DNA of 47,690 bases from an uncultured Methanosarcinales archaeon. Its GTDB lineage: Archaea > Nanobdellota > Nanobdellia > Woesearchaeales > GW2011-AR15. Shown here piece after piece: positions 1-47,690 of this stretch (within the stretch, counting starts at the first letter, position 1; each line of letters begins with the position of its first letter). The notes below the pieces were generated by a model. It ran no database searches, was not told where the DNA came from, and saw only the letters and a program-made list of their open reading frames with translations. Where the stretch lies: the NCBI GenBank assembly GCA_964392465.1, contig CAYMPC010000003.1, positions 1 through 47,690 of the forward strand, written 5' to 3'. A program made the position numbers and the translations under genes.

Positions 1-556
1 TATATTCTAGTCTCTGGAACTTTTGAATTAATCCTTTGGGATTATAAACCTTCATTATAGGTGTTGCAATTGCCAATTTTTTATTATTCTGATGCTCATA
101 AACCATATAGGTCAAAGCTTCCTTGTCAACAAAAGAATCAGCATCTAGACAAGCAAACAAATCTCCTTTTAAAACAGATATCCCTTTATTTAATGCTTTA
201 CCTTTTCCTCCTCTTTTTTGAAAAAAATATTTTATATCATAACCTGCATACTTTTTTATAAGCTTATTTGATATATGACCTGTCTTATCTGTAGAACCAT
301 CATCTATAATTAAAATCTCTAATTTTTCTTTTGGGTAATCCAATTCAATCAATGAAGAAATTGTCTTTTCTATTGTACTTTCTTCATTGTAGCAGGGAAC
401 AATAACAGATACTAAGGGGAATTCCTTGAGTTTTGGTTTTTTGCTTAAATCCTTTTGAATCTCTTCTTTTTTTTCTAAAAAAAACAACAACCAATATATC
501 AAGAAGTATAATGTTAATAGATATGAAAACCAAACTACAAGTTTAATTAATTCCAT
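1..556 (-). CDS. Family-2 (GT-A) glycosyltransferase with N-terminal TM helix; N-terminal part only, the gene runs off the window start
   Basis: Absent from the ORF track because no stop lies in the window. Hand translation of the minus strand from the ATG at 556-554 gives MELIKLVVWFSYLLTLYFLIYWLLFFLEKKEEIQKDLSKKPKLKEFPLVSVIVPCYNEESTIEKT..., continuing through DDGSTDKT and a later LDADS. These are the GT2 signatures (VPxYNEE, DDGSxD, DxD). No in-frame stop in the parts I translated. Confidence 0.75.
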   Translation of the reverse strand, partial: MELIKLVVWFSYLLTLYFLIYWLLFFLEKKEEIQKDLSKKPKLKEFPLVSVIVPCYNEESTIEKTISSLIELDYPKEKLEILIIDDGSTDKTGHISNKLIKKYAGYDIKYFFQKRGGKGKALNKGISVLKGDLFACLDADSFVDKEALTYMVYEHQNNKKLAIATPIMKVYNPKGLIQKFQRLEY

Positions 557-617
557 ATCTCCTGGGGCTTTTTGCAAATTTTTAAATGTTTCGCTATACT
601 CGAGAGAACAGAGGAAT

Positions 618-2000
618 CTAATTTTGAGAAAGTAATTGCCAAATTTCAACTTCCTGATAATCATATATTTTTTTAAAAGAAATGCTATTTAATAGAACAA
701 ATTGCATTCCTTCTTCTGGCTTTTCCCATACTTCTCCATTTTTCATTTTTTGGTTGATCCAGATATAATTTAAGTTATTATCATTTAAAAAGAGAGTTAT
801 ATTTTTAAGGTTTCTTGATGCAAAAATCTCCTCGCTCTTAAGGATTCTTGCCTTATCCTTAGAGTATAAAAGGTAATTATTATCGGTATAAGTTTTAAAT
901 CTGGAAATACTGTTTATTATAAATCCATATTTATGATAAGAAAAAACATCTCCTTCCGGAACATTGCTTTTTAACCATTCTAAACTTATTATTTCTGCGT
1001 TTTTTGGACCTTCTTGTAAAATCCTGTTTAAGTAAGAACCAGAAGAGAAAAGCAACCCGCAAAAAATCAAAAGGATAACATAACTTTTTAAAGTTGTGCT
1101 TTCCCATTCTCGCTCAGTTATTTTCATAAACGCCAATCCTGCAAAATAGGATAAAATTAAAGTAATAAATAAAATAATAAAACTTGCGTATAAAGAGCAA
1201 ATAAAAAGAAAAATAAGAATAAAATAAGAAAGTGCTTTTTCTTTCTTCGTTTTCCAAGAAAAGAATATTCCGAAAAGACCTAGAAAAAAGATAAAGATAC
1301 TAAAACCAAAAAGAGAACCTAGATCCGATATGTAATAAGTAACAAGATTGTATAAAGAAATATCTCTCAAAAGAGACGCGTATGTTATCCTAATAAAAAA
1401 ATAAGAAACCAGCGCTGTACTAATTAATGGAAAAACAAGGTTTCTGCTTTTAAATCTTTCATATAGAAATATCAACAAGAGAATAATTATCAAAAAAAAA
1501 GCAGGATTAAATAAGAACGAAAAAAGGAAAGATAAGAATCCTAAAAAATATAGGTCTCTTAAAAGTAAATAAGTTCCAAAAAAAAGAAAAAAGAGAGATA
1601 AAAAAAGAATATTATAAGTTAAAGTAAGATATAAAAAAAAAGGAGAAAAAACAAAAAAAATAGTGGTATACATCTTTTGCTCCTCTTTTTCAAGGACATT
1701 ATCTAAGATTTTTTTTATTAGGAAAACATTTAGAATACCAAAAAATATAGGAAGAATCCTCATAAAAAAAACAGGATACCGAGAAAAAGAGACAAGATAA
1801 TTAAGAAGGAAACTTGTTTCTTCTAAAAAAAGAATTATGTTGTTTGTGTTTTTTATTTGATTTATTTCTGATAAATGTTCATATTCTTCATAAGATAAGA
1901 AATTTGTGTTTTTTGAAAATTTAAAAAGATAAAAAGAAGAGATAACAAGGATCATACCCAAAAGAAGAACCATGTTTTTTTGTATCTCTTTCTGTTTCAT
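618..2000 (-). CDS. Polytopic GT-C-type membrane protein with C-terminal soluble domain, STT3/AglB-like architecture (paralog 3)
   Basis: Track ORF 618-2009 begins at TTG; the first ATG is at 2000 (MKQKEIQKNMVLLLG). Many hydrophobic segments, then a soluble tail containing EWLKSNVPEGDVFSYHKYGFIINS, which resembles the STT3 block W-L-x-x-N-T-P...WWDYG. First loop has LSYEEYEHLSEINQI. Confidence 0.5.
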   Translation of the reverse strand: MKQKEIQKNMVLLLGMILVISSFYLFKFSKNTNFLSYEEYEHLSEINQIKNTNNIILFLEETSFLLNYLVSFSRYPVFFMRILPIFFGILNVFLIKKILDNVLEKEEQKMYTTIFFVFSPFFLYLTLTYNILFLSLFFLFFGTYLLLRDLYFLGFLSFLFSFLFNPAFFLIIILLLIFLYERFKSRNLVFPLISTALVSYFFIRITYASLLRDISLYNLVTYYISDLGSLFGFSIFIFFLGLFGIFFSWKTKKEKALSYFILIFLFICSLYASFIILFITLILSYFAGLAFMKITEREWESTTLKSYVILLIFCGLLFSSGSYLNRILQEGPKNAEIISLEWLKSNVPEGDVFSYHKYGFIINSISRFKTYTDNNYLLYSKDKARILKSEEIFASRNLKNITLFLNDNNLNYIWINQKMKNGEVWEKPEEGMQFVLLNSISFKKIYDYQEVEIWQLLSQN

Positions 2001-2005
2001 TTTAA

Positions 2006-3517
2006 TCAAATCGCCTTCAATTCACACCGCTCTTTGTTTCTTTTGAAAATTTGCGCTTCCTTGGTATTATAAACCAAATCAAAGCACTTTTCATCTATTG
2101 TGCGCATTTGAGTAAGATTATACTCTTGCTTTGTTTTAGAAGAAAAAAGAACATAATCTGAATTATATTTGTTAAGGATTCTTAAGGTTTCAACTTTAAA
2201 AGAAGTTGTATATATTGTTTTTATGTCCTCGAATCTAATATCTACATCTTTTACGCCTAAATATTCTCTGTCCATGACATTTTTTCTAGCACCAAGATAA
2301 GTAATAAAATGACCCTCTTCAGGAATTGAAAAAATAATTGCTTCTTCGGGTGTGTTTTTTTGTAACCAAGAAAAAGTACCCATGTATTCATCTGTTGGTA
2401 TTTTTGATGTTATCTCTCCCATTATTAAAAAACTAGGAAGAGTATGCCCGAATAACAACAAAACAAAAACAACAAAGTATAATTTAGACTCATGGTCTGA
2501 AAACTTGGTTTTTTTGATTGTTGCAAAAAAGTCTGCCAGAAATTGTCCTAATAGTATTACAAGTGTAACTCCTAAAAACATTAAAGAAAGTTCTGCAGGC
2601 AAAAATTTAAACCAAAACATGAGAAAGGTAGATAAAAAAAAACTGATAAATAATAACATATTCCTGCTTTTTTTAAAAATAAGATATTTGTAAATTGTAT
2701 ATATGCCAAAAACAAAGGGGAATATGCCTATACTTGCTAGTGCTACAGAAAGATTAATTGAAGTAAAGTATTTATCTATTGTGCTTGCAGGAACATTATT
2801 CCAAATTACTGAAAAACCATTATTTTGAAATGCGAATTTAAATACTATAAAATTTGCCCATAAATAAAAGAAAATAAAAAACGTCATAAATTCAATTTTT
2901 ATTTTTTCGATTTCTACATTTTCAATATAGGATAAAATCAGATAAATTATCAGCCCAACAAGGATTAAAAAGGAATAAGGAGAAATCATTATCAACAATA
3001 GTGTTAGAAAAATCAGATTGTTCAGATTTTTTTTATCTCTCTCAAGCATAATAAAAAGATATAATAAAAGAAAGGTGGCTGGAAAAAGAAATGAATATAT
3101 GCTAAGTTTATTTAAAGTTTCATTTATATATAAAGGAAAAGAAGCAGCCGCAATAGAACATAGCAGAGAGACATTTCTGTTTTTTATTGTTTGTGAAGTA
3201 ATAAGGTATATTATAATAACTAATGTTGATGCAAAAAGGTTGTTTATTATTTTTAAAACTAATATCTTTGGAAATAACAAGGCAAAAAAAGCCATGATGT
3301 AAAAATAAACCGGCATAAAAACAAAAGTTCTTCCTCCATAGCTGAGTTCGTCTTGAATTAATGGCTTTCCCGTGCTTAAAATATGATCAATTTGCCTTAG
3401 TGCAAAATAAGAAGTATCATCACTGAAGTACTCTGACTGAAGAGAAAAATAAAGTCGAATAAAGAAATATGATAAAAAAAGTAAAGTTAATAAGATATGT
3501 CTGAATTTTATTTTCAT
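2006..3517 (-). CDS. Polytopic GT-C-type membrane protein, STT3/AglB-like architecture (paralog 2)
   Basis: 503 aa with an ATG start. First extracytoplasmic loop YFSDDTSYFALRQIDHILSTG resembles the STT3 DxD/DPxYH-R loop. C-terminal soluble part has FSWLQKNTPEEAIIFSIPEEGHFITYLGARKNVMD, i.e. the WLxxNTP block followed by a degenerate WWDYG position. Confidence 0.55.
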   Translation of the reverse strand: MKIKFRHILLTLLFLSYFFIRLYFSLQSEYFSDDTSYFALRQIDHILSTGKPLIQDELSYGGRTFVFMPVYFYIMAFFALLFPKILVLKIINNLFASTLVIIIYLITSQTIKNRNVSLLCSIAAASFPLYINETLNKLSIYSFLFPATFLLLYLFIMLERDKKNLNNLIFLTLLLIMISPYSFLILVGLIIYLILSYIENVEIEKIKIEFMTFFIFFYLWANFIVFKFAFQNNGFSVIWNNVPASTIDKYFTSINLSVALASIGIFPFVFGIYTIYKYLIFKKSRNMLLFISFFLSTFLMFWFKFLPAELSLMFLGVTLVILLGQFLADFFATIKKTKFSDHESKLYFVVFVLLLFGHTLPSFLIMGEITSKIPTDEYMGTFSWLQKNTPEEAIIFSIPEEGHFITYLGARKNVMDREYLGVKDVDIRFEDIKTIYTTSFKVETLRILNKYNSDYVLFSSKTKQEYNLTQMRTIDEKCFDLVYNTKEAQIFKRNKERCELKAI

Positions 3518-3548
3518 TTTAATTATAACCTATATTCTTATTTTATTT

Positions 3549-3962
3549 TTATATTTTAATATTTTTAACATGGAAAACAAGGGAAATAATAAATGTTAAA
3601 AAAGCAACTACAAAAAACAAGAGCTTTGTAATTGGAAACTTCAAAACAATATCCAATATAACATAAATAGCTGAATATGTTAAACCAAGCAAGTTTGTTA
3701 AAAAAAATCTCTCTATTGTGCTTAAATAAGGGATTTGTTGAATGAAAAAAACAAAAGGAAAATACATAAATAATAGATAAGTGAATGCTAGTTTAAAAGA
3801 CAAAACTATATCATTCAAAGGAAGCGTGATTATAAAGAAAATTACAAAACTGAGTAGACTGCTTTTAAGAATTTCATAAAAAGAAAACGCAGCTCCTTTT
3901 TCCTTGGTTGTGTCCTCTTGTTTATAATGTTTGATTTCGTTATAATTCTTCTTTTTTTTCAT
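3549..3962 (-). CDS. Small ~4-TM membrane protein, unknown function, embedded in the GT-C operon
   Basis: 137 aa: a Lys-rich N-terminus then about four hydrophobic helices. Its start overlaps the upstream gene's 3' end by 23 nt (3940-3962). No recognisable motif. Confidence 0.5.
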   Translation of the reverse strand: MKKKKNYNEIKHYKQEDTTKEKGAAFSFYEILKSSLLSFVIFFIITLPLNDIVLSFKLAFTYLLFMYFPFVFFIQQIPYLSTIERFFLTNLLGLTYSAIYVILDIVLKFPITKLLFFVVAFLTFIISLVFHVKNIKI

Positions 3963-5601
3963 TTTTTAGTATAATATAACCTTCTGTATTGTAGACTATA
4001 TTAAAGTTGTATTTATTTATATATTCTGATACAAAAAAACGATTTATGTTTGCAAGATCTGGTGTTAAGTCTTGAAATATGACATAATCAAAATCAAGAA
4101 TATTATATGTTCTATTTGGTTCTAGATATGTCGAATAAGTCCAGAAATCTGTCTCAATCTTATGGCTTCTTAGTGTGTTTGCGCCCCATTCTCCTTCAAA
4201 TACTAATGGAGTTGTATTTGTTGAAACATATTCATTTACCTTTCTTTGGTATTCATTCATATCAAAATAAGCAGTAATCCTTTTTGTGTAGATGGATTCT
4301 GATTGAAATACTCCTCCATAAAATAGGAGTTTGCTTTCTTTATCTGTATTTGCCTGAATCCATTGATATACTTTCCATTCTTCAATAGGAAGGTGTTCAT
4401 ACTTTAACCTATCTTTAAGAGTGTTGTATTCCTGAATAGAAGAAAATACAAGAAAAACAAAAATCAAAGAAACTACAATAAGTTCTGAAAATTTTATTTT
4501 TTTCAGAGACTTAATAATAAAAAAATATATTCCGTAAGCTATGGTTGGATATAAGAAAAAAGGCGTCATTGTCCTTAATCTTATGAAATAATATGGTTGT
4601 TCTATAATTATAGGAGTCAAATAGATTATCAAAAAGTAATATAAATTAATAAGCAACCATGTTTTGTATTTTTTTCTGTTCAAAAATAGCTGAACGAGTG
4701 TAATCAAAAAAATAACAAGAATATACCAAGGAATAAAAGAGAGAATGGGATAAACCAAACCACCGGAATATTCCTTATTAAAGTAAACGCTTCTTATTCC
4801 ATAAAGTCCTAGCTTAAATTGTGATCCTCCTTCATCTCCCCATACAAACAAAAATCTTGGAATAAGAACCAAAAAGACAACTAGAAATACGCCTCCTAAA
4901 AGAGCAAAAGATTTTAGTAAAAATTTAAAATCTTTAGATTTTAGAGAAACTTGGATTATATAAATCCCTAAAAGTAAAGTAGGTAAAAAAAGAACTCCTA
5001 AATCTTGGGGATGAACAAGCATTACACCCACCAGAGTAAGACCTATAAAAAACAGATTCCATTGTTCTTTTCTTTTAAAATATCTTACAAAAAGCCATAT
5101 AAAAGTAAGTATAAACAGATTGCTTACTATTTGCAACCATAATCCTATATAAAGCCCATAAAGCCACACACTTAAAGGCATAGGAAGTGATGCAAAAAAG
5201 GAAGATATCAGTGAGATCTTATTATTTTCAAATATTTCTAATGATATAAGATAAAGTATAACAACATAAAAAGCCATTGAAATGCATATTAAAAAATAAA
5301 GTGTCACCCAAGCAGGCAAACTTGAAAAACTTGTTAAAATAGAAGAAGACAAATAATATAAAGGTGGTTGAAGGCTTGCTTCTTTTTCTTTTCCTAAGGA
5401 GATATAAGAATCATAATAATTCCACTGCTTTGTGTCAAGAATTCCCTCGACAGCAATTGAGTGATAAAAAGGATCCGCTGCTTTAAGATTACCTGGATGT
5501 GATAACGGGAGTCCATCTAAATTTAAATAAAGAATAGATGAAAACGCAAAAAGAAACAATATAACGTAAGATAAGTATTCCTCTTTAAAAAAATCCCCCA
5601 T
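3940..5601 (-). CDS. Polytopic GT-C-type membrane protein, STT3/AglB-like architecture (paralog 1)
   Basis: 553 aa. First loop has KAADPFYHSIAVEG (compare STT3/AglB DP[YF]YH). C-terminal soluble part has YQWIQANTDKESKLLFYGGVFQSESIYTKRITAYFD. Confidence 0.55.
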   Translation of the reverse strand: MGDFFKEEYLSYVILFLFAFSSILYLNLDGLPLSHPGNLKAADPFYHSIAVEGILDTKQWNYYDSYISLGKEKEASLQPPLYYLSSSILTSFSSLPAWVTLYFLICISMAFYVVILYLISLEIFENNKISLISSFFASLPMPLSVWLYGLYIGLWLQIVSNLFILTFIWLFVRYFKRKEQWNLFFIGLTLVGVMLVHPQDLGVLFLPTLLLGIYIIQVSLKSKDFKFLLKSFALLGGVFLVVFLVLIPRFLFVWGDEGGSQFKLGLYGIRSVYFNKEYSGGLVYPILSFIPWYILVIFLITLVQLFLNRKKYKTWLLINLYYFLIIYLTPIIIEQPYYFIRLRTMTPFFLYPTIAYGIYFFIIKSLKKIKFSELIVVSLIFVFLVFSSIQEYNTLKDRLKYEHLPIEEWKVYQWIQANTDKESKLLFYGGVFQSESIYTKRITAYFDMNEYQRKVNEYVSTNTTPLVFEGEWGANTLRSHKIETDFWTYSTYLEPNRTYNILDFDYVIFQDLTPDLANINRFFVSEYINKYNFNIVYNTEGYIILKNEKKEEL

Positions 5602-5702
5602 TTATCTTATAAAATACTCATTAATTATTAAGTTTTTGTTTTTAATACTCTTTTCAAATAAACTTAAATAGTCTTTACTAATTTAAGATAAACTGAAGAT
5701 AA

Positions 5703-6332
5703 ATGAGTAAACAAAACAAAATTTTTATGCCTGAGGATCATATGGATTCACTATATAATTCCAAGAATCCTTTAGTAAGATTTGTTCATAATAATAGGTT
5801 AGATAGACTTGCTTTTTCTTTGCCTAAAAAAAATAATTTAAAAGTGTTGGATGCTGGTTGTGGAGAGGGGCATTTAATCCAAAAATTAAATTCTGTTAAT
5901 AATAAAAATAAATATTATGGTGCTGATCTAACAGGCATTGCCTTAAAAAAGGCAAAAAAAAGATGCCCTTATGCAAATTTAAAAAAGATGGATTTAACTA
6001 AGTTAAACTATGATGCTTCTTTTTTTGATATTGTTATATGTAGTGAAGTTATAGAGCACATTTATGAATATGAAAAAGTGATTTCTGAATTAGTTCGGGT
6101 TTTAAAAAAAGGGGGCTTCTTAATAATAACCTTTCCTAATGAGAAGTTATGGACTCTCAGCAGAGTGCTTCTTTTGAGAAGACCAATAAAAGTTCCCGAT
6201 CATGTCAATTCTTTTCAACCAAAATATTTTAAAGAAAAAGTAAATATGAAATTGGTTTACCAATTTAATCTGCCCTTTAATATGCCTTTCTTCTTTTCTC
6301 TTGGATGTTTGATGAAGTTCAGCAAAGAATAA
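5703..6332 (+). CDS. Class I SAM-dependent methyltransferase
   Basis: Motif I VLDAGCGEGHL; acidic post-I residue in YYGADL; motif-II-like FDIVICSEVIEHI; LKKGGFLIITFPN. Confidence 0.85.
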   Translation: MSKQNKIFMPEDHMDSLYNSKNPLVRFVHNNRLDRLAFSLPKKNNLKVLDAGCGEGHLIQKLNSVNNKNKYYGADLTGIALKKAKKRCPYANLKKMDLTKLNYDASFFDIVICSEVIEHIYEYEKVISELVRVLKKGGFLIITFPNEKLWTLSRVLLLRRPIKVPDHVNSFQPKYFKEKVNMKLVYQFNLPFNMPFFFSLGCLMKFSKE

Positions 6333-6339
6333 TTAAAAG

Positions 6340-7053
6340 TTAATATTTTTTAGCAAAATCATTTAATCTTATTTTTATAAGTTCAAAAAGCATAGAAAAA
6401 GAATCTTTGAATAATCTGACTTTACTAGAAGAATCGTTATACCATTCAACTCCTATCTCTTTTATCTTTAGGTTATATTTATTTGCCAAAAAAAGTATTT
6501 CAACATCAAAACCAAATCCGAATATTTTTTGCTTTTTGAATATTTTCCTGCTTTTTTTCATGTTAAATAATTTGAATCCGCACTGTGTATCTTTTATTTT
6601 TAAATTAATGAAAAAACTAACTAAAAAAGGAAAAATATTTCCTGCCATAATTCTCCAGGGTGTCTGTTTTTCTACAACATTAGATTCTTTTGTCCTTCTA
6701 GAACCTAAAATGATGTCATATTCAGGGATAATGGCTAAAAACTTCTCTATCTCTTCTATAGGAGTACTTAAGTCAGCATCTGTAAATAAGGCATAATCTC
6801 CTTTGCAATGGAGCATTCCGCTTTTTACTGAATATCCCTTTCCCATATTACAAGGGTTCTTTATAATTATTATATCTTTTGAGACCTTAATTATTTTATT
6901 TATTGTGTTGTCTGTTGAACCATCATCTACAACTATTATTTCAAACTTGGCTTCTTTTTTTTTTAGATATGCTAATATCTTAATTAGGGTTTTTTCTATT
7001 CTCTTTTCTTCATTATATGCAGGAATAATAACAGATAAAAATTTGGGTTTCAT
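6340..7053 (-). CDS. GT2 glycosyltransferase, dolichyl-phosphate hexose synthase-like (Dpm1/Alg5/AglK type)
   Basis: LSVIIPAYNEEKRIEKTL, IIVVDDGSTDNT, FTDADLSTPIEE, and a short soluble protein of 237 aa. This is the typical polyprenyl-phosphate sugar synthase pattern. Confidence 0.8.
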   Translation of the reverse strand: MKPKFLSVIIPAYNEEKRIEKTLIKILAYLKKKEAKFEIIVVDDGSTDNTINKIIKVSKDIIIIKNPCNMGKGYSVKSGMLHCKGDYALFTDADLSTPIEEIEKFLAIIPEYDIILGSRRTKESNVVEKQTPWRIMAGNIFPFLVSFFINLKIKDTQCGFKLFNMKKSRKIFKKQKIFGFGFDVEILFLANKYNLKIKEIGVEWYNDSSSKVRLFKDSFSMLFELIKIRLNDFAKKY

Positions 7054-7055
7054 TG

Positions 7056-8168
7056 TTAATCCAGGTCAATTGTTATTTTTTTTTCTTTTTCATTAACTTC
7101 TTTTATGATCTTGTGGTTTTCCAGTTTTTCTTTTATTTCTCTAATTGAATGTTTTTCTCTTGCTTTTTTAATTTCTGACAGGACCTTATCTAAAAAAGCA
7201 TATTTCTCATATATCGCTTCTCCTTTCTTTTGGTTTTCCTGAAATGCATCAAAAAAGCCTTTAATCTGTACTTCCTGCTTTTTTATTATACCTTGAAGTT
7301 TTATTTTTTCATTATCTTTTTTAGAAACAAAAATATTTTGTTCTTCTGAAATACTTAAAAAATATTTTGATATTGCTTCACTAAAGAGATTAAACTTTTC
7401 TTTTTTATTATTTTTGAAAGTAATTAAATCAAATGGAGAAAAATTTACAGGCTTATTGTTTTCAAAATAAACAAAGGGTTCTGGACTCATTTTTTTTATT
7501 TCGTCAAAAACATTATAGATTTGGGATATCTCTTTTTTTTCCAGTTGAATCTTTTTCTTATCGATTTTTGCCCTGTGGCATATTTCTTCGGCATATTTTC
7601 CGCCGAGCCCAAAATTTACTGCAAGGGTTATGACAATCGAATCTTTATCTGTTGTTTCAATTGATTTTACAAATTTGCCTTCGTCTAAGTTTAGAAAATT
7701 AACTTCTTTTTTGGGATAATCATAAATCGCTCCAGGCCTGATTAATCTAGAACCGAATCCTTTGTATTCTTTTGCCATAATTATTTTATAATTTTTATCG
7801 CATAAGATTAGATTGCCTGGCCTAAATAATTCTATTAATAAAAAATAGTTACTTGTCAATGTTTCTATTTCTATCTCTATAATCCTCTCAAATTCCTTTT
7901 GCAATATTTTTTTTATTCTTGTTTTCAATAAATGTTTTCTTAAAGAAAGAGCCAACTTTCCGCTTTCTTCAATCTCCTCTTTTGTATCTGATAGAAACAT
8001 ATAATTAGGGAAAAAAACATGGAGAAATTTCTTTTCTTTTCCAGGTATGTAAAACTGAAAAATTATGTGCTCTTCTTTTTGGAATATGTTTTCTACTCTT
8101 GATTCTTCAAGTACCTTAATCTCTTTCATTAAAAAAAAAAGGTCTATGGAAGATAGTTCTTGTGCCAT
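7056..8168 (-). CDS. NFACT-N family protein (Rqc2/NEMF/FbpA homolog), short form: NFACT-N + HhH + coiled coil only
   Basis: N-terminus SSIDLFFLMKEIKVLEESRVENIFQ...; LLIELFRPGNLILCDKNYKIIMAKEY...LIRPGAIYDYP; HhH-like FGLGGKYAEEICHRAKID; C-terminal K/E-rich helix. No NFACT-R (DUF814)-like segment before the stop. Confidence 0.7.
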   Translation of the reverse strand: MAQELSSIDLFFLMKEIKVLEESRVENIFQKEEHIIFQFYIPGKEKKFLHVFFPNYMFLSDTKEEIEESGKLALSLRKHLLKTRIKKILQKEFERIIEIEIETLTSNYFLLIELFRPGNLILCDKNYKIIMAKEYKGFGSRLIRPGAIYDYPKKEVNFLNLDEGKFVKSIETTDKDSIVITLAVNFGLGGKYAEEICHRAKIDKKKIQLEKKEISQIYNVFDEIKKMSPEPFVYFENNKPVNFSPFDLITFKNNKKEKFNLFSEAISKYFLSISEEQNIFVSKKDNEKIKLQGIIKKQEVQIKGFFDAFQENQKKGEAIYEKYAFLDKVLSEIKKAREKHSIREIKEKLENHKIIKEVNEKEKKITIDLD

Positions 8169-8220
8169 ATTGCTTCAATAGCATAAAATAAATCAAATAT
8201 ATTAATAATTAACTGAAAAA

Positions 8221-8228
8221 TTTATAAT
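8221..8228 (+). promoter_or_regulatory. TATA box (TTTATAAT) for the GT2 gene at 8253
   Basis: Lies 25-32 nt upstream of ATG 8253, preceded by GAAAAA. Confidence 0.4.
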
Positions 8229-8252
8229 CTAATGTAAAATATCAAAAGAAAT

Positions 8253-8969
8253 ATGATCTCTTTCATAATTCCCTGTCTTGATGAAGAAAAAAGAATTGCT
8301 TCTGTTATTAAGCAATTTGGAGTTCTAAAAGGTAAATATGATTATGAGGTTATTATAGGAGATGGCGGAAGCACAGACAAGACAGTAAAAATTGCAAAAA
8401 AACACGGGGCAAACGTATTTCAGAATAAAAGAGAGAATCAAAATATTGCAAAAAACAGGAACCTTGGGGCAAAGTATGCAAAAGGTGATATTTTGGTTTT
8501 TTGTGATGCAGATACCAAACTATCTAATCCCTTATTCTTCACTAAAACAATTATTTCTAAATTTGAAGATACAAATATTGTGGGCGGTGTTCCAAAGATA
8601 AGAGTACTTCCTAAAGAAGAAAAAAATGAAGATAAATTATATTTATTTATACTAAATCTATATTGCAAAGAGAGCTTTAAAACAAAAAAACCTATAGCGA
8701 GCGGACAATGCCAGATAATTAGGAGAAGCACTTTTGAAAAAATAAAAGGATATAATGAGAAGCTTGCACATGGTGAAGATGGAGACTTAATAATGCGCCT
8801 TGGAAAAATCGGAAAATTATATTTTTTCTCTAATCTCACTATTTATGAAAGTGCAAGAAGATATAGAAAATGGGGATACTCAAAGCTCATAACAACTGCA
8901 GCTGCCAATTTAATGTCAAGAGCTATTTTCAAAAAAGATATATTGAAAGAATGGGAAAGAGTTGAATAA
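8253..8969 (+). CDS. GT2 family glycosyltransferase
   Basis: ISFIIPCLDEEKRI, IIGDGGSTDKTVKIA, VFCDADTKL (DxD). Confidence 0.8.
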   Translation: MISFIIPCLDEEKRIASVIKQFGVLKGKYDYEVIIGDGGSTDKTVKIAKKHGANVFQNKRENQNIAKNRNLGAKYAKGDILVFCDADTKLSNPLFFTKTIISKFEDTNIVGGVPKIRVLPKEEKNEDKLYLFILNLYCKESFKTKKPIASGQCQIIRRSTFEKIKGYNEKLAHGEDGDLIMRLGKIGKLYFFSNLTIYESARRYRKWGYSKLITTAAANLMSRAIFKKDILKEWERVE

Positions 8970-8976
8970 TTTTTTT
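8970..8976 (+). terminator. Oligo-T tract (T7) directly after the GT2 stop codon
   Basis: TAA then TTTTTTT, in the 11-nt gap between the convergent genes 8253-8969 (+) and glmS (-). Confidence 0.3.
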
Positions 8977-8980
8977 ACAA

Positions 8981-10696
8981 TTATTTTACAGTAACTGATT
9001 TTGCTAAATTTCTAGGCTTGTCTATAGGCAATCCTTTTTTTTGTGCTATATAATAGGTAAGCAATTGCCCAACGATTGTAGCCAATATCCCAAACTTTCC
9101 GTCGTTGTCTGTGTTTATTTTTATATCTCCTTCAAATTCATTGGCTATTTTTATTACCTTTGCTCCTCTTGCTTCTACTTCTTTTGTATTTGAGAGCATT
9201 GCATGGTCTTTATTGCTTATTAAAGAGATAACAGGTGTCCCTTTTTCAATAAGGGCAATAGTGCCATGCTTTAATTCCCCTCCCATCATTCCTTCTGCAT
9301 GAATATAAGATATCTCTTTTATTTTAAGTGCAATTTCCCTTGCAACGGGGTAGCTTAAGCCTCTTCCTAAGATATAGATATCTTGGTAATTATAAATATC
9401 TTCAGCAATTTTTTTTATTTTATCTTTTAAAACATGTATTTGCTCTATTTTTTCAGGAAGATTATCCAAATTTATCCAAAAATTGAATTTTTGTGCAATT
9501 GATAATAATAAAGTAACTTGATTAACAAAAGATTTTGTTGCTGCAACACATATCTCTTGTCCTGCTGCTATATTTAAAGATACTTCTGACATTCTCTGAA
9601 TTGTTGAATAGGGAACATTCACAATTGAAACAATTTTTGCATTGTTCTTTTTTGCATATTTTAAAGCTTCAATAACATCCATTGTTTCTCCGGATTGTGA
9701 CATTGCTATAACTAAAGTATCTTTATCTACTCCTATAAAATGCTCAAATTCAGATGCTATTATTGTCTGTGCGTTAATATTGCATTTATGAAGATAATAT
9801 ACCCCTAATAGAGAAGCATGATAACTTGTCCCTGCCCCTACAAACATTATTTTTTTTGCTTTTTTCATCAAATAGACAAATTTGTCAAAAGATTCTTTCT
9901 GCTCTGCTTTAAGACTTAATAGAAGCCTCCTTACTACCTTTGGTTCTTCCATTATTTCTTTAAGCATATAATGCTCATATTGGTCTTGATTTGATTCTTC
10001 CTGCTCCCATTTAAATTCCTGAATTTTTTTTCTAACTTCTTTTCCTTTAGAATCATAAAAAACATAATTATCAGATGATATTATTGCAAATTCATCGTTG
10101 TCAAAAAAAATTGCTTTGTCTGTAATATCTGAAAATGCATATATATCTGACGCAATAATATTTTTATCTTTGCATATTCCAAGAACTAATGGAGAGTCTC
10201 TTCTCAATGCATAAATATTTTTATCTCCTTCTATCATCAAAAGAATGGCAAATTCTCCTTTTATTTCTTTAATGAAATCTATACAAACATCAAAAATTTT
10301 TTTTGATTTTAGTTTTTCTTCAATAAAATGTGCTGCTATCTCTGTGTCTGTCTGGCTTATGAATTTATGGCCTTTTTTTATAAGATCTTCTTTTAATTCA
10401 AGATAATTCTCAATAATTCCGTTATGTATCAGTGTGATCTTTTTATCGCATGACTGATGAGGGTGTGCATTAATCTCTGTTACTCCTCCATGTGTTGCCC
10501 ACCTTGTGTGTGTGATTATTCTTTTTGTCTTGTCTTTAGTATCTGGAATCTTAATATCTCCAACTTTCTTGTATAATATTTTGCCATCAAAATATCCGAA
10601 AGAATCATATCCTCTGTATTCTAATCTTTTTAGTTTCTTGATTGCATCTGTAACATAAAATTCCTCTTTTGAATTAATTCCCACTATTCCACACAT
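8981..10696 (-). CDS. glmS: Glutamine--fructose-6-phosphate aminotransferase (isomerising)
   Basis: N-terminal nucleophile MCGIVG, RLEYRGYDS, HTRWATHG, two SIS-domain regions (SQSGETMD), C-terminal LAKSVTVK. Confidence 0.95.
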   Translation of the reverse strand: MCGIVGINSKEEFYVTDAIKKLKRLEYRGYDSFGYFDGKILYKKVGDIKIPDTKDKTKRIITHTRWATHGGVTEINAHPHQSCDKKITLIHNGIIENYLELKEDLIKKGHKFISQTDTEIAAHFIEEKLKSKKIFDVCIDFIKEIKGEFAILLMIEGDKNIYALRRDSPLVLGICKDKNIIASDIYAFSDITDKAIFFDNDEFAIISSDNYVFYDSKGKEVRKKIQEFKWEQEESNQDQYEHYMLKEIMEEPKVVRRLLLSLKAEQKESFDKFVYLMKKAKKIMFVGAGTSYHASLLGVYYLHKCNINAQTIIASEFEHFIGVDKDTLVIAMSQSGETMDVIEALKYAKKNNAKIVSIVNVPYSTIQRMSEVSLNIAAGQEICVAATKSFVNQVTLLLSIAQKFNFWINLDNLPEKIEQIHVLKDKIKKIAEDIYNYQDIYILGRGLSYPVAREIALKIKEISYIHAEGMMGGELKHGTIALIEKGTPVISLISNKDHAMLSNTKEVEARGAKVIKIANEFEGDIKINTDNDGKFGILATIVGQLLTYYIAQKKGLPIDKPRNLAKSVTVK

Positions 10697-10714
10697 TTTA
10701 AATTCCTCTCTGCT

Positions 10715-11929
10715 TCATTCAATATCTTTTTTAACTATTTCTCCTGGCAATGTTGTCCTATCTGGCCAGATCTTTCTTCCAGGATAAATTGAAGTATGTA
10801 TTCCTGTATGAACACAATCTCCTATTATTGTTCCGAGTTTTCTTCTTTCTGAATCGATCAAACTTCCTTTGACATGGCTTTTTATATTTGTATCATCGTG
10901 TCTTAAATTTGCTGTTATTGTGCCTGCTCCAAAATTCACATTATCTCCAATCACACTATCGCCAACATAAGAAAGGTGTCCAATAGAAGTATTATCTCCT
11001 ATTATTGAATTTTTTATTTCAACTGCATTTCCTATTTTTGAATTATTTCCTATTGTTACTGCTGCTCTTATAAAGCAATTTGGCCCTATATTACAATTAT
11101 CTCCTATAATAACTGGGCCTTCTATATAACTTCCTGATTTTACTATTGTCCCTTTTCCTACACTTATCTCACCTTTTATTGTTGCTCCTTTTTCTATTAC
11201 TCCTAGATTTTTGGTTTTTATCCTTGATACTAGGAATTCGTTCGCTAAAAGCAGACTCCATGGATAGGTTATTGGAAACCAATAGTCTGTTACTTTCACA
11301 TAATTTACTTCTTTGTTGTCTTTCAATAAATATGAGATAAAATCTGTAAGCTCATATTCTCCTCTCTCTGATTTTTTTAATTTGTAAGAAAATATTTCTT
11401 TATCAAAAACATAAACTCCTGTGTTTGCCTTTCCTGCTCTTTTTTCGTTTGGCTTCTCTTTCATGCCAATTATTTTATTGCTTGTTGTAATTACTTCTCC
11501 AAAGTTTCTTATGTCCTCAATCTCTTTCACAAGCACACAATATTTATGATCAATACACTTCTCAATGTCCTTTCCAGAATAAATATCATCTCCATTAATC
11601 ACAAGAAATCTTTTTTTAATGAGCCTTTCAGCAGCCAATAAAGCCCCCCCGCTTCCGTTCTGCTCTTTCTGTTCAACATATATTATTCTAATATTTCTAA
11701 AATTATTACCTAATCTCTCTTTAATCTTCTCTCCTTTAAATCCTATTACAATTATTGCTTCATCAATAATATTTTCAAGCTGCTCGAGAGTATGCTCAAT
11801 TATTGTCTTATTTGCTATTTTAAGTAGGGGCTTTGGTTTTGTTGCTGTCAATGGATGTGTTCTTGTTGATTTTCCTGCTGCTAATATTACTGCCTGAATT
11901 TTTTGTATTTTTTGGGTTTTAGGATTCAT
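10715..11929 (-). CDS. glmU: Bifunctional sugar-1-phosphate nucleotidylyltransferase / acetyltransferase (GlmU-like, archaeal type)
   Basis: Track start at 11938 is GTG; the first ATG is at 11929. AVILAAGKSTRTHPLT..KPKPLL nucleotidyltransferase motif; C-terminal left-handed beta-helix hexapeptide repeats (IGDN.xIG...). Confidence 0.85.
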   Translation of the reverse strand: MNPKTQKIQKIQAVILAAGKSTRTHPLTATKPKPLLKIANKTIIEHTLEQLENIIDEAIIVIGFKGEKIKERLGNNFRNIRIIYVEQKEQNGSGGALLAAERLIKKRFLVINGDDIYSGKDIEKCIDHKYCVLVKEIEDIRNFGEVITTSNKIIGMKEKPNEKRAGKANTGVYVFDKEIFSYKLKKSERGEYELTDFISYLLKDNKEVNYVKVTDYWFPITYPWSLLLANEFLVSRIKTKNLGVIEKGATIKGEISVGKGTIVKSGSYIEGPVIIGDNCNIGPNCFIRAAVTIGNNSKIGNAVEIKNSIIGDNTSIGHLSYVGDSVIGDNVNFGAGTITANLRHDDTNIKSHVKGSLIDSERRKLGTIIGDCVHTGIHTSIYPGRKIWPDRTTLPGEIVKKDIE

Positions 11930-11941
11930 CTTATGCACCTT

Positions 11942-13294
11942 TTAAACTCCTATTTCTTTTTTTATTGAATAAGATATTTTATTTGCTAAGATTTTAATCA
12001 AATTTTCATCTTCTCCTTCTATCATAACTCTTGCTAGCATCTCTGTCCCACTATATCTGATTAAAGTTCTTCCTTTTTCTCCCAATGTTTTTTCTGCTCT
12101 TTTTATCTCTTTTTTTACAGAAAGAATTTTTTCAAAAGGCTTTTTTTCTTTAACTTTCACATTAATCGTAATCTGTGGATATTTTTTCAAAACAGATGAT
12201 ACTTTTAATAATGAACCTTTTTTATCTTTCATTATCTTTAAAATCTGTAATGCTGCTAAAATGCCATCTCCTGTAGAATTATAATCTGAAAAAATAATAT
12301 GCCCTGAGAATTCTCCTCCTAGATTATAGCCTTCTTTTCTCATAGCATCTATAACATATCTGTCTCCGTTAAGAACTTTAACTACTTCACCTTTATGTTT
12401 TTTTATCAATGAATCAAAAGCAAGATTTGTATATTGTGTAACAACAACAGTGTTTTTTACCAGTTTTCTATTCTCAAGAAGATCAATTGCTGCAATTGCC
12501 ATTATAAAATCTCCATCAATAATATTACCTTTCTCATCAATCATTATTACTCTGTCTGCATCTCCATCTAAAGTAATTCCTAAATCTGCATTATATCCTA
12601 GAACCGCTGCTTTTGCTACCTCTGGCTTTAAAGCACCGCTTTCTTTATTTATATTATTACCATCTGGATTATTACCCAAAATAACAAGTTCTGCTCCCAG
12701 TTCTTTAAAAATCAAAGGAGCGACTTTGTATGCTGCCCCATTTGCGCAGTCAAGAACTATCTTTAATCCTTTGAGTGAAATATTATCTACTGTGCCTTTT
12801 ATAAACTCTATATATCTCCCATGTGCATCATCTATTCTATGAGCTCTTCCTATTTCTTTTGAAGTTATATGCTCTGATTTAATCTCTGGGCTAAGAACTA
12901 ATCTTTCTATTTCCTCTTCAACTTCATCTGCTAATTTATATCCTTTTGAGTCAAAAAATTTTATTCCATTGTCCTCTGCAGGATTATGTGATGCCGATAT
13001 CATTATACCCGCATCAGCTGCAAAAGATCTTGTCAAGTGAGCAACAGCAGGAGTAGGCATAGGTCCTACAAGCAAAACATCTGCTCCCATAGAAGTCAAT
13101 CCTGAAGTTAATGCATATTCAAGCATATATCCTGAAAGTCTTGTGTCTTTTCCTATCAAGAAAAGCGGCTTTTTGTTTTCTTTATTCTTTAAGACTATTG
13201 CTGCTGCCTTTCCTAATTTCAGGGCTATTTCTGCTGTTATAGGATAAGTATTTGCCTTTCCCCTTACTCCATCTGTACCAAATAGTTTTCTCAT
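11942..13294 (-). CDS. glmM: Phosphoglucosamine mutase
   Basis: MRKLFGTDGVRG, active-site loop GIMISASHNPAEDNGIKFF, metal loop TLDGDADR, GGEFSGH. Confidence 0.92.
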   Translation of the reverse strand: MRKLFGTDGVRGKANTYPITAEIALKLGKAAAIVLKNKENKKPLFLIGKDTRLSGYMLEYALTSGLTSMGADVLLVGPMPTPAVAHLTRSFAADAGIMISASHNPAEDNGIKFFDSKGYKLADEVEEEIERLVLSPEIKSEHITSKEIGRAHRIDDAHGRYIEFIKGTVDNISLKGLKIVLDCANGAAYKVAPLIFKELGAELVILGNNPDGNNINKESGALKPEVAKAAVLGYNADLGITLDGDADRVIMIDEKGNIIDGDFIMAIAAIDLLENRKLVKNTVVVTQYTNLAFDSLIKKHKGEVVKVLNGDRYVIDAMRKEGYNLGGEFSGHIIFSDYNSTGDGILAALQILKIMKDKKGSLLKVSSVLKKYPQITINVKVKEKKPFEKILSVKKEIKRAEKTLGEKGRTLIRYSGTEMLARVMIEGEDENLIKILANKISYSIKKEIGV

Positions 13295-13491
13295 GCCTTT
13301 TAAGGTTTTTCTGTAATTTAAAAGCTTAATTACAAAGAAAGTTATAATAATGAAAAAATAAAGTTTATTTTTAATTAATTATATCAAATAAAGGTTTATT
13401 TTTAATTATTATTCAGAAAAATCACTTTTTATGGTGATTATTTAAATTTAAGAATTTATTTTTCTTTTTTATTTTTAACATATTATAAAAA

Positions 13492-13500
13492 ATTATATAA
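13492..13500 (+). promoter_or_regulatory. TATA-like box (ATTATATAA), candidate promoter for the wHTH gene
   Basis: A/T box about 100 nt upstream of ATG 13599. It would give a ~70-nt leader containing the 13537-13588 hairpin. Other A/T boxes in this 300-bp divergent spacer are equally possible. Confidence 0.25.
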
Positions 13501-13536
13501 ATATTATAAGATTTCTTATAACTTTGGTTTATACCC

Positions 13537-13588
13537 AAAAAAAGCAGTGGGTGGGGTTTTGAAAGAAAAGTCACTTGCTGCTTTTTTT
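13537..13588 (+). promoter_or_regulatory. Long hairpin followed by a U-run in the putative 5' leader of the wHTH gene
   Basis: AAAAAAAGCAG (13537-13547) is perfectly complementary to CTGCTTTTTTT (13578-13588). The stem extends inward with G-U and Watson-Crick pairs to about 13554/13571. It is followed by TATTTTTAC and ATG at 13599. Confidence 0.4.
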
Positions 13589-13598
13589 ATTTTTACAA

Positions 13599-14525
13599 AT
13601 GAAAGCTTATATTGTAAAGGAAAAAGAAGGAAGCTTTGTATATAGCAACGCTATGATTGTTGAAAACCCTGATTCTATTAAGCTAATAGATCATCCAATA
13701 AGGCTGAAGATTCTTGATTTATTATCTAAGAAACCAATGTACCCTGCTGAACTGGCTAAAGAGCTAAAAATGCATGAACAAAAAGTATATTATCATATTA
13801 AGCAGATGTCCAATTCTGGATTACTAGAGGTTGTTGAAAAAGAAGAGATAAGGGGAACTATTGCCAAAAAACTCTCGCCAAAGGTTCTTAATTTTGCATT
13901 TACTCTATCAAAAGAATGGTCTGATTTACATAATCTGTTTAAGACAAAAGACAAAGAGGTTTTAAATTTCTTAACGCCTTTAATAAAAGAAGGTGTTCTG
14001 AATTCTAATATTGTTGTAGGCAGCCCTGATCCACATGGTCCACATAAAGCAAGAGCAAGAGATGGGCATTATGGAATTGATTTGGCTTTGTTTTTAGGAA
14101 GTTTGTGCAGTGCTGAAACAGAATTCAGCACAAAATTAGATGTTGATGTTGATTTAAAGCAAAGCAGAAACTTAATCCTTGTGGGAGGACCTGTAACCAA
14201 CTTACTTGTTAGTAAGGTAAATGATTTCCTTCCTGCAAAATTCTCAGATAAAAAACCTTGGGGTATTATATCTAAATTAAAAACCTATACTGAAGAAAGT
14301 ACGGGGATGGTATGCAAAATCCCCAACCCCTATAACCCTGAATATTTCATAATAGTAATAGCTGGCATTAGGTTTATTGGGACAAAAACAGCTGTGATGG
14401 CCTTTACTCGCAATACAAAGCAGGTAATTTACAGATTTACTGGCCAAAAAGAATTCTATTCTATTGTGCAGGGCTATGATATGGATGGGGATGGGAAGAT
14501 TGATAGTATTGAGGTGCTGGAATGA
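13599..14525 (+). CDS. Winged-helix (ArsR-like) DNA-binding domain fused to a ~200-aa uncharacterised C-terminal domain
   Basis: Track start at 13575 is TTG; the first ATG is at 13599. HPIRLKILDLLSKKPMYPAELAKELKMHEQKVYYHIKQMSNSGLLEVV is a typical ArsR/wHTH. The C-terminal part (NLILVGGPVTNLLV...) is not assignable. Confidence 0.65.
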   Translation: MKAYIVKEKEGSFVYSNAMIVENPDSIKLIDHPIRLKILDLLSKKPMYPAELAKELKMHEQKVYYHIKQMSNSGLLEVVEKEEIRGTIAKKLSPKVLNFAFTLSKEWSDLHNLFKTKDKEVLNFLTPLIKEGVLNSNIVVGSPDPHGPHKARARDGHYGIDLALFLGSLCSAETEFSTKLDVDVDLKQSRNLILVGGPVTNLLVSKVNDFLPAKFSDKKPWGIISKLKTYTEESTGMVCKIPNPYNPEYFIIVIAGIRFIGTKTAVMAFTRNTKQVIYRFTGQKEFYSIVQGYDMDGDGKIDSIEVLE

Positions 14526-15106
14526 GAAAAATAATCCTGGCCTCCTCTTCTCCAAGAAGAAAGAAATTCTTCACTGATTTATTTGGGAGTAATTTTGTCT
14601 GTCATCCGAGTTCTTATGATGAGAACAATAATCTTAATCTTACTCCTGAAATGTTAGCGAAAAAACATGCATTAGGCAAGGCCAGAGATGTTGCCAAACA
14701 TTATACTGAAGGGGTTGTAATTGCTGGTGATGCTTTTGTTGTTTTGAATAATAAAGTGCTTGGAAAACCAAAAGATGAGGAAGACGCTTTTAATATGTTA
14801 AAAATGCAGTCTGGAAAAACTACAAAAGTTATTTCAGGACTGGCAGTAATAGATATAGATAATAAGAAAGAATATATTGAGCATGAGACAACTAAGATTA
14901 AGATGACAAAAGTAACTGATAATGAAATCAGATTTTATATTAAAACAAAAGATCCTATGGATAAAGCAGGCTCTTTTGGTATGCAGGATAAAGGTGCTGT
15001 TTTTGTGGAGAAAATAGACGGTTGTTATTCTAATGTTGTTGGGCTGCCATTGCCTAAACTTTTAAAAATATTAAGAAAGCTAAAGATTAAGATTTTTGAG
15101 TATTAA
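14522..15106 (+). CDS. maf: Maf-like nucleoside triphosphate pyrophosphatase
   Basis: IILASSSPRRKKF, VIAGDAFVVLNNKVLGKP, KAGSFGMQD, VVGLPL. The start overlaps the upstream stop (ATGA). Confidence 0.88.
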   Translation: MRKIILASSSPRRKKFFTDLFGSNFVCHPSSYDENNNLNLTPEMLAKKHALGKARDVAKHYTEGVVIAGDAFVVLNNKVLGKPKDEEDAFNMLKMQSGKTTKVISGLAVIDIDNKKEYIEHETTKIKMTKVTDNEIRFYIKTKDPMDKAGSFGMQDKGAVFVEKIDGCYSNVVGLPLPKLLKILRKLKIKIFEY

Positions 15107-15542
15107 TTATTTTAATTTTATGTCCCCTCTCCTCTGCTTCTATTCTGCACGTATCAAATATCTCAGCATCCATGTTCTCTCTTATTTTAGCCTTTGAATA
15201 TCCCCTTTTCTCTAGTCTCTTTTTTAGTGCTTTCAAATCGCATTTAGTTATTATGCATAGATCAACATATTTTTTAGGTAAGTAATGAGAAAGGTGTGAA
15301 TCAATAATTATTCCTTTAATTCTCTCTTTTTTCTTATTTTCTATCAGCCTAATCACTGCCTTGTTCAGTCTCTCAATATCAATTATCTTTGTATCTCTTT
15401 TCTTATCATATCCTTCAGAAAGCTTCTCTTTTTCAATAACTTTATTCACATCAATATATTCATATCCTTTTTCTTTTGCTGTTTTTTTGGCTATTGTTGT
15501 CTTTCCTGTGCCAGGTGTTCCTGATACAATAATCACTTTCAT
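15087..15542 (-). CDS. Fap7/AK6-type adenylate kinase-like NTPase
   Basis: Track start at 15551 is TTG; the ATG is at 15542. P-loop MKVIIVSGTPGTGKTT, IIDSHLSHYL, LKKRLEKRGYSKAKIRENMDAEIFD. The 3' end overlaps maf convergently by 20 nt. Confidence 0.7.
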   Translation of the reverse strand: MKVIIVSGTPGTGKTTIAKKTAKEKGYEYIDVNKVIEKEKLSEGYDKKRDTKIIDIERLNKAVIRLIENKKKERIKGIIIDSHLSHYLPKKYVDLCIITKCDLKALKKRLEKRGYSKAKIRENMDAEIFDTCRIEAEERGHKIKIINTQKS

Positions 15543-15625
15543 GGTTATCAAGAGCTTTATTAAATATAAAAAACTATTTAAATATCAGAATAAACTATAC
15601 TATATCCTATTTGAAAGAATTGGAA

Positions 15626-15630
15626 GGAGG
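15626..15630 (+). promoter_or_regulatory. Shine-Dalgarno sequence GGAGG for the PRC-barrel gene
   Basis: GGAAGGAGGAATATAAAATG: GGAGG lies 8 nt upstream of ATG 15639. Confidence 0.55.
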
Positions 15631-15638
15631 AATATAAA

Positions 15639-15908
15639 ATGTTAAAGATGAAAAGAATATCTGAGTGCTATGACATGAAAGTCTTTACAGATGAAGGAGA
15701 TTATTTCGGGGATGTTGAAGAATCCATATTAACAACAAATAAAGTTGTTGGGTGGAGAGTTAAAGCAACAAAGAATTCCTTCTTAAACACTGTTTTAGGA
15801 AGCGCAAAAGGAGTTATTGTCCCACATCCCTTAGTTAAATCTATGGGAGATATAATGATAATAAACAAATCAGCAGTGCCCTCTTATAACCCAGAAGACG
15901 ATAATTAA
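15639..15908 (+). CDS. Small PRC-barrel domain protein (CdpB-like size and architecture)
   Basis: 89 aa. ...YDMKVFTDEGDYFGDVEESILTTNKVVGWRVKA...GVIVPHPLVKSMGDIMIIN fits the single PRC beta-barrel pattern. Confidence 0.7.
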   Translation: MLKMKRISECYDMKVFTDEGDYFGDVEESILTTNKVVGWRVKATKNSFLNTVLGSAKGVIVPHPLVKSMGDIMIINKSAVPSYNPEDDN

Positions 15909-15940
15909 TTCTTTTCTTATTTTTTATTATTCTAGCAAAA

Positions 15941-15948
15941 ATATATAA
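15941..15948 (+). promoter_or_regulatory. TATA box (ATATATAA) for the M1 aminopeptidase gene
   Basis: Lies 24-31 nt upstream of ATG 15972, implying a leaderless or very short leader mRNA. Confidence 0.4.
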
Positions 15949-15971
15949 ACCTTCTATAAATAGAAAAACCT

Positions 15972-18458
15972 ATGAAAAAAATAATACCTTTGAACTATGA
16001 ATTAAGTTTTGAACCAGATCTTACAACATTTAAATTTGAGGGAAAGGAAAAACTTCTCCTAGATATAAAAGAACCGACAAAAAAAATCGTACTTAATGCA
16101 GCAGAGCTTGAGATAAAAGCTTGCTCTCTTTTTATCAATAACAGAAATCTTACACCTGAAATAAAACTAGATAGTGAAGAGGAAGAACTTAGTTTGTCAT
16201 TTACTGAAACACTTTCAGGAAAAGCCATTCTCTCAGTTGATTTCACAGGCACTTTAAATGACCAATTGGTCGGTTTATATAGAAGTAAATATCATGTTGG
16301 TGAAAAAGAAAAATTCATGGCTACAAGCCAATTTGAAGCTGCAGATGCAAGAAGAGCCTTTCCTTGCTTTGATGAACCAGAAGCAAAGTCCACCTTTGAT
16401 ATAACTCTTATCACAAAAAACAATGAGACTGCAATTTCAAATATGCCAGTAAAGGAAGAAAAAGTGATTGATAATAATAGAAAAAGTTTTGTCTTCGAAA
16501 AGACTCCTTTTATGTCAACCTATCTTCTTTATTTATCTATAGGTGAATTTGAATATATAGAAGAGAGAACAGGAAAAGCATTAATAAGAGTTATTACAAC
16601 TCCTGGAAAAAAAGAGCAAGGAAGATTTGCATTGGAATTAGGGAAAAAATTCCTGGAGTTCTATGAACACTATTTCCAAATTCCCTATCCTCTGCCCAAA
16701 ATGGATTTAATTGCTATTCCGGATTTTGCTGCGGGTGCAATGGAAAATTGGGGGGCTATTACTTTTAGAGAAAATGCTCTTTTATTTGATACAAAATTCT
16801 CATCTACTGCAACAAAACAAAGAATTGCTGAAATAATTGCCCATGAAATAGCCCATCAGTGGTTTGGAAATCTTGTTACAATGAAGTGGTGGAATGACTT
16901 GTGGCTAAATGAAAGTTTTGCCACATATATGGCAACAAAAGCAGTTGATTCTGTCTTCCCTGAATTTGATTTTTGGAGCCAATTCATGAGTGATTCAACT
17001 GAATCTGCAATGAGGCTTGATTCTTTGAAATCCTCTCATCCGATTGAGGCAAAGGTAAAAACACCTAAAGAGATTGCTGAAATATTCGACGATATAAGCT
17101 ATGATAAGGGTGGTTCTATATTAAGAATGCTCAATAATTACCTAGGAGAAAACGACTTCATTGAAGGAATAAAAAGTTATCTCAACAAATACAAATATTC
17201 AAATACTGAATCTGTTGATCTTTGGGATTCTTTTGAAAAAGCATCTGAAAAACCTGTAAAAGAAATGCTGAAAAACTGGATAAAAAACACAGGTTATCCT
17301 CTTGTTGAAATAAAAGAAAAAAGAAATGAATTAGAAGTAACACAGTCAAGATTCCTTCTTGAAAAGCAAAATACAAATGATACTTGGAGCATCCCTTTTT
17401 CAATATCTTTCGAAAACAAAAAAATCTCTTTGCTTTTAGAAAACTCTTCTTCAAAAATAAAAAAGGAAACTAATTTTTATAAAGCAAATGAAGGACAATA
17501 TGGATTTTACAGAGTAAAATACCCTGCATCTGCATTAGCAGAATTAAAATCAAAGATCAAAAGCAGACAATTATCAAATATAGACAGATGGGGCATACAA
17601 AATGATTTCTATGCCTTATGCAAATCTGGAGAAGCTGCAACAAAAGAATATCTTGAATTAGCTGAAGCTTATATTGGAGACGAGGATTTCCTTGTGTGTT
17701 CAGATATACAAGACAATCTTGCTTCATACTATTATAATTCTTATTATGAGAAATTCAATTCTCAAATAATAGAATACAATAAAAAATTCCTGAAAGCTAT
17801 TTTTGATAAATTGACATGGGAGGTAAAAAAAGGAGAAAGACACACTACGCCTATGCTGAGAGGGAAGACACTTGCTTTCCTGGGAAAAATGGGAGATGAA
17901 AAAATAATTGAAGAAAGCAAAAGAAGATTTGATATTTATGTCAAAGAAAAAAAACTCACTCCTGATCTCCAATCTCCTGTCTTTAGTCTTATGGCATGGA
18001 ACGGAGATGAAAGACTATATAACTTGTTTAAAGAGTTATACAAAAAAGCAAAAACCCAAGAGGAAAAAATAAGATTCTTGGGTGCAATCTCTTCTTTCAA
18101 AAATAAGGATCTGCTCCAAAAGACCTTTGATTTCATGCTGTCTGATGAAATAAGATATTCTGACATGATTTATCCTATTGCATATCTTGCAGGAAATCCT
18201 GTTGCCAAGCCAATGCTATGGCCTTGGACAAAAGCCAATTGGAAAATACTTGAAGAAAGACTTGGAGAGACAAAAATGCTATTAAGAAGAATAATAAATA
18301 ATCTTGCTGTTCTCTCTGATGAAAAAAGTGAGAAGGATATAACAGAATTCTTCAAGAAGAATCCAACAAAAGGCATTGAGATGTCTCTTGCTCAATCATT
18401 AGAAAAAATAAAGATTAACACAAAATATCTTGAAAGGATGAGAAAAGAGTTTTCTTAA
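15972..18458 (+). CDS. M1-family zinc aminopeptidase (aminopeptidase N / tricorn-interacting factor F3-like)
   Basis: Exopeptidase motif GAMENWG; zincin motif HEIAHQWFGN followed by WLNESFA (HExxH-x18-E); 828 aa with an ERAP1-like C-terminal helical domain length. Confidence 0.93.
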   Translation: MKKIIPLNYELSFEPDLTTFKFEGKEKLLLDIKEPTKKIVLNAAELEIKACSLFINNRNLTPEIKLDSEEEELSLSFTETLSGKAILSVDFTGTLNDQLVGLYRSKYHVGEKEKFMATSQFEAADARRAFPCFDEPEAKSTFDITLITKNNETAISNMPVKEEKVIDNNRKSFVFEKTPFMSTYLLYLSIGEFEYIEERTGKALIRVITTPGKKEQGRFALELGKKFLEFYEHYFQIPYPLPKMDLIAIPDFAAGAMENWGAITFRENALLFDTKFSSTATKQRIAEIIAHEIAHQWFGNLVTMKWWNDLWLNESFATYMATKAVDSVFPEFDFWSQFMSDSTESAMRLDSLKSSHPIEAKVKTPKEIAEIFDDISYDKGGSILRMLNNYLGENDFIEGIKSYLNKYKYSNTESVDLWDSFEKASEKPVKEMLKNWIKNTGYPLVEIKEKRNELEVTQSRFLLEKQNTNDTWSIPFSISFENKKISLLLENSSSKIKKETNFYKANEGQYGFYRVKYPASALAELKSKIKSRQLSNIDRWGIQNDFYALCKSGEAATKEYLELAEAYIGDEDFLVCSDIQDNLASYYYNSYYEKFNSQIIEYNKKFLKAIFDKLTWEVKKGERHTTPMLRGKTLAFLGKMGDEKIIEESKRRFDIYVKEKKLTPDLQSPVFSLMAWNGDERLYNLFKELYKKAKTQEEKIRFLGAISSFKNKDLLQKTFDFMLSDEIRYSDMIYPIAYLAGNPVAKPMLWPWTKANWKILEERLGETKMLLRRIINNLAVLSDEKSEKDITEFFKKNPTKGIEMSLAQSLEKIKINTKYLERMRKEFS

Positions 18459-18466
18459 TTTTTTTT
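18459..18466 (+). terminator. Oligo-T tract (T8) immediately after the aminopeptidase stop
   Basis: TAA followed by TTTTTTTT. Archaeal termination typically uses oligo-T runs. Confidence 0.35.
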
Positions 18467-18484
18467 ATTTAGAGAATTTAGACA

Positions 18485-19324
18485 TTATGTTTTAGAATAT
18501 ATTCTTTTTAGTAACAAAGCATCTTCTTCAATATTTGGGCTCTCAGAAATAACAACACCTTTTATTTTGAAATCTTTCCAGACTTTAACCAAGTCTTTAT
18601 AGTTCATATCCGATTCTTCCAAAATTAAGTGATTTCTTTCTCCTTTTTCTGTATAATTTATGCCAGATAAATGTATATGCATATTGTTTAGTCCTTCTTT
18701 TCCTAGGTAATTTTCAACCTTCTCCAAAACTTCTCTGAATTCTTTCTCTGTATTATACTTACCTCCTGATCTCGCATGGATATGTGAAAAATCAAACACT
18801 GGCATGACCCCTTTTATTTCCTGACTTATTTTCAAAAGCTCATCAACATTGCCAAATTGCGTTTCCTTCCCTGTTGTTTCGGGTCGCAACCAAACATCAT
18901 ATCCTTTTTCATCCATATTTTCTCTTATCTCTTTTATTCCTTTTTTGATAGTCTCAAAAACTCTTTCTTTTTCCATATTAAGATAAAAACCAGGATGAAA
19001 GCAGACACTATATCCTCCGCATAGATTAAGTATTTCTGCTGATTTTTCAATCCTTCCCTTGCTTGCTTGCATCTTTTCAGGTTCTATAGCATTAAGATTA
19101 ATAAAATAAGGAGCATGGCATGTTAAAAATATATTATTGCTCTCTGCCTGTTTTTTAATCAGCGGTGCTTTTTCTTTTGTTATATTGATATTATGGACAA
19201 ACTCTAATTCCATACATTCAAGATCAAGCTCTCTTACTCTTGAGATTCCATTTAAAGTATTCCTATCTATTGTAGATAATGGTACTCCTGCTGTTCCGAA
19301 TAACAAGGAATTAGGCTGTTTCAT
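18485..19324 (-). CDS. nfo: Endonuclease IV-like AP endonuclease / xylose-isomerase-like TIM barrel protein
   Basis: CHAPYFINLNA, VCFHPGFY, LRPETTGK, FDFSHIHARSG, MHIHLSGI: spacing of metal-ligand His/Glu/Asp typical of AP endonuclease family 2. Confidence 0.7.
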   Translation of the reverse strand: MKQPNSLLFGTAGVPLSTIDRNTLNGISRVRELDLECMELEFVHNINITKEKAPLIKKQAESNNIFLTCHAPYFINLNAIEPEKMQASKGRIEKSAEILNLCGGYSVCFHPGFYLNMEKERVFETIKKGIKEIRENMDEKGYDVWLRPETTGKETQFGNVDELLKISQEIKGVMPVFDFSHIHARSGGKYNTEKEFREVLEKVENYLGKEGLNNMHIHLSGINYTEKGERNHLILEESDMNYKDLVKVWKDFKIKGVVISESPNIEEDALLLKRIYSKT

Positions 19325-19393
19325 AGAAAAAAATATTATTTAATTTTATATAAAGATTATGTATAATAACGTATAATAGAAAAAATATTAAAA

Positions 19394-20827
19394 TTACTTA
19401 CCCATGAATTTTCTCATCATTGGGTTCATATCATAAAGGTGCTCTCTTGCAATGTCTTCATACAATTTATAGACAATCATAACTGTTAATAAAATTCCTG
19501 TTCCTCTTGATAATGCGCCCATTAAATCTGCTGCTGCTGCTAAAAATCCTACAGCAATAGCTCCCATTACAGTTAAAGGCATGATATATCTATCAAGCAA
19601 TCTCTCTAAAATTCTTTTATCCTTTCTAAATCCTGGAATTTGAAGCCCTGAAGACATTATTTGGTTGGCAAGGCTTCCTGAATCCATTCCTGAAGTTTGC
19701 ACCCAAAATATGGAAAATAAAACAGATCCTCCTATCATAAGGAGAATGTATATTAATGAATTAACAAGAGTTGGCCAAATAATAGACCATTGTCCTCCGC
19801 TTTGAAATAATGTGTTAACAAGATTCGGCCCATTTAAGACAGCGACTAAACCTGTGGGAACGCCTCCTGCAGTATATCCCCCTATTATAGGTAATGGGTT
19901 CCCTCCTGTCCAGTTTTGCAGTAATCTAACCCATAATTGCAATGTTGCAAATAAAGAAGCAACTAAAATAACTGGAATGTTACTGGTATAAATAAATTGA
20001 AGTGGCCATCTTATACCGTGACCTCTAACTCTTCCAAAAGACAACGGAATTTCTATTTTCATTGCTTGTGCATACACTGCCATTCCGAAAATAACAATTG
20101 TAGCAAGTATTGTAATAAAAGCTATGCCTGCCCCTGTAATATCTCCATTTGTAATAGAAGCTATCATGCCCCATAAGGTTCCAACAATTGGACCCTGAAA
20201 AGTAGATTCCCAAACAAGATTTCCTGCTGTGTCTGTAAATGAAATCAATCTTATAAGTATCTGTTTACTAATCCCTGCTGCGATAAACAGTGAAATACCT
20301 GAGCCAAACCCCCACTTACTTACTATCTCATCCATAAATAAAACAATCATACCTCCCAATAATAACTCAAATATCAGCAGAAACTGAAATTGCAACTTTA
20401 ATGCACCTGTTACTCCGACAGGTGGCATTATCCCTCCCATAAAAACATAAATTGCTGATTCAAATATAATAAAGAAAATGGAGAACAATTTCTGAAATCC
20501 CTGAAACTTTCTTTTCCCCTCATGGGAGGTTAAATCAAATTTAAATATTCCTGCTCCGTTTAATAGCTGTAATATAATGGACCCTGTGACAATTGGACCT
20601 ATCCCTAAAGAAAGCAAAGAACCAAACTCTGCACCCAAGATAATAGAAAGATATTCAAATTGTGCCAGGGTGTTTTCTCCCAGTGGCCAAAGAGGAATCA
20701 TTCCTAATATAAAAAATAAGACAAGAACAATTAAAGTCCATTTTAATCTTTCATTAAAAGGTAATCTTTTTTGTTTTGGTGATTCAACTTCAGGAAGATT
20801 TAAAATGATATTATCAAAAAGTCCCAT
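19394..20827 (-). CDS. secY: Preprotein translocase subunit SecY
   Basis: 477 aa, about 10 TM. LGIGPIVTGSIILQLL plug/TM2 motif. Lies directly downstream of uL15, as in archaeal spc operons. Confidence 0.93.
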   Translation of the reverse strand: MGLFDNIILNLPEVESPKQKRLPFNERLKWTLIVLVLFFILGMIPLWPLGENTLAQFEYLSIILGAEFGSLLSLGIGPIVTGSIILQLLNGAGIFKFDLTSHEGKRKFQGFQKLFSIFFIIFESAIYVFMGGIMPPVGVTGALKLQFQFLLIFELLLGGMIVLFMDEIVSKWGFGSGISLFIAAGISKQILIRLISFTDTAGNLVWESTFQGPIVGTLWGMIASITNGDITGAGIAFITILATIVIFGMAVYAQAMKIEIPLSFGRVRGHGIRWPLQFIYTSNIPVILVASLFATLQLWVRLLQNWTGGNPLPIIGGYTAGGVPTGLVAVLNGPNLVNTLFQSGGQWSIIWPTLVNSLIYILLMIGGSVLFSIFWVQTSGMDSGSLANQIMSSGLQIPGFRKDKRILERLLDRYIMPLTVMGAIAVGFLAAAADLMGALSRGTGILLTVMIVYKLYEDIAREHLYDMNPMMRKFMGK

Positions 20828-20880
20828 TTTATAATAATAAGAAAAAATACTCCTTTTTAATTCTATTTATTTTATTGATT

Positions 20881-21339
20881 TTATTCTGAGGGGGATTTTT
20901 CTTTTAATTCTATCTTTCCGCCTGCTGCTTCTATTTTTGAAATTGCATTTTCGCTTGCAGAATCAACTATTACTTGAAGCTTGATTTTTAGGTCTCCTTT
21001 TGATAATAATTTGGAATAACCCAAAGAGGATAAATCAATTAAAAATACTTCTCCTTCTCTCTTCATGGTGCCATCTTTCAAGAAAGTGGCTAGTTTGTCC
21101 TGAATTTGCTGTATATTTATTGTTCTAATTTTTTCTGCCCTTGATTTAAAACCATATTTGCCAAGGTAATCTTTTTGGCCTTTTGTGATTTGCATAAGTT
21201 TTGCAGATCCCCTTTTACCTATATTTGATCGGCCAAATCCTCCTCGGTGGCCTGAGCCCCTATGCTTCTTTTTTGAGCCGTAACCTGCTGTTTTTTTTGC
21301 TGCCCTTGCCCTTGATCTCTTGGTTCTTTTGGTCTGCAT
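20881..21339 (-). CDS. rpl15: 50S ribosomal protein uL15
   Basis: Gly/Arg/Lys-rich N-terminus (GYGSKKKHRGSGHRGGFG), position between uL30 and SecY. Confidence 0.9.
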   Translation of the reverse strand: MQTKRTKRSRARAAKKTAGYGSKKKHRGSGHRGGFGRSNIGKRGSAKLMQITKGQKDYLGKYGFKSRAEKIRTINIQQIQDKLATFLKDGTMKREGEVFLIDLSSLGYSKLLSKGDLKIKLQVIVDSASENAISKIEAAGGKIELKEKSPSE

Positions 21340-21340
21340 T

Positions 21341-21805
21341 TTAAATCATCCTTTTAATCAAATCATTTATCTTCTCTCCTCTATAACCTAATGCGCCTCC
21401 TTCATTAAACCCATATTTGACGCCATTTCTGCCATATCCTTTTTTTGGAGGAGATAATCTAAAATATCTTTTATAACTTTTTCCTTCATAAACTATGCAT
21501 TTTTCATATTCTATTTTTCCTTTCTTATCTTTTGTCCTTTCTTTGAAGAGTTCTCCTCTTTTCTTAAAAAGTTCGTCTCTGCTTTCTTTAGAAATCTCTC
21601 CCCATGTAACATAATCTTTAACTGAAATAATCGCTCCTCTGTTTGAAGGAGTCTCTTCCAAAATTATACATCTGTTTTTTTGGTGAAGATTTAAATGCCT
21701 AAATGTTTCTTTTACTTCCTTTCTTAAGTTTACTTCTCCCCTTACCCTTATAACTGCTAAAAGAGTGTCTTTACTTTTTTCTTGTCTCTTTTCTTCTTTT
21801 TCCAT
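21341..21805 (-). CDS. rpl30: 50S ribosomal protein uL30
   Basis: LLAVIRVRGEVNLRKEVKETFRHLNLHQKNRCII; operon position. Confidence 0.9.
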   Translation of the reverse strand: MEKEEKRQEKSKDTLLAVIRVRGEVNLRKEVKETFRHLNLHQKNRCIILEETPSNRGAIISVKDYVTWGEISKESRDELFKKRGELFKERTKDKKGKIEYEKCIVYEGKSYKRYFRLSPPKKGYGRNGVKYGFNEGGALGYRGEKINDLIKRMI

Positions 21806-22643
21806 CTTTCTTTACCTCTTTAGGTTTTTCTTCTGATTGTGTTGCTGTTTTATTCAGGCTTTCAACTTTTTCTTTTTCTGTAGGACCATCTATTGCGCTT
21901 AATCTCTGATAGTGTATCTCCTGCAACTTCGTACTCATTAATTTTTTCAAGGCATCTTCTGCTGCTTTTATCAAATTGATTTTTGTTCTTGACTGGCCAT
22001 ATGTTTTTGACCACGCATCTTTTACTCCAGCTAATTCTAGAATTTTTGCGATTTCTTTATCTACTCTAAGTCCTGTTCCTTTTGGTGCAGGAACTAATTT
22101 TATTATTGAAGATCCACACTTTCCTTCAACTTTAAAGGGTAAAGAATGTGGTTCTCCGCATCCGCATTCCCAACTTCCGCATCCTCTTCTTATCTTAAAG
22201 ATATTAAATTTTGCATTCCTTATTGCTTTTTCTCTTGCCGGAACTGTCTCTTTAGATTTCCCATACCCCAATCCAATAATTCCTTTTTTATTTCCAACTA
22301 CTGCCAATGTTGCAAATCTTGGTTTATTTCCTTCTTTTGTCTTTTTTTGAGTTTGTCTGAAAATCCTTCTTTTTCCTCCCCCAAATTTTCCTTTTGCTTG
22401 ACCAATTAAAAGCAAGTCGTTTTGAAGGTCTGGAATTAAAGTATCTAGAATCCCTTTTTCCATTATAACATATCCATTATCAAGAATAAAATTTATATCT
22501 GTAATCTCGCCTGATGCTACTCTTTTTCCAAGTTCTGTTTTTGGTTTCCACTCTGATTCTTTTATAATTATTGGTGCATCTTCATCTACTAAAACACTCA
22601 TTTCTTCTGTTTCTTTTTTGTTTTTATCGACCATTTTAATCAT
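21771..22643 (-). CDS. rps5: 30S ribosomal protein uS5, with a K/E-rich C-terminal tail
   Basis: WKPKTELGRRV-like N-terminal domain, RFATLAVVGNKKGIIGLGYGKSKE, GTGLRV. The 3' end overlaps the uL30 start by 35 nt. Confidence 0.9.
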   Translation of the reverse strand: MIKMVDKNKKETEEMSVLVDEDAPIIIKESEWKPKTELGKRVASGEITDINFILDNGYVIMEKGILDTLIPDLQNDLLLIGQAKGKFGGGKRRIFRQTQKKTKEGNKPRFATLAVVGNKKGIIGLGYGKSKETVPAREKAIRNAKFNIFKIRRGCGSWECGCGEPHSLPFKVEGKCGSSIIKLVPAPKGTGLRVDKEIAKILELAGVKDAWSKTYGQSRTKINLIKAAEDALKKLMSTKLQEIHYQRLSAIDGPTEKEKVESLNKTATQSEEKPKEVKKDGKRRKETRKK

Positions 22644-23170
22644 TCTGATAATATTTTTTGTTTTGCTTTTTCAAAAGATTCCTGGAGTTTTACAGATTTT
22701 TTATCTTCTTTAGAGAGAGTTTTTACATATTCTTCTATGTGCTTACCAAAAACCCTATCTTCTTTTGGAACAACTTCTTCTGAAAATTTTATTTTAAGTC
22801 CCGCGTCTGCTGCTCCTTTCACAACCGCAAATATTTTTGATCCTTTTATTGGAGCTTGTAATCCTATGTCTGTTATTGCTTCCTGGCCTTTTGTTCTTGA
22901 ACCTATTAATAATCCCGTAAGATATGCCGCGGGTGTGTTGCCTGTGCTTAACTCCCATCCGTATTTTGCCAATTCTTTAGAATGTGCTGATTTTATTATA
23001 ATATCTCCTTGTTCACCATATTGAATGAGCTGAACCAACATATGTTTATTTGATTTTCTGATTACTAACCTTGGTAATTTAGATTTTAAGATAACCAATC
23101 TTGATTTATAATCTGTTCTTCCTTCTCTCTTTCTCCTATATTGTGCCGTAAATATTTTTTTGTTTGCCAT
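22640..23170 (-). CDS. rpl18: 50S ribosomal protein uL18
   Basis: RRKREGRTDYKSRL, LVIRKSNKHMLVQLI, NTPAAYLTGLLIG. Confidence 0.92.
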   Translation of the reverse strand: MANKKIFTAQYRRKREGRTDYKSRLVILKSKLPRLVIRKSNKHMLVQLIQYGEQGDIIIKSAHSKELAKYGWELSTGNTPAAYLTGLLIGSRTKGQEAITDIGLQAPIKGSKIFAVVKGAADAGLKIKFSEEVVPKEDRVFGKHIEEYVKTLSKEDKKSVKLQESFEKAKQKILSE

Positions 23171-23177
23171 TTTTTAC

Positions 23178-23624
23178 CTATTTGACTAATTTGTGCTCTG
23201 TTAAATATAATTTAATGTGCCTTTTACTTCTAAAAAAACCGCCTTTAGATTTCATATACAAATTTTTATACACTTCTTGTGTAATTTTATTTTTTTTCTT
23301 GAGGTTTTTTAAAAAAGTTCTCTGCAACCTCATTTTATTAATCCATGTTCTTTTTGGTTTTAATCTAGCGTTTGCGCTTCCTTTTCTTGAACCTTGTCCT
23401 CTTTTTCTTCCTTTTAGTTTTTGTGCTTTATTTTTTCTTATTCTGGCTTTTGAAATACCTTTATCTTGTTCAAGTAGTATTGCATCATCTTTTATTAATG
23501 CCCTTATATCTGCTCTTGTTATTGCTTCCTTAATTTTATCTAGTTTCAAAAGATTGAACTTTATTTTCTTAGAGGATCTTTTTGAGATCTTTGCTGCTAA
23601 TCTTTTTTGGATTTTTGATTTCAT
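23178..23624 (-). CDS. rpl19e: 50S ribosomal protein eL19
   Basis: QKRLAAKI..., RKGSANARLPKK-like basic core; operon position. Confidence 0.9.
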   Translation of the reverse strand: MKSKIQKRLAAKISKRSSKKIKFNLLKLDKIKEAITRADIRALIKDDAILLEQDKGISKARIRKNKAQKLKGRKRGQGSRKGSANARLKPKRTWINKMRLQRTFLKNLKKKNKITQEVYKNLYMKSKGGFFRSKRHIKLYLTEHKLVK

Positions 23625-23633
23625 TTTTGATCA

Positions 23634-24200
23634 TTAAAATTTTTTTGTTAATAGTTTATCTATCTCTTTTTTTTCTAATTTTTTCTTCTCTTCTTCACTT
23701 AATTTGTCTTCAATAGATTCGTCTTTTTTCTCAGATTGCTTCTTTTGTTCTATTTTTTCTTTTTTTCCTTCTTGTTTGCCTTTTCTTGTTTCTCTTAACT
23801 TCTTTTTTTCTTGCATATATTCTTCTGGATTTTTTATATTTAAGATAGTAACCTTGTTTTTGATTAATTCCTCAATCAAAATAAGTTTCTTTTTTAATCC
23901 CATTTTCCCCGAGATAATTGCCCCGTTCTCTTTTGGATTAATGTTTTTAATGTCCTTGATATTTTTTACAACAACAATAGATAAGCCGGATTTATGTATT
24001 CCTCTTAAAACTCTTGGGCTTCCGTATCCTGGTTCTACTATTGCCTGTCTCTGCATTCTTTTTCTTTGCTTTGAATCCCATCCTCTTGGTTTTCTCCACA
24101 CTTTTGATAGTCTCTTTTTTTTATAAGAGTCTTGGCGCAAAAATTTAGGGTTTTTTGCCTTTTTCCTTTTTTTAAAGTCTAATAATTTTTGATCGGTCAT
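23634..24200 (-). CDS. rpl32e: 50S ribosomal protein eL32, with a ~55-aa K/E-rich C-terminal tail
   Basis: KFLRQDSYKKKRLSKVWRKPRGWDSKQR, EPGYGSP; operon position. Confidence 0.88.
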   Translation of the reverse strand: MTDQKLLDFKKRKKAKNPKFLRQDSYKKKRLSKVWRKPRGWDSKQRKRMQRQAIVEPGYGSPRVLRGIHKSGLSIVVVKNIKDIKNINPKENGAIISGKMGLKKKLILIEELIKNKVTILNIKNPEEYMQEKKKLRETRKGKQEGKKEKIEQKKQSEKKDESIEDKLSEEEKKKLEKKEIDKLLTKKF

Positions 24201-24201
24201 T

Positions 24202-24747
24202 TTATATCTTCTTTCCTGCTTTTTCTATAATATAGATACCATCCTGAAATATTCTTCTATCAAATCCAGGCCTTCTTGTTGTTTTTTCAATATCTGCGGC
24301 AACTTGGCCAGCAAGTTCTTTGTTACTGCTTTCAATAGTAATAATATTTCCATCAACTTTAACTGTCACTCCTTGCTTTAATTTTAATTGTCTTGGAACC
24401 TTTTCCCCTAAAAAGTTCTTGATTAACATTATGTTATTTGATACACTTACATTCATGGGAAAATGCCCAGAGCAAATCTTTAAAACATATACATAATGCT
24501 CACTAAGTCCAGCTATCAAATTTTTAGTATGTGCCCTATATGCGTGCAATACTGCTTTATCTTTCTTTGAGGCCGATTTGCATGAAAAGACTATTTCCCT
24601 ATCTTTTAATTCTACTTTAATAGAAGGGTTATCAAATCTTTTTATGTTTGCTCCTTTATTTCCCTTGAAAGTAAAATTATTTTTATCTTCAATAACTGAA
24701 ACTCCTTCTGGGAGCTTTACTGACTCTACTAAATCTTTTTTTGCCAT
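24202..24747 (-). CDS. rpl6: 50S ribosomal protein uL6
   Basis: Track start at 24759 is TTG; the ATG is at 24747 (MAKKDLVESVKLPEGVSV). Two-domain uL6 pattern; operon position. Confidence 0.9.
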   Translation of the reverse strand: MAKKDLVESVKLPEGVSVIEDKNNFTFKGNKGANIKRFDNPSIKVELKDREIVFSCKSASKKDKAVLHAYRAHTKNLIAGLSEHYVYVLKICSGHFPMNVSVSNNIMLIKNFLGEKVPRQLKLKQGVTVKVDGNIITIESSNKELAGQVAADIEKTTRRPGFDRRIFQDGIYIIEKAGKKI

Positions 24748-24755
24748 TTTAATCT

Positions 24756-25148
24756 TCAATAAACATATGCTATTAATTTTCCACCAAGGTGTTTTTTCGT
24801 TGCATCCTCTTGGGTCATCATTCCTTTGTTTGTTGAAACAATCAAAAATCCAAACCCAAATGCTGGGAGGAATCTTTTCTCAAATTTTTTATATTCTTCT
24901 ACTTTTACTTTATTTCTTGGTTTTATTACGCCTGTCTGATTTATGTTTCCTAATAAACTAATTTCAAGATATCCTCCTTTTTCATCTTTAATCTCTTTTA
25001 TTTCACCAAGATAATTATTGTCTTTAATTATATTTAAAACAGCTCTTATAGTTTTTGAGTTGTGTCTAGTAACTAATTGTTTTTTTCCTTTTTTGTCTTC
25101 CATACTTATGTGTGAAAGCACATTTGCTAATGAATCGTTGAGTACCAT
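24756..25148 (-). CDS. rps8: 30S ribosomal protein uS8
   Basis: Track start at 25157 is GTG; the ATG is at 25148 (MVLNDSLANVLSHI...). C-terminal GGKLIAYVY. Confidence 0.92.
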   Translation of the reverse strand: MVLNDSLANVLSHISMEDKKGKKQLVTRHNSKTIRAVLNIIKDNNYLGEIKEIKDEKGGYLEISLLGNINQTGVIKPRNKVKVEEYKKFEKRFLPAFGFGFLIVSTNKGMMTQEDATKKHLGGKLIAYVY

Positions 25149-25156
25149 TTTTTTCA

Positions 25157-25393
25157 CTAATTATATTTTTTAAATCCTATTTTTGTTGAAATTTCTCTAA
25201 AGCAACACCTACAATATTTTAAATTATATTGACCTACAAATCCTCCTACTCCTGTTCTGCCGCACCTTGTACATTTTAAGGTTTGTCTCCCACAAGATCT
25301 TTGCTTAGGTAAATTGTATTTTCTAAACCTCTTTAGTTTCTGTGGTTTTTTCATAAGCTGTTTAAGCATCTTGTTTGGGTCTGATGTTGTCAT
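25157..25393 (-). CDS. rps14: 30S ribosomal protein uS14 (zinc-binding type) with N-terminal extension
   Basis: CTRCGRT...YCRCCFRE Cys4 zinc motif; position between uL5 and uS8. Confidence 0.88.
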   Translation of the reverse strand: MTTSDPNKMLKQLMKKPQKLKRFRKYNLPKQRSCGRQTLKCTRCGRTGVGGFVGQYNLKYCRCCFREISTKIGFKKYN

Positions 25394-25396
25394 TTA

Positions 25397-25909
25397 TTAT
25401 TCCTCCAAAACAATATTGAATTTTTCTTTGAAAAAGGCAATGCTTTCTTCCTGAGATATTTTATGTGCCTTACCTATTTTTCTTGAAAGTTTTCTTCTTC
25501 TTTTTACCCTATATCCTGGTCTTGATAATGTTGCAGTAACCTGAAAACCAATAATACCTATTTCTGAATCATATTCCAACCCGGGAACATTGATATACTC
25601 ATGAATCCCAAAAGAAACGTTTCCTTCTTTATCAAAAAAATCCTTTTTCAGTTTATTTTCTTTTGCTAAGATAAGTCTTGCTAGTAAATCTTCTATTTTC
25701 TTTTTGCTTCTTATGCTTATCTTACACCCTATAGGAAGACCGGGCCTAACACCCCAAGCCGGAATTCTTTTGTTCGTTACTGTTTTTACTGGCTCTACTC
25801 CTGTAAGGTTTTTTAACAATTTACTTCCTTTCTTTAATAGGTCTTGGTTCGTTCCTGCGCCTACATTTAAAGTAAGCTTCTCTATTTTTATTTGTTTCAT
25901 TGGATTCAT
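25397..25909 (-). CDS. rpl5: 50S ribosomal protein uL5
   Basis: IEKLTLNVGAG, FGIHEYINVPGLEYD; operon position. Confidence 0.92.
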   Translation of the reverse strand: MNPMKQIKIEKLTLNVGAGTNQDLLKKGSKLLKNLTGVEPVKTVTNKRIPAWGVRPGLPIGCKISIRSKKKIEDLLARLILAKENKLKKDFFDKEGNVSFGIHEYINVPGLEYDSEIGIIGFQVTATLSRPGYRVKRRRKLSRKIGKAHKISQEESIAFFKEKFNIVLEE

Positions 25910-25911
25910 TT

Positions 25912-26601
25912 TTAATCAATCATCTTTATTGCTGGTTTTTCCTTGCCAATCATGAAAACAGAGCTCTGTGGTGTTTCAAATTCTCCGTTTTTTGTTTTAA
26001 CAAATACTTGTTTATCTTTTATTTCTATTATAGTTCCGTGCTCTCCTGCGTGTTTTCCTGTGATAATATAAACATAGCTTCCTTTTTCGAATTTAAATAC
26101 TTCAATTATTTCTTGGGAAGGGAGTTTTATATGAACGCTTTCCCCTATTTTATATTTGTCCTCTTTAACAAGAATGTTCTTTCCGTCAAACAGATTTAAT
26201 TGATGTTTTCCTTTTTTCAGGGTTGTTTTTCCTATAATTTTACATACTTTTGAAGAAGCTTCTTCATTAGGTATAGAAAGAAGTTGTAATTTCTTATTTT
26301 TATTAATATGCATCCTATATTCTTCATTAGAAACCGGAATAGATAATACGTCCATAAAACCAACAAGATCCTTTAAATTCCTTTTTCTTTTTCCATCTAC
26401 CAATATTTCTTTATCTCGTAATGTTGCTTTTACTTCATTTGAGGTTTTACAATATTTCAAAAGATCCTTGAATATTAAAGAGAGAGGCATACTTAAAGTA
26501 AAATCTTTTCCAGGCAATGGCCTAATAACAAACTTTTGTCCTTTTTTCTTTATTGGCCATGTCTTTGGGACTGTAAGTGTTTTAATGTGTTTCTTTGTCA
26601 T
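25912..26601 (-). CDS. rps4e: 30S ribosomal protein eS4
   Basis: KKHIKTLTVPKTWPIKKKGQKFVIRPLPG, KOW-like ITGKHAGEHGTI. Confidence 0.92.
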   Translation of the reverse strand: MTKKHIKTLTVPKTWPIKKKGQKFVIRPLPGKDFTLSMPLSLIFKDLLKYCKTSNEVKATLRDKEILVDGKRKRNLKDLVGFMDVLSIPVSNEEYRMHINKNKKLQLLSIPNEEASSKVCKIIGKTTLKKGKHQLNLFDGKNILVKEDKYKIGESVHIKLPSQEIIEVFKFEKGSYVYIITGKHAGEHGTIIEIKDKQVFVKTKNGEFETPQSSVFMIGKEKPAIKMID

Positions 26602-26613
26602 CTTGCATCCTCA

Positions 26614-26991
26614 TTATTTCCTCTTCAATAATTCTTGCCTTTTTTTATCGCTTGTATCCATCTCCATAATCATTATTTTTGATATTTTAATAGGATATTT
26701 TATTTTGGTTCCTTCTTTTTTTTGATACTCTACCCCTGCTATATAAACAGTTGCTTTTTTTGTATTAACTTTTTCAACTTTTCCTGTTTTTCCCTTAAAC
26801 TGGCCTTTCATTATCTTAACTTTGTCTTCTTTTCTTACTCTAACTGCTCTTTTGCCTATTTTTTTAATTAAATCTTCTGATAAATGTGCATGTAAAAACT
26901 TTCCTTTTATATGCAAGGGAGCCTCGCTAACATATTTCCTTTGTTTTCTTGGCTTCTTGCTTGACTTCCATTGATTTGAAAATTTTAACAT
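26614..26991 (-). CDS. rpl24: 50S ribosomal protein uL24
   Basis: KPRKQRKY, KOW motif VRKEDKVKIMKGQFKGKTGKV. Confidence 0.9.
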   Translation of the reverse strand: MLKFSNQWKSSKKPRKQRKYVSEAPLHIKGKFLHAHLSEDLIKKIGKRAVRVRKEDKVKIMKGQFKGKTGKVEKVNTKKATVYIAGVEYQKKEGTKIKYPIKISKIMIMEMDTSDKKRQELLKRK

Positions 26992-27010
26992 TTTTTATCC
27001 TCTCTTAAAA

Positions 27011-27412
27011 TCATAAAATAATACTAGCCATTTTTGATACTGCTGGCCATCTTTCAGTTGCTTCTTTTGCAATCGGTCCTTTAAAAATTGTTCCTTTGGG
27101 GTTTCCTTTGTCATCTTTAAGGACAACCGCTGCATTGTCTTCAAACTTTACCCTCATGCCGTTCGCCCTTCTATATTCTTTTTTTTGTCTCACTATTATT
27201 GCATAAACCATTTGTTTCATCATATCCGGCCTGCCTTTCTTTACTGCTGCCCTTACAAGATCTCCTATTCCTGCAGCAGGCTTTCTTCTCTTAACTCCCT
27301 TATATCCAACTACAGATATAATTTCTATTGTCTTGGCACCTGAATTATCGCATGTTGGAATTTCTGCCCCAACAGGCAAACTCTTAACTATTTTTGCCTT
27401 AACTGCTTTCAT
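27011..27412 (-). CDS. rpl14: 50S ribosomal protein uL14
   Basis: CDNSGAK..., [32 protein letters not shown]. Confidence 0.93.
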
Positions 27413-27708
27413 TTTTTAATGACCTCAACAACAACAAACTTTTTTGTTTTACTTAAGGGTCTGCATTCTTTTATTATGACAATCTCTCCTTCTTTTGCAC
27501 CTATTTCTGAAGGATTGTGTGCTTTTACCTTACTTCTTTTTTCTTGATATCTTTCATATTTAGGAACGTAAACTCTTCTCATCCATTGAACTGTAACTGT
27601 TTTTTGTGCTTTTGCACTAACTACTTCTCCCTTAAATGTCCTTCCTCTTGTCTTAAGAGAAGGTGTTTTTCCTCTTGGTTTTTTTTCTTTTTTTTCCATT
27701 TTTAACAT
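27409..27708 (-). CDS. rps17: 30S ribosomal protein uS17
   Basis: [40 protein letters not shown]. Confidence 0.92.
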
Positions 27709-27926
27709 GCCTTTATTCTGTCTTCGGGTCTTTTGGTGATTTTTTTCCCTTCAATTATTTTATTTTTGATTTTTAATGTTGCGCTTTTCTTTAGGATTTT
27801 AATTTTTTTATCTTTTTTTTTAAGAGTTATCGTGTTTTTTGTTTCGTCTATTATTATTCCTTCGTGTTTTTGGTTATTATATGTTACCTCTACTTTTTCA
27901 CCGATTAGTTCTTTTTTTTCATTCAT
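27702..27926 (-). CDS. rnp1: RNase P protein component 1 (Rpp29/Pop4)
   Basis: Track start at 27959 is TTG and lies inside the SUI1 gene; the ATG at 27926 gives MNEKKELIGEKVEVTYNNQKHEGIIIDETKNTITLKK (Sm-like Rpp29 core). Canonical position between uL29 and uS17. Confidence 0.8.
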   Translation of the reverse strand: MNEKKELIGEKVEVTYNNQKHEGIIIDETKNTITLKKKDKKIKILKKSATLKIKNKIIEGKKITKRPEDRIKAC

Positions 27927-28230
27927 GTGTAACTTGAATTGTTTCAGGAGGAAACCCAAGTTTTATCAGTTCTTCTTTGACTCTGACTATGTGCTCTCCT
28001 TGCAATTCGATTTTTTCTTCTTTAAATGTTCCTCCGCAAGCCAACATGTTTTTTAGTTTTTTTGTGAGATCTTTCAAATCAATTTGTTTCGTATCAATGC
28101 CTTCGACAACTGTGTTTTTTTTTCCGAATTTTTTTTTAACGAGCTTGATAGTGATTTGCTGACTTTCCTTTGCTATGTTTTCACACACACAAAGTTCCTT
28201 TGGTAAACCACATGTATTACATATATTCAT
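27919..28230 (-). CDS. sui1: Translation initiation factor aSUI1 (eIF1 family)
   Basis: N-terminal CxxC...CxC knuckle (CNTCGLPKELCVC), KKFGKKNTVVEGI, KKLKNMLACGGT. Confidence 0.88.
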   Translation of the reverse strand: MNICNTCGLPKELCVCENIAKESQQITIKLVKKKFGKKNTVVEGIDTKQIDLKDLTKKLKNMLACGGTFKEEKIELQGEHIVRVKEELIKLGFPPETIQVTHE

Positions 28231-28412
28231 TTTGTTTTAAGTTGAGTCATTAACCTCGCAATATTTTTTTTTGTTTTTTTTACTTGACCAGGGCTTTTCA
28301 ATGTCGTGCCTGTAGCAACTTGTGTATTCAATTTTATGAGCTCTTTTTTAAGTTCAAATAATTGTATTTCTAGCTCTTCTTTTGATTTTGATTTTAATTC
28401 TTTAGTTTTCAT
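28227..28412 (-). CDS. rpl29: 50S ribosomal protein uL29
   Basis: MKTKELKSKSKEELEIQLFELKKELIKL; operon position. Confidence 0.9.
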   Translation of the reverse strand: MKTKELKSKSKEELEIQLFELKKELIKLNTQVATGTTLKSPGQVKKTKKNIARLMTQLKTK

Positions 28413-29157
28413 TTTCTGCTTTTTTCTTTCTGGATTTCTTTTCTTTTTTTGGTTCTTCTTTTTCTGTCAATTTTATTTCTTCTGCTTTAACTTTTATTTC
28501 TTTACTTATATCTTCTATTTCTTTTTCACTTACTTCTTCAACTATTGGTTTTTCTTCTGTTCTCTCTTTTAATTTAATATCGTCTGGTAATCTAACGTTT
28601 GGCGGCATAATGCTAACTTTAATGCCAACAATGCCTGACTTCAAATTGGCTATTTTGTATGCCGTATCTACTAATGCTAACGCAGGATTTCCGCATTTTT
28701 TTAAATATCCTTGATAAAATCTCCATGTCCTTGCCCTGGCACTAGGGATTTTTCCTGAAATTAAAATTTCAACTCCTCTTGCTCCTGCATTTAGTGTGTC
28801 TGCCATTGCTTTATGTCCTATTCCTTTAAATCTCATTGTCCCGAATTTCTCTAAAGAGGTTGCTATTCTTTCCGCAACAACAGATGCAATTAGATTAACA
28901 TTTTCTATCTCACTAATTTCTATTTGTGGATTTTCTAGTCCGAATTTTTTCTTTAGCTGTTTTGTAAGCTTTTTTATGTTTGTGCCCCCGCCACCAATTA
29001 TTAATCCTGGTCTTGAAGCATAAATAATTATTTTTTCGCCTAATGGTGTCCTTTGAATTTTCACGTGACTTAAGCCCACTCCTTTTAAAGTTTCGCTAAC
29101 AAATTCTTGAATTTGATATTCTGTCTTATTTCTTAAAATAAAATCACGCTCTATCAT
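28402..29157 (-). CDS. rps3: 30S ribosomal protein uS3, with a ~55-aa K/E-rich C-terminal tail
   Basis: KH domain (RTPLGEKIIIYASRPGLIIGGGGTNIKKL), KGIGHKAM, GVEILISGK. Confidence 0.92.
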   Translation of the reverse strand: MIERDFILRNKTEYQIQEFVSETLKGVGLSHVKIQRTPLGEKIIIYASRPGLIIGGGGTNIKKLTKQLKKKFGLENPQIEISEIENVNLIASVVAERIATSLEKFGTMRFKGIGHKAMADTLNAGARGVEILISGKIPSARARTWRFYQGYLKKCGNPALALVDTAYKIANLKSGIVGIKVSIMPPNVRLPDDIKLKERTEEKPIVEEVSEKEIEDISKEIKVKAEEIKLTEKEEPKKEKKSRKKKAENEN

Positions 29158-29660
29158 TTTTGAATCTCCTTAATTTCTTTTTTCGATCTTATTTCCTTTA
29201 CTTTTTGTTGCTTTTCCTGTTTTTCAGTTTTCTTTTCTATTAAAACAACTTCAATGTGTGATCTTTTCATCTTTTGTCTTCTTTTTCTTCCAAAATGCCA
29301 TGGTCTTGCTGCCCTGTTTGCAGCAATGTGTGATATAAAAAGATCTTTTGTGCTTAGGCCTTTGTTTTGTGCATTTGCTTCTGCACTCTTAATTATAGTC
29401 AATATTTGTTCTGCTGTCTTAATAGGATATCGTCCTGGCCCTATTCCTTTTTTATGGCCCGTATCTCTATTAAACCTTCTCATTGGAACTGCTGATTCTT
29501 TTGTAAGTACCTTTTCTAAAAAGGCTTTTGCTTTTTCAACTTTCTTGCCCCTAATATAATTACAAATTTCTACTGATTTTTTAGTAGAGATAGATAAATC
29601 TCTTCCAATGGCTTTGGCCATGTTTTCGTTCATTTCCTTTAAATTATATTTGAATTTCAT
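29154..29660 (-). CDS. rpl22: 50S ribosomal protein uL22
   Basis: AKAIGRDLSISTKKSVEICNYIRGKKVEKA, HIEVVL. Confidence 0.9.
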   Translation of the reverse strand: MKFKYNLKEMNENMAKAIGRDLSISTKKSVEICNYIRGKKVEKAKAFLEKVLTKESAVPMRRFNRDTGHKKGIGPGRYPIKTAEQILTIIKSAEANAQNKGLSTKDLFISHIAANRAARPWHFGRKRRQKMKRSHIEVVLIEKKTEKQEKQQKVKEIRSKKEIKEIQK

Positions 29661-30041
29661 TTATCTCACTGATACGCTTGCGCTGCTTCTAGTTGCTCCT
29701 ACTCCTGGTGCATTATGTGCGACTCTTCTTCTTGTCAATGCAAACTCACCAAGAAAACAACCTAGCATTTCTTCTGTAATATGGAGTTGAAAATATTCTT
29801 TTCCATTATAGATTTTAATAACTGTTCCTACCATTTGCGGGATAATAACCATGTCTCTTGCATGTGTTTTTATATCTTTATCTCCTTTCTTGATTTTTTC
29901 AAGTACTTTCTTTTGATCTTCGGTTATGCCTCTTTTAATGCTTCTTCTTGCTCTGCTTGGAATTATTTCTGCAAATTCATTTAGAGACATTTTTTTTAAC
30001 TCTTCAATTGTTTTTCCTTTGAATGTGATTTCTTTAGCCAT
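29661..30041 (-). CDS. rps19: 30S ribosomal protein uS19
   Basis: HARDMVIIPQMVGTVIKIYNGKEY, GEFALTRR...H.APG.GAT. Confidence 0.93.
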   Translation of the reverse strand: MAKEITFKGKTIEELKKMSLNEFAEIIPSRARRSIKRGITEDQKKVLEKIKKGDKDIKTHARDMVIIPQMVGTVIKIYNGKEYFQLHITEEMLGCFLGEFALTRRRVAHNAPGVGATRSSASVSVR

Positions 30042-30061
30042 TTTTTTTACCTATTATATTA

Positions 30062-30766
30062 TTACCTCTGCATACCTGTTCTTCTTGGCCTAATTTTACC
30101 AACCTTTGCTCCAGGTGGAGCATTTTTGTCTGCTATTGTCGGCTGACCTTTTTTCGAAGATCTGTGTGTACCGTGAGGATGATCGACTGCATTCATAGAT
30201 TGTCCCTTTGTTCTTGGATATAATTTATTTCTTGCCCTCATATAATGATATCTATTTCCTGCTTTTAAGAAAGGCTTGTCTTTTCTTCCTGCTCCTGCAA
30301 TCAAACCAATTGTTGCTCTGCAGTTTGGATTAAAAGACCTTTCTTTTTTAGAAGGCAACATTATAATGACTTCGTTTTCTCTCTTTGAAATTATTTTTGC
30401 AAAGCATCCTCCGCTTCTTACAAACTTTCCGCCATCTCCTGGTTTTATTTCTATATTAAAAATTGCTGTTCCAACAGGTATATCTTTCAAAAACAATGTG
30501 TTGCCTGTCCCTGTTGCAGCCCCCTCTCCTAATTGAATTTGATCTCCTAATTTAATTCCTTCTGCCGCAACAACAAATGTTTCTTCTCCATTATTATATC
30601 TTATTTTCGCTAATGGTGCTGAATGTCCTCTGCATTTTATGAAATCTACTATTTGTCCTGAAGATGCTTGATTTGGATATGCTACTTTTGCTTTATACTT
30701 AAAACTAGGTGCCCTATATGTGGGAGACCCCTTTCCTCTTGCTTGCTGAATTATGTTTTTTCCCAT
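30062..30766 (-). CDS. rpl2: 50S ribosomal protein uL2
   Basis: GHSAPLAKIRY, GDGGKFVRSGG, MNAVDHPHGTHRSSKKG. Confidence 0.95.
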   Translation of the reverse strand: MGKNIIQQARGKGSPTYRAPSFKYKAKVAYPNQASSGQIVDFIKCRGHSAPLAKIRYNNGEETFVVAAEGIKLGDQIQLGEGAATGTGNTLFLKDIPVGTAIFNIEIKPGDGGKFVRSGGCFAKIISKRENEVIIMLPSKKERSFNPNCRATIGLIAGAGRKDKPFLKAGNRYHYMRARNKLYPRTKGQSMNAVDHPHGTHRSSKKGQPTIADKNAPPGAKVGKIRPRRTGMQR

Positions 30767-30769
30767 TTT

Positions 30770-31024
30770 TTACATTAACCCAAGTTGTGTTGCTAAATCA
30801 ATTGCGGGTGTTTCTTCTGCAAATCTAATATATGCTTTTTTTCTGCTCTTTGTGTCTATTGTTGTGTTAACGCTTTTTACTTTTACTTTGTAAATTTTCT
30901 CTATTTCTTTTTTAATATCTTCTTTGTTTGCTTTTTTATCTACAATAAATACCAATGTGTTATCTGATTCCATTTGTCTGATTGTTTTTTCTGTTGATAA
31001 AGGATATTTAATAATTGACTCCAT
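30770..31024 (-). CDS. rpl23: 50S ribosomal protein uL23
   Basis: Track start at 31030 is TTG; the ATG is at 31024 (MESIIKYPLSTEKTIRQME). NTLVFIVDKKANKEDIKKEIEKIY. Confidence 0.92.
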   Translation of the reverse strand: MESIIKYPLSTEKTIRQMESDNTLVFIVDKKANKEDIKKEIEKIYKVKVKSVNTTIDTKSRKKAYIRFAEETPAIDLATQLGLM

Positions 31025-31026
31025 CT

Positions 31027-31944
31027 TCAATTCTCCTTGGTTTCTTTAGATACTTTTTTTATTGCTCTTTTTGGTTTGTCTGTTTTTTCTAATTTTGTAT
31101 CTTTTTTGATTTCTTTCTTTATTTCTAAACTTGATTTGTTTTCTAAAAAAAGGTTATTTTTTTCCAGTTGCTCAATTGCTCCTTCTGTATACAAAGTTAG
31201 TCTTCCGTAATCACAACCGGGTGCCAATAATTCAACATTAACGCTTTGTATTTCAACAACATCTATTCCGGGAATATTTACTGCTGTATCAATTAAATCA
31301 CATTTTTTTGAAACAACAATTAAAGGGCCTTTTCTTCCTTTTGTTTTTCTTCCTCTCCTTCTTGCTCTTCCTGTTAATGATGTTGTTTTTGAACTTCTTT
31401 CTAATTCTTTTTCTAACCCAATTGTTTTTAAAAATGCTAAAACTTCTTTTGTCTTTTTTATATTTTCAATATCATTTTCTAAAATAAGAGGGTATTCTTC
31501 AACAAAATGACCCCTTTTAACTACACATTCTTTATTAACAGAAGCTGCCATTGCAGACCTTATTGCCTTTTTTCTTTCCTTATTATTGATTTTTTTAGAC
31601 CAGTTTTTATCTACTTTAGGAGGGTGTGCTTGCCTACCTCCAACTGCATAAGGTACCGTAGCTGCCTGCCAATTAAATCTTGTTCCACTGTGGCTCATAA
31701 TTTTTCTTGGCACTCTTGAAATTCCAATTCCATATGCTGTTTTATAATCTCTTCTCCTTCTTGAAATTTTAGATGAATATTTTTTTCCTGCTTCTATATC
31801 TGTTCCATATGGCTGCCTTTTATGAGATTGAATTGCGAGAACTGCTCTTTTTATTAAATCTGGTCTTATTGTCTCATTAAATTGAACAGGTAATTCTATC
31901 TCTTTCTTTTTTTCTCCTGTTTTTGATTTAATTATTGCTTTCAT
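31027..31944 (-). CDS. rpl4: 50S ribosomal protein uL4, with a K/E-rich C-terminal tail
   Basis: QPYGTD..AGKK, GISRVPR, GGRQAHPPK; operon position. Confidence 0.92.
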   Translation of the reverse strand: MKAIIKSKTGEKKKEIELPVQFNETIRPDLIKRAVLAIQSHKRQPYGTDIEAGKKYSSKISRRRRDYKTAYGIGISRVPRKIMSHSGTRFNWQAATVPYAVGGRQAHPPKVDKNWSKKINNKERKKAIRSAMAASVNKECVVKRGHFVEEYPLILENDIENIKKTKEVLAFLKTIGLEKELERSSKTTSLTGRARRRGRKTKGRKGPLIVVSKKCDLIDTAVNIPGIDVVEIQSVNVELLAPGCDYGRLTLYTEGAIEQLEKNNLFLENKSSLEIKKEIKKDTKLEKTDKPKRAIKKVSKETKEN

Positions 31945-31949
31945 TTTAA

Positions 31950-32933
31950 TTAATTACCTTGTTTTTCCGAGATACTAATTTCTTGTATAGTAGGCAATTC
32001 TTTTTGCTTAAATTGTTTTATTGGTTTTTGCAAAACTATCATTCTCTTTTTTGGGCCCCCAATTGATCCTTTTATTAAAATTGCCGAAGATTTAACATTA
32101 CCATATTTTAAAAATCCTCCTTTAGGAGTTATTTCTTTTGGATCTGAAACTATTTTCATTATTTGTTTGTTGTGTTCTGTTCTTAAATGATAACCCATTT
32201 TTCCTGCATGTGCTACTCTATACATTATATGTCCTTGTGCTTTCCATGGTCCCAATGAACCAGGGTTTCTTATTGATTTTTCAGACTTTGCCTGTCTTAA
32301 TGAAATACCAAATCTTTTTACTGGTCCTTGAAATCCTTTTCCTGTTGTAACTGCTTTAACATCAACTATATCTCCTTCTTTAAAAATAGAATTCAAGTAT
32401 ATCTCCTTATCTTGGTTTTCTTTAATATAATTAAATTTCTCTTCTAATGTTCCACCAAGAGCCAACTCGAAAATTTCGGGTTTCTTTTTCCCGATAGAAG
32501 TGTTTTTTGGTTGTGTATATACAACTGCTTTAATATCGCAATATTCTTTTAAGTCGATTTTTCCAAAATCTTCTGTTTTTTGTTTCTTTGAAAAACTGAG
32601 CTTTCTTGCTAAATCTTTATCTTTTCCAAAAAATATTTCTTTTTTTACGTTCAAAACATTCCCTAATTTTTTGTAGAATCTTATTGCTGCAATCTTTAAT
32701 GGAGGACATTCAATAATAGTTACTGGAATAGAAATCTCTTCTCCTTTGTAATGTGATTGCTTTCTTGTTTCTATGGCTTGTATGTGTGTCATGCCAACTT
32801 TATATCCTGCAAATCCAACTAACCCAGCTTCTTTGATTATAGGGCTGCTTCTAATTCTAGGATATTCTCTTTTCGCCCTTTTCCTGGGCCAATACTGCAT
32901 TGATCCTGATCTTGGAATTCTTACTGATGGCAT
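31950..32933 (-). CDS. rpl3: 50S ribosomal protein uL3
   Basis: PRSGSMQYWPRKRA, GFAGYKVGMTH, GKGFQGPVKR; first gene of the cluster. Confidence 0.95.
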   Translation of the reverse strand: MPSVRIPRSGSMQYWPRKRAKREYPRIRSSPIIKEAGLVGFAGYKVGMTHIQAIETRKQSHYKGEEISIPVTIIECPPLKIAAIRFYKKLGNVLNVKKEIFFGKDKDLARKLSFSKKQKTEDFGKIDLKEYCDIKAVVYTQPKNTSIGKKKPEIFELALGGTLEEKFNYIKENQDKEIYLNSIFKEGDIVDVKAVTTGKGFQGPVKRFGISLRQAKSEKSIRNPGSLGPWKAQGHIMYRVAHAGKMGYHLRTEHNKQIMKIVSDPKEITPKGGFLKYGNVKSSAILIKGSIGGPKKRMIVLQKPIKQFKQKELPTIQEISISEKQGN

Positions 32934-33141
32934 TTTATTTAAATACCTTTTTTATTTTAAGTGACCTATTGTTGGCTCCCCCTTTAGAAGCTCAAAGCTT
33001 AAAGGAACCTTTTCAGGCCAAATAAACATTTTTTATTTGTCTTATTTGTGTTTTCCTTGTTATTTAAAACAAGTAGTCATTTGGAAATATAAGTCCTTTA
33101 TAAACATTACGGAATAAAAATTAAATATAGATTTAGAAAAT

Positions 33142-33149
33142 TTTATATA
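33142..33149 (+). promoter_or_regulatory. TATA box (TTTATATA) for the SpoIIM-like gene
   Basis: Lies 23-30 nt upstream of ATG 33172, preceded by a purine-rich AGAAAA (BRE-like). Confidence 0.4.
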
Positions 33150-33171
33150 GTGTGTTTATAAAAGAAAAAAT

Positions 33172-34023
33172 ATGGTCTTGGAATATTTAGTTAATCCCTT
33201 AAAGGCAGAAACTCATCCTTCAATTCTGTTAATACATGGGTTTATATATGCCTCATTAGGATTAGTATTAGGTAACTGGATATTTAATGAACATGCTTCT
33301 TTAATCATGGTCTTTCTTACTACTATGGCAGTAATCCCTTTGGTATATAATATTATTAAAACAGAAGAAAAAAAAGATTTATTAGATATAAATGAAAAAA
33401 ACCTATTAAAAGAACATTCAAAGGCCTTATCTGTTTTTATGTATTATTTTTTTGGAGCAACCCTTGCCTTTGCATTTTGGTATTCTGTTTTGCCTGAAAA
33501 AGAAACAGCAAACTTATTTAAAGTCCAAATAGACACTGTCGTTAGCATAAGGTCTAAAGTTACAGGAAACGCGTATGAAAGTTTCAAGGTTTTTTCGTAT
33601 ATACTAGCAAATAACCTTAGGGTTTTAACCTTTTGTGTGCTTTTCTCTTTTTTGTATGGAATTGGTTCTATTTTTATACTTACCTGGAATGCATCTGTAA
33701 TTGGTTTTGCAATCGGAGATACAATAAAAACTGGGTTATATCAAATTAGTCAAACGCTTAATTTTACCTCTTCTCCAAGTTATATTCATGCTATTTCATA
33801 TGGTTTATTGAGATATTCTCTTCATGGGATCCCTGAAATTCTTGCGTATTTTGTTGCTGGTTTAGCTGGTGGAATAATTTCAACTGCTGCTATTAGACAC
33901 GATTTTGGAACAAAGAAATATGTAAATATAATCCTTGATTCTTCTGTATTATTACTTGGAAGCCTGATTATAATAATAATAGCTGCCTGGCTAGAAGTAT
34001 ATGTAACTCCTTTGTTTTTCTAA
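33172..34023 (+). CDS. SpoIIM/DUF95-like integral membrane protein
   Basis: 283 aa, about 6 TM. ANNLRVLTFCVLFSFLYGIGSIFILTWNASVIGF and LHGIPEILAYFVAG resemble the SpoIIM family core. Confidence 0.55.
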   Translation: MVLEYLVNPLKAETHPSILLIHGFIYASLGLVLGNWIFNEHASLIMVFLTTMAVIPLVYNIIKTEEKKDLLDINEKNLLKEHSKALSVFMYYFFGATLAFAFWYSVLPEKETANLFKVQIDTVVSIRSKVTGNAYESFKVFSYILANNLRVLTFCVLFSFLYGIGSIFILTWNASVIGFAIGDTIKTGLYQISQTLNFTSSPSYIHAISYGLLRYSLHGIPEILAYFVAGLAGGIISTAAIRHDFGTKKYVNIILDSSVLLLGSLIIIIIAAWLEVYVTPLFF

Positions 34024-34647
34024 TTATTCTAAAAGCTTTACTTTCCCAGGAGAGATCTCAAAAACTTCTCCGTCTTCTATTAAAGAATTAATTATTATTT
34101 CGCAATTATCTATTTTAACATGATTAATAATTTCCTGGATGTCTGCTCCGTCTCCTTTATCAAGGATTGCAATAACATTCAATATTTTTTGATATGGTCC
34201 TGTTTCAATTAGTTGTTCTTCTTCTTGCTCAACAGGAAGTTTAATCTTTTCTTTTTTACTTTGTAATTTTATTTCAAGTTTGTGTATTTCAAACCATTTT
34301 TTATCATTTATTTTTTTCACTATCTCTGGCACAATATATTTTGAATTTTCCCATTCTCTTGGTCTGCCTATAACACAAATTAAATCACCAAGTGATATCT
34401 TGTCTACTTTTTCATTGTTATCAAAAAATCTGATTTGAATGTTTCCAGAACCATCATCTAAAAGAAAAGAAAGAGTATTGTCTTCTTCTAAAGAAACAAC
34501 AATGCCCATTATTTCAACTCTGGATATCTCGCCATATTGTGTTAAAATTCCACTAGGTTCCCAACCAGGTCTTTTTATGTATGTTGCTGTTAAAATGTCT
34601 TTAATAAGAATTTTTCTAGCTGTCTTCCTTTTAATAACTTCTGCCAT
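34024..34647 (-). CDS. RPA32/Stn1-like protein: OB fold + C-terminal winged helix (putative ssDNA-binding subunit)
   Basis: Track start at 34653 is TTG; the ATG at 34647 lies 2 nt after the MCM stop. OB core EISRVEIMGIVVSLEEDNTLSFLLDDGSGNIQIRFF...GDLICVIGRPREWENSKYIVPEIVKKINDKKWFEIHKLEI; C-terminal wH-like ILDKGDGADIQEIINHV...LIEDGEVFE. Confidence 0.6.
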   Translation of the reverse strand: MAEVIKRKTARKILIKDILTATYIKRPGWEPSGILTQYGEISRVEIMGIVVSLEEDNTLSFLLDDGSGNIQIRFFDNNEKVDKISLGDLICVIGRPREWENSKYIVPEIVKKINDKKWFEIHKLEIKLQSKKEKIKLPVEQEEEQLIETGPYQKILNVIAILDKGDGADIQEIINHVKIDNCEIIINSLIEDGEVFEISPGKVKLLE

Positions 34648-34649
34648 CT

Positions 34650-36671
34650 TCAAATTTTTGAAATATATCCTTTTTTGGGCTCAAAAATGTCTCCTGATCT
34701 TTGTAGTTTTTCTATTATCTCTAATACCTTATCTTCCTGCATTCCCTTTGCTGTAGCTTCAATAAGTATATCTTCAACAGGTATGGTTTTTCCAACTTTT
34801 GAAGAAATCTCTGTTATTATCTCCTTGACAACACTTATATTGCTCCTTTCTGAAGCAGATACTCCTGAAGTAATTCTGTCAATGTCAAATTTCCCTGTCT
34901 GTGGATCTAAACCTATTTGTGTTAAACAGTAATGAACTAAATCTATTGCCCTTTTTGCATCTTCCCTTGTAACTTTAGTATCTAATCTCACTTTAGCAGA
35001 TGCTTCAGCTAATCTGACTAATGCTTCAAGCTGCCTTGCGGAAATAGGTATGGCTTTTACGCTTGTTTCATCTGCTGATCCTGAGGTTCTCATTTTAACA
35101 TAATATTCTTTTAGCTCTTCAACTGCCACATCTGTTAAAACAGGCGCAATGTTTTGTCTTGCAAACGCAAAATATTTTTTTAATAATTCTGTATCTATTT
35201 CTGAAACAATATCTGTCTTTTCTTTGTGGAGGGATAAAATAAAAGTTGCCATTTGTTCATCTTTCTTTTCATCGGGCAAATCTTTAATTGGAAAAATTAA
35301 ATCAAACCTATTGATCAATGTGCTGGGCAAATCTATTTGCTTTGCTATAACTTCAAATTGATCGAACCTTCCAAATTTAGGGTTGGCTGCTGCTAAAACT
35401 GTTGTTTCTGCCCTCAATGTGGCTTGAATATTTGCTTTGGAAATTGTTACTGTTTGCTGTTCAAGAGCTTCGTGCATTGCACTTCTATCCTCCTTGCTCA
35501 TTTTATCAAGTTCGTCTATACAACATATTCCTCTATTTGTTAATACTAATGCTCCTGCTTCTAATGCGTAACCTCTTATAAAATCATCTTTTACAACAGT
35601 TGCTGTTAATCCTGCTCCTGATGCTCCCTTCCCAGAAACATATCTTCCTTTAGGAACTACTTGAGAAAGCCTTTTCAATAACTGACTTTTTCCTGCTCCT
35701 GGGTCTCCAATAAGGAGTATGTGCATGTCTCCTCTTATTGTGCTTCCTTTTTGTTTTTTCTTTCTTACTCCACCAACTGCCTGCAATATAAGTGCTTCTT
35801 TAATTTTATCATGACCATAAATTGTTGGCGCTAGAGAACTTATCATCATATCATAAATTTTAGGATTGCTTGCTAAATCTCTGATCTTTTTTTCTTCTTC
35901 TGGAGATATTTTCAACTCTAAAAAATCTTCTTCAATGGGCTCAACAAAATTAGCATCAATCATTAAGTCAAATCTTGTTAATTTTCCGCCTTCCTTGGCA
36001 GGTATGGGCACTTCTTTTAATATACCATAGACTATGACTTTGCTGCCTGGGTTTGTTCTTTTTTCTGAGATAGGAGAAACTAAATCGTTTTTCAAAAAAA
36101 TGTCCATTCTTTTTGGTTGTTCCCCTCCCTCAAGATCTTCAGGGGCCTCCTCTAGAACAATCTTTTGCGCATCAACTAATTCCTTGCTCAATAACCTAAA
36201 TTTTCCTTTTCTTCCGCATCCGCATCTTTCTGGCTCTTTAAATTTTGAGTCCAACTGAAGTATAGTTATAACATTACCACAGCTTGGGCATTCAAATCTT
36301 GCTGTTGTAACTTGAGGCCTAACATCTGATTTTTGTCTAACTAGTCCTTTTGTGAATAGAAATTTGTTAATGTGCTTGCTTCTGATATCTTTAATCATTA
36401 TCTCCATGTTTTCAGGGAGATTTTTTATTCTTATCTTGAAATTTTTAATATCTCCTTCAATATCAAACTGTCCTAACGCTATTTCTCCGGCTTTTATCAC
36501 TTCTTCAGGATCCTCTAGAAGTTGGTCTGCTAATTCTGGATTAAAAACCGATAATGTCTTAAAATCAACAACCAAGTACTTTTCTCCTTTTCTTACTTTT
36601 TCTAAGATAAGGGGCAAATAATTTTTTTCCAAATATTCTTGAAATAGCTTAATTATTTCTGTCGGTTCCAT
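34650..36671 (-). CDS. mcm: MCM replicative helicase
   Basis: N-terminal Zn motif CPSCG...CGCG, Walker A GDPGAGKSQLLK, Walker B CCIDELDKM, sensor/Arg finger LINRFDLIF, C-terminal wH. Confidence 0.95.
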   Translation of the reverse strand: MEPTEIIKLFQEYLEKNYLPLILEKVRKGEKYLVVDFKTLSVFNPELADQLLEDPEEVIKAGEIALGQFDIEGDIKNFKIRIKNLPENMEIMIKDIRSKHINKFLFTKGLVRQKSDVRPQVTTARFECPSCGNVITILQLDSKFKEPERCGCGRKGKFRLLSKELVDAQKIVLEEAPEDLEGGEQPKRMDIFLKNDLVSPISEKRTNPGSKVIVYGILKEVPIPAKEGGKLTRFDLMIDANFVEPIEEDFLELKISPEEEKKIRDLASNPKIYDMMISSLAPTIYGHDKIKEALILQAVGGVRKKKQKGSTIRGDMHILLIGDPGAGKSQLLKRLSQVVPKGRYVSGKGASGAGLTATVVKDDFIRGYALEAGALVLTNRGICCIDELDKMSKEDRSAMHEALEQQTVTISKANIQATLRAETTVLAAANPKFGRFDQFEVIAKQIDLPSTLINRFDLIFPIKDLPDEKKDEQMATFILSLHKEKTDIVSEIDTELLKKYFAFARQNIAPVLTDVAVEELKEYYVKMRTSGSADETSVKAIPISARQLEALVRLAEASAKVRLDTKVTREDAKRAIDLVHYCLTQIGLDPQTGKFDIDRITSGVSASERSNISVVKEIITEISSKVGKTIPVEDILIEATAKGMQEDKVLEIIEKLQRSGDIFEPKKGYISKI

Positions 36672-36675
36672 TTTA

Positions 36676-36701
36676 AGAAAAACCTAGAGTTAAACTCTAG
36701 G
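36676..36701 (-). terminator. Hairpin plus T5 between the TBP stop and the MCM start
   Basis: Minus-strand reading: CCTAGAG-TTTAA-CTCTAGG (7-bp perfect stem, 36683-36689 / 36695-36701), then TTTTT, then ATG of mcm about 7 nt later. Confidence 0.35.
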
Positions 36702-36716
36702 AAAGGTTTTAGTATT

Positions 36717-37292
36717 TTATTTATTAACTTTTTTAAGGTTAATAATTAATTTGTCTAGTGCTTGATGAACTTCTTCTTCGCTTTTTGTTCCTGTACATAC
36801 TATTTTTCCGTTGCTAAAAAGCAAGAATGTTGCTTTTGCTTCGTCTAATTTATACACTAATCCCGGAAATTGCTCTGGCTCATACTCAGTATTATCTAGT
36901 TTCATAGCCAAAACATTCAAATTTAAGTCCATTCCTACACTTCCTGATGCAACTATATTCTGAATACTTATTTTTGGTTTGATTGTTATATCTATTCCTA
37001 TTTTTTTCAGGCTTTTGATAATCTTATCAATAGATTGCTCAACCTTTTCCATGCTTCTTGCGCCAGTACAAACAACTTTACCTGAGCTAAATATTAAAGC
37101 AGATGTCTTTGGGTCTCTTATCCTTATAACCAACCCGGGAAATTGCTCTGGATTATATTCTGTATTACTTAAAGTTGCAGCCATCTTTTCAAGAGGGATA
37201 TCATGTTCTAAACTTGTAGAAACAACTATATTTACCACTTGAATATTTTTATCTGTTTTTTCTTCTTTATTTGCTTTTAATTTACCTGCCAT
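36717..37292 (-). CDS. tbp: TATA-box binding protein
   Basis: Two direct repeats: NIVVSTSL...EYNPEQFPGLVIRI...ALIFSSGKVVCTGA and NIVASGSV...EYEPEQFPGLVYKL...FLLFSNGKIVCTGT. Confidence 0.95.
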   Translation of the reverse strand: MAGKLKANKEEKTDKNIQVVNIVVSTSLEHDIPLEKMAATLSNTEYNPEQFPGLVIRIRDPKTSALIFSSGKVVCTGARSMEKVEQSIDKIIKSLKKIGIDITIKPKISIQNIVASGSVGMDLNLNVLAMKLDNTEYEPEQFPGLVYKLDEAKATFLLFSNGKIVCTGTKSEEEVHQALDKLIINLKKVNK

Positions 37293-37297
37293 AAAAA

Positions 37298-37322
37298 CAC
37301 CCCCTTATAAAGCCTTTATAAA
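37298..37322 (-). promoter_or_regulatory. tbp upstream region: SD-like GGGGGTG (5 nt before the ATG) and a TTTATAAA box at -23 to -30
   Basis: Minus-strand reading: ...TTATTTATAAAGGCTTTATAAGGGGGTGTTTTTATG. The two signals are mutually awkward (a leaderless transcript versus an SD). A second TATA-like box lies at about 37347-37356. Confidence 0.3.
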
Positions 37323-37379
37323 TAATTTTAAAAAAAGAAAGAAGTTTTATTTATAAATACGATGTTTTGAAAATTTGCC

Positions 37380-38171
37380 TTATTTTGTAAATCTCCATGC
37401 TTCTTTTATCATATCATATGCTGTATAACCATATCCTTTTTGCTTATACATATAATCTCCTAATCTCCCGTTTGTTTGTGCTGCCTGAACAGCAGAATCA
37501 AATAATTCTTTTGATTGTGCAAGGTAACCTGCACATATGCCTGCCAAAATGTCTCCTGTCCCTCCTACTGTCATAGAATTATTTCCTATTTTATTAACGT
37601 GTCTTCTATGTTTGCTAAAAATAATATCTGTGGGGCCTTTCAAAAGAATGACATTGGTTCCAATATGTTTTTGTAGTGTTTTTATATTCACTTCCATATC
37701 TAGTTCATCAAAAGACTCCTTTTTTATTGTATTATTATATAAAAGTTCTATTTCCTTTTTATGGGGAGTAATAATACTATTAGAAACAATATCTAAGTTT
37801 AATACCTTTATTGCATCCGCATCAATAACAAGTGGTTTTTTTATTTCTCTTATCAATTTAAAAACAAGTTCTTTGTTTATGCCAAGGCCATTACCTATTG
37901 CAACCACATCAAATCCTTCACTCAAAGAAATAATTTCTTTGGCATGTGTCAAATTAAGTTCTTCTCCCAAAAACTTTTTTGTTATAATGTCTGGCGTATA
38001 TGTATTTATGGTCCATGCTACTTTTTCTGGCGCACAAACAGTAACAATATCTACTCCTGTTGCCAATGCTGCCATTGCGACAAATGCCGGCGCACCAACA
38101 TATTCTTTATTGCCCCCTACAATTAAGACTTTTCCGTTTTGTCCTTTATAGTCCTTCCTTTTGAATTTCAT
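37380..38171 (-). CDS. nnrD: ADP/ATP-dependent NAD(P)H-hydrate dehydratase (YjeF C-terminal / carbohydrate kinase family)
   Basis: GKVLIVGGNKEYVGAPAF.A.AAL.TGVD, LVIDADA, GGTGDILAGI. Confidence 0.85.
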   Translation of the reverse strand: MKFKRKDYKGQNGKVLIVGGNKEYVGAPAFVAMAALATGVDIVTVCAPEKVAWTINTYTPDIITKKFLGEELNLTHAKEIISLSEGFDVVAIGNGLGINKELVFKLIREIKKPLVIDADAIKVLNLDIVSNSIITPHKKEIELLYNNTIKKESFDELDMEVNIKTLQKHIGTNVILLKGPTDIIFSKHRRHVNKIGNNSMTVGGTGDILAGICAGYLAQSKELFDSAVQAAQTNGRLGDYMYKQKGYGYTAYDMIKEAWRFTK

Positions 38172-38214
38172 CTTATTTTCAATTATCTGTTTATTTGTTA
38201 TATAATATTATTGT

Positions 38215-39831
38215 TTATTTTTGTTGTTTCTTTTTTAATTTTTCTCTATATTGCCTTCTGGCTTCTTTCTGCTCATCTGTAAGTTTTGCTCTTTTTTTTA
38301 CTGTCTTGTTTAAAGCAAATGCTTTTCTTTTCGAGTATTGTACTGGGTTTTTTATTTTTTCACAAAGCAAATCTGGAAAACATACTCCAAAGTCTTGATA
38401 GTACTCTCTACAGTTTGGAGGTAATATCTTTTTGTTTTTTTGTCTGTGATATCTTAGTTGTCCTTTTATAATTCCTTCTCTTAGTGTTTCTTTATTTTTT
38501 TTGTTCCATTCTAAAAGGATTAATTCTATATTCTCATAACTCCAATTCAAGCTTGTCAAAAAGTTTGTCAATACAAAAAGAGATCTCTTCCTGCCATCTG
38601 GTATCCCTTCGAGTATTTTTAAGATACAGGGAGGAAAAAGTTCTGGGGGAACAGCATAGTCTAGATTTTCAAATGCTTGCTTTTTTTCCTTGCTTTTGTT
38701 TTCATCGTTTATAATATTCTTATAATGAATGTCTTCTTTTCCAAAATCAAAAGCAGAAATTAAAAGATTTTCTGCCTCTTTTCTTTTTACTTTTGAAACA
38801 TCTAAAAAAATAGGGTTTTCTTTTGTATTTATCTTTTCTGGCCTGGCGGTTTCTTTTTCAAAAGTAAGGATTTTTCCAATAGGTATGGGCAAAGAAACAA
38901 GACCAGACTTTTCATGCATACTATAGGGTGATCTGTACATGTGTCTTGACGATATCAAAACAGTATCTACATTAATAATAGAAAGAGAATCAAAAAACTC
39001 TTTTGGTGGTTCTTTTGCGCCGCATTGTTTACATCCTTTATCAGATGACTCAAATTTTGACATTAATATATTACATTTTGGGCAAATCATTATTTTTGAG
39101 TCTTGATCTTTTCTTATCTGTATATTACAGTTAGGGCAAACAAACTCAATTTTTTTAAAAGAACTGTTTTCGACCTTTTTTTTACACAAGGGACATTTTT
39201 TTACGCTAAGTTCTTGTATTGTCTTTCCTGTTATTTTTGATATGTCTTCTTTTGTTGTCTTATGGACTTTATCAAAAATGATTTCTCCTTCTTCGTTAAC
39301 TTCTATAAAATTATTAGAGATATAATCTAATAAGTAAAGTGCTATTTTTTTTGGTCCTTCTGGAAACCAGTTTTTTACAGGGATATTATTTATAATTTCT
39401 GGAAATGCCTCAAAGGGAACCCCTATATGGAATCCTTTGTTCCCTGAAAATTTACAGCTAATAGATTCTACTCCGTGTTTTTTTAATGCTTTTATAAATA
39501 AATAGGTTGTAAGTTTTGAATAATACCAAAAGGGGCAATCTACATCTAAAACAAGATCCCACCCAATTCTCAAGTTATCTAAATCTTCTTTTCTCATTTC
39601 AGTTGTCAATTCAAGGGGATTGTTCCATCTCTCTTCAGAAAGGTGAAAACTGGTTGCTCCTTTTTTAACAAATTCGAGAAGATCTGTTTCATATACAAGA
39701 ATATCTGGTCTTTTTCCGAATCCGTTTTCTCCAAATTTTACTCCCACTTCCTTATTTTTGCTTGATTCAAGAATTGCCACCTGAACTTCCTTCTTTTTAT
39801 AATAAAGTAATCTTTGGCTTATGTCGAACAT
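38215..39831 (-). CDS. priS: Fused archaeo-eukaryotic primase: PriS catalytic domain + two zinc ribbons + PriL C-terminal (4-Cys, Fe-S type) domain
   Basis: Track start at 39846 is TTG; the ATG is at 39831. AEP motif I WDLVLDVDCP, motif II SGNKGFHIGVP, motif III SSRHMYRSPYSMHEKSGLVSLPI. Zinc ribbons: CPLCKK..CPNCN and CPKCN..CKQCG. C-terminal FPPCILKILEG..GRKRSLFVLTNFL...ILPPNCREYYQDFGVCFPDLLCEKIKNPVQY matches the PriL-CTD pattern (PPC...C...C..C..NP..Y). Confidence 0.8.
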   Translation of the reverse strand: MFDISQRLLYYKKKEVQVAILESSKNKEVGVKFGENGFGKRPDILVYETDLLEFVKKGATSFHLSEERWNNPLELTTEMRKEDLDNLRIGWDLVLDVDCPFWYYSKLTTYLFIKALKKHGVESISCKFSGNKGFHIGVPFEAFPEIINNIPVKNWFPEGPKKIALYLLDYISNNFIEVNEEGEIIFDKVHKTTKEDISKITGKTIQELSVKKCPLCKKKVENSSFKKIEFVCPNCNIQIRKDQDSKIMICPKCNILMSKFESSDKGCKQCGAKEPPKEFFDSLSIINVDTVLISSRHMYRSPYSMHEKSGLVSLPIPIGKILTFEKETARPEKINTKENPIFLDVSKVKRKEAENLLISAFDFGKEDIHYKNIINDENKSKEKKQAFENLDYAVPPELFPPCILKILEGIPDGRKRSLFVLTNFLTSLNWSYENIELILLEWNKKNKETLREGIIKGQLRYHRQKNKKILPPNCREYYQDFGVCFPDLLCEKIKNPVQYSKRKAFALNKTVKKRAKLTDEQKEARRQYREKLKKKQQK

Positions 39832-39852
39832 ATCTAAAAAAAACAAGAATAA

Positions 39853-39860
39853 ATTTATAT
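39853..39860. promoter_or_regulatory. Single A/T box (ATTTATAT) in the 53-bp divergent spacer between the primase and Toprim genes
   Basis: Lies 25-32 nt from ATG 39885 (+) and 22-29 nt from ATG 39831 (-). It is the only TATA-like element in the spacer. Confidence 0.35.
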
Positions 39861-39884
39861 TGTTTTATGTTGTAGAGATACAAC

Positions 39885-40250
39885 ATGAACAAGGAAAAAG
39901 ACAAGGAAAAAGAAAAAGTGTTGTTGCTTGAAGAATTAGAAAAACTTAGATGCAAAGATCTACCTATTATTGTAGAAGGGAAAAAAGATAAAATCTGTTT
40001 GAACAATCTTGGGTTTTCAAAAATATTTGTCCTTAATGGAGCAATATATGCTTTCTCTGAAAATTTTTCAAAAAAACATAAAAAAGCCATTGTGTTGACT
40101 GACTTGGATAAAGAAGGTAAAAAACTATATTCTTCTTTAAAGGAGAACTTAGAAAAAAACCATGTGAAAATAGACAACAATTTTAGAAATTTCCTATTCA
40201 AAAACACAAAAATCAGGCAAATTGAGGGCATTATTTCTTACTTAAATTAA
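39885..40250 (+). CDS. Minimal stand-alone Toprim domain protein
   Basis: 121 aa. Conserved Glu in PIIVEGKKDK and the DxD motif in VLTDLDKEGKKLY define a Toprim fold; no other domain is present. Confidence 0.7.
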   Translation: MNKEKDKEKEKVLLLEELEKLRCKDLPIIVEGKKDKICLNNLGFSKIFVLNGAIYAFSENFSKKHKKAIVLTDLDKEGKKLYSSLKENLEKNHVKIDNNFRNFLFKNTKIRQIEGIISYLN

Positions 40251-42312
40251 CTCTTTGATATTTAATTATATAAAAAAGGGCAATGCCTGTAGAAAACAAA
40301 ACTAAGTAAAAAAAATAAGTCTGTATTTTTTGATTTTTGGAAGAATATACGACTTCTCCTGTTATCTGGTTTCCATTAAGAGAGTGTGTGTTGTTTTCTT
40401 GTTTTTCTAGATTGTGTTCTTTTTGGATTTGGCTATTGGTTTTTTGTTCTGTTTTTTTGTTTGAATCTTCGTTCGGATTAGAATAAACGTAAACTGTTTC
40501 TGTAATTTCATACGGTGTCTTTCTATCTTCTCTTTGAATTTTTATTTTTAAACTAATGTTATTCTGATCAAAAAAAATTAATTTGTTGTTAATAAGTATG
40601 ATTTTACTAGAAACTGGCCCTATTTGAACTTCTGTTTTTTCTTCTTCACTATATTTTTTATTTCCTTTGTATAAATGACTTGACAAAGAATAACTGTGTT
40701 GGATATTATCTGAATTAAATATTTCGAGGATTGAAAAAACAGTATCGCTATTTGATAGGTTAGTTGTGTAATCTAAAAGAGAATACTGCTTTTTGTCATA
40801 AGGAATAGAAGTTGTTTGTTTTTCTTTATTGCCGCATTCTCCTTCAACAACTATCTCTTTTTTTGTTTTTATACCTAACCCTTCAACAACAATAAAATAG
40901 TTTTTGTTAGATTCACATACAAAAGATATTGGTAAAAAAAACTCTGTTTCCTGATAATTTTCTTCTAAATATATTGTCGATGTCTCGCTTTGTTTTTTTC
41001 CTTCGCTTTCATTATATAATGATATTGGTTTTTTTGTCGTGTTCCCTTTATAAATTGAAAGCTTTGCCTTTCCTAAACTATTTTTGGCAGAATAACTTAT
41101 TTCTTTAATATCTATCTTGCTTTCAATTTCTCTTTTTGTTTTGTAAATTATTAAATAATCGGAAAAAATGTTTTTATTTGAATTATTACAAGAAAGATTA
41201 CTTACCTCTGCTTTAATAAAAAAAATATTATTGTTTTGATTTGGAGAAAAGATTTTTTTATTTATATTTGTAGTTTTTGTTTTACTCTTAATTGATTCGC
41301 CATATAAATCCTCTATCCAATATTCTATTTCAAAAGGAAAAGAAGTATTGCTTAACGCAAAAGAATATTCAATTTTTTCTCCTTCTTCATAAATGGTTTT
41401 AGGTATTTGAATTGAGAGACTTACATTACAAGGAATTGTATCTATATCCAAGACTTCAGCTAATACACATAATTTATTGTTGGTTATGTTTTTATCCGGT
41501 TCGAAAAATACTTCTCCGCAAACAATATACTCCCCAGATAAATCAAAAAACATGTTTTCTGTTGTTTTGGTTGTGTAATAATTAAAAGAAACATCTATTG
41601 TTGTATCATTAATAAACAAAAAAGAAACATTGTTGCTATCGTTGTTGCTATTATTATTAAAATAAGTAATATTAAAATTAAAAACAGCATTGATTTTTTC
41701 ATTATATGTAGGATAATTATGATTTATGATTTTAAAAAAAGTATCATATTTTGTTTTTGTGTAAAGGTTTTCTTTATGATTGAAAAAAAGTCCCAAATCA
41801 ACACCAGAAACTTCTGTCTCTTCGCTTTTTATGTTTTTTCCCCAGGGAGTTGGTGTAGATTCTAGCCATCCTTCTTCGAAAAAAGAAAAAGTGTTGCCTT
41901 TTTTTATTGAAAAATTATAAAAAAAATCAAGATATGTAGTGTTTTCCGTATGTAAAACAAGTTTATCTCCTGTGTTTCCTAATCCATTGCCAATAAAATT
42001 GTCATCGACACAAAAAAAAACACTGTTTTCTGAAATATTAAATGTTGCGCCTTGATCCAATATCAAAAAAAAAGTATTATTTGAAACTAATTTGCTGCAG
42101 TTTAATTGTGATGGACAGCAATCGACTTCGTCTGTCTGCATGTTATCTGTTATTTTTAATCCAGCTACACTAAATAGTCCTTCCCCTTCATAATAAAGTT
42201 CAATCCACTCTTTTTCATCTTCGGGAATAAACATAATTTCATTTATCCTTATTTCTGCTTTCACATAAACAGATAATAATATCATCAACAAAACAAATAA
42301 AACGCTTTTCAT
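40231..42312 (-). CDS. Secreted, C-terminally TM-anchored surface protein with N-terminal lamin-tail domain (LTD); Asn-rich, sequon-rich
   Basis: Signal peptide MKSVLFVLLMILLSVYVKA; LTD signature IRINEIMFIPEDEKEWIELYYEG...LKITDN; about 20 N-x-S/T sequons by hand count; C-terminal TM TYFFYLVLFSTGIALFYII followed by a basic tail. Confidence 0.7.
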   Translation of the reverse strand: MKSVLFVLLMILLSVYVKAEIRINEIMFIPEDEKEWIELYYEGEGLFSVAGLKITDNMQTDEVDCCPSQLNCSKLVSNNTFFLILDQGATFNISENSVFFCVDDNFIGNGLGNTGDKLVLHTENTTYLDFFYNFSIKKGNTFSFFEEGWLESTPTPWGKNIKSEETEVSGVDLGLFFNHKENLYTKTKYDTFFKIINHNYPTYNEKINAVFNFNITYFNNNSNNDSNNVSFLFINDTTIDVSFNYYTTKTTENMFFDLSGEYIVCGEVFFEPDKNITNNKLCVLAEVLDIDTIPCNVSLSIQIPKTIYEEGEKIEYSFALSNTSFPFEIEYWIEDLYGESIKSKTKTTNINKKIFSPNQNNNIFFIKAEVSNLSCNNSNKNIFSDYLIIYKTKREIESKIDIKEISYSAKNSLGKAKLSIYKGNTTKKPISLYNESEGKKQSETSTIYLEENYQETEFFLPISFVCESNKNYFIVVEGLGIKTKKEIVVEGECGNKEKQTTSIPYDKKQYSLLDYTTNLSNSDTVFSILEIFNSDNIQHSYSLSSHLYKGNKKYSEEEKTEVQIGPVSSKIILINNKLIFFDQNNISLKIKIQREDRKTPYEITETVYVYSNPNEDSNKKTEQKTNSQIQKEHNLEKQENNTHSLNGNQITGEVVYSSKNQKIQTYFFYLVLFSTGIALFYIIKYQRVNLSKK

Positions 42313-42529
42313 TATTTTGGTTTTTAATCTTAGGTAATATAAATAGTTTTCTAATTTTAGTAATATAATAATAATATTAAACTTAAAAAAGCATATTTTA
42401 TTAATAAATAAGTTTATTTTTAAAAAGAAAAATAAATAAGTTATTTTATAAATAAAATATCAAGCAAGAAAAAGTAAGAAAATAATAAAAAGTTTTAAAA
42501 ACTAGAGGAAACTTATTTTACTAGGAAAA

Positions 42530-43402
42530 ATGGGGTTTTTTGAGAATTTTAAAAAAAAAGAGGAAAATAATATGGGTGCACCGCAAAGTGTTCCTACTAT
42601 GAATAATAATAATCTTTCTACAAATGAAAATTTTGTATTACCCCCTCCTCCGCTTCCAAAAAAAAATTTGTCTTTTGATAAAAATACCTCTTCAAATATT
42701 GTAGTTCCTCCTGCTCCTCTTTTTTCTCAAAGCACCACTAACGCTTCTGCTATTCCAAATATAAATTCCCCGCCTCCGTTGCCACTTCCTCAACAAATTC
42801 AACCCGCGCCTCCTTTTAGCTTTCCTTCCAATCAATTAAATTTACAAGAATCAAAAAAAGAAGAAACTAACTATGCAAAAACCAATTCTAATTTATATGA
42901 AAAAAAAGAAGCATATATAGAAACACCCTTAACTTTTGAACAACCCAATAATACTAAAACTCCTGGTTTTCTTCCTTTAATGCCTCCTGTCAGGCAGCAA
43001 ACAAAAAACTTCTCTTCTTTTTCTTCTTCTATCCCCTCCTTTGATATAGAAAAAGAAGAAATACCTTCCTTTTCAACACAAGAAGAAACAAATATAAAAG
43101 AGGAAGCAGAATCTCTCCCTATCTTAGAAATATTTGATTCTGAAGAAGAAATGCCAAATATGGATTTTAGACATTCTGAATTGAAAAAGCCCTTGTTTAT
43201 AAGAACAGATTATTTCAGCCAAGTTCTCTCTACGCTCGATTCTATAAAAGAATATGTCACAGAATCTCCTGAAATTATTTCAGGATTAGAAAATCTTAAG
43301 AAAAACAGCGATATTGAAAACAGAAATTATAAAAATTCACTTGAAGATATCCAAAGAAAGTTAATTTATATAGACAAAGTACTATTTGAAAAAGAGGGAT
43401 AA
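42530..43402 (+). CDS. Uncharacterised protein: N-terminal amphipathic MGFFENFKKK, long Pro/Asn/Ser-rich linker with PPPPLP-type motifs, C-terminal ~66-aa helical domain
   Basis: No known motif. The C-terminal 66 aa align without gaps to the downstream 75-aa protein (24/66 identical by hand). Confidence 0.6.
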   Translation: MGFFENFKKKEENNMGAPQSVPTMNNNNLSTNENFVLPPPPLPKKNLSFDKNTSSNIVVPPAPLFSQSTTNASAIPNINSPPPLPLPQQIQPAPPFSFPSNQLNLQESKKEETNYAKTNSNLYEKKEAYIETPLTFEQPNNTKTPGFLPLMPPVRQQTKNFSSFSSSIPSFDIEKEEIPSFSTQEETNIKEEAESLPILEIFDSEEEMPNMDFRHSELKKPLFIRTDYFSQVLSTLDSIKEYVTESPEIISGLENLKKNSDIENRNYKNSLEDIQRKLIYIDKVLFEKEG

Positions 43403-43404
43403 TC

Positions 43405-43632
43405 ATGGATAAAGATAAAAATGTCTTTGTGAAGATAGAAGAATATAATGAGATCTTGGATATAGTCGCTTTAATTAATCAAAAAGTAAAAGAAGCAAGA
43501 ACTATCTTGGGAAAAATAAATGATTTAAAAAACCAGGAAGATCTTGAGTTGGATGTATGGAAAAACTCACTTGATGATGTTGAGAGAAAGTTAAGATATA
43601 TTGATCAAACCTTATTTGAACCAAGATATTAA
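43405..43632 (+). CDS. Uncharacterised 75-aa helical protein, stand-alone copy of the C-terminal domain of the upstream gene
   Basis: VFVKIEEYNEILDIVALINQKVKEARTILGKINDLKNQEDLELDVWKNSLDDVERKLRYIDQTLFE versus LFIRTDYFSQVLSTLDSIKEYVTESPEIISGLENLKKNSDIENRNYKNSLEDIQRKLIYIDKVLFE. The start lies 2 nt after the upstream stop, with GAGGG 6 nt upstream. Confidence 0.6.
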   Translation: MDKDKNVFVKIEEYNEILDIVALINQKVKEARTILGKINDLKNQEDLELDVWKNSLDDVERKLRYIDQTLFEPRY

Positions 43633-43633
43633 A

Positions 43634-43993
43634 ATGAGTGAAAAAGATTATTTTGTTGGGATATATGATCCTTTGGATGTGCGAAGAAATTTATTAGAAT
43701 CTTCTAAGGAGATAATAAAATCTCTGCAATCTTATGAAAGACTTGAAAAGATAAGAGAGGAAAAACTGAGATTATACAGGGAAATGAAAAGACTAAGTGC
43801 TGAACTTGATCTACTGGTTTCAAAGATTAAGCAAAACCTTCCAACTTCTGGATTGAGAAGGACATTAAAATCAAAACAAAAAAGTTTTAGTTCATTAAAT
43901 GTCTCTCCCGGAGGAAAAAAGTTTTCTTCTGAACTTCAAAAATTAGAAGAGCAGCTTAGAGAAGTTGAAAAACAGCTTTCTTTTATGACTTAG
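43634..43993 (+). CDS. Uncharacterised 119-aa predicted coiled-coil protein
   Basis: Track start at 43601 is TTG inside the upstream gene; the ATG at 43634 lies 1 nt after the upstream stop. Heptad-like EKIREEKLRLYREMKRLSAELDLLVSKIKQNLP and C-terminal ELQKLEEQLREVEKQLSF. Confidence 0.55.
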   Translation: MSEKDYFVGIYDPLDVRRNLLESSKEIIKSLQSYERLEKIREEKLRLYREMKRLSAELDLLVSKIKQNLPTSGLRRTLKSKQKSFSSLNVSPGGKKFSSELQKLEEQLREVEKQLSFMT

Positions 43994-44001
43994 TTCTAAA
44001 A

Positions 44002-44010
44002 AAATATAAA
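44002..44010 (+). promoter_or_regulatory. TATA box (AAATATAAA) for the HypC-like gene
   Basis: Lies 23-31 nt upstream of ATG 44033. Confidence 0.35.
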
Positions 44011-44032
44011 GGATTTTGTTTTTTAATTAGAT

Positions 44033-44245
44033 ATGTGTCTCCAAATTCCTGGAAAAGTAATAAGTATTAAAGGGAAAAAAGCTATAATTGATTATGATAT
44101 AGAAAAAAGAGAAGCGGTAATTGCAGATATTTCTCCTAAAGAAGGAGAATGGGTTTTAGTTGTTGGAAAATTTATTGTTGAGATTGTTCCTGAAAAGATT
44201 GGAAGAAAAAGCCTTAATCATTGGAAAAAAACAATGCTTGGTTGA
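44033..44245 (+). CDS. HypC/HybG/HupF-family small beta-barrel protein
   Basis: N-terminus MCLQIPGKVISI matches the family signature MC[LI]x[IV]PG. GEWVLVVGKFIVEIV sits where HypC has GxWVLVHVGFA. 70 aa. Confidence 0.7.
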   Translation: MCLQIPGKVISIKGKKAIIDYDIEKREAVIADISPKEGEWVLVVGKFIVEIVPEKIGRKSLNHWKKTMLG

Positions 44246-44960
44246 GTGTTTCTATGTTTTTTGTTGTGTATTTTTTAATGTGTGTTTCTTCTTTTTTTGT
44301 CAAAATTTTACAAGCAAAATCCCAGTGAATTGCAATACTATCGTTTGTTTTTAAATTAGGAAGGAACCAATCCACATATTCTATATATTGTATTTCTGGT
44401 TTGGCATAAGTTAGTTGGTTTTGCCTAAAAACTAAAGGTGATGCAGAAACAAGAAGTTGTTCTTTCATTATCTTCAAAACCTTCCCTACAGAAATAACAC
44501 ATTTGTTCATTGTTTGTATATTTGTTGGCACAGAACCTGTTGTTTTTCCCACCCCTACAAATAAAACATTAAAAGAATGATGTGGATTTACTCCTTCGGG
44601 TAATTTGTTTATAAGAAACCTAGCGTGCTTTTCTGGCAAGCCTCTTTTTGTTAATGCCATAATTATTTCCTTTATGTCTTTTTTTGAAAAGGAATCTAGC
44701 AATTTATTTCCTATCCAGTAACTTTCAACAACATCATAATCGAAAGGGTTTTTATTATGCTTTTTGGCAATATGTTCAAGATACACATATAGGCCCTCGT
44801 ATTTGGAAAAATGTGTTTCTATCTTTTTTTTATCATATTTTTTACCCTTTAGCATTAGATAAAAATCTGTGTAAGAATCCTTTGGTCCACAATACCTCAA
44901 CCTATTTGTTATAGAAGAAAATCTACATGCAAGCTCTAAGCCTTTTTCTTTGTTGCCCAT
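44214..44960 (-). CDS. Conserved hypothetical protein with a C-terminal HypC-like segment
   Basis: N-terminal LRYCGP motif. The C-terminal part KCVISVGKVLKI....NDSIAIHWDFACKILTKKEE parallels HypC MC[IV]xxPGxVxxI....WVLVHVGFAxxxIxxxEA. From memory it resembles a DUF family (DUF6390), which I cannot verify here. Confidence 0.55.
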   Translation of the reverse strand: MGNKEKGLELACRFSSITNRLRYCGPKDSYTDFYLMLKGKKYDKKKIETHFSKYEGLYVYLEHIAKKHNKNPFDYDVVESYWIGNKLLDSFSKKDIKEIIMALTKRGLPEKHARFLINKLPEGVNPHHSFNVLFVGVGKTTGSVPTNIQTMNKCVISVGKVLKIMKEQLLVSASPLVFRQNQLTYAKPEIQYIEYVDWFLPNLKTNDSIAIHWDFACKILTKKEETHIKKYTTKNIETLNQALFFSND

Positions 44961-45889
44961 GTTTTTCTAAGTTCCCTTATAGAAAAATTCTTTGTAGAAT
45001 TCATGAAAAGAACAACACCTGAAATTAATAAAACAATTCCAAATGCCTCACTATAAGAAATTGGTGCTCCTGATGCAATGTTTAAAAAAGTTGTAATTGG
45101 AGATCCCAATAATAAAATAGAAGTTGCCAAAGAAACATCAATATGCTTAAGTCCATTATACCATGTAAAAACATAAAAAATTAACATTAGGGAGGTTATC
45201 AATATCCAAATTAATTGTGTGCTTGTCAGACTAATTATTAAACTTGTTTTGCCTGTTGCAAATAAATAAATCAATATGAACAATGAACCAAAAAACATTC
45301 TTCCGAATGCAACAATATTCCCTGATAAGTTTGCTAAAATCCTTTTTGAAATTATATTTTCAACTGCCCAAAAAAGTGTTGCAACCAGAATCAATAAATC
45401 TCCCATTAAAAAAACACTGCTTGGCCTTAATAATAGATAGTTGCCAATTAATAAAATCAAAGAAGCAAAAACTACTTTCTTGTTGAGTTTTTCTTTTAGG
45501 AAAAGTAAGGCAAACAGAGTAACAAAGATAAACATTGATTTGTGGATTAATGAGGCATTTGCTGCACTTGTCATTTGCAATCCTTTAAAATAGATTATAA
45601 AAGGTGTTGCTCCTCCAATAAAACCAATAACCAATAGGCTTAACCAGTCTTTTTTATTCAATTTTTTGAACTCATTGAATTTAGATGTTATGAAAATCAA
45701 AGAAATAAAAAATAATGCAACTATGATATTTTTTGAAAACGTAAATATGCTTGAATCTATTCCTTTGACAGCATATTTATTAAGAAATATTGAAACTCCG
45801 CTTATGATTGCTGTTGAAAAAACAAGCAATAATGCATCTCTTTTTTCCATTGGGGTAAAGATAATTTGAAGGTATTTAAGTTTTTTCAT
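44936..45889 (-). CDS. EamA/DMT-family transporter
   Basis: 317 aa, about 10 TM in two similar halves, with no soluble domain. The 3' end overlaps the downstream gene's start by 25 nt. Confidence 0.7.
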   Translation of the reverse strand: MKKLKYLQIIFTPMEKRDALLLVFSTAIISGVSIFLNKYAVKGIDSSIFTFSKNIIVALFFISLIFITSKFNEFKKLNKKDWLSLLVIGFIGGATPFIIYFKGLQMTSAANASLIHKSMFIFVTLFALLFLKEKLNKKVVFASLILLIGNYLLLRPSSVFLMGDLLILVATLFWAVENIISKRILANLSGNIVAFGRMFFGSLFILIYLFATGKTSLIISLTSTQLIWILITSLMLIFYVFTWYNGLKHIDVSLATSILLLGSPITTFLNIASGAPISYSEAFGIVLLISGVVLFMNSTKNFSIRELRKTWATKKKA

Positions 45890-45944
45890 TTTATTATTTT
45901 ACTGTTTTTTCACTTAATTTTTAAATAAATCTTCTTTTTCTTTA

Positions 45945-47219
45945 ATGAATATGAAAATATTAATTATATCTGAGTATTTCTACCCCGAGGAAAAAGGCGG
46001 CGGAGAGATTAGTGCTTTTCTTCTCGCAAAAGAAATTGCAAAATCAGGGATAGAAACACATGTTCTTACTTCTTACTTTGAAAAATTAAAAAAAGAAGAA
46101 ACAATCGAAAAAGTAAAAATCCATAGAACACTTAAAACTGGAAAAAATCCCTCTTCTGTCTTGAGCAATATTAAAAGAGATCTTTTTTTTGAGAGATCTT
46201 TGCTAAACGAATTGAAAATATTAGAGGACAAAGAATCTTTTGATATTATACATTGCATGAACATAACTAGCATATATGCAATTAAGTTAAAACAAAAAAT
46301 CAAAAAACCTTTTGTTCTTCATGTTAACAGCCCTGTCTTATTTTGCCCAAAAGCAACGCTTATGTATCAGGACAGACAAGAATGTTTTTTTGAATGTAAA
46401 TTATGCACTTTCTTAAAATGTTATTTAAAATCTAAAAATCTTGGAAAATTTGAATTATCTCCTGTTCTTAAATATAACTTGTTTACTTTTTTTGGAATCA
46501 GAAAAAAGTATAAAAATTATCAAAAAATAATTAAGAGATTTGATTATTATTTTGCAATAAGTACTTATATGAAAGAACGACTTCTGAAAGCAGGAATTCC
46601 TCAAAATAAAATTGATATTATCTATAATGAAATCAACTTAAATAATTTCCAGAGATTAAAACAGAATAAAAACAGAATAAAAAGAATACTCTATCTTGGG
46701 GAATATAGTAGACCAAAGGGCCCACATGTTTTAATTGAGGCATTAAAAAAGATAAAACTGCCATATGAAGCAAATTTTTACGGGGAGGGTAATTTAAAAG
46801 AGTATTTAAAAAAAGAGATTAAAAATAACAAAATAAATGCAAAAATTAATGAAAAAATTAAATATGATAAATTGCCAGAGATTGTGCAAATGCACGATAT
46901 TGTTGTTATTCCTTCTCTTGTGGGTGAGGCTTTTGGAAGGGTTGCCCTTGAAGCTATTGCAGCGGGAAAGGTTGTTGTGGCGTCTGATGTTGGAGGAATA
47001 GGAGATATTATTAAAGAAGGAAAAACTGGTTTTTTATATAATGGAAAAAATAATTTGGTTTATTTGATTAATCTTCTTTTGGAGAAGAAAATTTCTTTAG
47101 ATAGGGGTGTTATAAAAAAACACATAAAACATTTGAAAAAAAATAATAGCGAAACAGTAATAAAAATTTACAAGAGATTACAAAATGAAAATAAAAAACA
47201 AAAGCAAGAAAAAAATTAA
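45945..47219 (+). CDS. GT4 (GT-B, group 1) glycosyltransferase
   Basis: ILIISEYFYPEEKGGGEISAFLLAKEIAKSG; C-terminal E-x7-E region PSLVGEAFGRVALEAIAAGKVVVASDVGGIGDII. An alternative ATG at 45951 fits the upstream A/T box better. Confidence 0.85.
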   Translation: MNMKILIISEYFYPEEKGGGEISAFLLAKEIAKSGIETHVLTSYFEKLKKEETIEKVKIHRTLKTGKNPSSVLSNIKRDLFFERSLLNELKILEDKESFDIIHCMNITSIYAIKLKQKIKKPFVLHVNSPVLFCPKATLMYQDRQECFFECKLCTFLKCYLKSKNLGKFELSPVLKYNLFTFFGIRKKYKNYQKIIKRFDYYFAISTYMKERLLKAGIPQNKIDIIYNEINLNNFQRLKQNKNRIKRILYLGEYSRPKGPHVLIEALKKIKLPYEANFYGEGNLKEYLKKEIKNNKINAKINEKIKYDKLPEIVQMHDIVVIPSLVGEAFGRVALEAIAAGKVVVASDVGGIGDIIKEGKTGFLYNGKNNLVYLINLLLEKKISLDRGVIKKHIKHLKKNNSETVIKIYKRLQNENKKQKQEKN

Positions 47220-47690
47220 AGTGTTGTATGCTGGGAATTTCAAGCTTTCTCATTACCCTCGCGGGCGAATTTTATATAATGGGCTTCTACAAAATAAAGT
47301 AGATACAAAATTAGTTTTGGCACAGAACTTAAAAGGATATTTAAACCTTTTTTTAGAGATAATAAAAAAAGATTATGATATTATAATGGTTACTGGCAAA
47401 CCTGTTTTTCTTATTGCTTTCTTTCTGAAATTCTGGCACAGGAAAAAAATATTATTTGATGTTTTTATAAGCGATTATGAAAACTTGGTATTGAATAGAA
47501 AAAAAGTAAAAGAAGGTAGTTTCTTTGCAAAGGCGATATGGTTATTAGATAGATATAGTTGTGTTTTTTCTGATTTTAATATTCTTGACACTAAATTTCA
47601 TATAGATTATTTTTGTCAAACATATAAATTAGATAAAAATAAATTTGATGTTGTTTTTGTTGGCGCAGAGGATGAATTGTTTTATCCTAG
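47185..47690 (+). CDS. Probable glycosyltransferase (GT-B N-terminal domain-like), 5' part only; runs off the window end
   Basis: Absent from the ORF track because there is no stop. Hand translation from ATG 47185: MKIKNKSKKKIKVLYAGNFKLSHYPRGRILYNGLLQNKVDTKLV...IIMVTGKPVFLIAFFLKFWHRKKILFDVFISDYENLV...DVVFVGAEDELFYP, open to the window end. Overlaps the GT4 gene by 35 nt. Confidence 0.5.
   Translation, partial: MKIKNKSKKKIKVLYAGNFKLSHYPRGRILYNGLLQNKVDTKLVLAQNLKGYLNLFLEIIKKDYDIIMVTGKPVFLIAFFLKFWHRKKILFDVFISDYENLVLNRKKVKEGSFFAKAIWLLDRYSCVFSDFNILDTKFHIDYFCQTYKLDKNKFDVVFVGAEDELFYP

What the first reader, a model, noticed from the sequence alone, without database searches (positions are those of the whole stretch)
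618..5601. Three tandem, highly diverged STT3/AglB-like GT-C membrane proteins, none with a canonical WWDYG motif
One minus-strand operon encodes polytopic proteins of 553, 503 and about 460 aa, with a 137-aa 4-TM protein inserted after the first. Each has a many-TM N-terminal part and a soluble C-terminal domain.

The first external loop carries STT3-like acidic motifs: AADPFYHSIAVEG; FSDDTSYFALRQIDHI; and the weaker LSYEEYEHLSEINQI.

The start of the soluble domain aligns across all three and to the classic oligosaccharyltransferase block W-L-x-x-N-T-P-x-x-x-x-[VI]-x-S-WWDYG:
- paralog 1: YQWIQANTDKESKLLFYGGVFQ
- paralog 2: FSWLQKNTPEEAIIFSIPEEGHFI
- paralog 3: LEWLKSNVPEGDVFSYHKYGFII

At the catalytic WWDYG position they read FYGGV, IPEEG and YHKYG. 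They could be oligosaccharyltransferase-derived enzymes with altered chemistry or acceptor, or pseudo-enzymes or scaffolds, or a different GT-C family that converges on this layout. Three divergent copies in a row in a small genome is unusual in any of those cases.
Basis: partly seen in the sequence, partly recalled or inferred. Interest (0 to 1): 0.65.

Follow-up and report, generated by a model that had tools for sequence, protein, structure and literature searches.

The report
Three STT3-like glycosyltransferases lacking WWDYG
A Woesearchaeota (DPANN archaeon) contig carries three tandem, highly diverged relatives of the N-glycosylation enzyme STT3/AglB that have lost its sequon-binding and most metal-binding motifs; this trio is conserved in related genomes next to a normal AglB, so it is probably an uncharacterised set of cell-surface sugar transferases and not a replacement for AglB.

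Summary
The minus strand encodes, tightly packed, proteins of 553, 137, 503 and 463 (probably 460) aa.

- **Homology among the three.** The three large proteins are homologous over their full length (hhalign 99.96 % and 98.5 %).
- **Sequence link to STT3.** Profiles of the paralog 2 and paralog 3 families hit STT3/AglB structures, exactly on the WL..NT..[WWDYG] block (E 1e-8 and 6e-5). No other PDB family is hit significantly.
- **Fold.** AlphaFold models of paralogs 2 and 1 (pLDDT 91 and 87) match STT3/AglB/PglB best. DPY19 comes next, then ArnT and PMT.
- **Motifs.** The EL1 catalytic acid is kept in all three. The two tryptophans of WWD are lost in all three. Paralog 2 has also lost the second DxD/E metal motif and the EL5 glutamate. 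In paralogs 1 and 3 no conserved acid is seen at the DxD position, by inspection only.
- **Context.** In 15 related Woesearchaeota/Nanoarchaeota loci, paralogs 2 and 3 are always adjacent, and a PgaC-like GT2 follows in 14 of them. Eleven loci also hold a canonical 950-985 aa AglB (ten show WWDFG; the eleventh is cut by a contig end before the motif).
- **Family size.** The paralog 2 family has at least 666 clusters at 50 % identity. Public names are "hypothetical protein" or "GT39".

My inference is that these are STT3-derived, probably metal-independent, outer-face transferases that use dolichyl-phosphate sugars on a non-sequon acceptor. Function is untested.

The parts
3940..5601 (-). Paralog 1 (553 aa). 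A GT-C membrane protein and member of Pfam DUF6541, with an STT3-like predicted fold. Its EL1 motif is K-A-A-D43-P-F-Y-H. It reads Y-G-G-V-F at the WWDYG position.
   Evidence: ORF. PF20176 scores 44.9 bits against a gathering score of 29. The family alignment A2 has D43, F45, Y46, H47, K440 and R441 invariant. hhalign to the paralog 2 family gives 98.5 %, E 1.6e-15. The AlphaFold model has pLDDT 86.5. Foldseek top hits are yeast and human STT3, PglB and AglB at E 1e-7 to 2e-5.
3549..3962 (-). Small membrane protein with four predicted TM helices (137 aa). It overlaps the end of paralog 1 by 23 nt and always follows paralog 1 in relatives. It is a candidate partner subunit or lipid-linked-sugar flippase; this is inference only.
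   Evidence: ORF. Alignment with three orthologues shows invariant E84, D104, P69, G93 and Y96. It follows paralog 1 in every relative that has paralog 1. It has no Pfam or PDB match.
2006..3517 (-). Paralog 2 (503 aa). The most clearly STT3-like of the three. EL1 reads F-S-D-D-T-S-Y-F-A-L-R ... D56-E-L-S-Y-G-G-R. It has P128..T134-x-N136 in place of the DxD motif. Its EL5 reads I-W-N-N-V-P. S-I-P-E-E-G-H replaces S-W-W-D-Y-G-H.
   Evidence: ORF. The family profile hits STT3 8i9p at E 1.1e-8, AglB-S2 3vu0 at 2e-5, and STT3A/B at 3e-4. hhalign to canonical Woesearchaeota AglBs gives 93 %, E 3e-7 over 449 columns. The AlphaFold model has pLDDT 91.4 and pTM 0.88. The Foldseek top 18 hits are all OST catalytic subunits, with TM-score 0.60-0.75. 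Column statistics come from 172 family members.
618..2009 (-). Paralog 3 (463 aa from a TTG; probably 460 aa from the ATG at 1998-2000). It is the fastest-evolving copy. EL1 reads S-Y-E-E-Y-E-H. S-Y-H-K-Y-G replaces S-W-W-D-Y-G.
   Evidence: ORF, with the 460-aa database copy. hhalign to the paralog 2 family gives 99.96 %, E 8.5e-39. The family profile hits AglB C-terminal domains 3vu0 at 5.6e-5 and 3vgp at 1.8e-3. hhalign to canonical AglB covers the WWDYG block only, at E 2.4e-5. It is always directly downstream of paralog 2. No structure model was made.
1..556 (-). The 5' part (about 185 aa) of a PgaC/IcaA/NodC-like membrane GT2 (processive-synthase type). It is cut by the end of the window and lies directly downstream of paralog 3.
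   Evidence: The reading frame is open from the ATG at 554-556 to the window end. phmmer against the full-length L001 orthologue gives 3e-42. That orthologue matches TIGR03937 PgaC_IcaA over its full length, E 1e-50, which is below the curated cut-off.
6340..7053 (-). Soluble GT2 (237 aa) of the polyprenyl-phosphate sugar synthase type (GtrB/ArnC/DPM synthase-like). It is conserved just upstream of paralog 1.
   Evidence: Pfam Glycos_transf_2. The best PDB matches are GtrB 5ekp at 1.8e-14, ArnC at 1e-13 and P. furiosus Dol-P-Man synthase 5mlz at 4e-12. NCBIfam gives sub-threshold hits to PgfS, ArnC, PpgS, AglJ and Dol-P-hexose transferase.
5703..6332 (+). SAM-dependent methyltransferase (209 aa) lying between the GT2 and paralog 1. 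The same gene sits at the same place in L001 and L011.
   Evidence: Pfam Methyltransf_11/31/25.
8253..13294 (.). Context genes: a second GT2 (8253-8969, +), GlmS (8981-10696, -), a GlmU-like nucleotidyltransferase/acetyltransferase (10715-11938, -) and a phosphohexosamine/phosphoglucomutase (11942-13294, -). Together they make a UDP-GlcNAc supply module.
   Evidence: Pfam hits. GlmS and NFACT also flank the cluster in L002, L008, L009 and L010.

Best explanation
The three large genes are ancient paralogues derived from the STT3/AglB oligosaccharyltransferase lineage of GT-C enzymes. They form a conserved, Woesearchaeota-wide module that works alongside the ordinary AglB, not instead of it.

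**What they keep (shown).** Each keeps the GT-C catalytic acid in the first external loop and a minimal AglB-type C-terminal core domain.

**What they have lost (shown, except as noted).** All three have lost the two tryptophans that read the +2 Ser/Thr of the N-x-S/T sequon. Paralog 2 has also lost the second DxD/E metal motif and the EL5 glutamate that positions the acceptor Asn and the metal. For paralogs 1 and 3 the DxD loss rests on inspection of the alignments only, and EL5 was not resolved.

**Most likely mechanism (inferred).** They act on the outer face of the membrane. They transfer sugar from a dolichyl-phosphate-linked donor in a metal-independent way, as DPY19 or ALG-type GT-Cs do, to an acceptor that is not an N-x-S/T asparagine. 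The acceptor could be a protein-bound glycan, another protein side chain, or the polymer made by the adjacent PgaC-like synthase.

**Proposed supply line (inferred).** The adjacent GtrB/DPM-synthase-like GT2 would make the lipid-linked sugar. The small 4-TM protein would flip it, or in relatives the ArnE/ArnF-like pair would. This is the logic of bacterial three-component extracytoplasmic glycosylation systems.

**Possible complexes (inferred).** Paralogs 2 and 3 are always adjacent and may act as a heteromer, with paralog 3 the less constrained partner. Paralog 1 and the small protein form a second unit.
For: **Homology to STT3 (shown).**
- The paralog 2 profile hits STT3 8i9p at E 1.1e-8 and AglB-S2 3vu0 at 2e-5. 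The paralog 3 profile hits 3vu0 at 5.6e-5. Both align on the WWDYG block, and no unrelated PDB family scores below E 0.1.
- hhalign of paralog 2 against canonical Woesearchaeota AglB gives 93 %, E 3e-7 over 449 columns.
- Foldseek top hits are all OST catalytic subunits for paralog 2 (E 6e-13 to 9e-9, TM-score 0.60-0.75) and for paralog 1 (1e-7 to 2e-5). DPY19 is next (4.6e-9 and 5.7e-6), followed by AftA and ArnT. PMT is much weaker.
- The three are homologous to each other.

**Motif state, over 172 paralog 2 family members on the hhalign register.**
- Kept: EL1 acid D/E 77 %, Y37 97 %, R41 94 %, D56 98 %.
- The AglB D-N-D aligns to L-S-I, with no acids. T134 (87 %) and N136 (90 %) are conserved there instead.
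- In EL5, W, N and P are kept, but the TIXE-Glu position reads S/A/N.
- The WW positions are aliphatic or small. G402 is 98 % conserved.
- Paralog 1 keeps an invariant D43. The paralog 3 family keeps D/E in EL1.

**Roles of these motifs.** PMC7226087.

**Precedent.** DPY19 has an STT3-like variable module, uses Dol-P-Man, is metal-independent, and has an EL1 Glu as its base (PMC10154233).

**Not decaying.** All copies are intact in 15 loci. Orthologue identity is 47-59 % for paralog 1, 36-52 % for paralog 2 and 28-46 % for paralog 3, against 49-61 % for AglB. E209, C478 and C498 are invariant or nearly so.

**Not the main OST.** A canonical AglB lies within 10 kb in 11 of the 15 loci, and ten of these show WWDFG.

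**Supply line.**
- The adjacent GT2 is most similar to GtrB, ArnC and Dol-P-Man synthase.
- ArnE/F-like pairs occur in relatives.
- Three-component systems are described in PMC11127046 and PMC8035078.
Against: - No biochemical or genetic data exist. Donor, acceptor and metal independence are all inferred from missing motifs.
- Euryarchaeal AglBs already use Dol-P-linked glycans while keeping the DxD motif. Donor type therefore does not by itself predict motif loss.
- The paralog 2 family keeps mostly acidic residues at the D and X positions of WWDXG (55 % and 78 %) and an invariant Gly. A modified peptide-binding site is therefore not excluded.
- The small 4-TM protein has no detectable similarity to GtrA, SMR or any other family.
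- The GT2 hits are all below curated cut-offs.
- Paralog 1 has no direct sequence-level link to STT3.
- Paralog 3 was not modelled.
- I could not inspect model coordinates. The positions of invariant residues (for example E209) relative to the active site are unknown.
Confidence: 0.5

Rival explanations
1. They are alternative oligosaccharyltransferases. They would transfer a preassembled glycan en bloc from a dolichyl (pyro)phosphate carrier to protein, but with a different acceptor rule: a non-canonical N-sequon, or Ser/Thr/other residues. That would give the cell several protein-glycosylation specificities beside AglB.
For: The closest fold and sequence relatives are OST catalytic subunits. 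The AglB-type C-terminal core, which forms the peptide-binding site, is retained. In the paralog 2 family the [DE]-E-G-H motif keeps an acid and the Gly of WWDXG. Paralog 3 relatives read S-H-Y-x-Y-G. Multiple AglB/STT3 paralogues in one genome have precedent in Archaeoglobus fulgidus, which has AglB-L, -S1 and -S2 (PDB entries listed).
Against: In paralog 2 the second metal motif and the EL5 Glu are lost or unconserved. Together with the EL1 Asp these hold the metal and twist the Asn carboxamide in all characterised OSTs (PMC7226087). Paralogs 1 and 3 show no conserved acid at the DxD position in their alignments. Both WWD tryptophans are gone in all three. The transmembrane domain is about 100 residues shorter than in STT3.
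Confidence: 0.2
2. One or more of them, most plausibly paralog 3, are catalytically dead pseudo-enzymes. They would serve as scaffolds or specificity subunits for an active partner: paralog 2, AglB, or the PgaC-like synthase.
For: The paralog 3 family has no invariant charged residue. It is the fastest-evolving copy, at 28-46 % identity between orthologues against 49-61 % for AglB. The window's paralog 3 and its two closest relatives have lost the D..GGR segment of EL1 that the rest of the family and paralog 2 keep. The strict 2-3 adjacency suggests a heteromer.
Against: The EL1 acid is D or E in all 10 paralog 3 family members. Paralogs 1 and 2 have many invariant polar residues. All copies are intact full-length ORFs in every locus.
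Confidence: 0.2
3. They belong to a different GT-C family (PMT/ArnT-like, GT39/GT83, as NCBI names some relatives) and only resemble STT3 by convergence of layout.
For: Nine of 27 paralog 2 relatives weakly hit Pfam PMT_2 (best 6.9e-7). Seven hit DUF6541 and seven hit DUF6798. None reaches PF02516. NCBI labels some members 'glycosyltransferase family 39 protein'.
Against: Profile searches of the PDB return only STT3/AglB at E < 0.1 and no PMT or ArnT. Foldseek ranks PMT at 1e-2 and ArnT at 4e-5, against 6e-13 for STT3. The C-terminal domain aligns residue by residue with the AglB core, including the positions around WWDYG, the following Arg and the following Asp. The EL1 and EL5 segments also align with AglB.
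Confidence: 0.05

Closest known systems
STT3 / AglB / PglB oligosaccharyltransferase catalytic subunit (CAZy GT66, Pfam PF02516 + AglB core)
   Same: The overall predicted fold is shared (Foldseek best hits). So are the EL1 D-x-x-[YF]-x-x-R segment and the D..[W/S]Y.[L/G]GR segment. Part of EL5 (I-W-x-N-V) aligns. The C-terminal core aligns through W-L-x-x-N-T ... G-H ... R ... D ... A..L.KY.V.Y[IV]. The short C-terminal domain resembles the minimal AglB-S type (3vu0, 3vgp).
   Different: There is no WWDXG in any of the three. Paralog 2 has no DxD/DxE/DxH second metal motif and no conserved EL5 Glu; for paralogs 1 and 3 the DxD loss is by inspection only. The proteins are 460-553 aa, against 950-985 aa for the canonical AglB of the same lineage. 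From the helix list and loop charges, paralog 2 appears to have about 11 TM helices instead of 13, but I did not verify this on coordinates. None reaches the Pfam STT3 threshold. They coexist with a canonical AglB.
DPY19 tryptophan C-mannosyltransferase (GT98)
   Same: DPY19 is an STT3-like GT-C that has no OST metal site and no WWD motif. It uses an EL1 carboxylate as base, takes a Dol-P-monosaccharide donor and is metal-independent (PMC10154233). It is the second-best structural class for both models (E 4.6e-9 and 5.7e-6). This is the best 'works like' analogue.
   Different: No sequence-level relationship was tested or seen. DPY19 is eukaryotic, about 650-700 aa, and recognises WxxW. Nothing indicates C-mannosylation here.
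Bacterial three-component extracytoplasmic glycosylation systems (GtrA/GtrB/GtrC; CsbB/GtcA/YfhO; ArnC/ArnEF/ArnT)
   Same: The gene logic matches. A GtrB/ArnC/DPM-synthase-like GT2 lies next to GT-C enzymes and a small multi-TM protein, and relatives carry an ArnE/ArnF-like pair. These systems are described in PMC11127046 and PMC8035078.
   Different: The GT-C here is STT3-derived, not of the GtrC, YfhO or ArnT type. There are three GT-Cs in series. The small protein is not a detectable GtrA or SMR member. The system is archaeal, so the carrier would be dolichol.
Pfam DUF6541 (PF20176)
   Same: Paralog 1 scores 44.9 bits, above the gathering score of 29. NCBI names its orthologues 'DUF6541 family protein'.
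   Different: DUF6541 has no assigned function, and no paper in the searched library mentions it. The match covers only residues 34-358 of paralog 1 (profile positions 114-449 of 646), so the C-terminal domain is not covered.

Membership tests
STT3/AglB/PglB oligosaccharyltransferase (GT66) | Match to Pfam STT3 (PF02516) above the gathering score | tested here: not met
   None of the three window proteins hits PF02516, even at E <= 10. None of the 27 paralog 2 relatives hits it either. Only three of the 27 hit AglB_core-like PF22627, weakly, with a best E of 0.0028.
STT3/AglB/PglB oligosaccharyltransferase (GT66) | STT3-type fold (TM domain plus C-terminal core domain) | tested here: met
   For paralog 2, the Foldseek top 18 hits are all STT3/AglB/PglB, at E 6e-13 to 3e-9 and TM-score 0.60-0.75. 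The isolated AglB-S2 C-terminal domain matches at 3e-3. Paralog 1 shows the same ranking at E 1e-7 to 2e-5 and TM-score about 0.45-0.56. Paralog 3 was not modelled and rests on profile evidence only.
STT3/AglB/PglB oligosaccharyltransferase (GT66) | EL1 catalytic Asp (PglB D56, AglB and Stt3 D47) | tested here: met
   Paralog 2's D34 region aligns to the G-D-I-D-S-Y-Y of canonical AglB and is D/E in 77 % of 172 members. Paralog 1's D43 is invariant. The paralog 3 family has D/E in 10 of 10 members.
STT3/AglB/PglB oligosaccharyltransferase (GT66) | Second metal-binding motif DxD / DxE / DxH after TM3 | tested here: not met
   In paralog 2, the AglB D-N-D aligns to L138-S139-I140. Those columns hold no acids in 172 members. 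Paralogs 1 and 3 show no conserved acid after the conserved Pro (P140 and P123) in their family alignments. That last point is by inspection, not by a significant alignment.
STT3/AglB/PglB oligosaccharyltransferase (GT66) | EL5 TIXE/SVSE glutamate | tested here: not met
   The AglB I-W-P-N-V-Y-T-T-V-A-E segment aligns to paralog 2's I-W-N-N-V-P-A-S-T-I-D. The Glu column is S/A/N/G in most of the 172 members, and D in only 11. This was not resolved for paralogs 1 and 3.
STT3/AglB/PglB oligosaccharyltransferase (GT66) | WWDXG sequon-binding motif | tested here: not met
   No WWDxG occurs in any frame of the window. The aligned residues are I-P-E-E-G (paralog 2), Y-H-K-Y-G (paralog 3) and Y-G-G-V-F (paralog 1).
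STT3/AglB/PglB oligosaccharyltransferase (GT66) | DK / MI motif of the Ser/Thr pocket | tested here: inconclusive
   The hhalign alignments end before this region or are unreliable in it. Paralog 3's M-K-x-G-x-V-W resembles the canonical D-M-V-G-K-x-x-V-W by eye only.
Pfam DUF6541 (PF20176) | Score above the gathering threshold | tested here: met
   Paralog 1 scores 44.9 bits against 29. Paralog 2 scores 12.4 bits, below threshold.
PMT_2 / GT39 / GT83 (PMT, ArnT-like) | Best profile and fold match to PMT or ArnT | tested here: not met
   The window proteins have no PMT_2 hit. Nine of 27 paralog 2 relatives have weak hits. Foldseek puts ArnT at 4e-5 and PMT at 1e-2, far behind STT3. No PMT or ArnT appears in the PDB profile searches.
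Three-component extracytoplasmic glycosylation system | Polyprenyl-phosphate sugar synthase GT2 encoded next to the GT-C | tested here: met
   The best PDB matches of window 6340-7053 are GtrB, ArnC and Dol-P-Man synthase. The gene is conserved upstream of paralog 1 in relatives. Its activity is not tested.
Three-component extracytoplasmic glycosylation system | GtrA/SMR-type small flippase | tested here: inconclusive
   The small 4-TM protein has no Pfam or PDB match. ArnE/ArnF-like pairs exist in relatives' loci at sub-threshold scores, but none was found in the window.

The most novel reading that the evidence does not exclude
The trio would define a large, Woesearchaeota/Nanoarchaeota-specific clade of STT3-derived enzymes that has switched chemistry: metal-independent transfer from a Dol-P-linked donor to a non-asparagine acceptor. 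Together with the invariably linked PgaC-like synthase, it would build or anchor a previously unknown archaeal surface glycoconjugate, or install a new type of protein glycosylation. This would be a prokaryotic parallel to the STT3-to-DPY19 divergence seen in eukaryotes.
Probability: 0.25. Interest if true: 0.75.

Novelty: new variant of a known kind. Interest (0 to 1): 0.55.

Why it matters
STT3/AglB/PglB is treated as a single-function family defined by WWDXG. This finding shows a populous, unannotated sister group that keeps the fold and the catalytic acid but has lost sequon recognition, and in the best-characterised copy the metal site as well. The paralog 2 profile alone finds at least 666 clusters at 50 % identity.

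Three such genes occupy about 4.6 kb of very small genomes, and one related genome is a complete 1.16 Mb chromosome. They sit next to the real AglB and a polysaccharide-synthase-like GT2.

This gives three things:
- a natural experiment on how the OST scaffold is repurposed;
- candidate enzymes for the unknown envelope chemistry of DPANN archaea, whose cell surface mediates host attachment;
- a correction to public annotations, which read 'hypothetical protein', 'GT39' or 'DUF6541'.

The function is still inferred only.

Tried and rejected
- **Single-sequence phmmer of each paralog against the PDB.** Nothing relevant came back. Family profiles were needed.
- **Pfam and NCBIfam on the window proteins.** There was no STT3 hit. 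The only hits were DUF6541 for paralog 1, and for paralog 2 sub-threshold DUF6541, DUF2079 and a TIGR03662 'Chlor_Arch_YYY' C-terminal hit at 7.8e-6.
- **Paralog 1 family profile against the PDB and against canonical AglB.** No hit. Its STT3 link is therefore transitive plus structural.
- **Paralog 3 family against Pfam.** Nothing.
- **Small 4-TM protein against Pfam and against the PDB by profile.** Nothing. The flippase idea stays an inference.
- **A canonical AglB inside the window.**
  - The 828-aa ORF is an M1 aminopeptidase.
  - The 693-aa ORF has no family.
  - No WWDxG occurs in any frame.
- **The search for related loci with the 27-sequence alignment.** It failed because the alignment was too divergent. 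I repeated it with 8 closer sequences.
- **Convergence reading.** Considered and rejected because the profile E-values are specific to STT3.
- **Decaying-duplicates reading.** Considered and rejected because all copies are intact and conserved in 15 loci.
- **Residue mapping on the 3D models.** I could not do this because model coordinates are not exposed. The membrane side of invariant E209 and the TM count (about 11, from the helix list and loop charges) remain unverified.
- **Literature.**
  - No paper mentions DUF6541.
  - Searches on AglB/DPANN, on AglB/WWDXG and on Woesearchaeota glycosylation returned no title or abstract describing WWDXG-less STT3 homologues.
  - Only parts of one review (PMC11407970) were read.

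Full report
**1. What is there**

The first 5.6 kb of the window encode, on the minus strand and almost without spacers:
- paralog 1 (3940-5601, 553 aa);
- a 137-aa four-TM protein (3549-3962, overlapping paralog 1 by 23 nt);
- paralog 2 (2006-3517, 503 aa);
- paralog 3 (618-2009, 463 aa from a TTG). The database copy is 460 aa, which implies the ATG at 1998-2000.

A further minus-strand reading frame starts at the ATG at 554-556 and runs off the left end of the window. It is the 5' 185 codons of a PgaC/IcaA/NodC-like membrane GT2. The ORF listing does not show it because it is cut by the window end.

Upstream lie:
- a SAM methyltransferase (5703-6332, +);
- a 237-aa GT2 (6340-7053, -);
- an NFACT protein;
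- a second GT2;
- GlmS, a GlmU-like enzyme and a phosphohexomutase.

The rest of the window holds MCM, a fused PriS-PriL primase and SecY, so it is archaeal. All named relatives are Woesearchaeota, Nanoarchaeota or Nanoarchaeia. G+C is 27-33 %.

**2. The three large proteins are homologous to each other**

Single-sequence BLASTP is weak. Paralog 2 versus 3 gives E 2e-6 over the C-terminal 187 residues, 1 versus 2 gives E 1e-3, and 1 versus 3 gives nothing.

Family alignments settle the question. I used 27, 20 and 10 sequences (A1, A2, A3). hhalign gives 99.96 % probability, E 8.5e-39 for paralog 2 versus 3, and 98.5 %, E 1.6e-15 for paralog 2 versus 1. Both alignments are essentially end to end.

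**3. Are they STT3-like? Sequence evidence**

Pfam and NCBIfam do not say so:
- No paralog hits STT3 (PF02516).
- Paralog 1 is a bona fide DUF6541 member (44.9 bits against a cut-off of 29).
- Paralog 2 has only sub-threshold hits, including a C-terminal match to TIGR03662 at E 7.8e-6.
- Paralog 3 hits nothing.

Among the 27 paralog 2 relatives, weak hits go to PMT_2 (9 members), DUF6541 (7), DUF6798 (7) and AglB_core-like (3).

Profile searches of all PDB sequences are specific:
- The paralog 2 profile finds a fungal STT3 (8i9p) at E 1.1e-8, the A. fulgidus AglB-S2 C-terminal domain (3vu0) at 2.1e-5, and mammalian STT3A and human STT3B at about 3e-4. The next unrelated protein is at E 0.6.
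- The paralog 3 profile finds 3vu0 at 5.6e-5 and 3vgp at 1.8e-3.
- The paralog 1 profile finds nothing.

R ... D ... A..L.KY.V.Y[IV].

Against an alignment of three canonical AglBs from related Woesearchaeota (A5):
- the paralog 2 family aligns over 449 columns at 93 % probability, E 3.1e-7;
- the paralog 3 family aligns on the WWDYG block only, at E 2.4e-5;
- the paralog 1 family does not align.

**4. Fold evidence**

AlphaFold2 models built from the family alignments are confident. Paralog 2 has pLDDT 91.4 and pTM 0.88. Paralog 1 has pLDDT 86.5 and pTM 0.87.

| Foldseek class (PDB) | Paralog 2 | Paralog 1 |
|---|---|---|
| STT3 / AglB / PglB | top 18 hits; all such hits E 6e-13 to 9e-9, TM-score 0.60-0.75 | best hits, about 1e-7 to 2e-5 |
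| DPY19 C-mannosyltransferase | 4.6e-9 | 5.7e-6 |
| AftA | 5e-6 | 9.5e-5 |
| ALG12 | 2e-5 | not listed |
| ArnT | 4e-5 | 1.3e-5 |
| PMT | 1e-2 | 9e-3 |

The isolated AglB-S2 C-terminal domain also matches paralog 2, at E 3e-3.

**5. Motif by motif**

The roles of the OST motifs are taken from PMC7226087. I used the hhalign register and column counts over 172 paralog 2 family members.

| OST motif | State in the paralogs |
|---|---|
| EL1 catalytic Asp (PglB D56, AglB D47) | Retained. Paralog 2 F-S-D-D-T-S-Y-F-A-L-R aligns to AglB G-D-I-D-S-Y-Y-W-L-R. D34 is D/E in 77 %, Y37 97 %, R41 94 %. The following D56-x-L-S-Y-G-G-R (D 98 %) parallels the STT3 D-x-x-x-W-Y-P-L-G-R segment as I recall it (not checked here). 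Paralog 1 has invariant D43-P-F-Y-H. Paralog 3 relatives have D/E in 10 of 10. |
| Second metal motif (PglB D154/D156, AglB D161/H163, Stt3 D166/E168) | Lost in paralog 2. AglB P-T-L-L-S-R-T-L-G-S-D-N-D aligns to paralog 2 P-L-Y-I-N-E-T-L-N-K-L-S-I. The D-N-D columns contain no acids, while T134 (87 %) and N136 (90 %) are conserved. Paralogs 1 and 3 show no conserved acid after the equivalent Pro, by inspection only. |
| EL5 Glu (TIXE) | AglB I-W-P-N-V-Y-T-T-V-A-E aligns to paralog 2 I-W-N-N-V-P-A-S-T-I-D. W (74 %), N (94 %) and P (97 %) are conserved. The Glu column is S/A/N/G in most members. Not resolved for paralogs 1 and 3. |
| WWDXG | S-W-W-D-F-G-H aligns to S-I-P-E-E-G-H in paralog 2. 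The W positions are aliphatic or small. The D position is acidic in 55 %, the X position in 78 %, and G is 98 %. It aligns to S-Y-H-K-Y-G in paralog 3 and to F-Y-G-G-V-F-Q in paralog 1. |
| DK/MI motif | Could not be aligned reliably. |

The paralog 2 family has its own conserved residues: E209 is invariant in all 172 sequences, and C478 and C498 are invariant or nearly so.

**6. Conservation and context**

I fetched 15 related loci. They include the complete 1.16-Mb chromosome of archaeon GW2011_AR15. I scanned them with family HMMs and phmmer.

- Paralog 2 is followed by paralog 3 on the same strand in 15 of 15 loci.
- Paralog 1 is followed by the small protein wherever paralog 1 occurs (7 loci). 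They lie directly upstream of paralog 2 in six of these and about 6 kb away in AR15.
- A PgaC-like GT2 lies next to paralog 3 in 14 of 15 loci; the fifteenth contig ends there. A thioredoxin-like protein of about 215-250 aa lies with it in 10 of the 15 loci.
- More distant relatives have a PMT_2-type GT-C instead of, or in addition to, paralog 1.
- A canonical AglB (952-985 aa where complete) lies within 10 kb in 11 loci. Pfam STT3 and STT3-PglB_core hits are on record for those in L001-L004. Ten of the eleven show S-W-W-D-F-G-H. The eleventh, in L008, is cut by the contig end before the motif. AglB is usually flanked by an epimerase, an ArnE/ArnF-like pair of small EamA proteins and SecY.

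The trio is therefore an addition to AglB, not a replacement. In the window the AglB gene, if present, would lie beyond the left end.

Between orthologues from the same genome pairs, identity is 80-91 % for SecY, 49-61 % for AglB, 47-59 % for paralog 1, 36-52 % for paralog 2 and 28-46 % for paralog 3. The paralogs evolve fast but are clearly constrained, and all copies are intact.

An exhaustive profile search of 1.84 billion representatives finds 3067 clusters at E <= 1e-3, 1302 at <= 1e-10 and 666 at <= 1e-30. The best 150 are all full-length proteins of 443-538 aa. In a sample of ten clusters, every member that names an organism is Woesearchaeota, Nanoarchaeota or Nanoarchaeia. The protein names given are 'hypothetical protein' or 'glycosyltransferase family 39 protein'.

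**7. How it most likely works**

Shown:
- STT3-type fold, for paralogs 1 and 2.
- Retention of the GT-C catalytic acid and the AglB-type core domain.
- Loss of the sequon-reading tryptophans in all three.
- Loss, in paralog 2, of two of the three acidic groups that hold the metal and the acceptor Asn in OSTs.
- Conserved linkage to a GT2 whose closest solved relatives are GtrB, ArnC and Dol-P-Man synthase.
- Conserved linkage to small multi-TM proteins and to a PgaC-like synthase. Relatives also have a canonical AglB nearby.

Inferred: the proteins are active outer-face glycosyltransferases. They take a dolichyl-phosphate-linked sugar and transfer it, without the OST metal site, to something other than an N-x-S/T asparagine.

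The best mechanistic analogue is DPY19. It has an STT3-like variable module, a Dol-P-Man donor, an EL1 carboxylate base, and needs no metal (PMC10154233). The gene logic resembles bacterial three-component systems made of a GT2 lipid-sugar synthase, a small flippase and a GT-C (PMC11127046 and PMC8035078). From my own knowledge, the archaeal AglD/AglR/AglS step in Haloferax follows the same logic. I did not verify this in a paper here.

The acceptor is unknown. Candidates are AglB-installed N-glycans, protein side chains, or the product of the PgaC-like synthase. The UDP-GlcNAc supply genes next door fit a GlcNAc-containing product.

The strict pairing of 2 with 3, and of 1 with the small protein, suggests two complexes. 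Paralog 3 is the least constrained copy and may be a non-catalytic partner.

**8. Rivals**

- **Alternative OSTs with a new acceptor rule.** This is possible because the peptide-binding domain and an acidic [DE]-E-G-H remain. It is disfavoured by the loss of the metal and Asn-activating residues in paralog 2.
- **Pseudo-enzyme or scaffold.** This is plausible only for paralog 3.
- **A convergent PMT/ArnT-type family.** This is rejected by the STT3-specific profile hits and the fold ranking.

**9. Novelty and limits**

The held literature has no paper mentioning DUF6541. Three searches on archaeal AglB returned no title or abstract describing WWDXG-less STT3 homologues, and I read only parts of one review. 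These proteins are a new variant of a known kind: a large, unannotated, STT3-derived GT-C clade with three sub-families.

Limits:
- There are no experimental data.
- Paralog 1's link to STT3 is indirect.
- Paralog 3 is unmodelled.
- Model coordinates could not be inspected, so the location of family-specific invariant residues and the TM count are unverified.
- The GT2 and flippase assignments rest on sub-threshold similarities or on context.

Noticed in passing
window 1-556 (-): A gene cut by the left end of the window. It is the 5' 185 codons of a PgaC/IcaA/NodC-like membrane GT2, directly downstream of paralog 3. The ORF listing misses it because it runs off the end. The same gene is linked to paralog 3 in 14 of 15 related loci.
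   Followed up: yes
L001 9510-12467; L002 17448-20306; L004 9949-12834; L011 17908-20748 and others: A canonical AglB lies 4-6 kb from the trio in relatives. It is 952-985 aa, hits Pfam STT3, and has S-W-W-D-F-G-H, G-D-I-D-S-Y-Y, D-N-D and T-V-A-E motifs. It is usually next to an epimerase, an ArnE/ArnF-like EamA pair and SecY. In the window, SecY (19394-20827) is elsewhere and has no AglB beside it, so the locus is rearranged there.
   Followed up: partly
L005 15034-16584; L006 14819-16324; L008 13288-15708; L011 14825-16276: A further GT-C gene (Pfam PMT_2, about 480-800 aa) sits in the same cluster in some relatives, including AR15. It raises the count to five GT-C genes within about 20 kb of a 1.16-Mb genome.
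   Followed up: partly
L001 6498-7139 and orthologues (L004, L005, L006, L007, L008, L009, L011, L013, L015): A protein of about 215-250 aa with faint thioredoxin, TraF or glutaredoxin-like hits is linked to the PgaC-like GT2. It may relate to the conserved Cys pair (C478/C498) in the external domain of the paralog 2 family. This is speculative.
   Followed up: no
window 2006-3517, residue E209 of paralog 2: A glutamate is invariant in 172 of 172 family members and has no counterpart in canonical AglB. From the helix list and loop charges it seems to lie near the cytoplasmic end of a TM helix, away from the expected active site. Its role is unexplained.
   Followed up: partly
window 38215-39846 (-): A single 543-aa ORF carries both a DNA primase small-subunit domain and a large-subunit domain (a PriS-PriL fusion).
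   Followed up: no
window 40231-42312 (-): A 693-aa ORF has no significant Pfam family. The only hit is DUF7085 at 0.0049, below its cut-off.
   Followed up: no
window 13575-14525 (+): A 316-aa protein combines an ArsR-type HTH (HTH_20 and HTH_5) with an S-layer-like outer domain (S_layer_C, 3.7e-8). This is an unusual pairing.
   Followed up: no
window 7056-8168 (-): A 370-aa protein has only the NFACT N-terminal and middle domains. It lies between the two GT2 genes and keeps its position next to the glycosylation cluster in L002, L008, L009, L010 and L011.
   Followed up: partly
window 1-47690: ARAGORN finds no tRNA gene in 47.7 kb. GC and AT skew are strongly negative across about 20-40 kb, where nearly all ORFs are on the minus strand. 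This is presumably the ribosomal-protein block upstream of SecY, but I did not check.
   Followed up: no

What the first reader, a model, noticed from the sequence alone, without database searches (positions are those of the whole stretch)
42530..43993. Translationally coupled trio of uncharacterised coiled-coil proteins, two sharing a ~66-aa domain
Three + strand genes are packed with 2-nt and 1-nt gaps (stop 43402 / ATG 43405; stop 43632 / ATG 43634).

Protein 1 (290 aa) begins with a short amphipathic MGFFENFKKK. A ~200-aa low-complexity linker follows, carrying polyproline motifs (LPPPPLPKK, VVPPAPLF, NSPPPLPLPQQIQPAPPF) and an acidic stretch (ILEIFDSEEEMP). It ends in a helical domain.

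Protein 2 (75 aa) is essentially that domain alone. The two align without gaps over 66 residues with about 24 identities, including a shared KNSL[ED]D[IV][EQ]RKLxYIDxxLFE end. Protein 3 (119 aa) is another heptad-rich helix protein with a similar ELQKLEEQLREVEKQLSF end.

I recognise none of these as a known family. A membrane-targeting helix, a Pro-rich spacer and an interaction domain, plus free copies of that domain, recalls membrane tethers of cytoskeletal or division machinery such as ZipA or SepF. That analogy is to architecture only, not homology.

The trio is divergently transcribed from the large surface-protein gene across a 217-bp AT-rich spacer.
Basis: partly seen in the sequence, partly recalled or inferred. 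Interest (0 to 1): 0.7.

Follow-up and report, generated by a model that had tools for sequence, protein, structure and literature searches.

The report
Conserved archaeal membrane-to-DNA tether candidate
Three tightly packed genes found throughout one group of tiny DPANN archaea (Woesearchaeota) encode uncharacterised long-helix proteins that probably form one complex, possibly linking the cell membrane to the chromosome; none belongs to any described protein family.

Summary
Three + strand genes (290, 75 and 119 aa) lie 2 and 1 nt apart. The C-terminal domain of protein 1 (P1C) and all of P2 are true paralogues (25/68 identities, no gaps; hhalign 99.2%).

The trio is a real operon, kept in the same order in every recovered related locus long enough to hold all three genes. 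All loci with credible organism labels are Woesearchaeota/"Nanoarchaeota" MAGs. The family is large (about 1,400 P2 clusters). No protein matches Pfam, NCBIfam, PDB sequences or PDB folds.

AlphaFold2 gives P2 and P3 the same build: a short hydrophobic N-terminal segment and one 56-61-residue helix. P1C, P2 and P3 share one eight-heptad frame with a basic residue at the same core position.

P1 family-wide has an N-terminal MGFFxxFKKKK motif, a (D/E)LPPPP motif and a Pro-rich disordered spacer of 48-328 aa. P3 has a Lys-rich linker that in some relatives carries inserted helix-hairpin-helix (HhH) or C2H2 zinc-finger modules.

Flanking genes are recurrently ScpB, GyrA, PCNA, MCM and PriL. FtsZ was never found.

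Best reading: a membrane-anchored heteromeric coiled coil that binds DNA and acts in chromosome organisation or segregation. The ZipA/SepF analogy holds for P1's architecture only. Function is inferred, not shown.

The parts
42487..42501 (+). Putative archaeal promoter: A-rich BRE-like AAAAAG followed by the TATA-like TTTTAAAAA, about 30 nt upstream of the P1 ATG
   Evidence: The motif AAAAAG-N-TTTAAAAA is conserved at the same distance from the P1 start in 6 of 6 window-type loci. TATA-like boxes sit in the same place in L027, L030 and L047. The function is inferred.
42530..43402 (+). P1, 290 aa: N-terminal motif, Pro-rich disordered spacer, acidic patch, then a C-terminal strand-plus-long-helix domain
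   Evidence: ORF. 35 word-index homologues. A mixed P1+P2 profile finds 2,645 representatives at E <= 1e-3. No Pfam domain in any of 124 P1-type proteins.
42530..42562 (+). P1 residues 1-11, MGFFENFKKKE: proposed membrane-targeting motif (three aromatics at i, i+1, i+4, then a Lys run)
   Evidence: 78 of 131 P1-type proteins match M-[GAV]-[FLIM]-[FLIKM]-x-x-[FLVIM]. Among the 95 that start M[GAV], the commonest residues are G2 79/95, F3 60, F4 59, F7 53, K8 55, K9 70, K10 60, K11 53. G2 is invariant in A1. Eisenberg hydrophobic moment 0.40-0.46. Membrane binding is inferred.
42638..42658 (+). P1 residues 37-43, LPPPPLP: conserved polyproline short linear motif
   Evidence: An [LMIVF]P[PAVTS]PP motif occurs within the first 70 residues in 73 of 131 P1-type proteins. 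It is visible as (D/E)LPPPP in distant members.
42563..43174 (+). P1 residues 12-215: low-complexity Pro/Asn/Ser-rich spacer, ending in an acidic patch (residues 171-215, nt 43040-43174, net charge -12)
   Evidence: Composition P 14.6%, N 11.7%, S 11.2%. Across the family the spacer is 48-328 aa (median 157) with 19% Pro. The 45 aa before the domain are net negative in 95 of 131 proteins. No structure prediction was run on P1; disorder is inferred from composition and poor alignment.
43187..43390 (+). P1 residues 220-287 (P1C): PLFIRT segment plus an eight-heptad helix with the invariant E-x-x-QRK-x-IY-x-D
   Evidence: Paralogous to P2. Invariant columns. Heptad frame.
43405..43632 (+). P2, 75 aa: free copy of the domain (NVFVKI segment plus a single helix, residues 11-71); the most conserved subunit
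   Evidence: AlphaFold2 mean pLDDT 86, helix 11-71. 68-85% identical across the ten distinct window-type loci, where PriL is 55-65% and the surface protein 30-36%. 1,394 clusters at E <= 0.01.
43634..43993 (+). P3, 119 aa: YFVGI segment, long helix 13-68, basic linker, C-terminal amphipathic helix 96-118
   Evidence: AlphaFold2: helix 13-68 with pLDDT 96-98, residues 89-94 below 50, helix 96-118. 77 homologues.
43844..43927 (+). P3 residues 71-98: Lys/Arg-rich flexible linker (net +7), proposed DNA-binding element
   Evidence: Net positive in 69 of 74 homologues (median +6, K+R 28%). In relatives this linker carries an inserted HhH domain (P0110, PF14520, 45.5 bits), C2H2 zinc fingers (P0104, P0083; 21-22 bits, below Pfam cut-off) or an H1-like poly-Lys tail (P0085).
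43919..43987 (+). P3 residues 96-118: conserved C-terminal helix, consensus SELxKLExELxxIExKLxxL
   Evidence: Alignments A3 and A6. pLDDT 80-87. The partner is unknown.
44014..44024 (+). T-tract TTTTGTTTTTT after the P3 stop: a possible archaeal oligo-T terminator
   Evidence: Read directly from the sequence. Inferred only.
40231..42312 (-). Divergent 693-aa protein with a signal-peptide-like N-terminus and a C-terminal hydrophobic anchor: a frequent but not universal neighbour of the trio
   Evidence: Homologue directly upstream and divergent in both synteny types, but absent in L030, L035, L038 and L047. The L029 homologue has a weak LTD (lamin tail domain) hit. The window protein has no Pfam hit.

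Best explanation
The three genes form one operon whose products assemble, through P1C, P2 and P3, into a parallel, in-register heteromeric coiled coil of three or more helices.

P1 anchors this rod to the cytoplasmic face of the membrane. It does so through its N-terminal aromatic/poly-Lys motif and holds the rod at the end of a long Pro-rich flexible spacer that carries short docking motifs.

P3 contributes a Lys-rich linker that binds DNA, plus a C-terminal helix for a further partner.

The complex would therefore bridge membrane and chromosome. It would act in nucleoid organisation or segregation, possibly coupled to division, in Woesearchaeota-type DPANN archaea.

Shown here: operon conservation, P1C-P2 paralogy, helix predictions, motif conservation, DNA-binding domain insertions and synteny.

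Inferred, not shown: complex formation, membrane binding, DNA binding and the cellular role.
For: (1) Operon. The order P1-P2-P3 is kept in every recovered locus long enough to hold all three genes. In ten loci with called genes, the junctions range from an 8-nt overlap to a 19-nt gap. One conserved BRE/TATA-like element sits upstream of P1.

(2) Common build. P2 has a helix at 11-71 and P3 at 13-68, each after a short hydrophobic segment. P1C is homologous to P2. In one shared frame, positions a and d are 0.66-0.89 hydrophobic and position g 0.37-0.38 in all three proteins. The fifth 'a' position is K, K and R. The hydrophobic patterns of P2 and P3 correlate best at the in-register offset (r = 0.39).

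(3) P2 is 68-85% identical across the ten distinct window-type loci, where PriL is 55-65% and the surface protein 30-36%. This fits a hub packed on several faces.

(4) The P1 N-terminal motif and polyproline motif are family-wide, while spacer length is free at 48-328 aa.

(5) The P3 linker is basic in 69 of 74 homologues. In relatives it holds an HhH domain (45.5 bits, E = 1e-11), C2H2 fingers or an H1-like tail. The HhH variant sits in a canonical trio.

(6) Synteny. ScpB plus an MJ0538-family gene lies divergently upstream in 14 distinct loci, often with GyrA. PCNA is within about 5 kb in 11 distinct loci. MCM-TBP-PriL-Toprim is upstream in 10 others.
Against: - No experiment and no multimer prediction supports the complex.
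- AlphaFold2 monomer models of long helices say nothing about partners.
- P3 is not detectably homologous to P1C or P2. The frame match is modest: r = 0.39 as the best of about 50 offsets.
- The N-terminal motif is short and only moderately amphipathic (0.40-0.46). It could be a protein-docking peptide instead.
- DNA-binding insertions occur in only about 4 of 77 P3 homologues. The two zinc-finger hits are below Pfam cut-offs.
- A Lys-rich linker could bind acidic lipids, RNA or P1's acidic patch.
- Synteny within one archaeal order may partly reflect inherited gene order. The neighbours are general housekeeping genes, and several loci have unrelated neighbours such as pyrimidine, purine or tRNA-synthetase genes.
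Confidence: 0.4

Rival explanations
1. One reading: a divisome membrane tether. P1 would be a ZipA/SepF-like anchor whose coiled coil, with P2 and P3, recruits or bundles FtsZ or another cytokinetic polymer.
For: P1's layout of N-terminal membrane motif, flexible linker and C-terminal interaction domain mirrors SepF (PMC8178401). Woesearchaeota and 93% of tested DPANN genomes encode FtsZ. Small coiled-coil accessory proteins such as ZapB are typical of divisomes (my own knowledge).
Against: No FtsZ signature occurs in 382 kb of window plus fetched loci. The domain is a single helix, not a SepF or ZipA fold, and has no Pfam hit. Archaeal SepF is reported to co-occur systematically with FtsZ, including in DPANN, so no anchor is obviously missing. 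The DNA-binding insertions in P3 are not explained, unless the complex links the chromosome to the Z-ring as in the MatP-ZapB-ZapA linkage.
Confidence: 0.15
2. A soluble nucleoid or replisome scaffold with no membrane role. The P1 N-terminal and polyproline motifs would be docking peptides for chromosomal proteins such as SMC/ScpB, PCNA or the MCM/primase machinery. The coiled coil plus the P3 linker would bind DNA.
For: Same synteny and DNA-binding-module evidence as the best explanation. The N-terminal motif is only about 10 residues with a modest hydrophobic moment. JGI labels one P3 homologue 'regulator of replication initiation timing', a weak automatic name.
Against: The pattern of aromatic i, i+1, i+4 followed by KKKK at the extreme N-terminus is typical of membrane-targeting sequences. 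No canonical PIP box (PCNA-interacting peptide, Qxx[LIM]xx[FY][FY]) is present in any of the three proteins, by direct reading.
Confidence: 0.15
3. A cell-envelope adaptor. The trio would be the cytoplasmic partner of the divergently transcribed surface protein, or of the glycosyltransferases downstream in relatives, for example anchoring or exporting it.
For: The roughly 560-810-aa surface protein is the immediate divergent neighbour in both synteny types, in about 17 distinct loci. GT2-DUF2304-GT4/GT9 genes follow the trio in several window-type loci.
Against: The surface protein is absent next to the trio in L030, L035, L038 and L047. In this window the downstream glycosyltransferases are replaced by hypC. 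The surface protein evolves fast (27-35% identity) while P2 is 68-85% identical. The DNA-binding inserts are not explained.
Confidence: 0.07
4. A highly derived ESCRT-like membrane-remodelling module. The P1 N-terminus would act like the H0/ANCHR helices of PspA, Vipp1 or Snf7. P1's polyproline would act like a MIM2 motif, and the P3 C-terminal helix (D-I-E-x-K-L-x-x-L-K/R) like a MIM1 motif, recruiting an MIT-domain ATPase.
For: Motif-level resemblance only, recalled from memory. The phi-P-x-phi-P definition of MIM2 is given in PMC8970359. ESCRT-III is reported missing from DPANN (PMC7619361), so an unrecognised substitute is conceivable.
Against: No Snf7 or PspA Pfam hit even at E <= 1. The proteins are far shorter than ESCRT-III. 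No AAA ATPase with a GPPGTGKT Walker A motif lies near any locus. Vps4 normally accompanies ESCRT-III.
Confidence: 0.04

Closest known systems
SepF (archaeal and bacterial FtsZ membrane anchor)
   Same: An N-terminal amphipathic membrane-binding helix of about 12 residues, a flexible linker and a C-terminal interaction domain (PMC8178401). This matches P1's order of parts.
   Different: The SepF core is a five-stranded beta-sheet with two helices that binds the FtsZ C-terminal peptide. P1C/P2 is a single helix of about 60 residues. There is no Pfam or PDB similarity. The P1 spacer is much longer and Pro-rich. Two extra subunits are co-encoded.
ZipA (gammaproteobacterial FtsZ tether)
   Same: A membrane anchor followed by a long Pro/Gln-rich unstructured tether and a C-terminal binding domain (my own knowledge).
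   Different: ZipA uses a transmembrane helix and a globular alpha/beta FtsZ-binding domain. No sequence match was found. No FtsZ link was found here.
Noc and RicO (bacterial proteins that bridge DNA and membrane through an amphipathic helix)
   Same: One amphipathic helix binds the membrane and another module binds DNA, bridging chromosome and membrane. RicO acts together with SMC in segregation (bioRxiv 10.64898/2026.03.06.710092). This is the proposed working principle.
   Different: Those are single polypeptides with folded, sequence-specific DNA-binding domains. Here the two activities would sit on different subunits joined by a coiled coil. The DNA-binding element would be a basic disordered linker. 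There is no homology.
MatP-ZapB-ZapA Ter linkage, and CdvA
   Same: Small coiled-coil proteins that connect chromosome to division machinery. CdvA is an archaeal protein with a coiled coil that binds both membrane and DNA (my own knowledge).
   Different: No ZapA, ZapB or PRC-barrel signature was found. CdvA has an N-terminal PRC barrel and an ESCRT-III-binding tail, which are absent here.

Membership tests
SepF (PF04472) | Conserved alpha/beta SepF core domain detectable by profile | tested here: not met
   No Pfam hit to SepF for P1, P2 or P3 at E <= 1. No domain of any kind in 124 P1-type proteins at E <= 1e-3. No SepF chain in the PDB profile searches.
SepF (PF04472) | Five-stranded sheet plus two helices | tested here: not met
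   AlphaFold2 predicts one continuous helix, residues 11-71, for P2, the paralogue of P1C (pLDDT 86).
SepF (PF04472) | N-terminal amphipathic membrane helix plus flexible linker | tested here: inconclusive
   The conserved N-terminal motif and disordered spacer are present. Membrane binding was not tested.
SepF / ZipA | Binds the FtsZ C-terminal peptide; genomic or phyletic link to ftsZ | tested here: not met
   No GGGTG[ST]G tubulin signature in 382 kb of window plus fetched loci. Binding itself cannot be tested with these tools.
ZipA (PF04354) | N-terminal transmembrane helix and a C-terminal globular ZipA_C domain | tested here: not met
   No hydrophobic span of transmembrane length in P1 (direct reading). 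No Pfam hit.
ESCRT-III superfamily (Snf7, PspA/Vipp1) | Five-helix core of about 200 aa with an alpha1-alpha2 hairpin, detectable by the Snf7 or PspA profiles | tested here: not met
   No Snf7 or PspA hits at E <= 1. P2 and P3 are 75 and 119 aa, with single long helices rather than a hairpin.
ESCRT-III superfamily (Snf7, PspA/Vipp1) | Accompanying Vps4/CdvC ATPase with an MIT domain | tested here: inconclusive
   No GPPGTGKT Walker A motif within the fetched flanks. Whole genomes could not be searched. A review states that ESCRT-III is absent from DPANN.
ZapA / ZapB | Match to the ZapA (PF05164) or ZapB (PF06005) profile | tested here: not met
   Neither family appears among the Pfam hits for the window proteins or among the 25 families matched by the most members in each alignment scan (the P3 scan matched 192 families in all). 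Only scattered generic coiled-coil hits below cut-off were listed.
CdvA | N-terminal PRC beta-barrel and a C-terminal ESCRT-III-binding peptide | tested here: not met
   No PRC hit. The P1 N-terminal region is a 10-residue motif followed by a low-complexity spacer.
Membrane-DNA bridging proteins (Noc/RicO type; a functional class, not a homology family) | A membrane-binding amphipathic element | tested here: inconclusive
   The P1 N-terminal motif matches the pattern M[GAV][FLIM][FLIKM]xx[FLVIM] in 78 of 131 P1-type proteins. Hydrophobic moment 0.40-0.46. There is no binding assay.
Membrane-DNA bridging proteins (Noc/RicO type; a functional class, not a homology family) | A DNA-binding element in the same protein or complex | tested here: inconclusive
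   The P3 linker is basic in 69 of 74 homologues. Relatives carry HhH (above the Pfam cut-off) and C2H2 (below the cut-off) inserts. DNA binding by the window's P3 was not tested.

The most novel reading that the evidence does not exclude
The trio is a previously unrecognised, lineage-wide cell-biological machine of Woesearchaeota-type DPANN archaea. It would be a three-subunit coiled-coil complex, built from protein families with no known relatives, that physically couples the chromosome to the cell membrane or division site. It would act with ScpB/SMC, and its DNA-binding element would be a disordered basic linker rather than a folded domain.
Probability: 0.25. Interest if true: 0.8.

Novelty: new variant of a known kind. 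Interest (0 to 1): 0.62.

Why it matters
DPANN archaea make up a large part of archaeal diversity, yet almost nothing is known about how these tiny, mostly uncultured cells organise their chromosome and divide.

This operon is one of the best-conserved genes-of-unknown-function units in Woesearchaeota. P2 is 68-85% identical across the window-type loci, where the DNA primase large subunit is only 55-65% identical. It has no Pfam, NCBIfam or PDB relative.

If it is a membrane-chromosome tether, it would be a non-homologous archaeal counterpart of bacterial Noc, RicO or the MatP-ZapB linkage. It would also give a concrete handle on DPANN cell-cycle biology: three small proteins that are easy to express.

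Even if the function differs, defining three new families and their shared eight-heptad template is useful for annotation. The profile searches found about 1,400 clusters (P2 profile, 90% identity) and 2,645 representatives (mixed P1+P2 profile, 50% identity).

Tried and rejected
- Pfam for the three proteins, for 30 P1/P2 members, 38 P3 members and 124 P1-type members, and NCBIfam for the three proteins. Only sub-threshold generic coiled-coil noise (NPV_P10, FlgN, Seryl_tRNA_N, ASRP).
- PDB sequence searches with single sequences and profiles. Nothing below E = 0.002, and nothing coherent.
- Foldseek of both AlphaFold2 models against the PDB. Zero matches, as expected for single long helices.
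- P3 as a paralogue of P2/P1C. Rejected at sequence level. Only a frame-level resemblance remains.
- FtsZ or Vps4 in the neighbourhood. None found.
- The MJ0538-family gene next to ScpB as ScpA. The PDB profile search gave only weak winged-helix hits and no ScpA. The local Pfam and NCBIfam copies gave nothing. No paper mentions MJ0538.
- Literature searches for any description of such a DPANN operon. None found.
- Taxon names for distant members. None available.
- The metagenome scan gave only 13 loci.
- Multimer prediction was not possible.
- A canonical PIP box was looked for by eye in all three proteins and not found.
Full report
**1. Observation**

P1 is 42530-43402 (290 aa), P2 is 43405-43632 (75 aa) and P3 is 43634-43993 (119 aa). 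All are on the + strand, separated by 2 nt and 1 nt.

All quoted motifs are present. The spacer to the divergent 693-aa gene is 217 bp with GC of about 0.13-0.2.

P1 residues 220-287 align with P2 residues 5-72 without gaps, 25/68 identical, E = 4e-14. Orthologue profiles of the two align at 99.2% probability, E = 2.6e-19. P1C and P2 are therefore true paralogues.

P3 shows no sequence similarity to either.

**2. These are real, conserved genes forming one unit**

P1 has 35 homologues in the word-index search, and P3 has 77. A P2 profile finds 1,394 clusters at 90% identity. An exhaustive HMMER search with a mixed P1+P2 profile finds 2,645 representatives at 50% identity, 996 of them below 1e-10.

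Every credible organism label is a Woesearchaeota, 'Nanoarchaeota' or unclassified archaeal MAG. One cluster is named for archaeon GW2011_AR15 and is seen on a contig of 1.16 Mb. All source names are 'hypothetical protein' or evident mis-annotations.

The order P1-P2-P3 is kept in every recovered locus long enough to hold all three genes. In ten loci with called genes, the junctions range from an 8-nt overlap to a 19-nt gap.

A BRE/TATA-like element, AAAAAG-TTTTAAAAA at 42487-42501, is conserved about 30 nt upstream of the P1 start in all six window-type loci aligned. A T-tract follows P3.

P2 is 68-85% identical across the ten distinct window-type loci. There MCM is 74-77%, PriL 55-65% and the surface protein 30-36% identical. 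That is remarkable constraint for a 75-residue protein.

**3. Not a known family**

All of the following gave nothing above noise:
- Pfam on the three proteins, on 30 P1/P2 members, on 38 P3 members and on 124 P1-type members;
- NCBIfam;
- PDB sequence and profile searches;
- Foldseek against the PDB.

No paper describing such an operon was found.

**4. Anatomy**

AlphaFold2 with family alignments predicts P2 as a short extended N-terminal segment (NVFVKI) followed by one helix, residues 11-71 (mean pLDDT 86).

P3 is predicted as YFVGI plus one helix, residues 13-68 (pLDDT 96-98). This is followed by a low-confidence basic linker and a C-terminal helix, residues 96-118. P1C, by homology to P2, is PLFIRT plus a helix of the same length.

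Placed in one heptad frame, all three families have 0.66-0.89 hydrophobic residues at positions a and d, and 0.37-0.38 at position g. Hydrophobic g positions are more typical of bundles of three or more helices than of dimers (my own knowledge).

The fifth 'a' position is basic in all three: K in P2, K in P1C and R in P3. All three helices end at a Pro or LFE-P.

The hydrophobicity profiles of P2 and P3 correlate best at the in-register offset (r = 0.39). The corresponding P1C-P3 offset ranks second.

I infer a parallel, in-register heteromeric coiled coil. This is inference from operon structure and shared template, not a demonstrated complex.

P1's other parts are family-wide features:
- The N-terminal pattern M-[GAV]-[FLIM]-[FLIKM]-x-x-[FLVIM] is matched by 78 of 131 P1-type proteins. 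The consensus is MGFFDxFKKKK, and G2 is invariant in the first alignment.
- A (D/E)LPPPP motif follows soon after.
- The Pro-rich spacer has a free length of 48-328 aa, which suggests a tether rather than a fold.
- An acidic patch lies just before the domain. It is net -12 in this window and net negative in 95 of 131 proteins.

The three aromatics at i, i+1 and i+4 followed by four lysines look like a short membrane-targeting sequence. This compares with the 12-residue amphipathic helix of archaeal SepF (PMC8178401). Membrane binding is inferred.

**5. Clues to function**

*(a) The P3 linker.* The linker lies between the long helix and the C-terminal helix. It is net positive in 69 of 74 homologues (median +6, 28% Lys+Arg).

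In some relatives exactly this linker carries an inserted nucleic-acid-binding module:
- P0110 carries a helix-hairpin-helix domain (PF14520, 45.5 bits, E = 1e-11, residues 115-169).
- P0104 and P0083 carry classical C2H2 zinc fingers (21-22 bits, below the Pfam cut-off, but the CxxC...HxxxH pattern is plain).
- P0085 carries an H1-like KKK-rich tail.

The HhH variant sits in a canonical trio. These independent insertions at one site argue that the linker's job is to bind DNA.

*(b) Synteny.* Two main arrangements exist (ScpB and PCNA verified by Pfam):
- In 14 distinct loci: (GyrA)-ScpB-MJ0538-family gene, sometimes the surface protein, divergent from P1-P2-P3, often followed by RNase J and PCNA.
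- In 10 distinct loci, including this window: MCM-TBP-carbohydrate kinase-PriL-Toprim-surface protein, divergent from the trio.

PCNA lies within about 5 kb in 11 distinct loci. A Holliday-junction resolvase (Hjc) is nearby in L047.

A few loci have unrelated neighbours. No FtsZ signature and no classical AAA Walker A motif occurs in the 382 kb examined.

**6. Mechanism proposed (confidence 0.4)**

P1 anchors a P1C-P2-P3 coiled-coil rod to the membrane through its N-terminal motif and long flexible spacer. P3 binds DNA through its basic linker. The complex thereby bridges membrane and chromosome and acts in nucleoid organisation or segregation, perhaps with ScpB/SMC, possibly coupled to division.

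The working principle resembles Noc and the recently described RicO. RicO has a DNA-binding domain plus an amphipathic helix and acts synergistically with SMC. Here, however, the activities would be split over subunits and built from unrelated proteins.

**7. Rivals**

- An FtsZ tether of the ZipA/SepF type (0.15). This fits P1's architecture and the presence of FtsZ in these archaea. It has no genomic support, and SepF is reported to accompany FtsZ throughout archaea.
- A soluble nucleoid or replisome scaffold with the N-terminal motif as a docking peptide (0.15).
- An envelope adaptor for the divergent surface protein (0.07). That neighbour is frequent but not universal and evolves far faster than the trio.
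- A derived ESCRT-like module (0.04). It rests only on motif resemblances recalled from memory. ESCRT-III is reported absent from DPANN, and no profile support exists.

**8. Novelty and verdict**

The three protein families are undescribed, and the three-subunit design has no published counterpart that I could find. The probable kind of function, a peripheral membrane tether linking to the chromosome or cell-cycle machinery, is known from non-homologous bacterial systems. I therefore rate it a new variant of a known kind, interest 0.62.

The evidence redirects the likely partner from FtsZ to the chromosome.

Noticed in passing
window 39797-40250: The 144-aa ORF on the - strand (39797-40231) is probably spurious. 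The overlapping + strand ORF 39885-40250 (121 aa) is 55-60% identical to the Toprim-domain proteins called at the same position in L004 and L001. It overlaps the 3' end of the surface-protein gene by 20 nt, convergently.
   Followed up: yes
L012:1067-2645, L030:5006-6936, L047:2671-4046 and 11 other loci: ScpB is always preceded by an overlapping gene of about 200 aa from the MJ0538 family (PF27325 in the precomputed hits). That gene has a C-terminal winged-helix-like region. It sits where a kleisin ScpA might be expected, but a profile search of the PDB finds no ScpA, only weak ArsR-type hits. It may be an uncharacterised ScpB partner in these archaea.
   Followed up: partly
window 44033-44960: A HypC/HupF-family gene (70 aa, + strand) overlaps convergently by 32 nt with a DUF6390 gene (248 aa, - strand). 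No hydrogenase gene was identified among the window ORFs that were scanned with Pfam. In related loci this position holds GT2-DUF2304-GT4 genes instead.
   Followed up: no
L001/L007, L009, L010, L016, L018, L022 (record titles): TPA assemblies titled 'uncultured Methanosarcinales archaeon' carry loci with Woesearchaeota-type gene order. Four of them (L001/L007, L009, L010, L016) also encode TBP 91-94% identical to the window's. The taxon labels look wrong.
   Followed up: no
window 38215-39846: The 543-aa 'PriL' matches PriL models only in its C-terminal third (residues about 375-533, far below the cut-offs). It has a weak Zn-ribbon/TFE-like stretch around residues 194-269. One relative also shows a weak DNA_primase_S hit, so this may be a fused or unusual primase subunit.
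   Followed up: no
window 618-3962: Three consecutive - strand ORFs (463, 503 and 137 aa) have no Pfam hit. The next ORF (553 aa) matches only DUF6541.
   Followed up: no
window 1-47690: No tRNA gene and no Rfam family at gathering threshold in the whole 47.7-kb window, despite a block of short - strand ORFs at about 20.9-33 kb next to SecY that looks like a ribosomal-protein cluster (those ORFs were not scanned).
   Followed up: yes
window 13575-14525: A 316-aa protein combines an ArsR-type HTH domain (residues 39-87) with an S_layer_C outer-domain hit (residues 186-278), which is an odd pairing.
   Followed up: no
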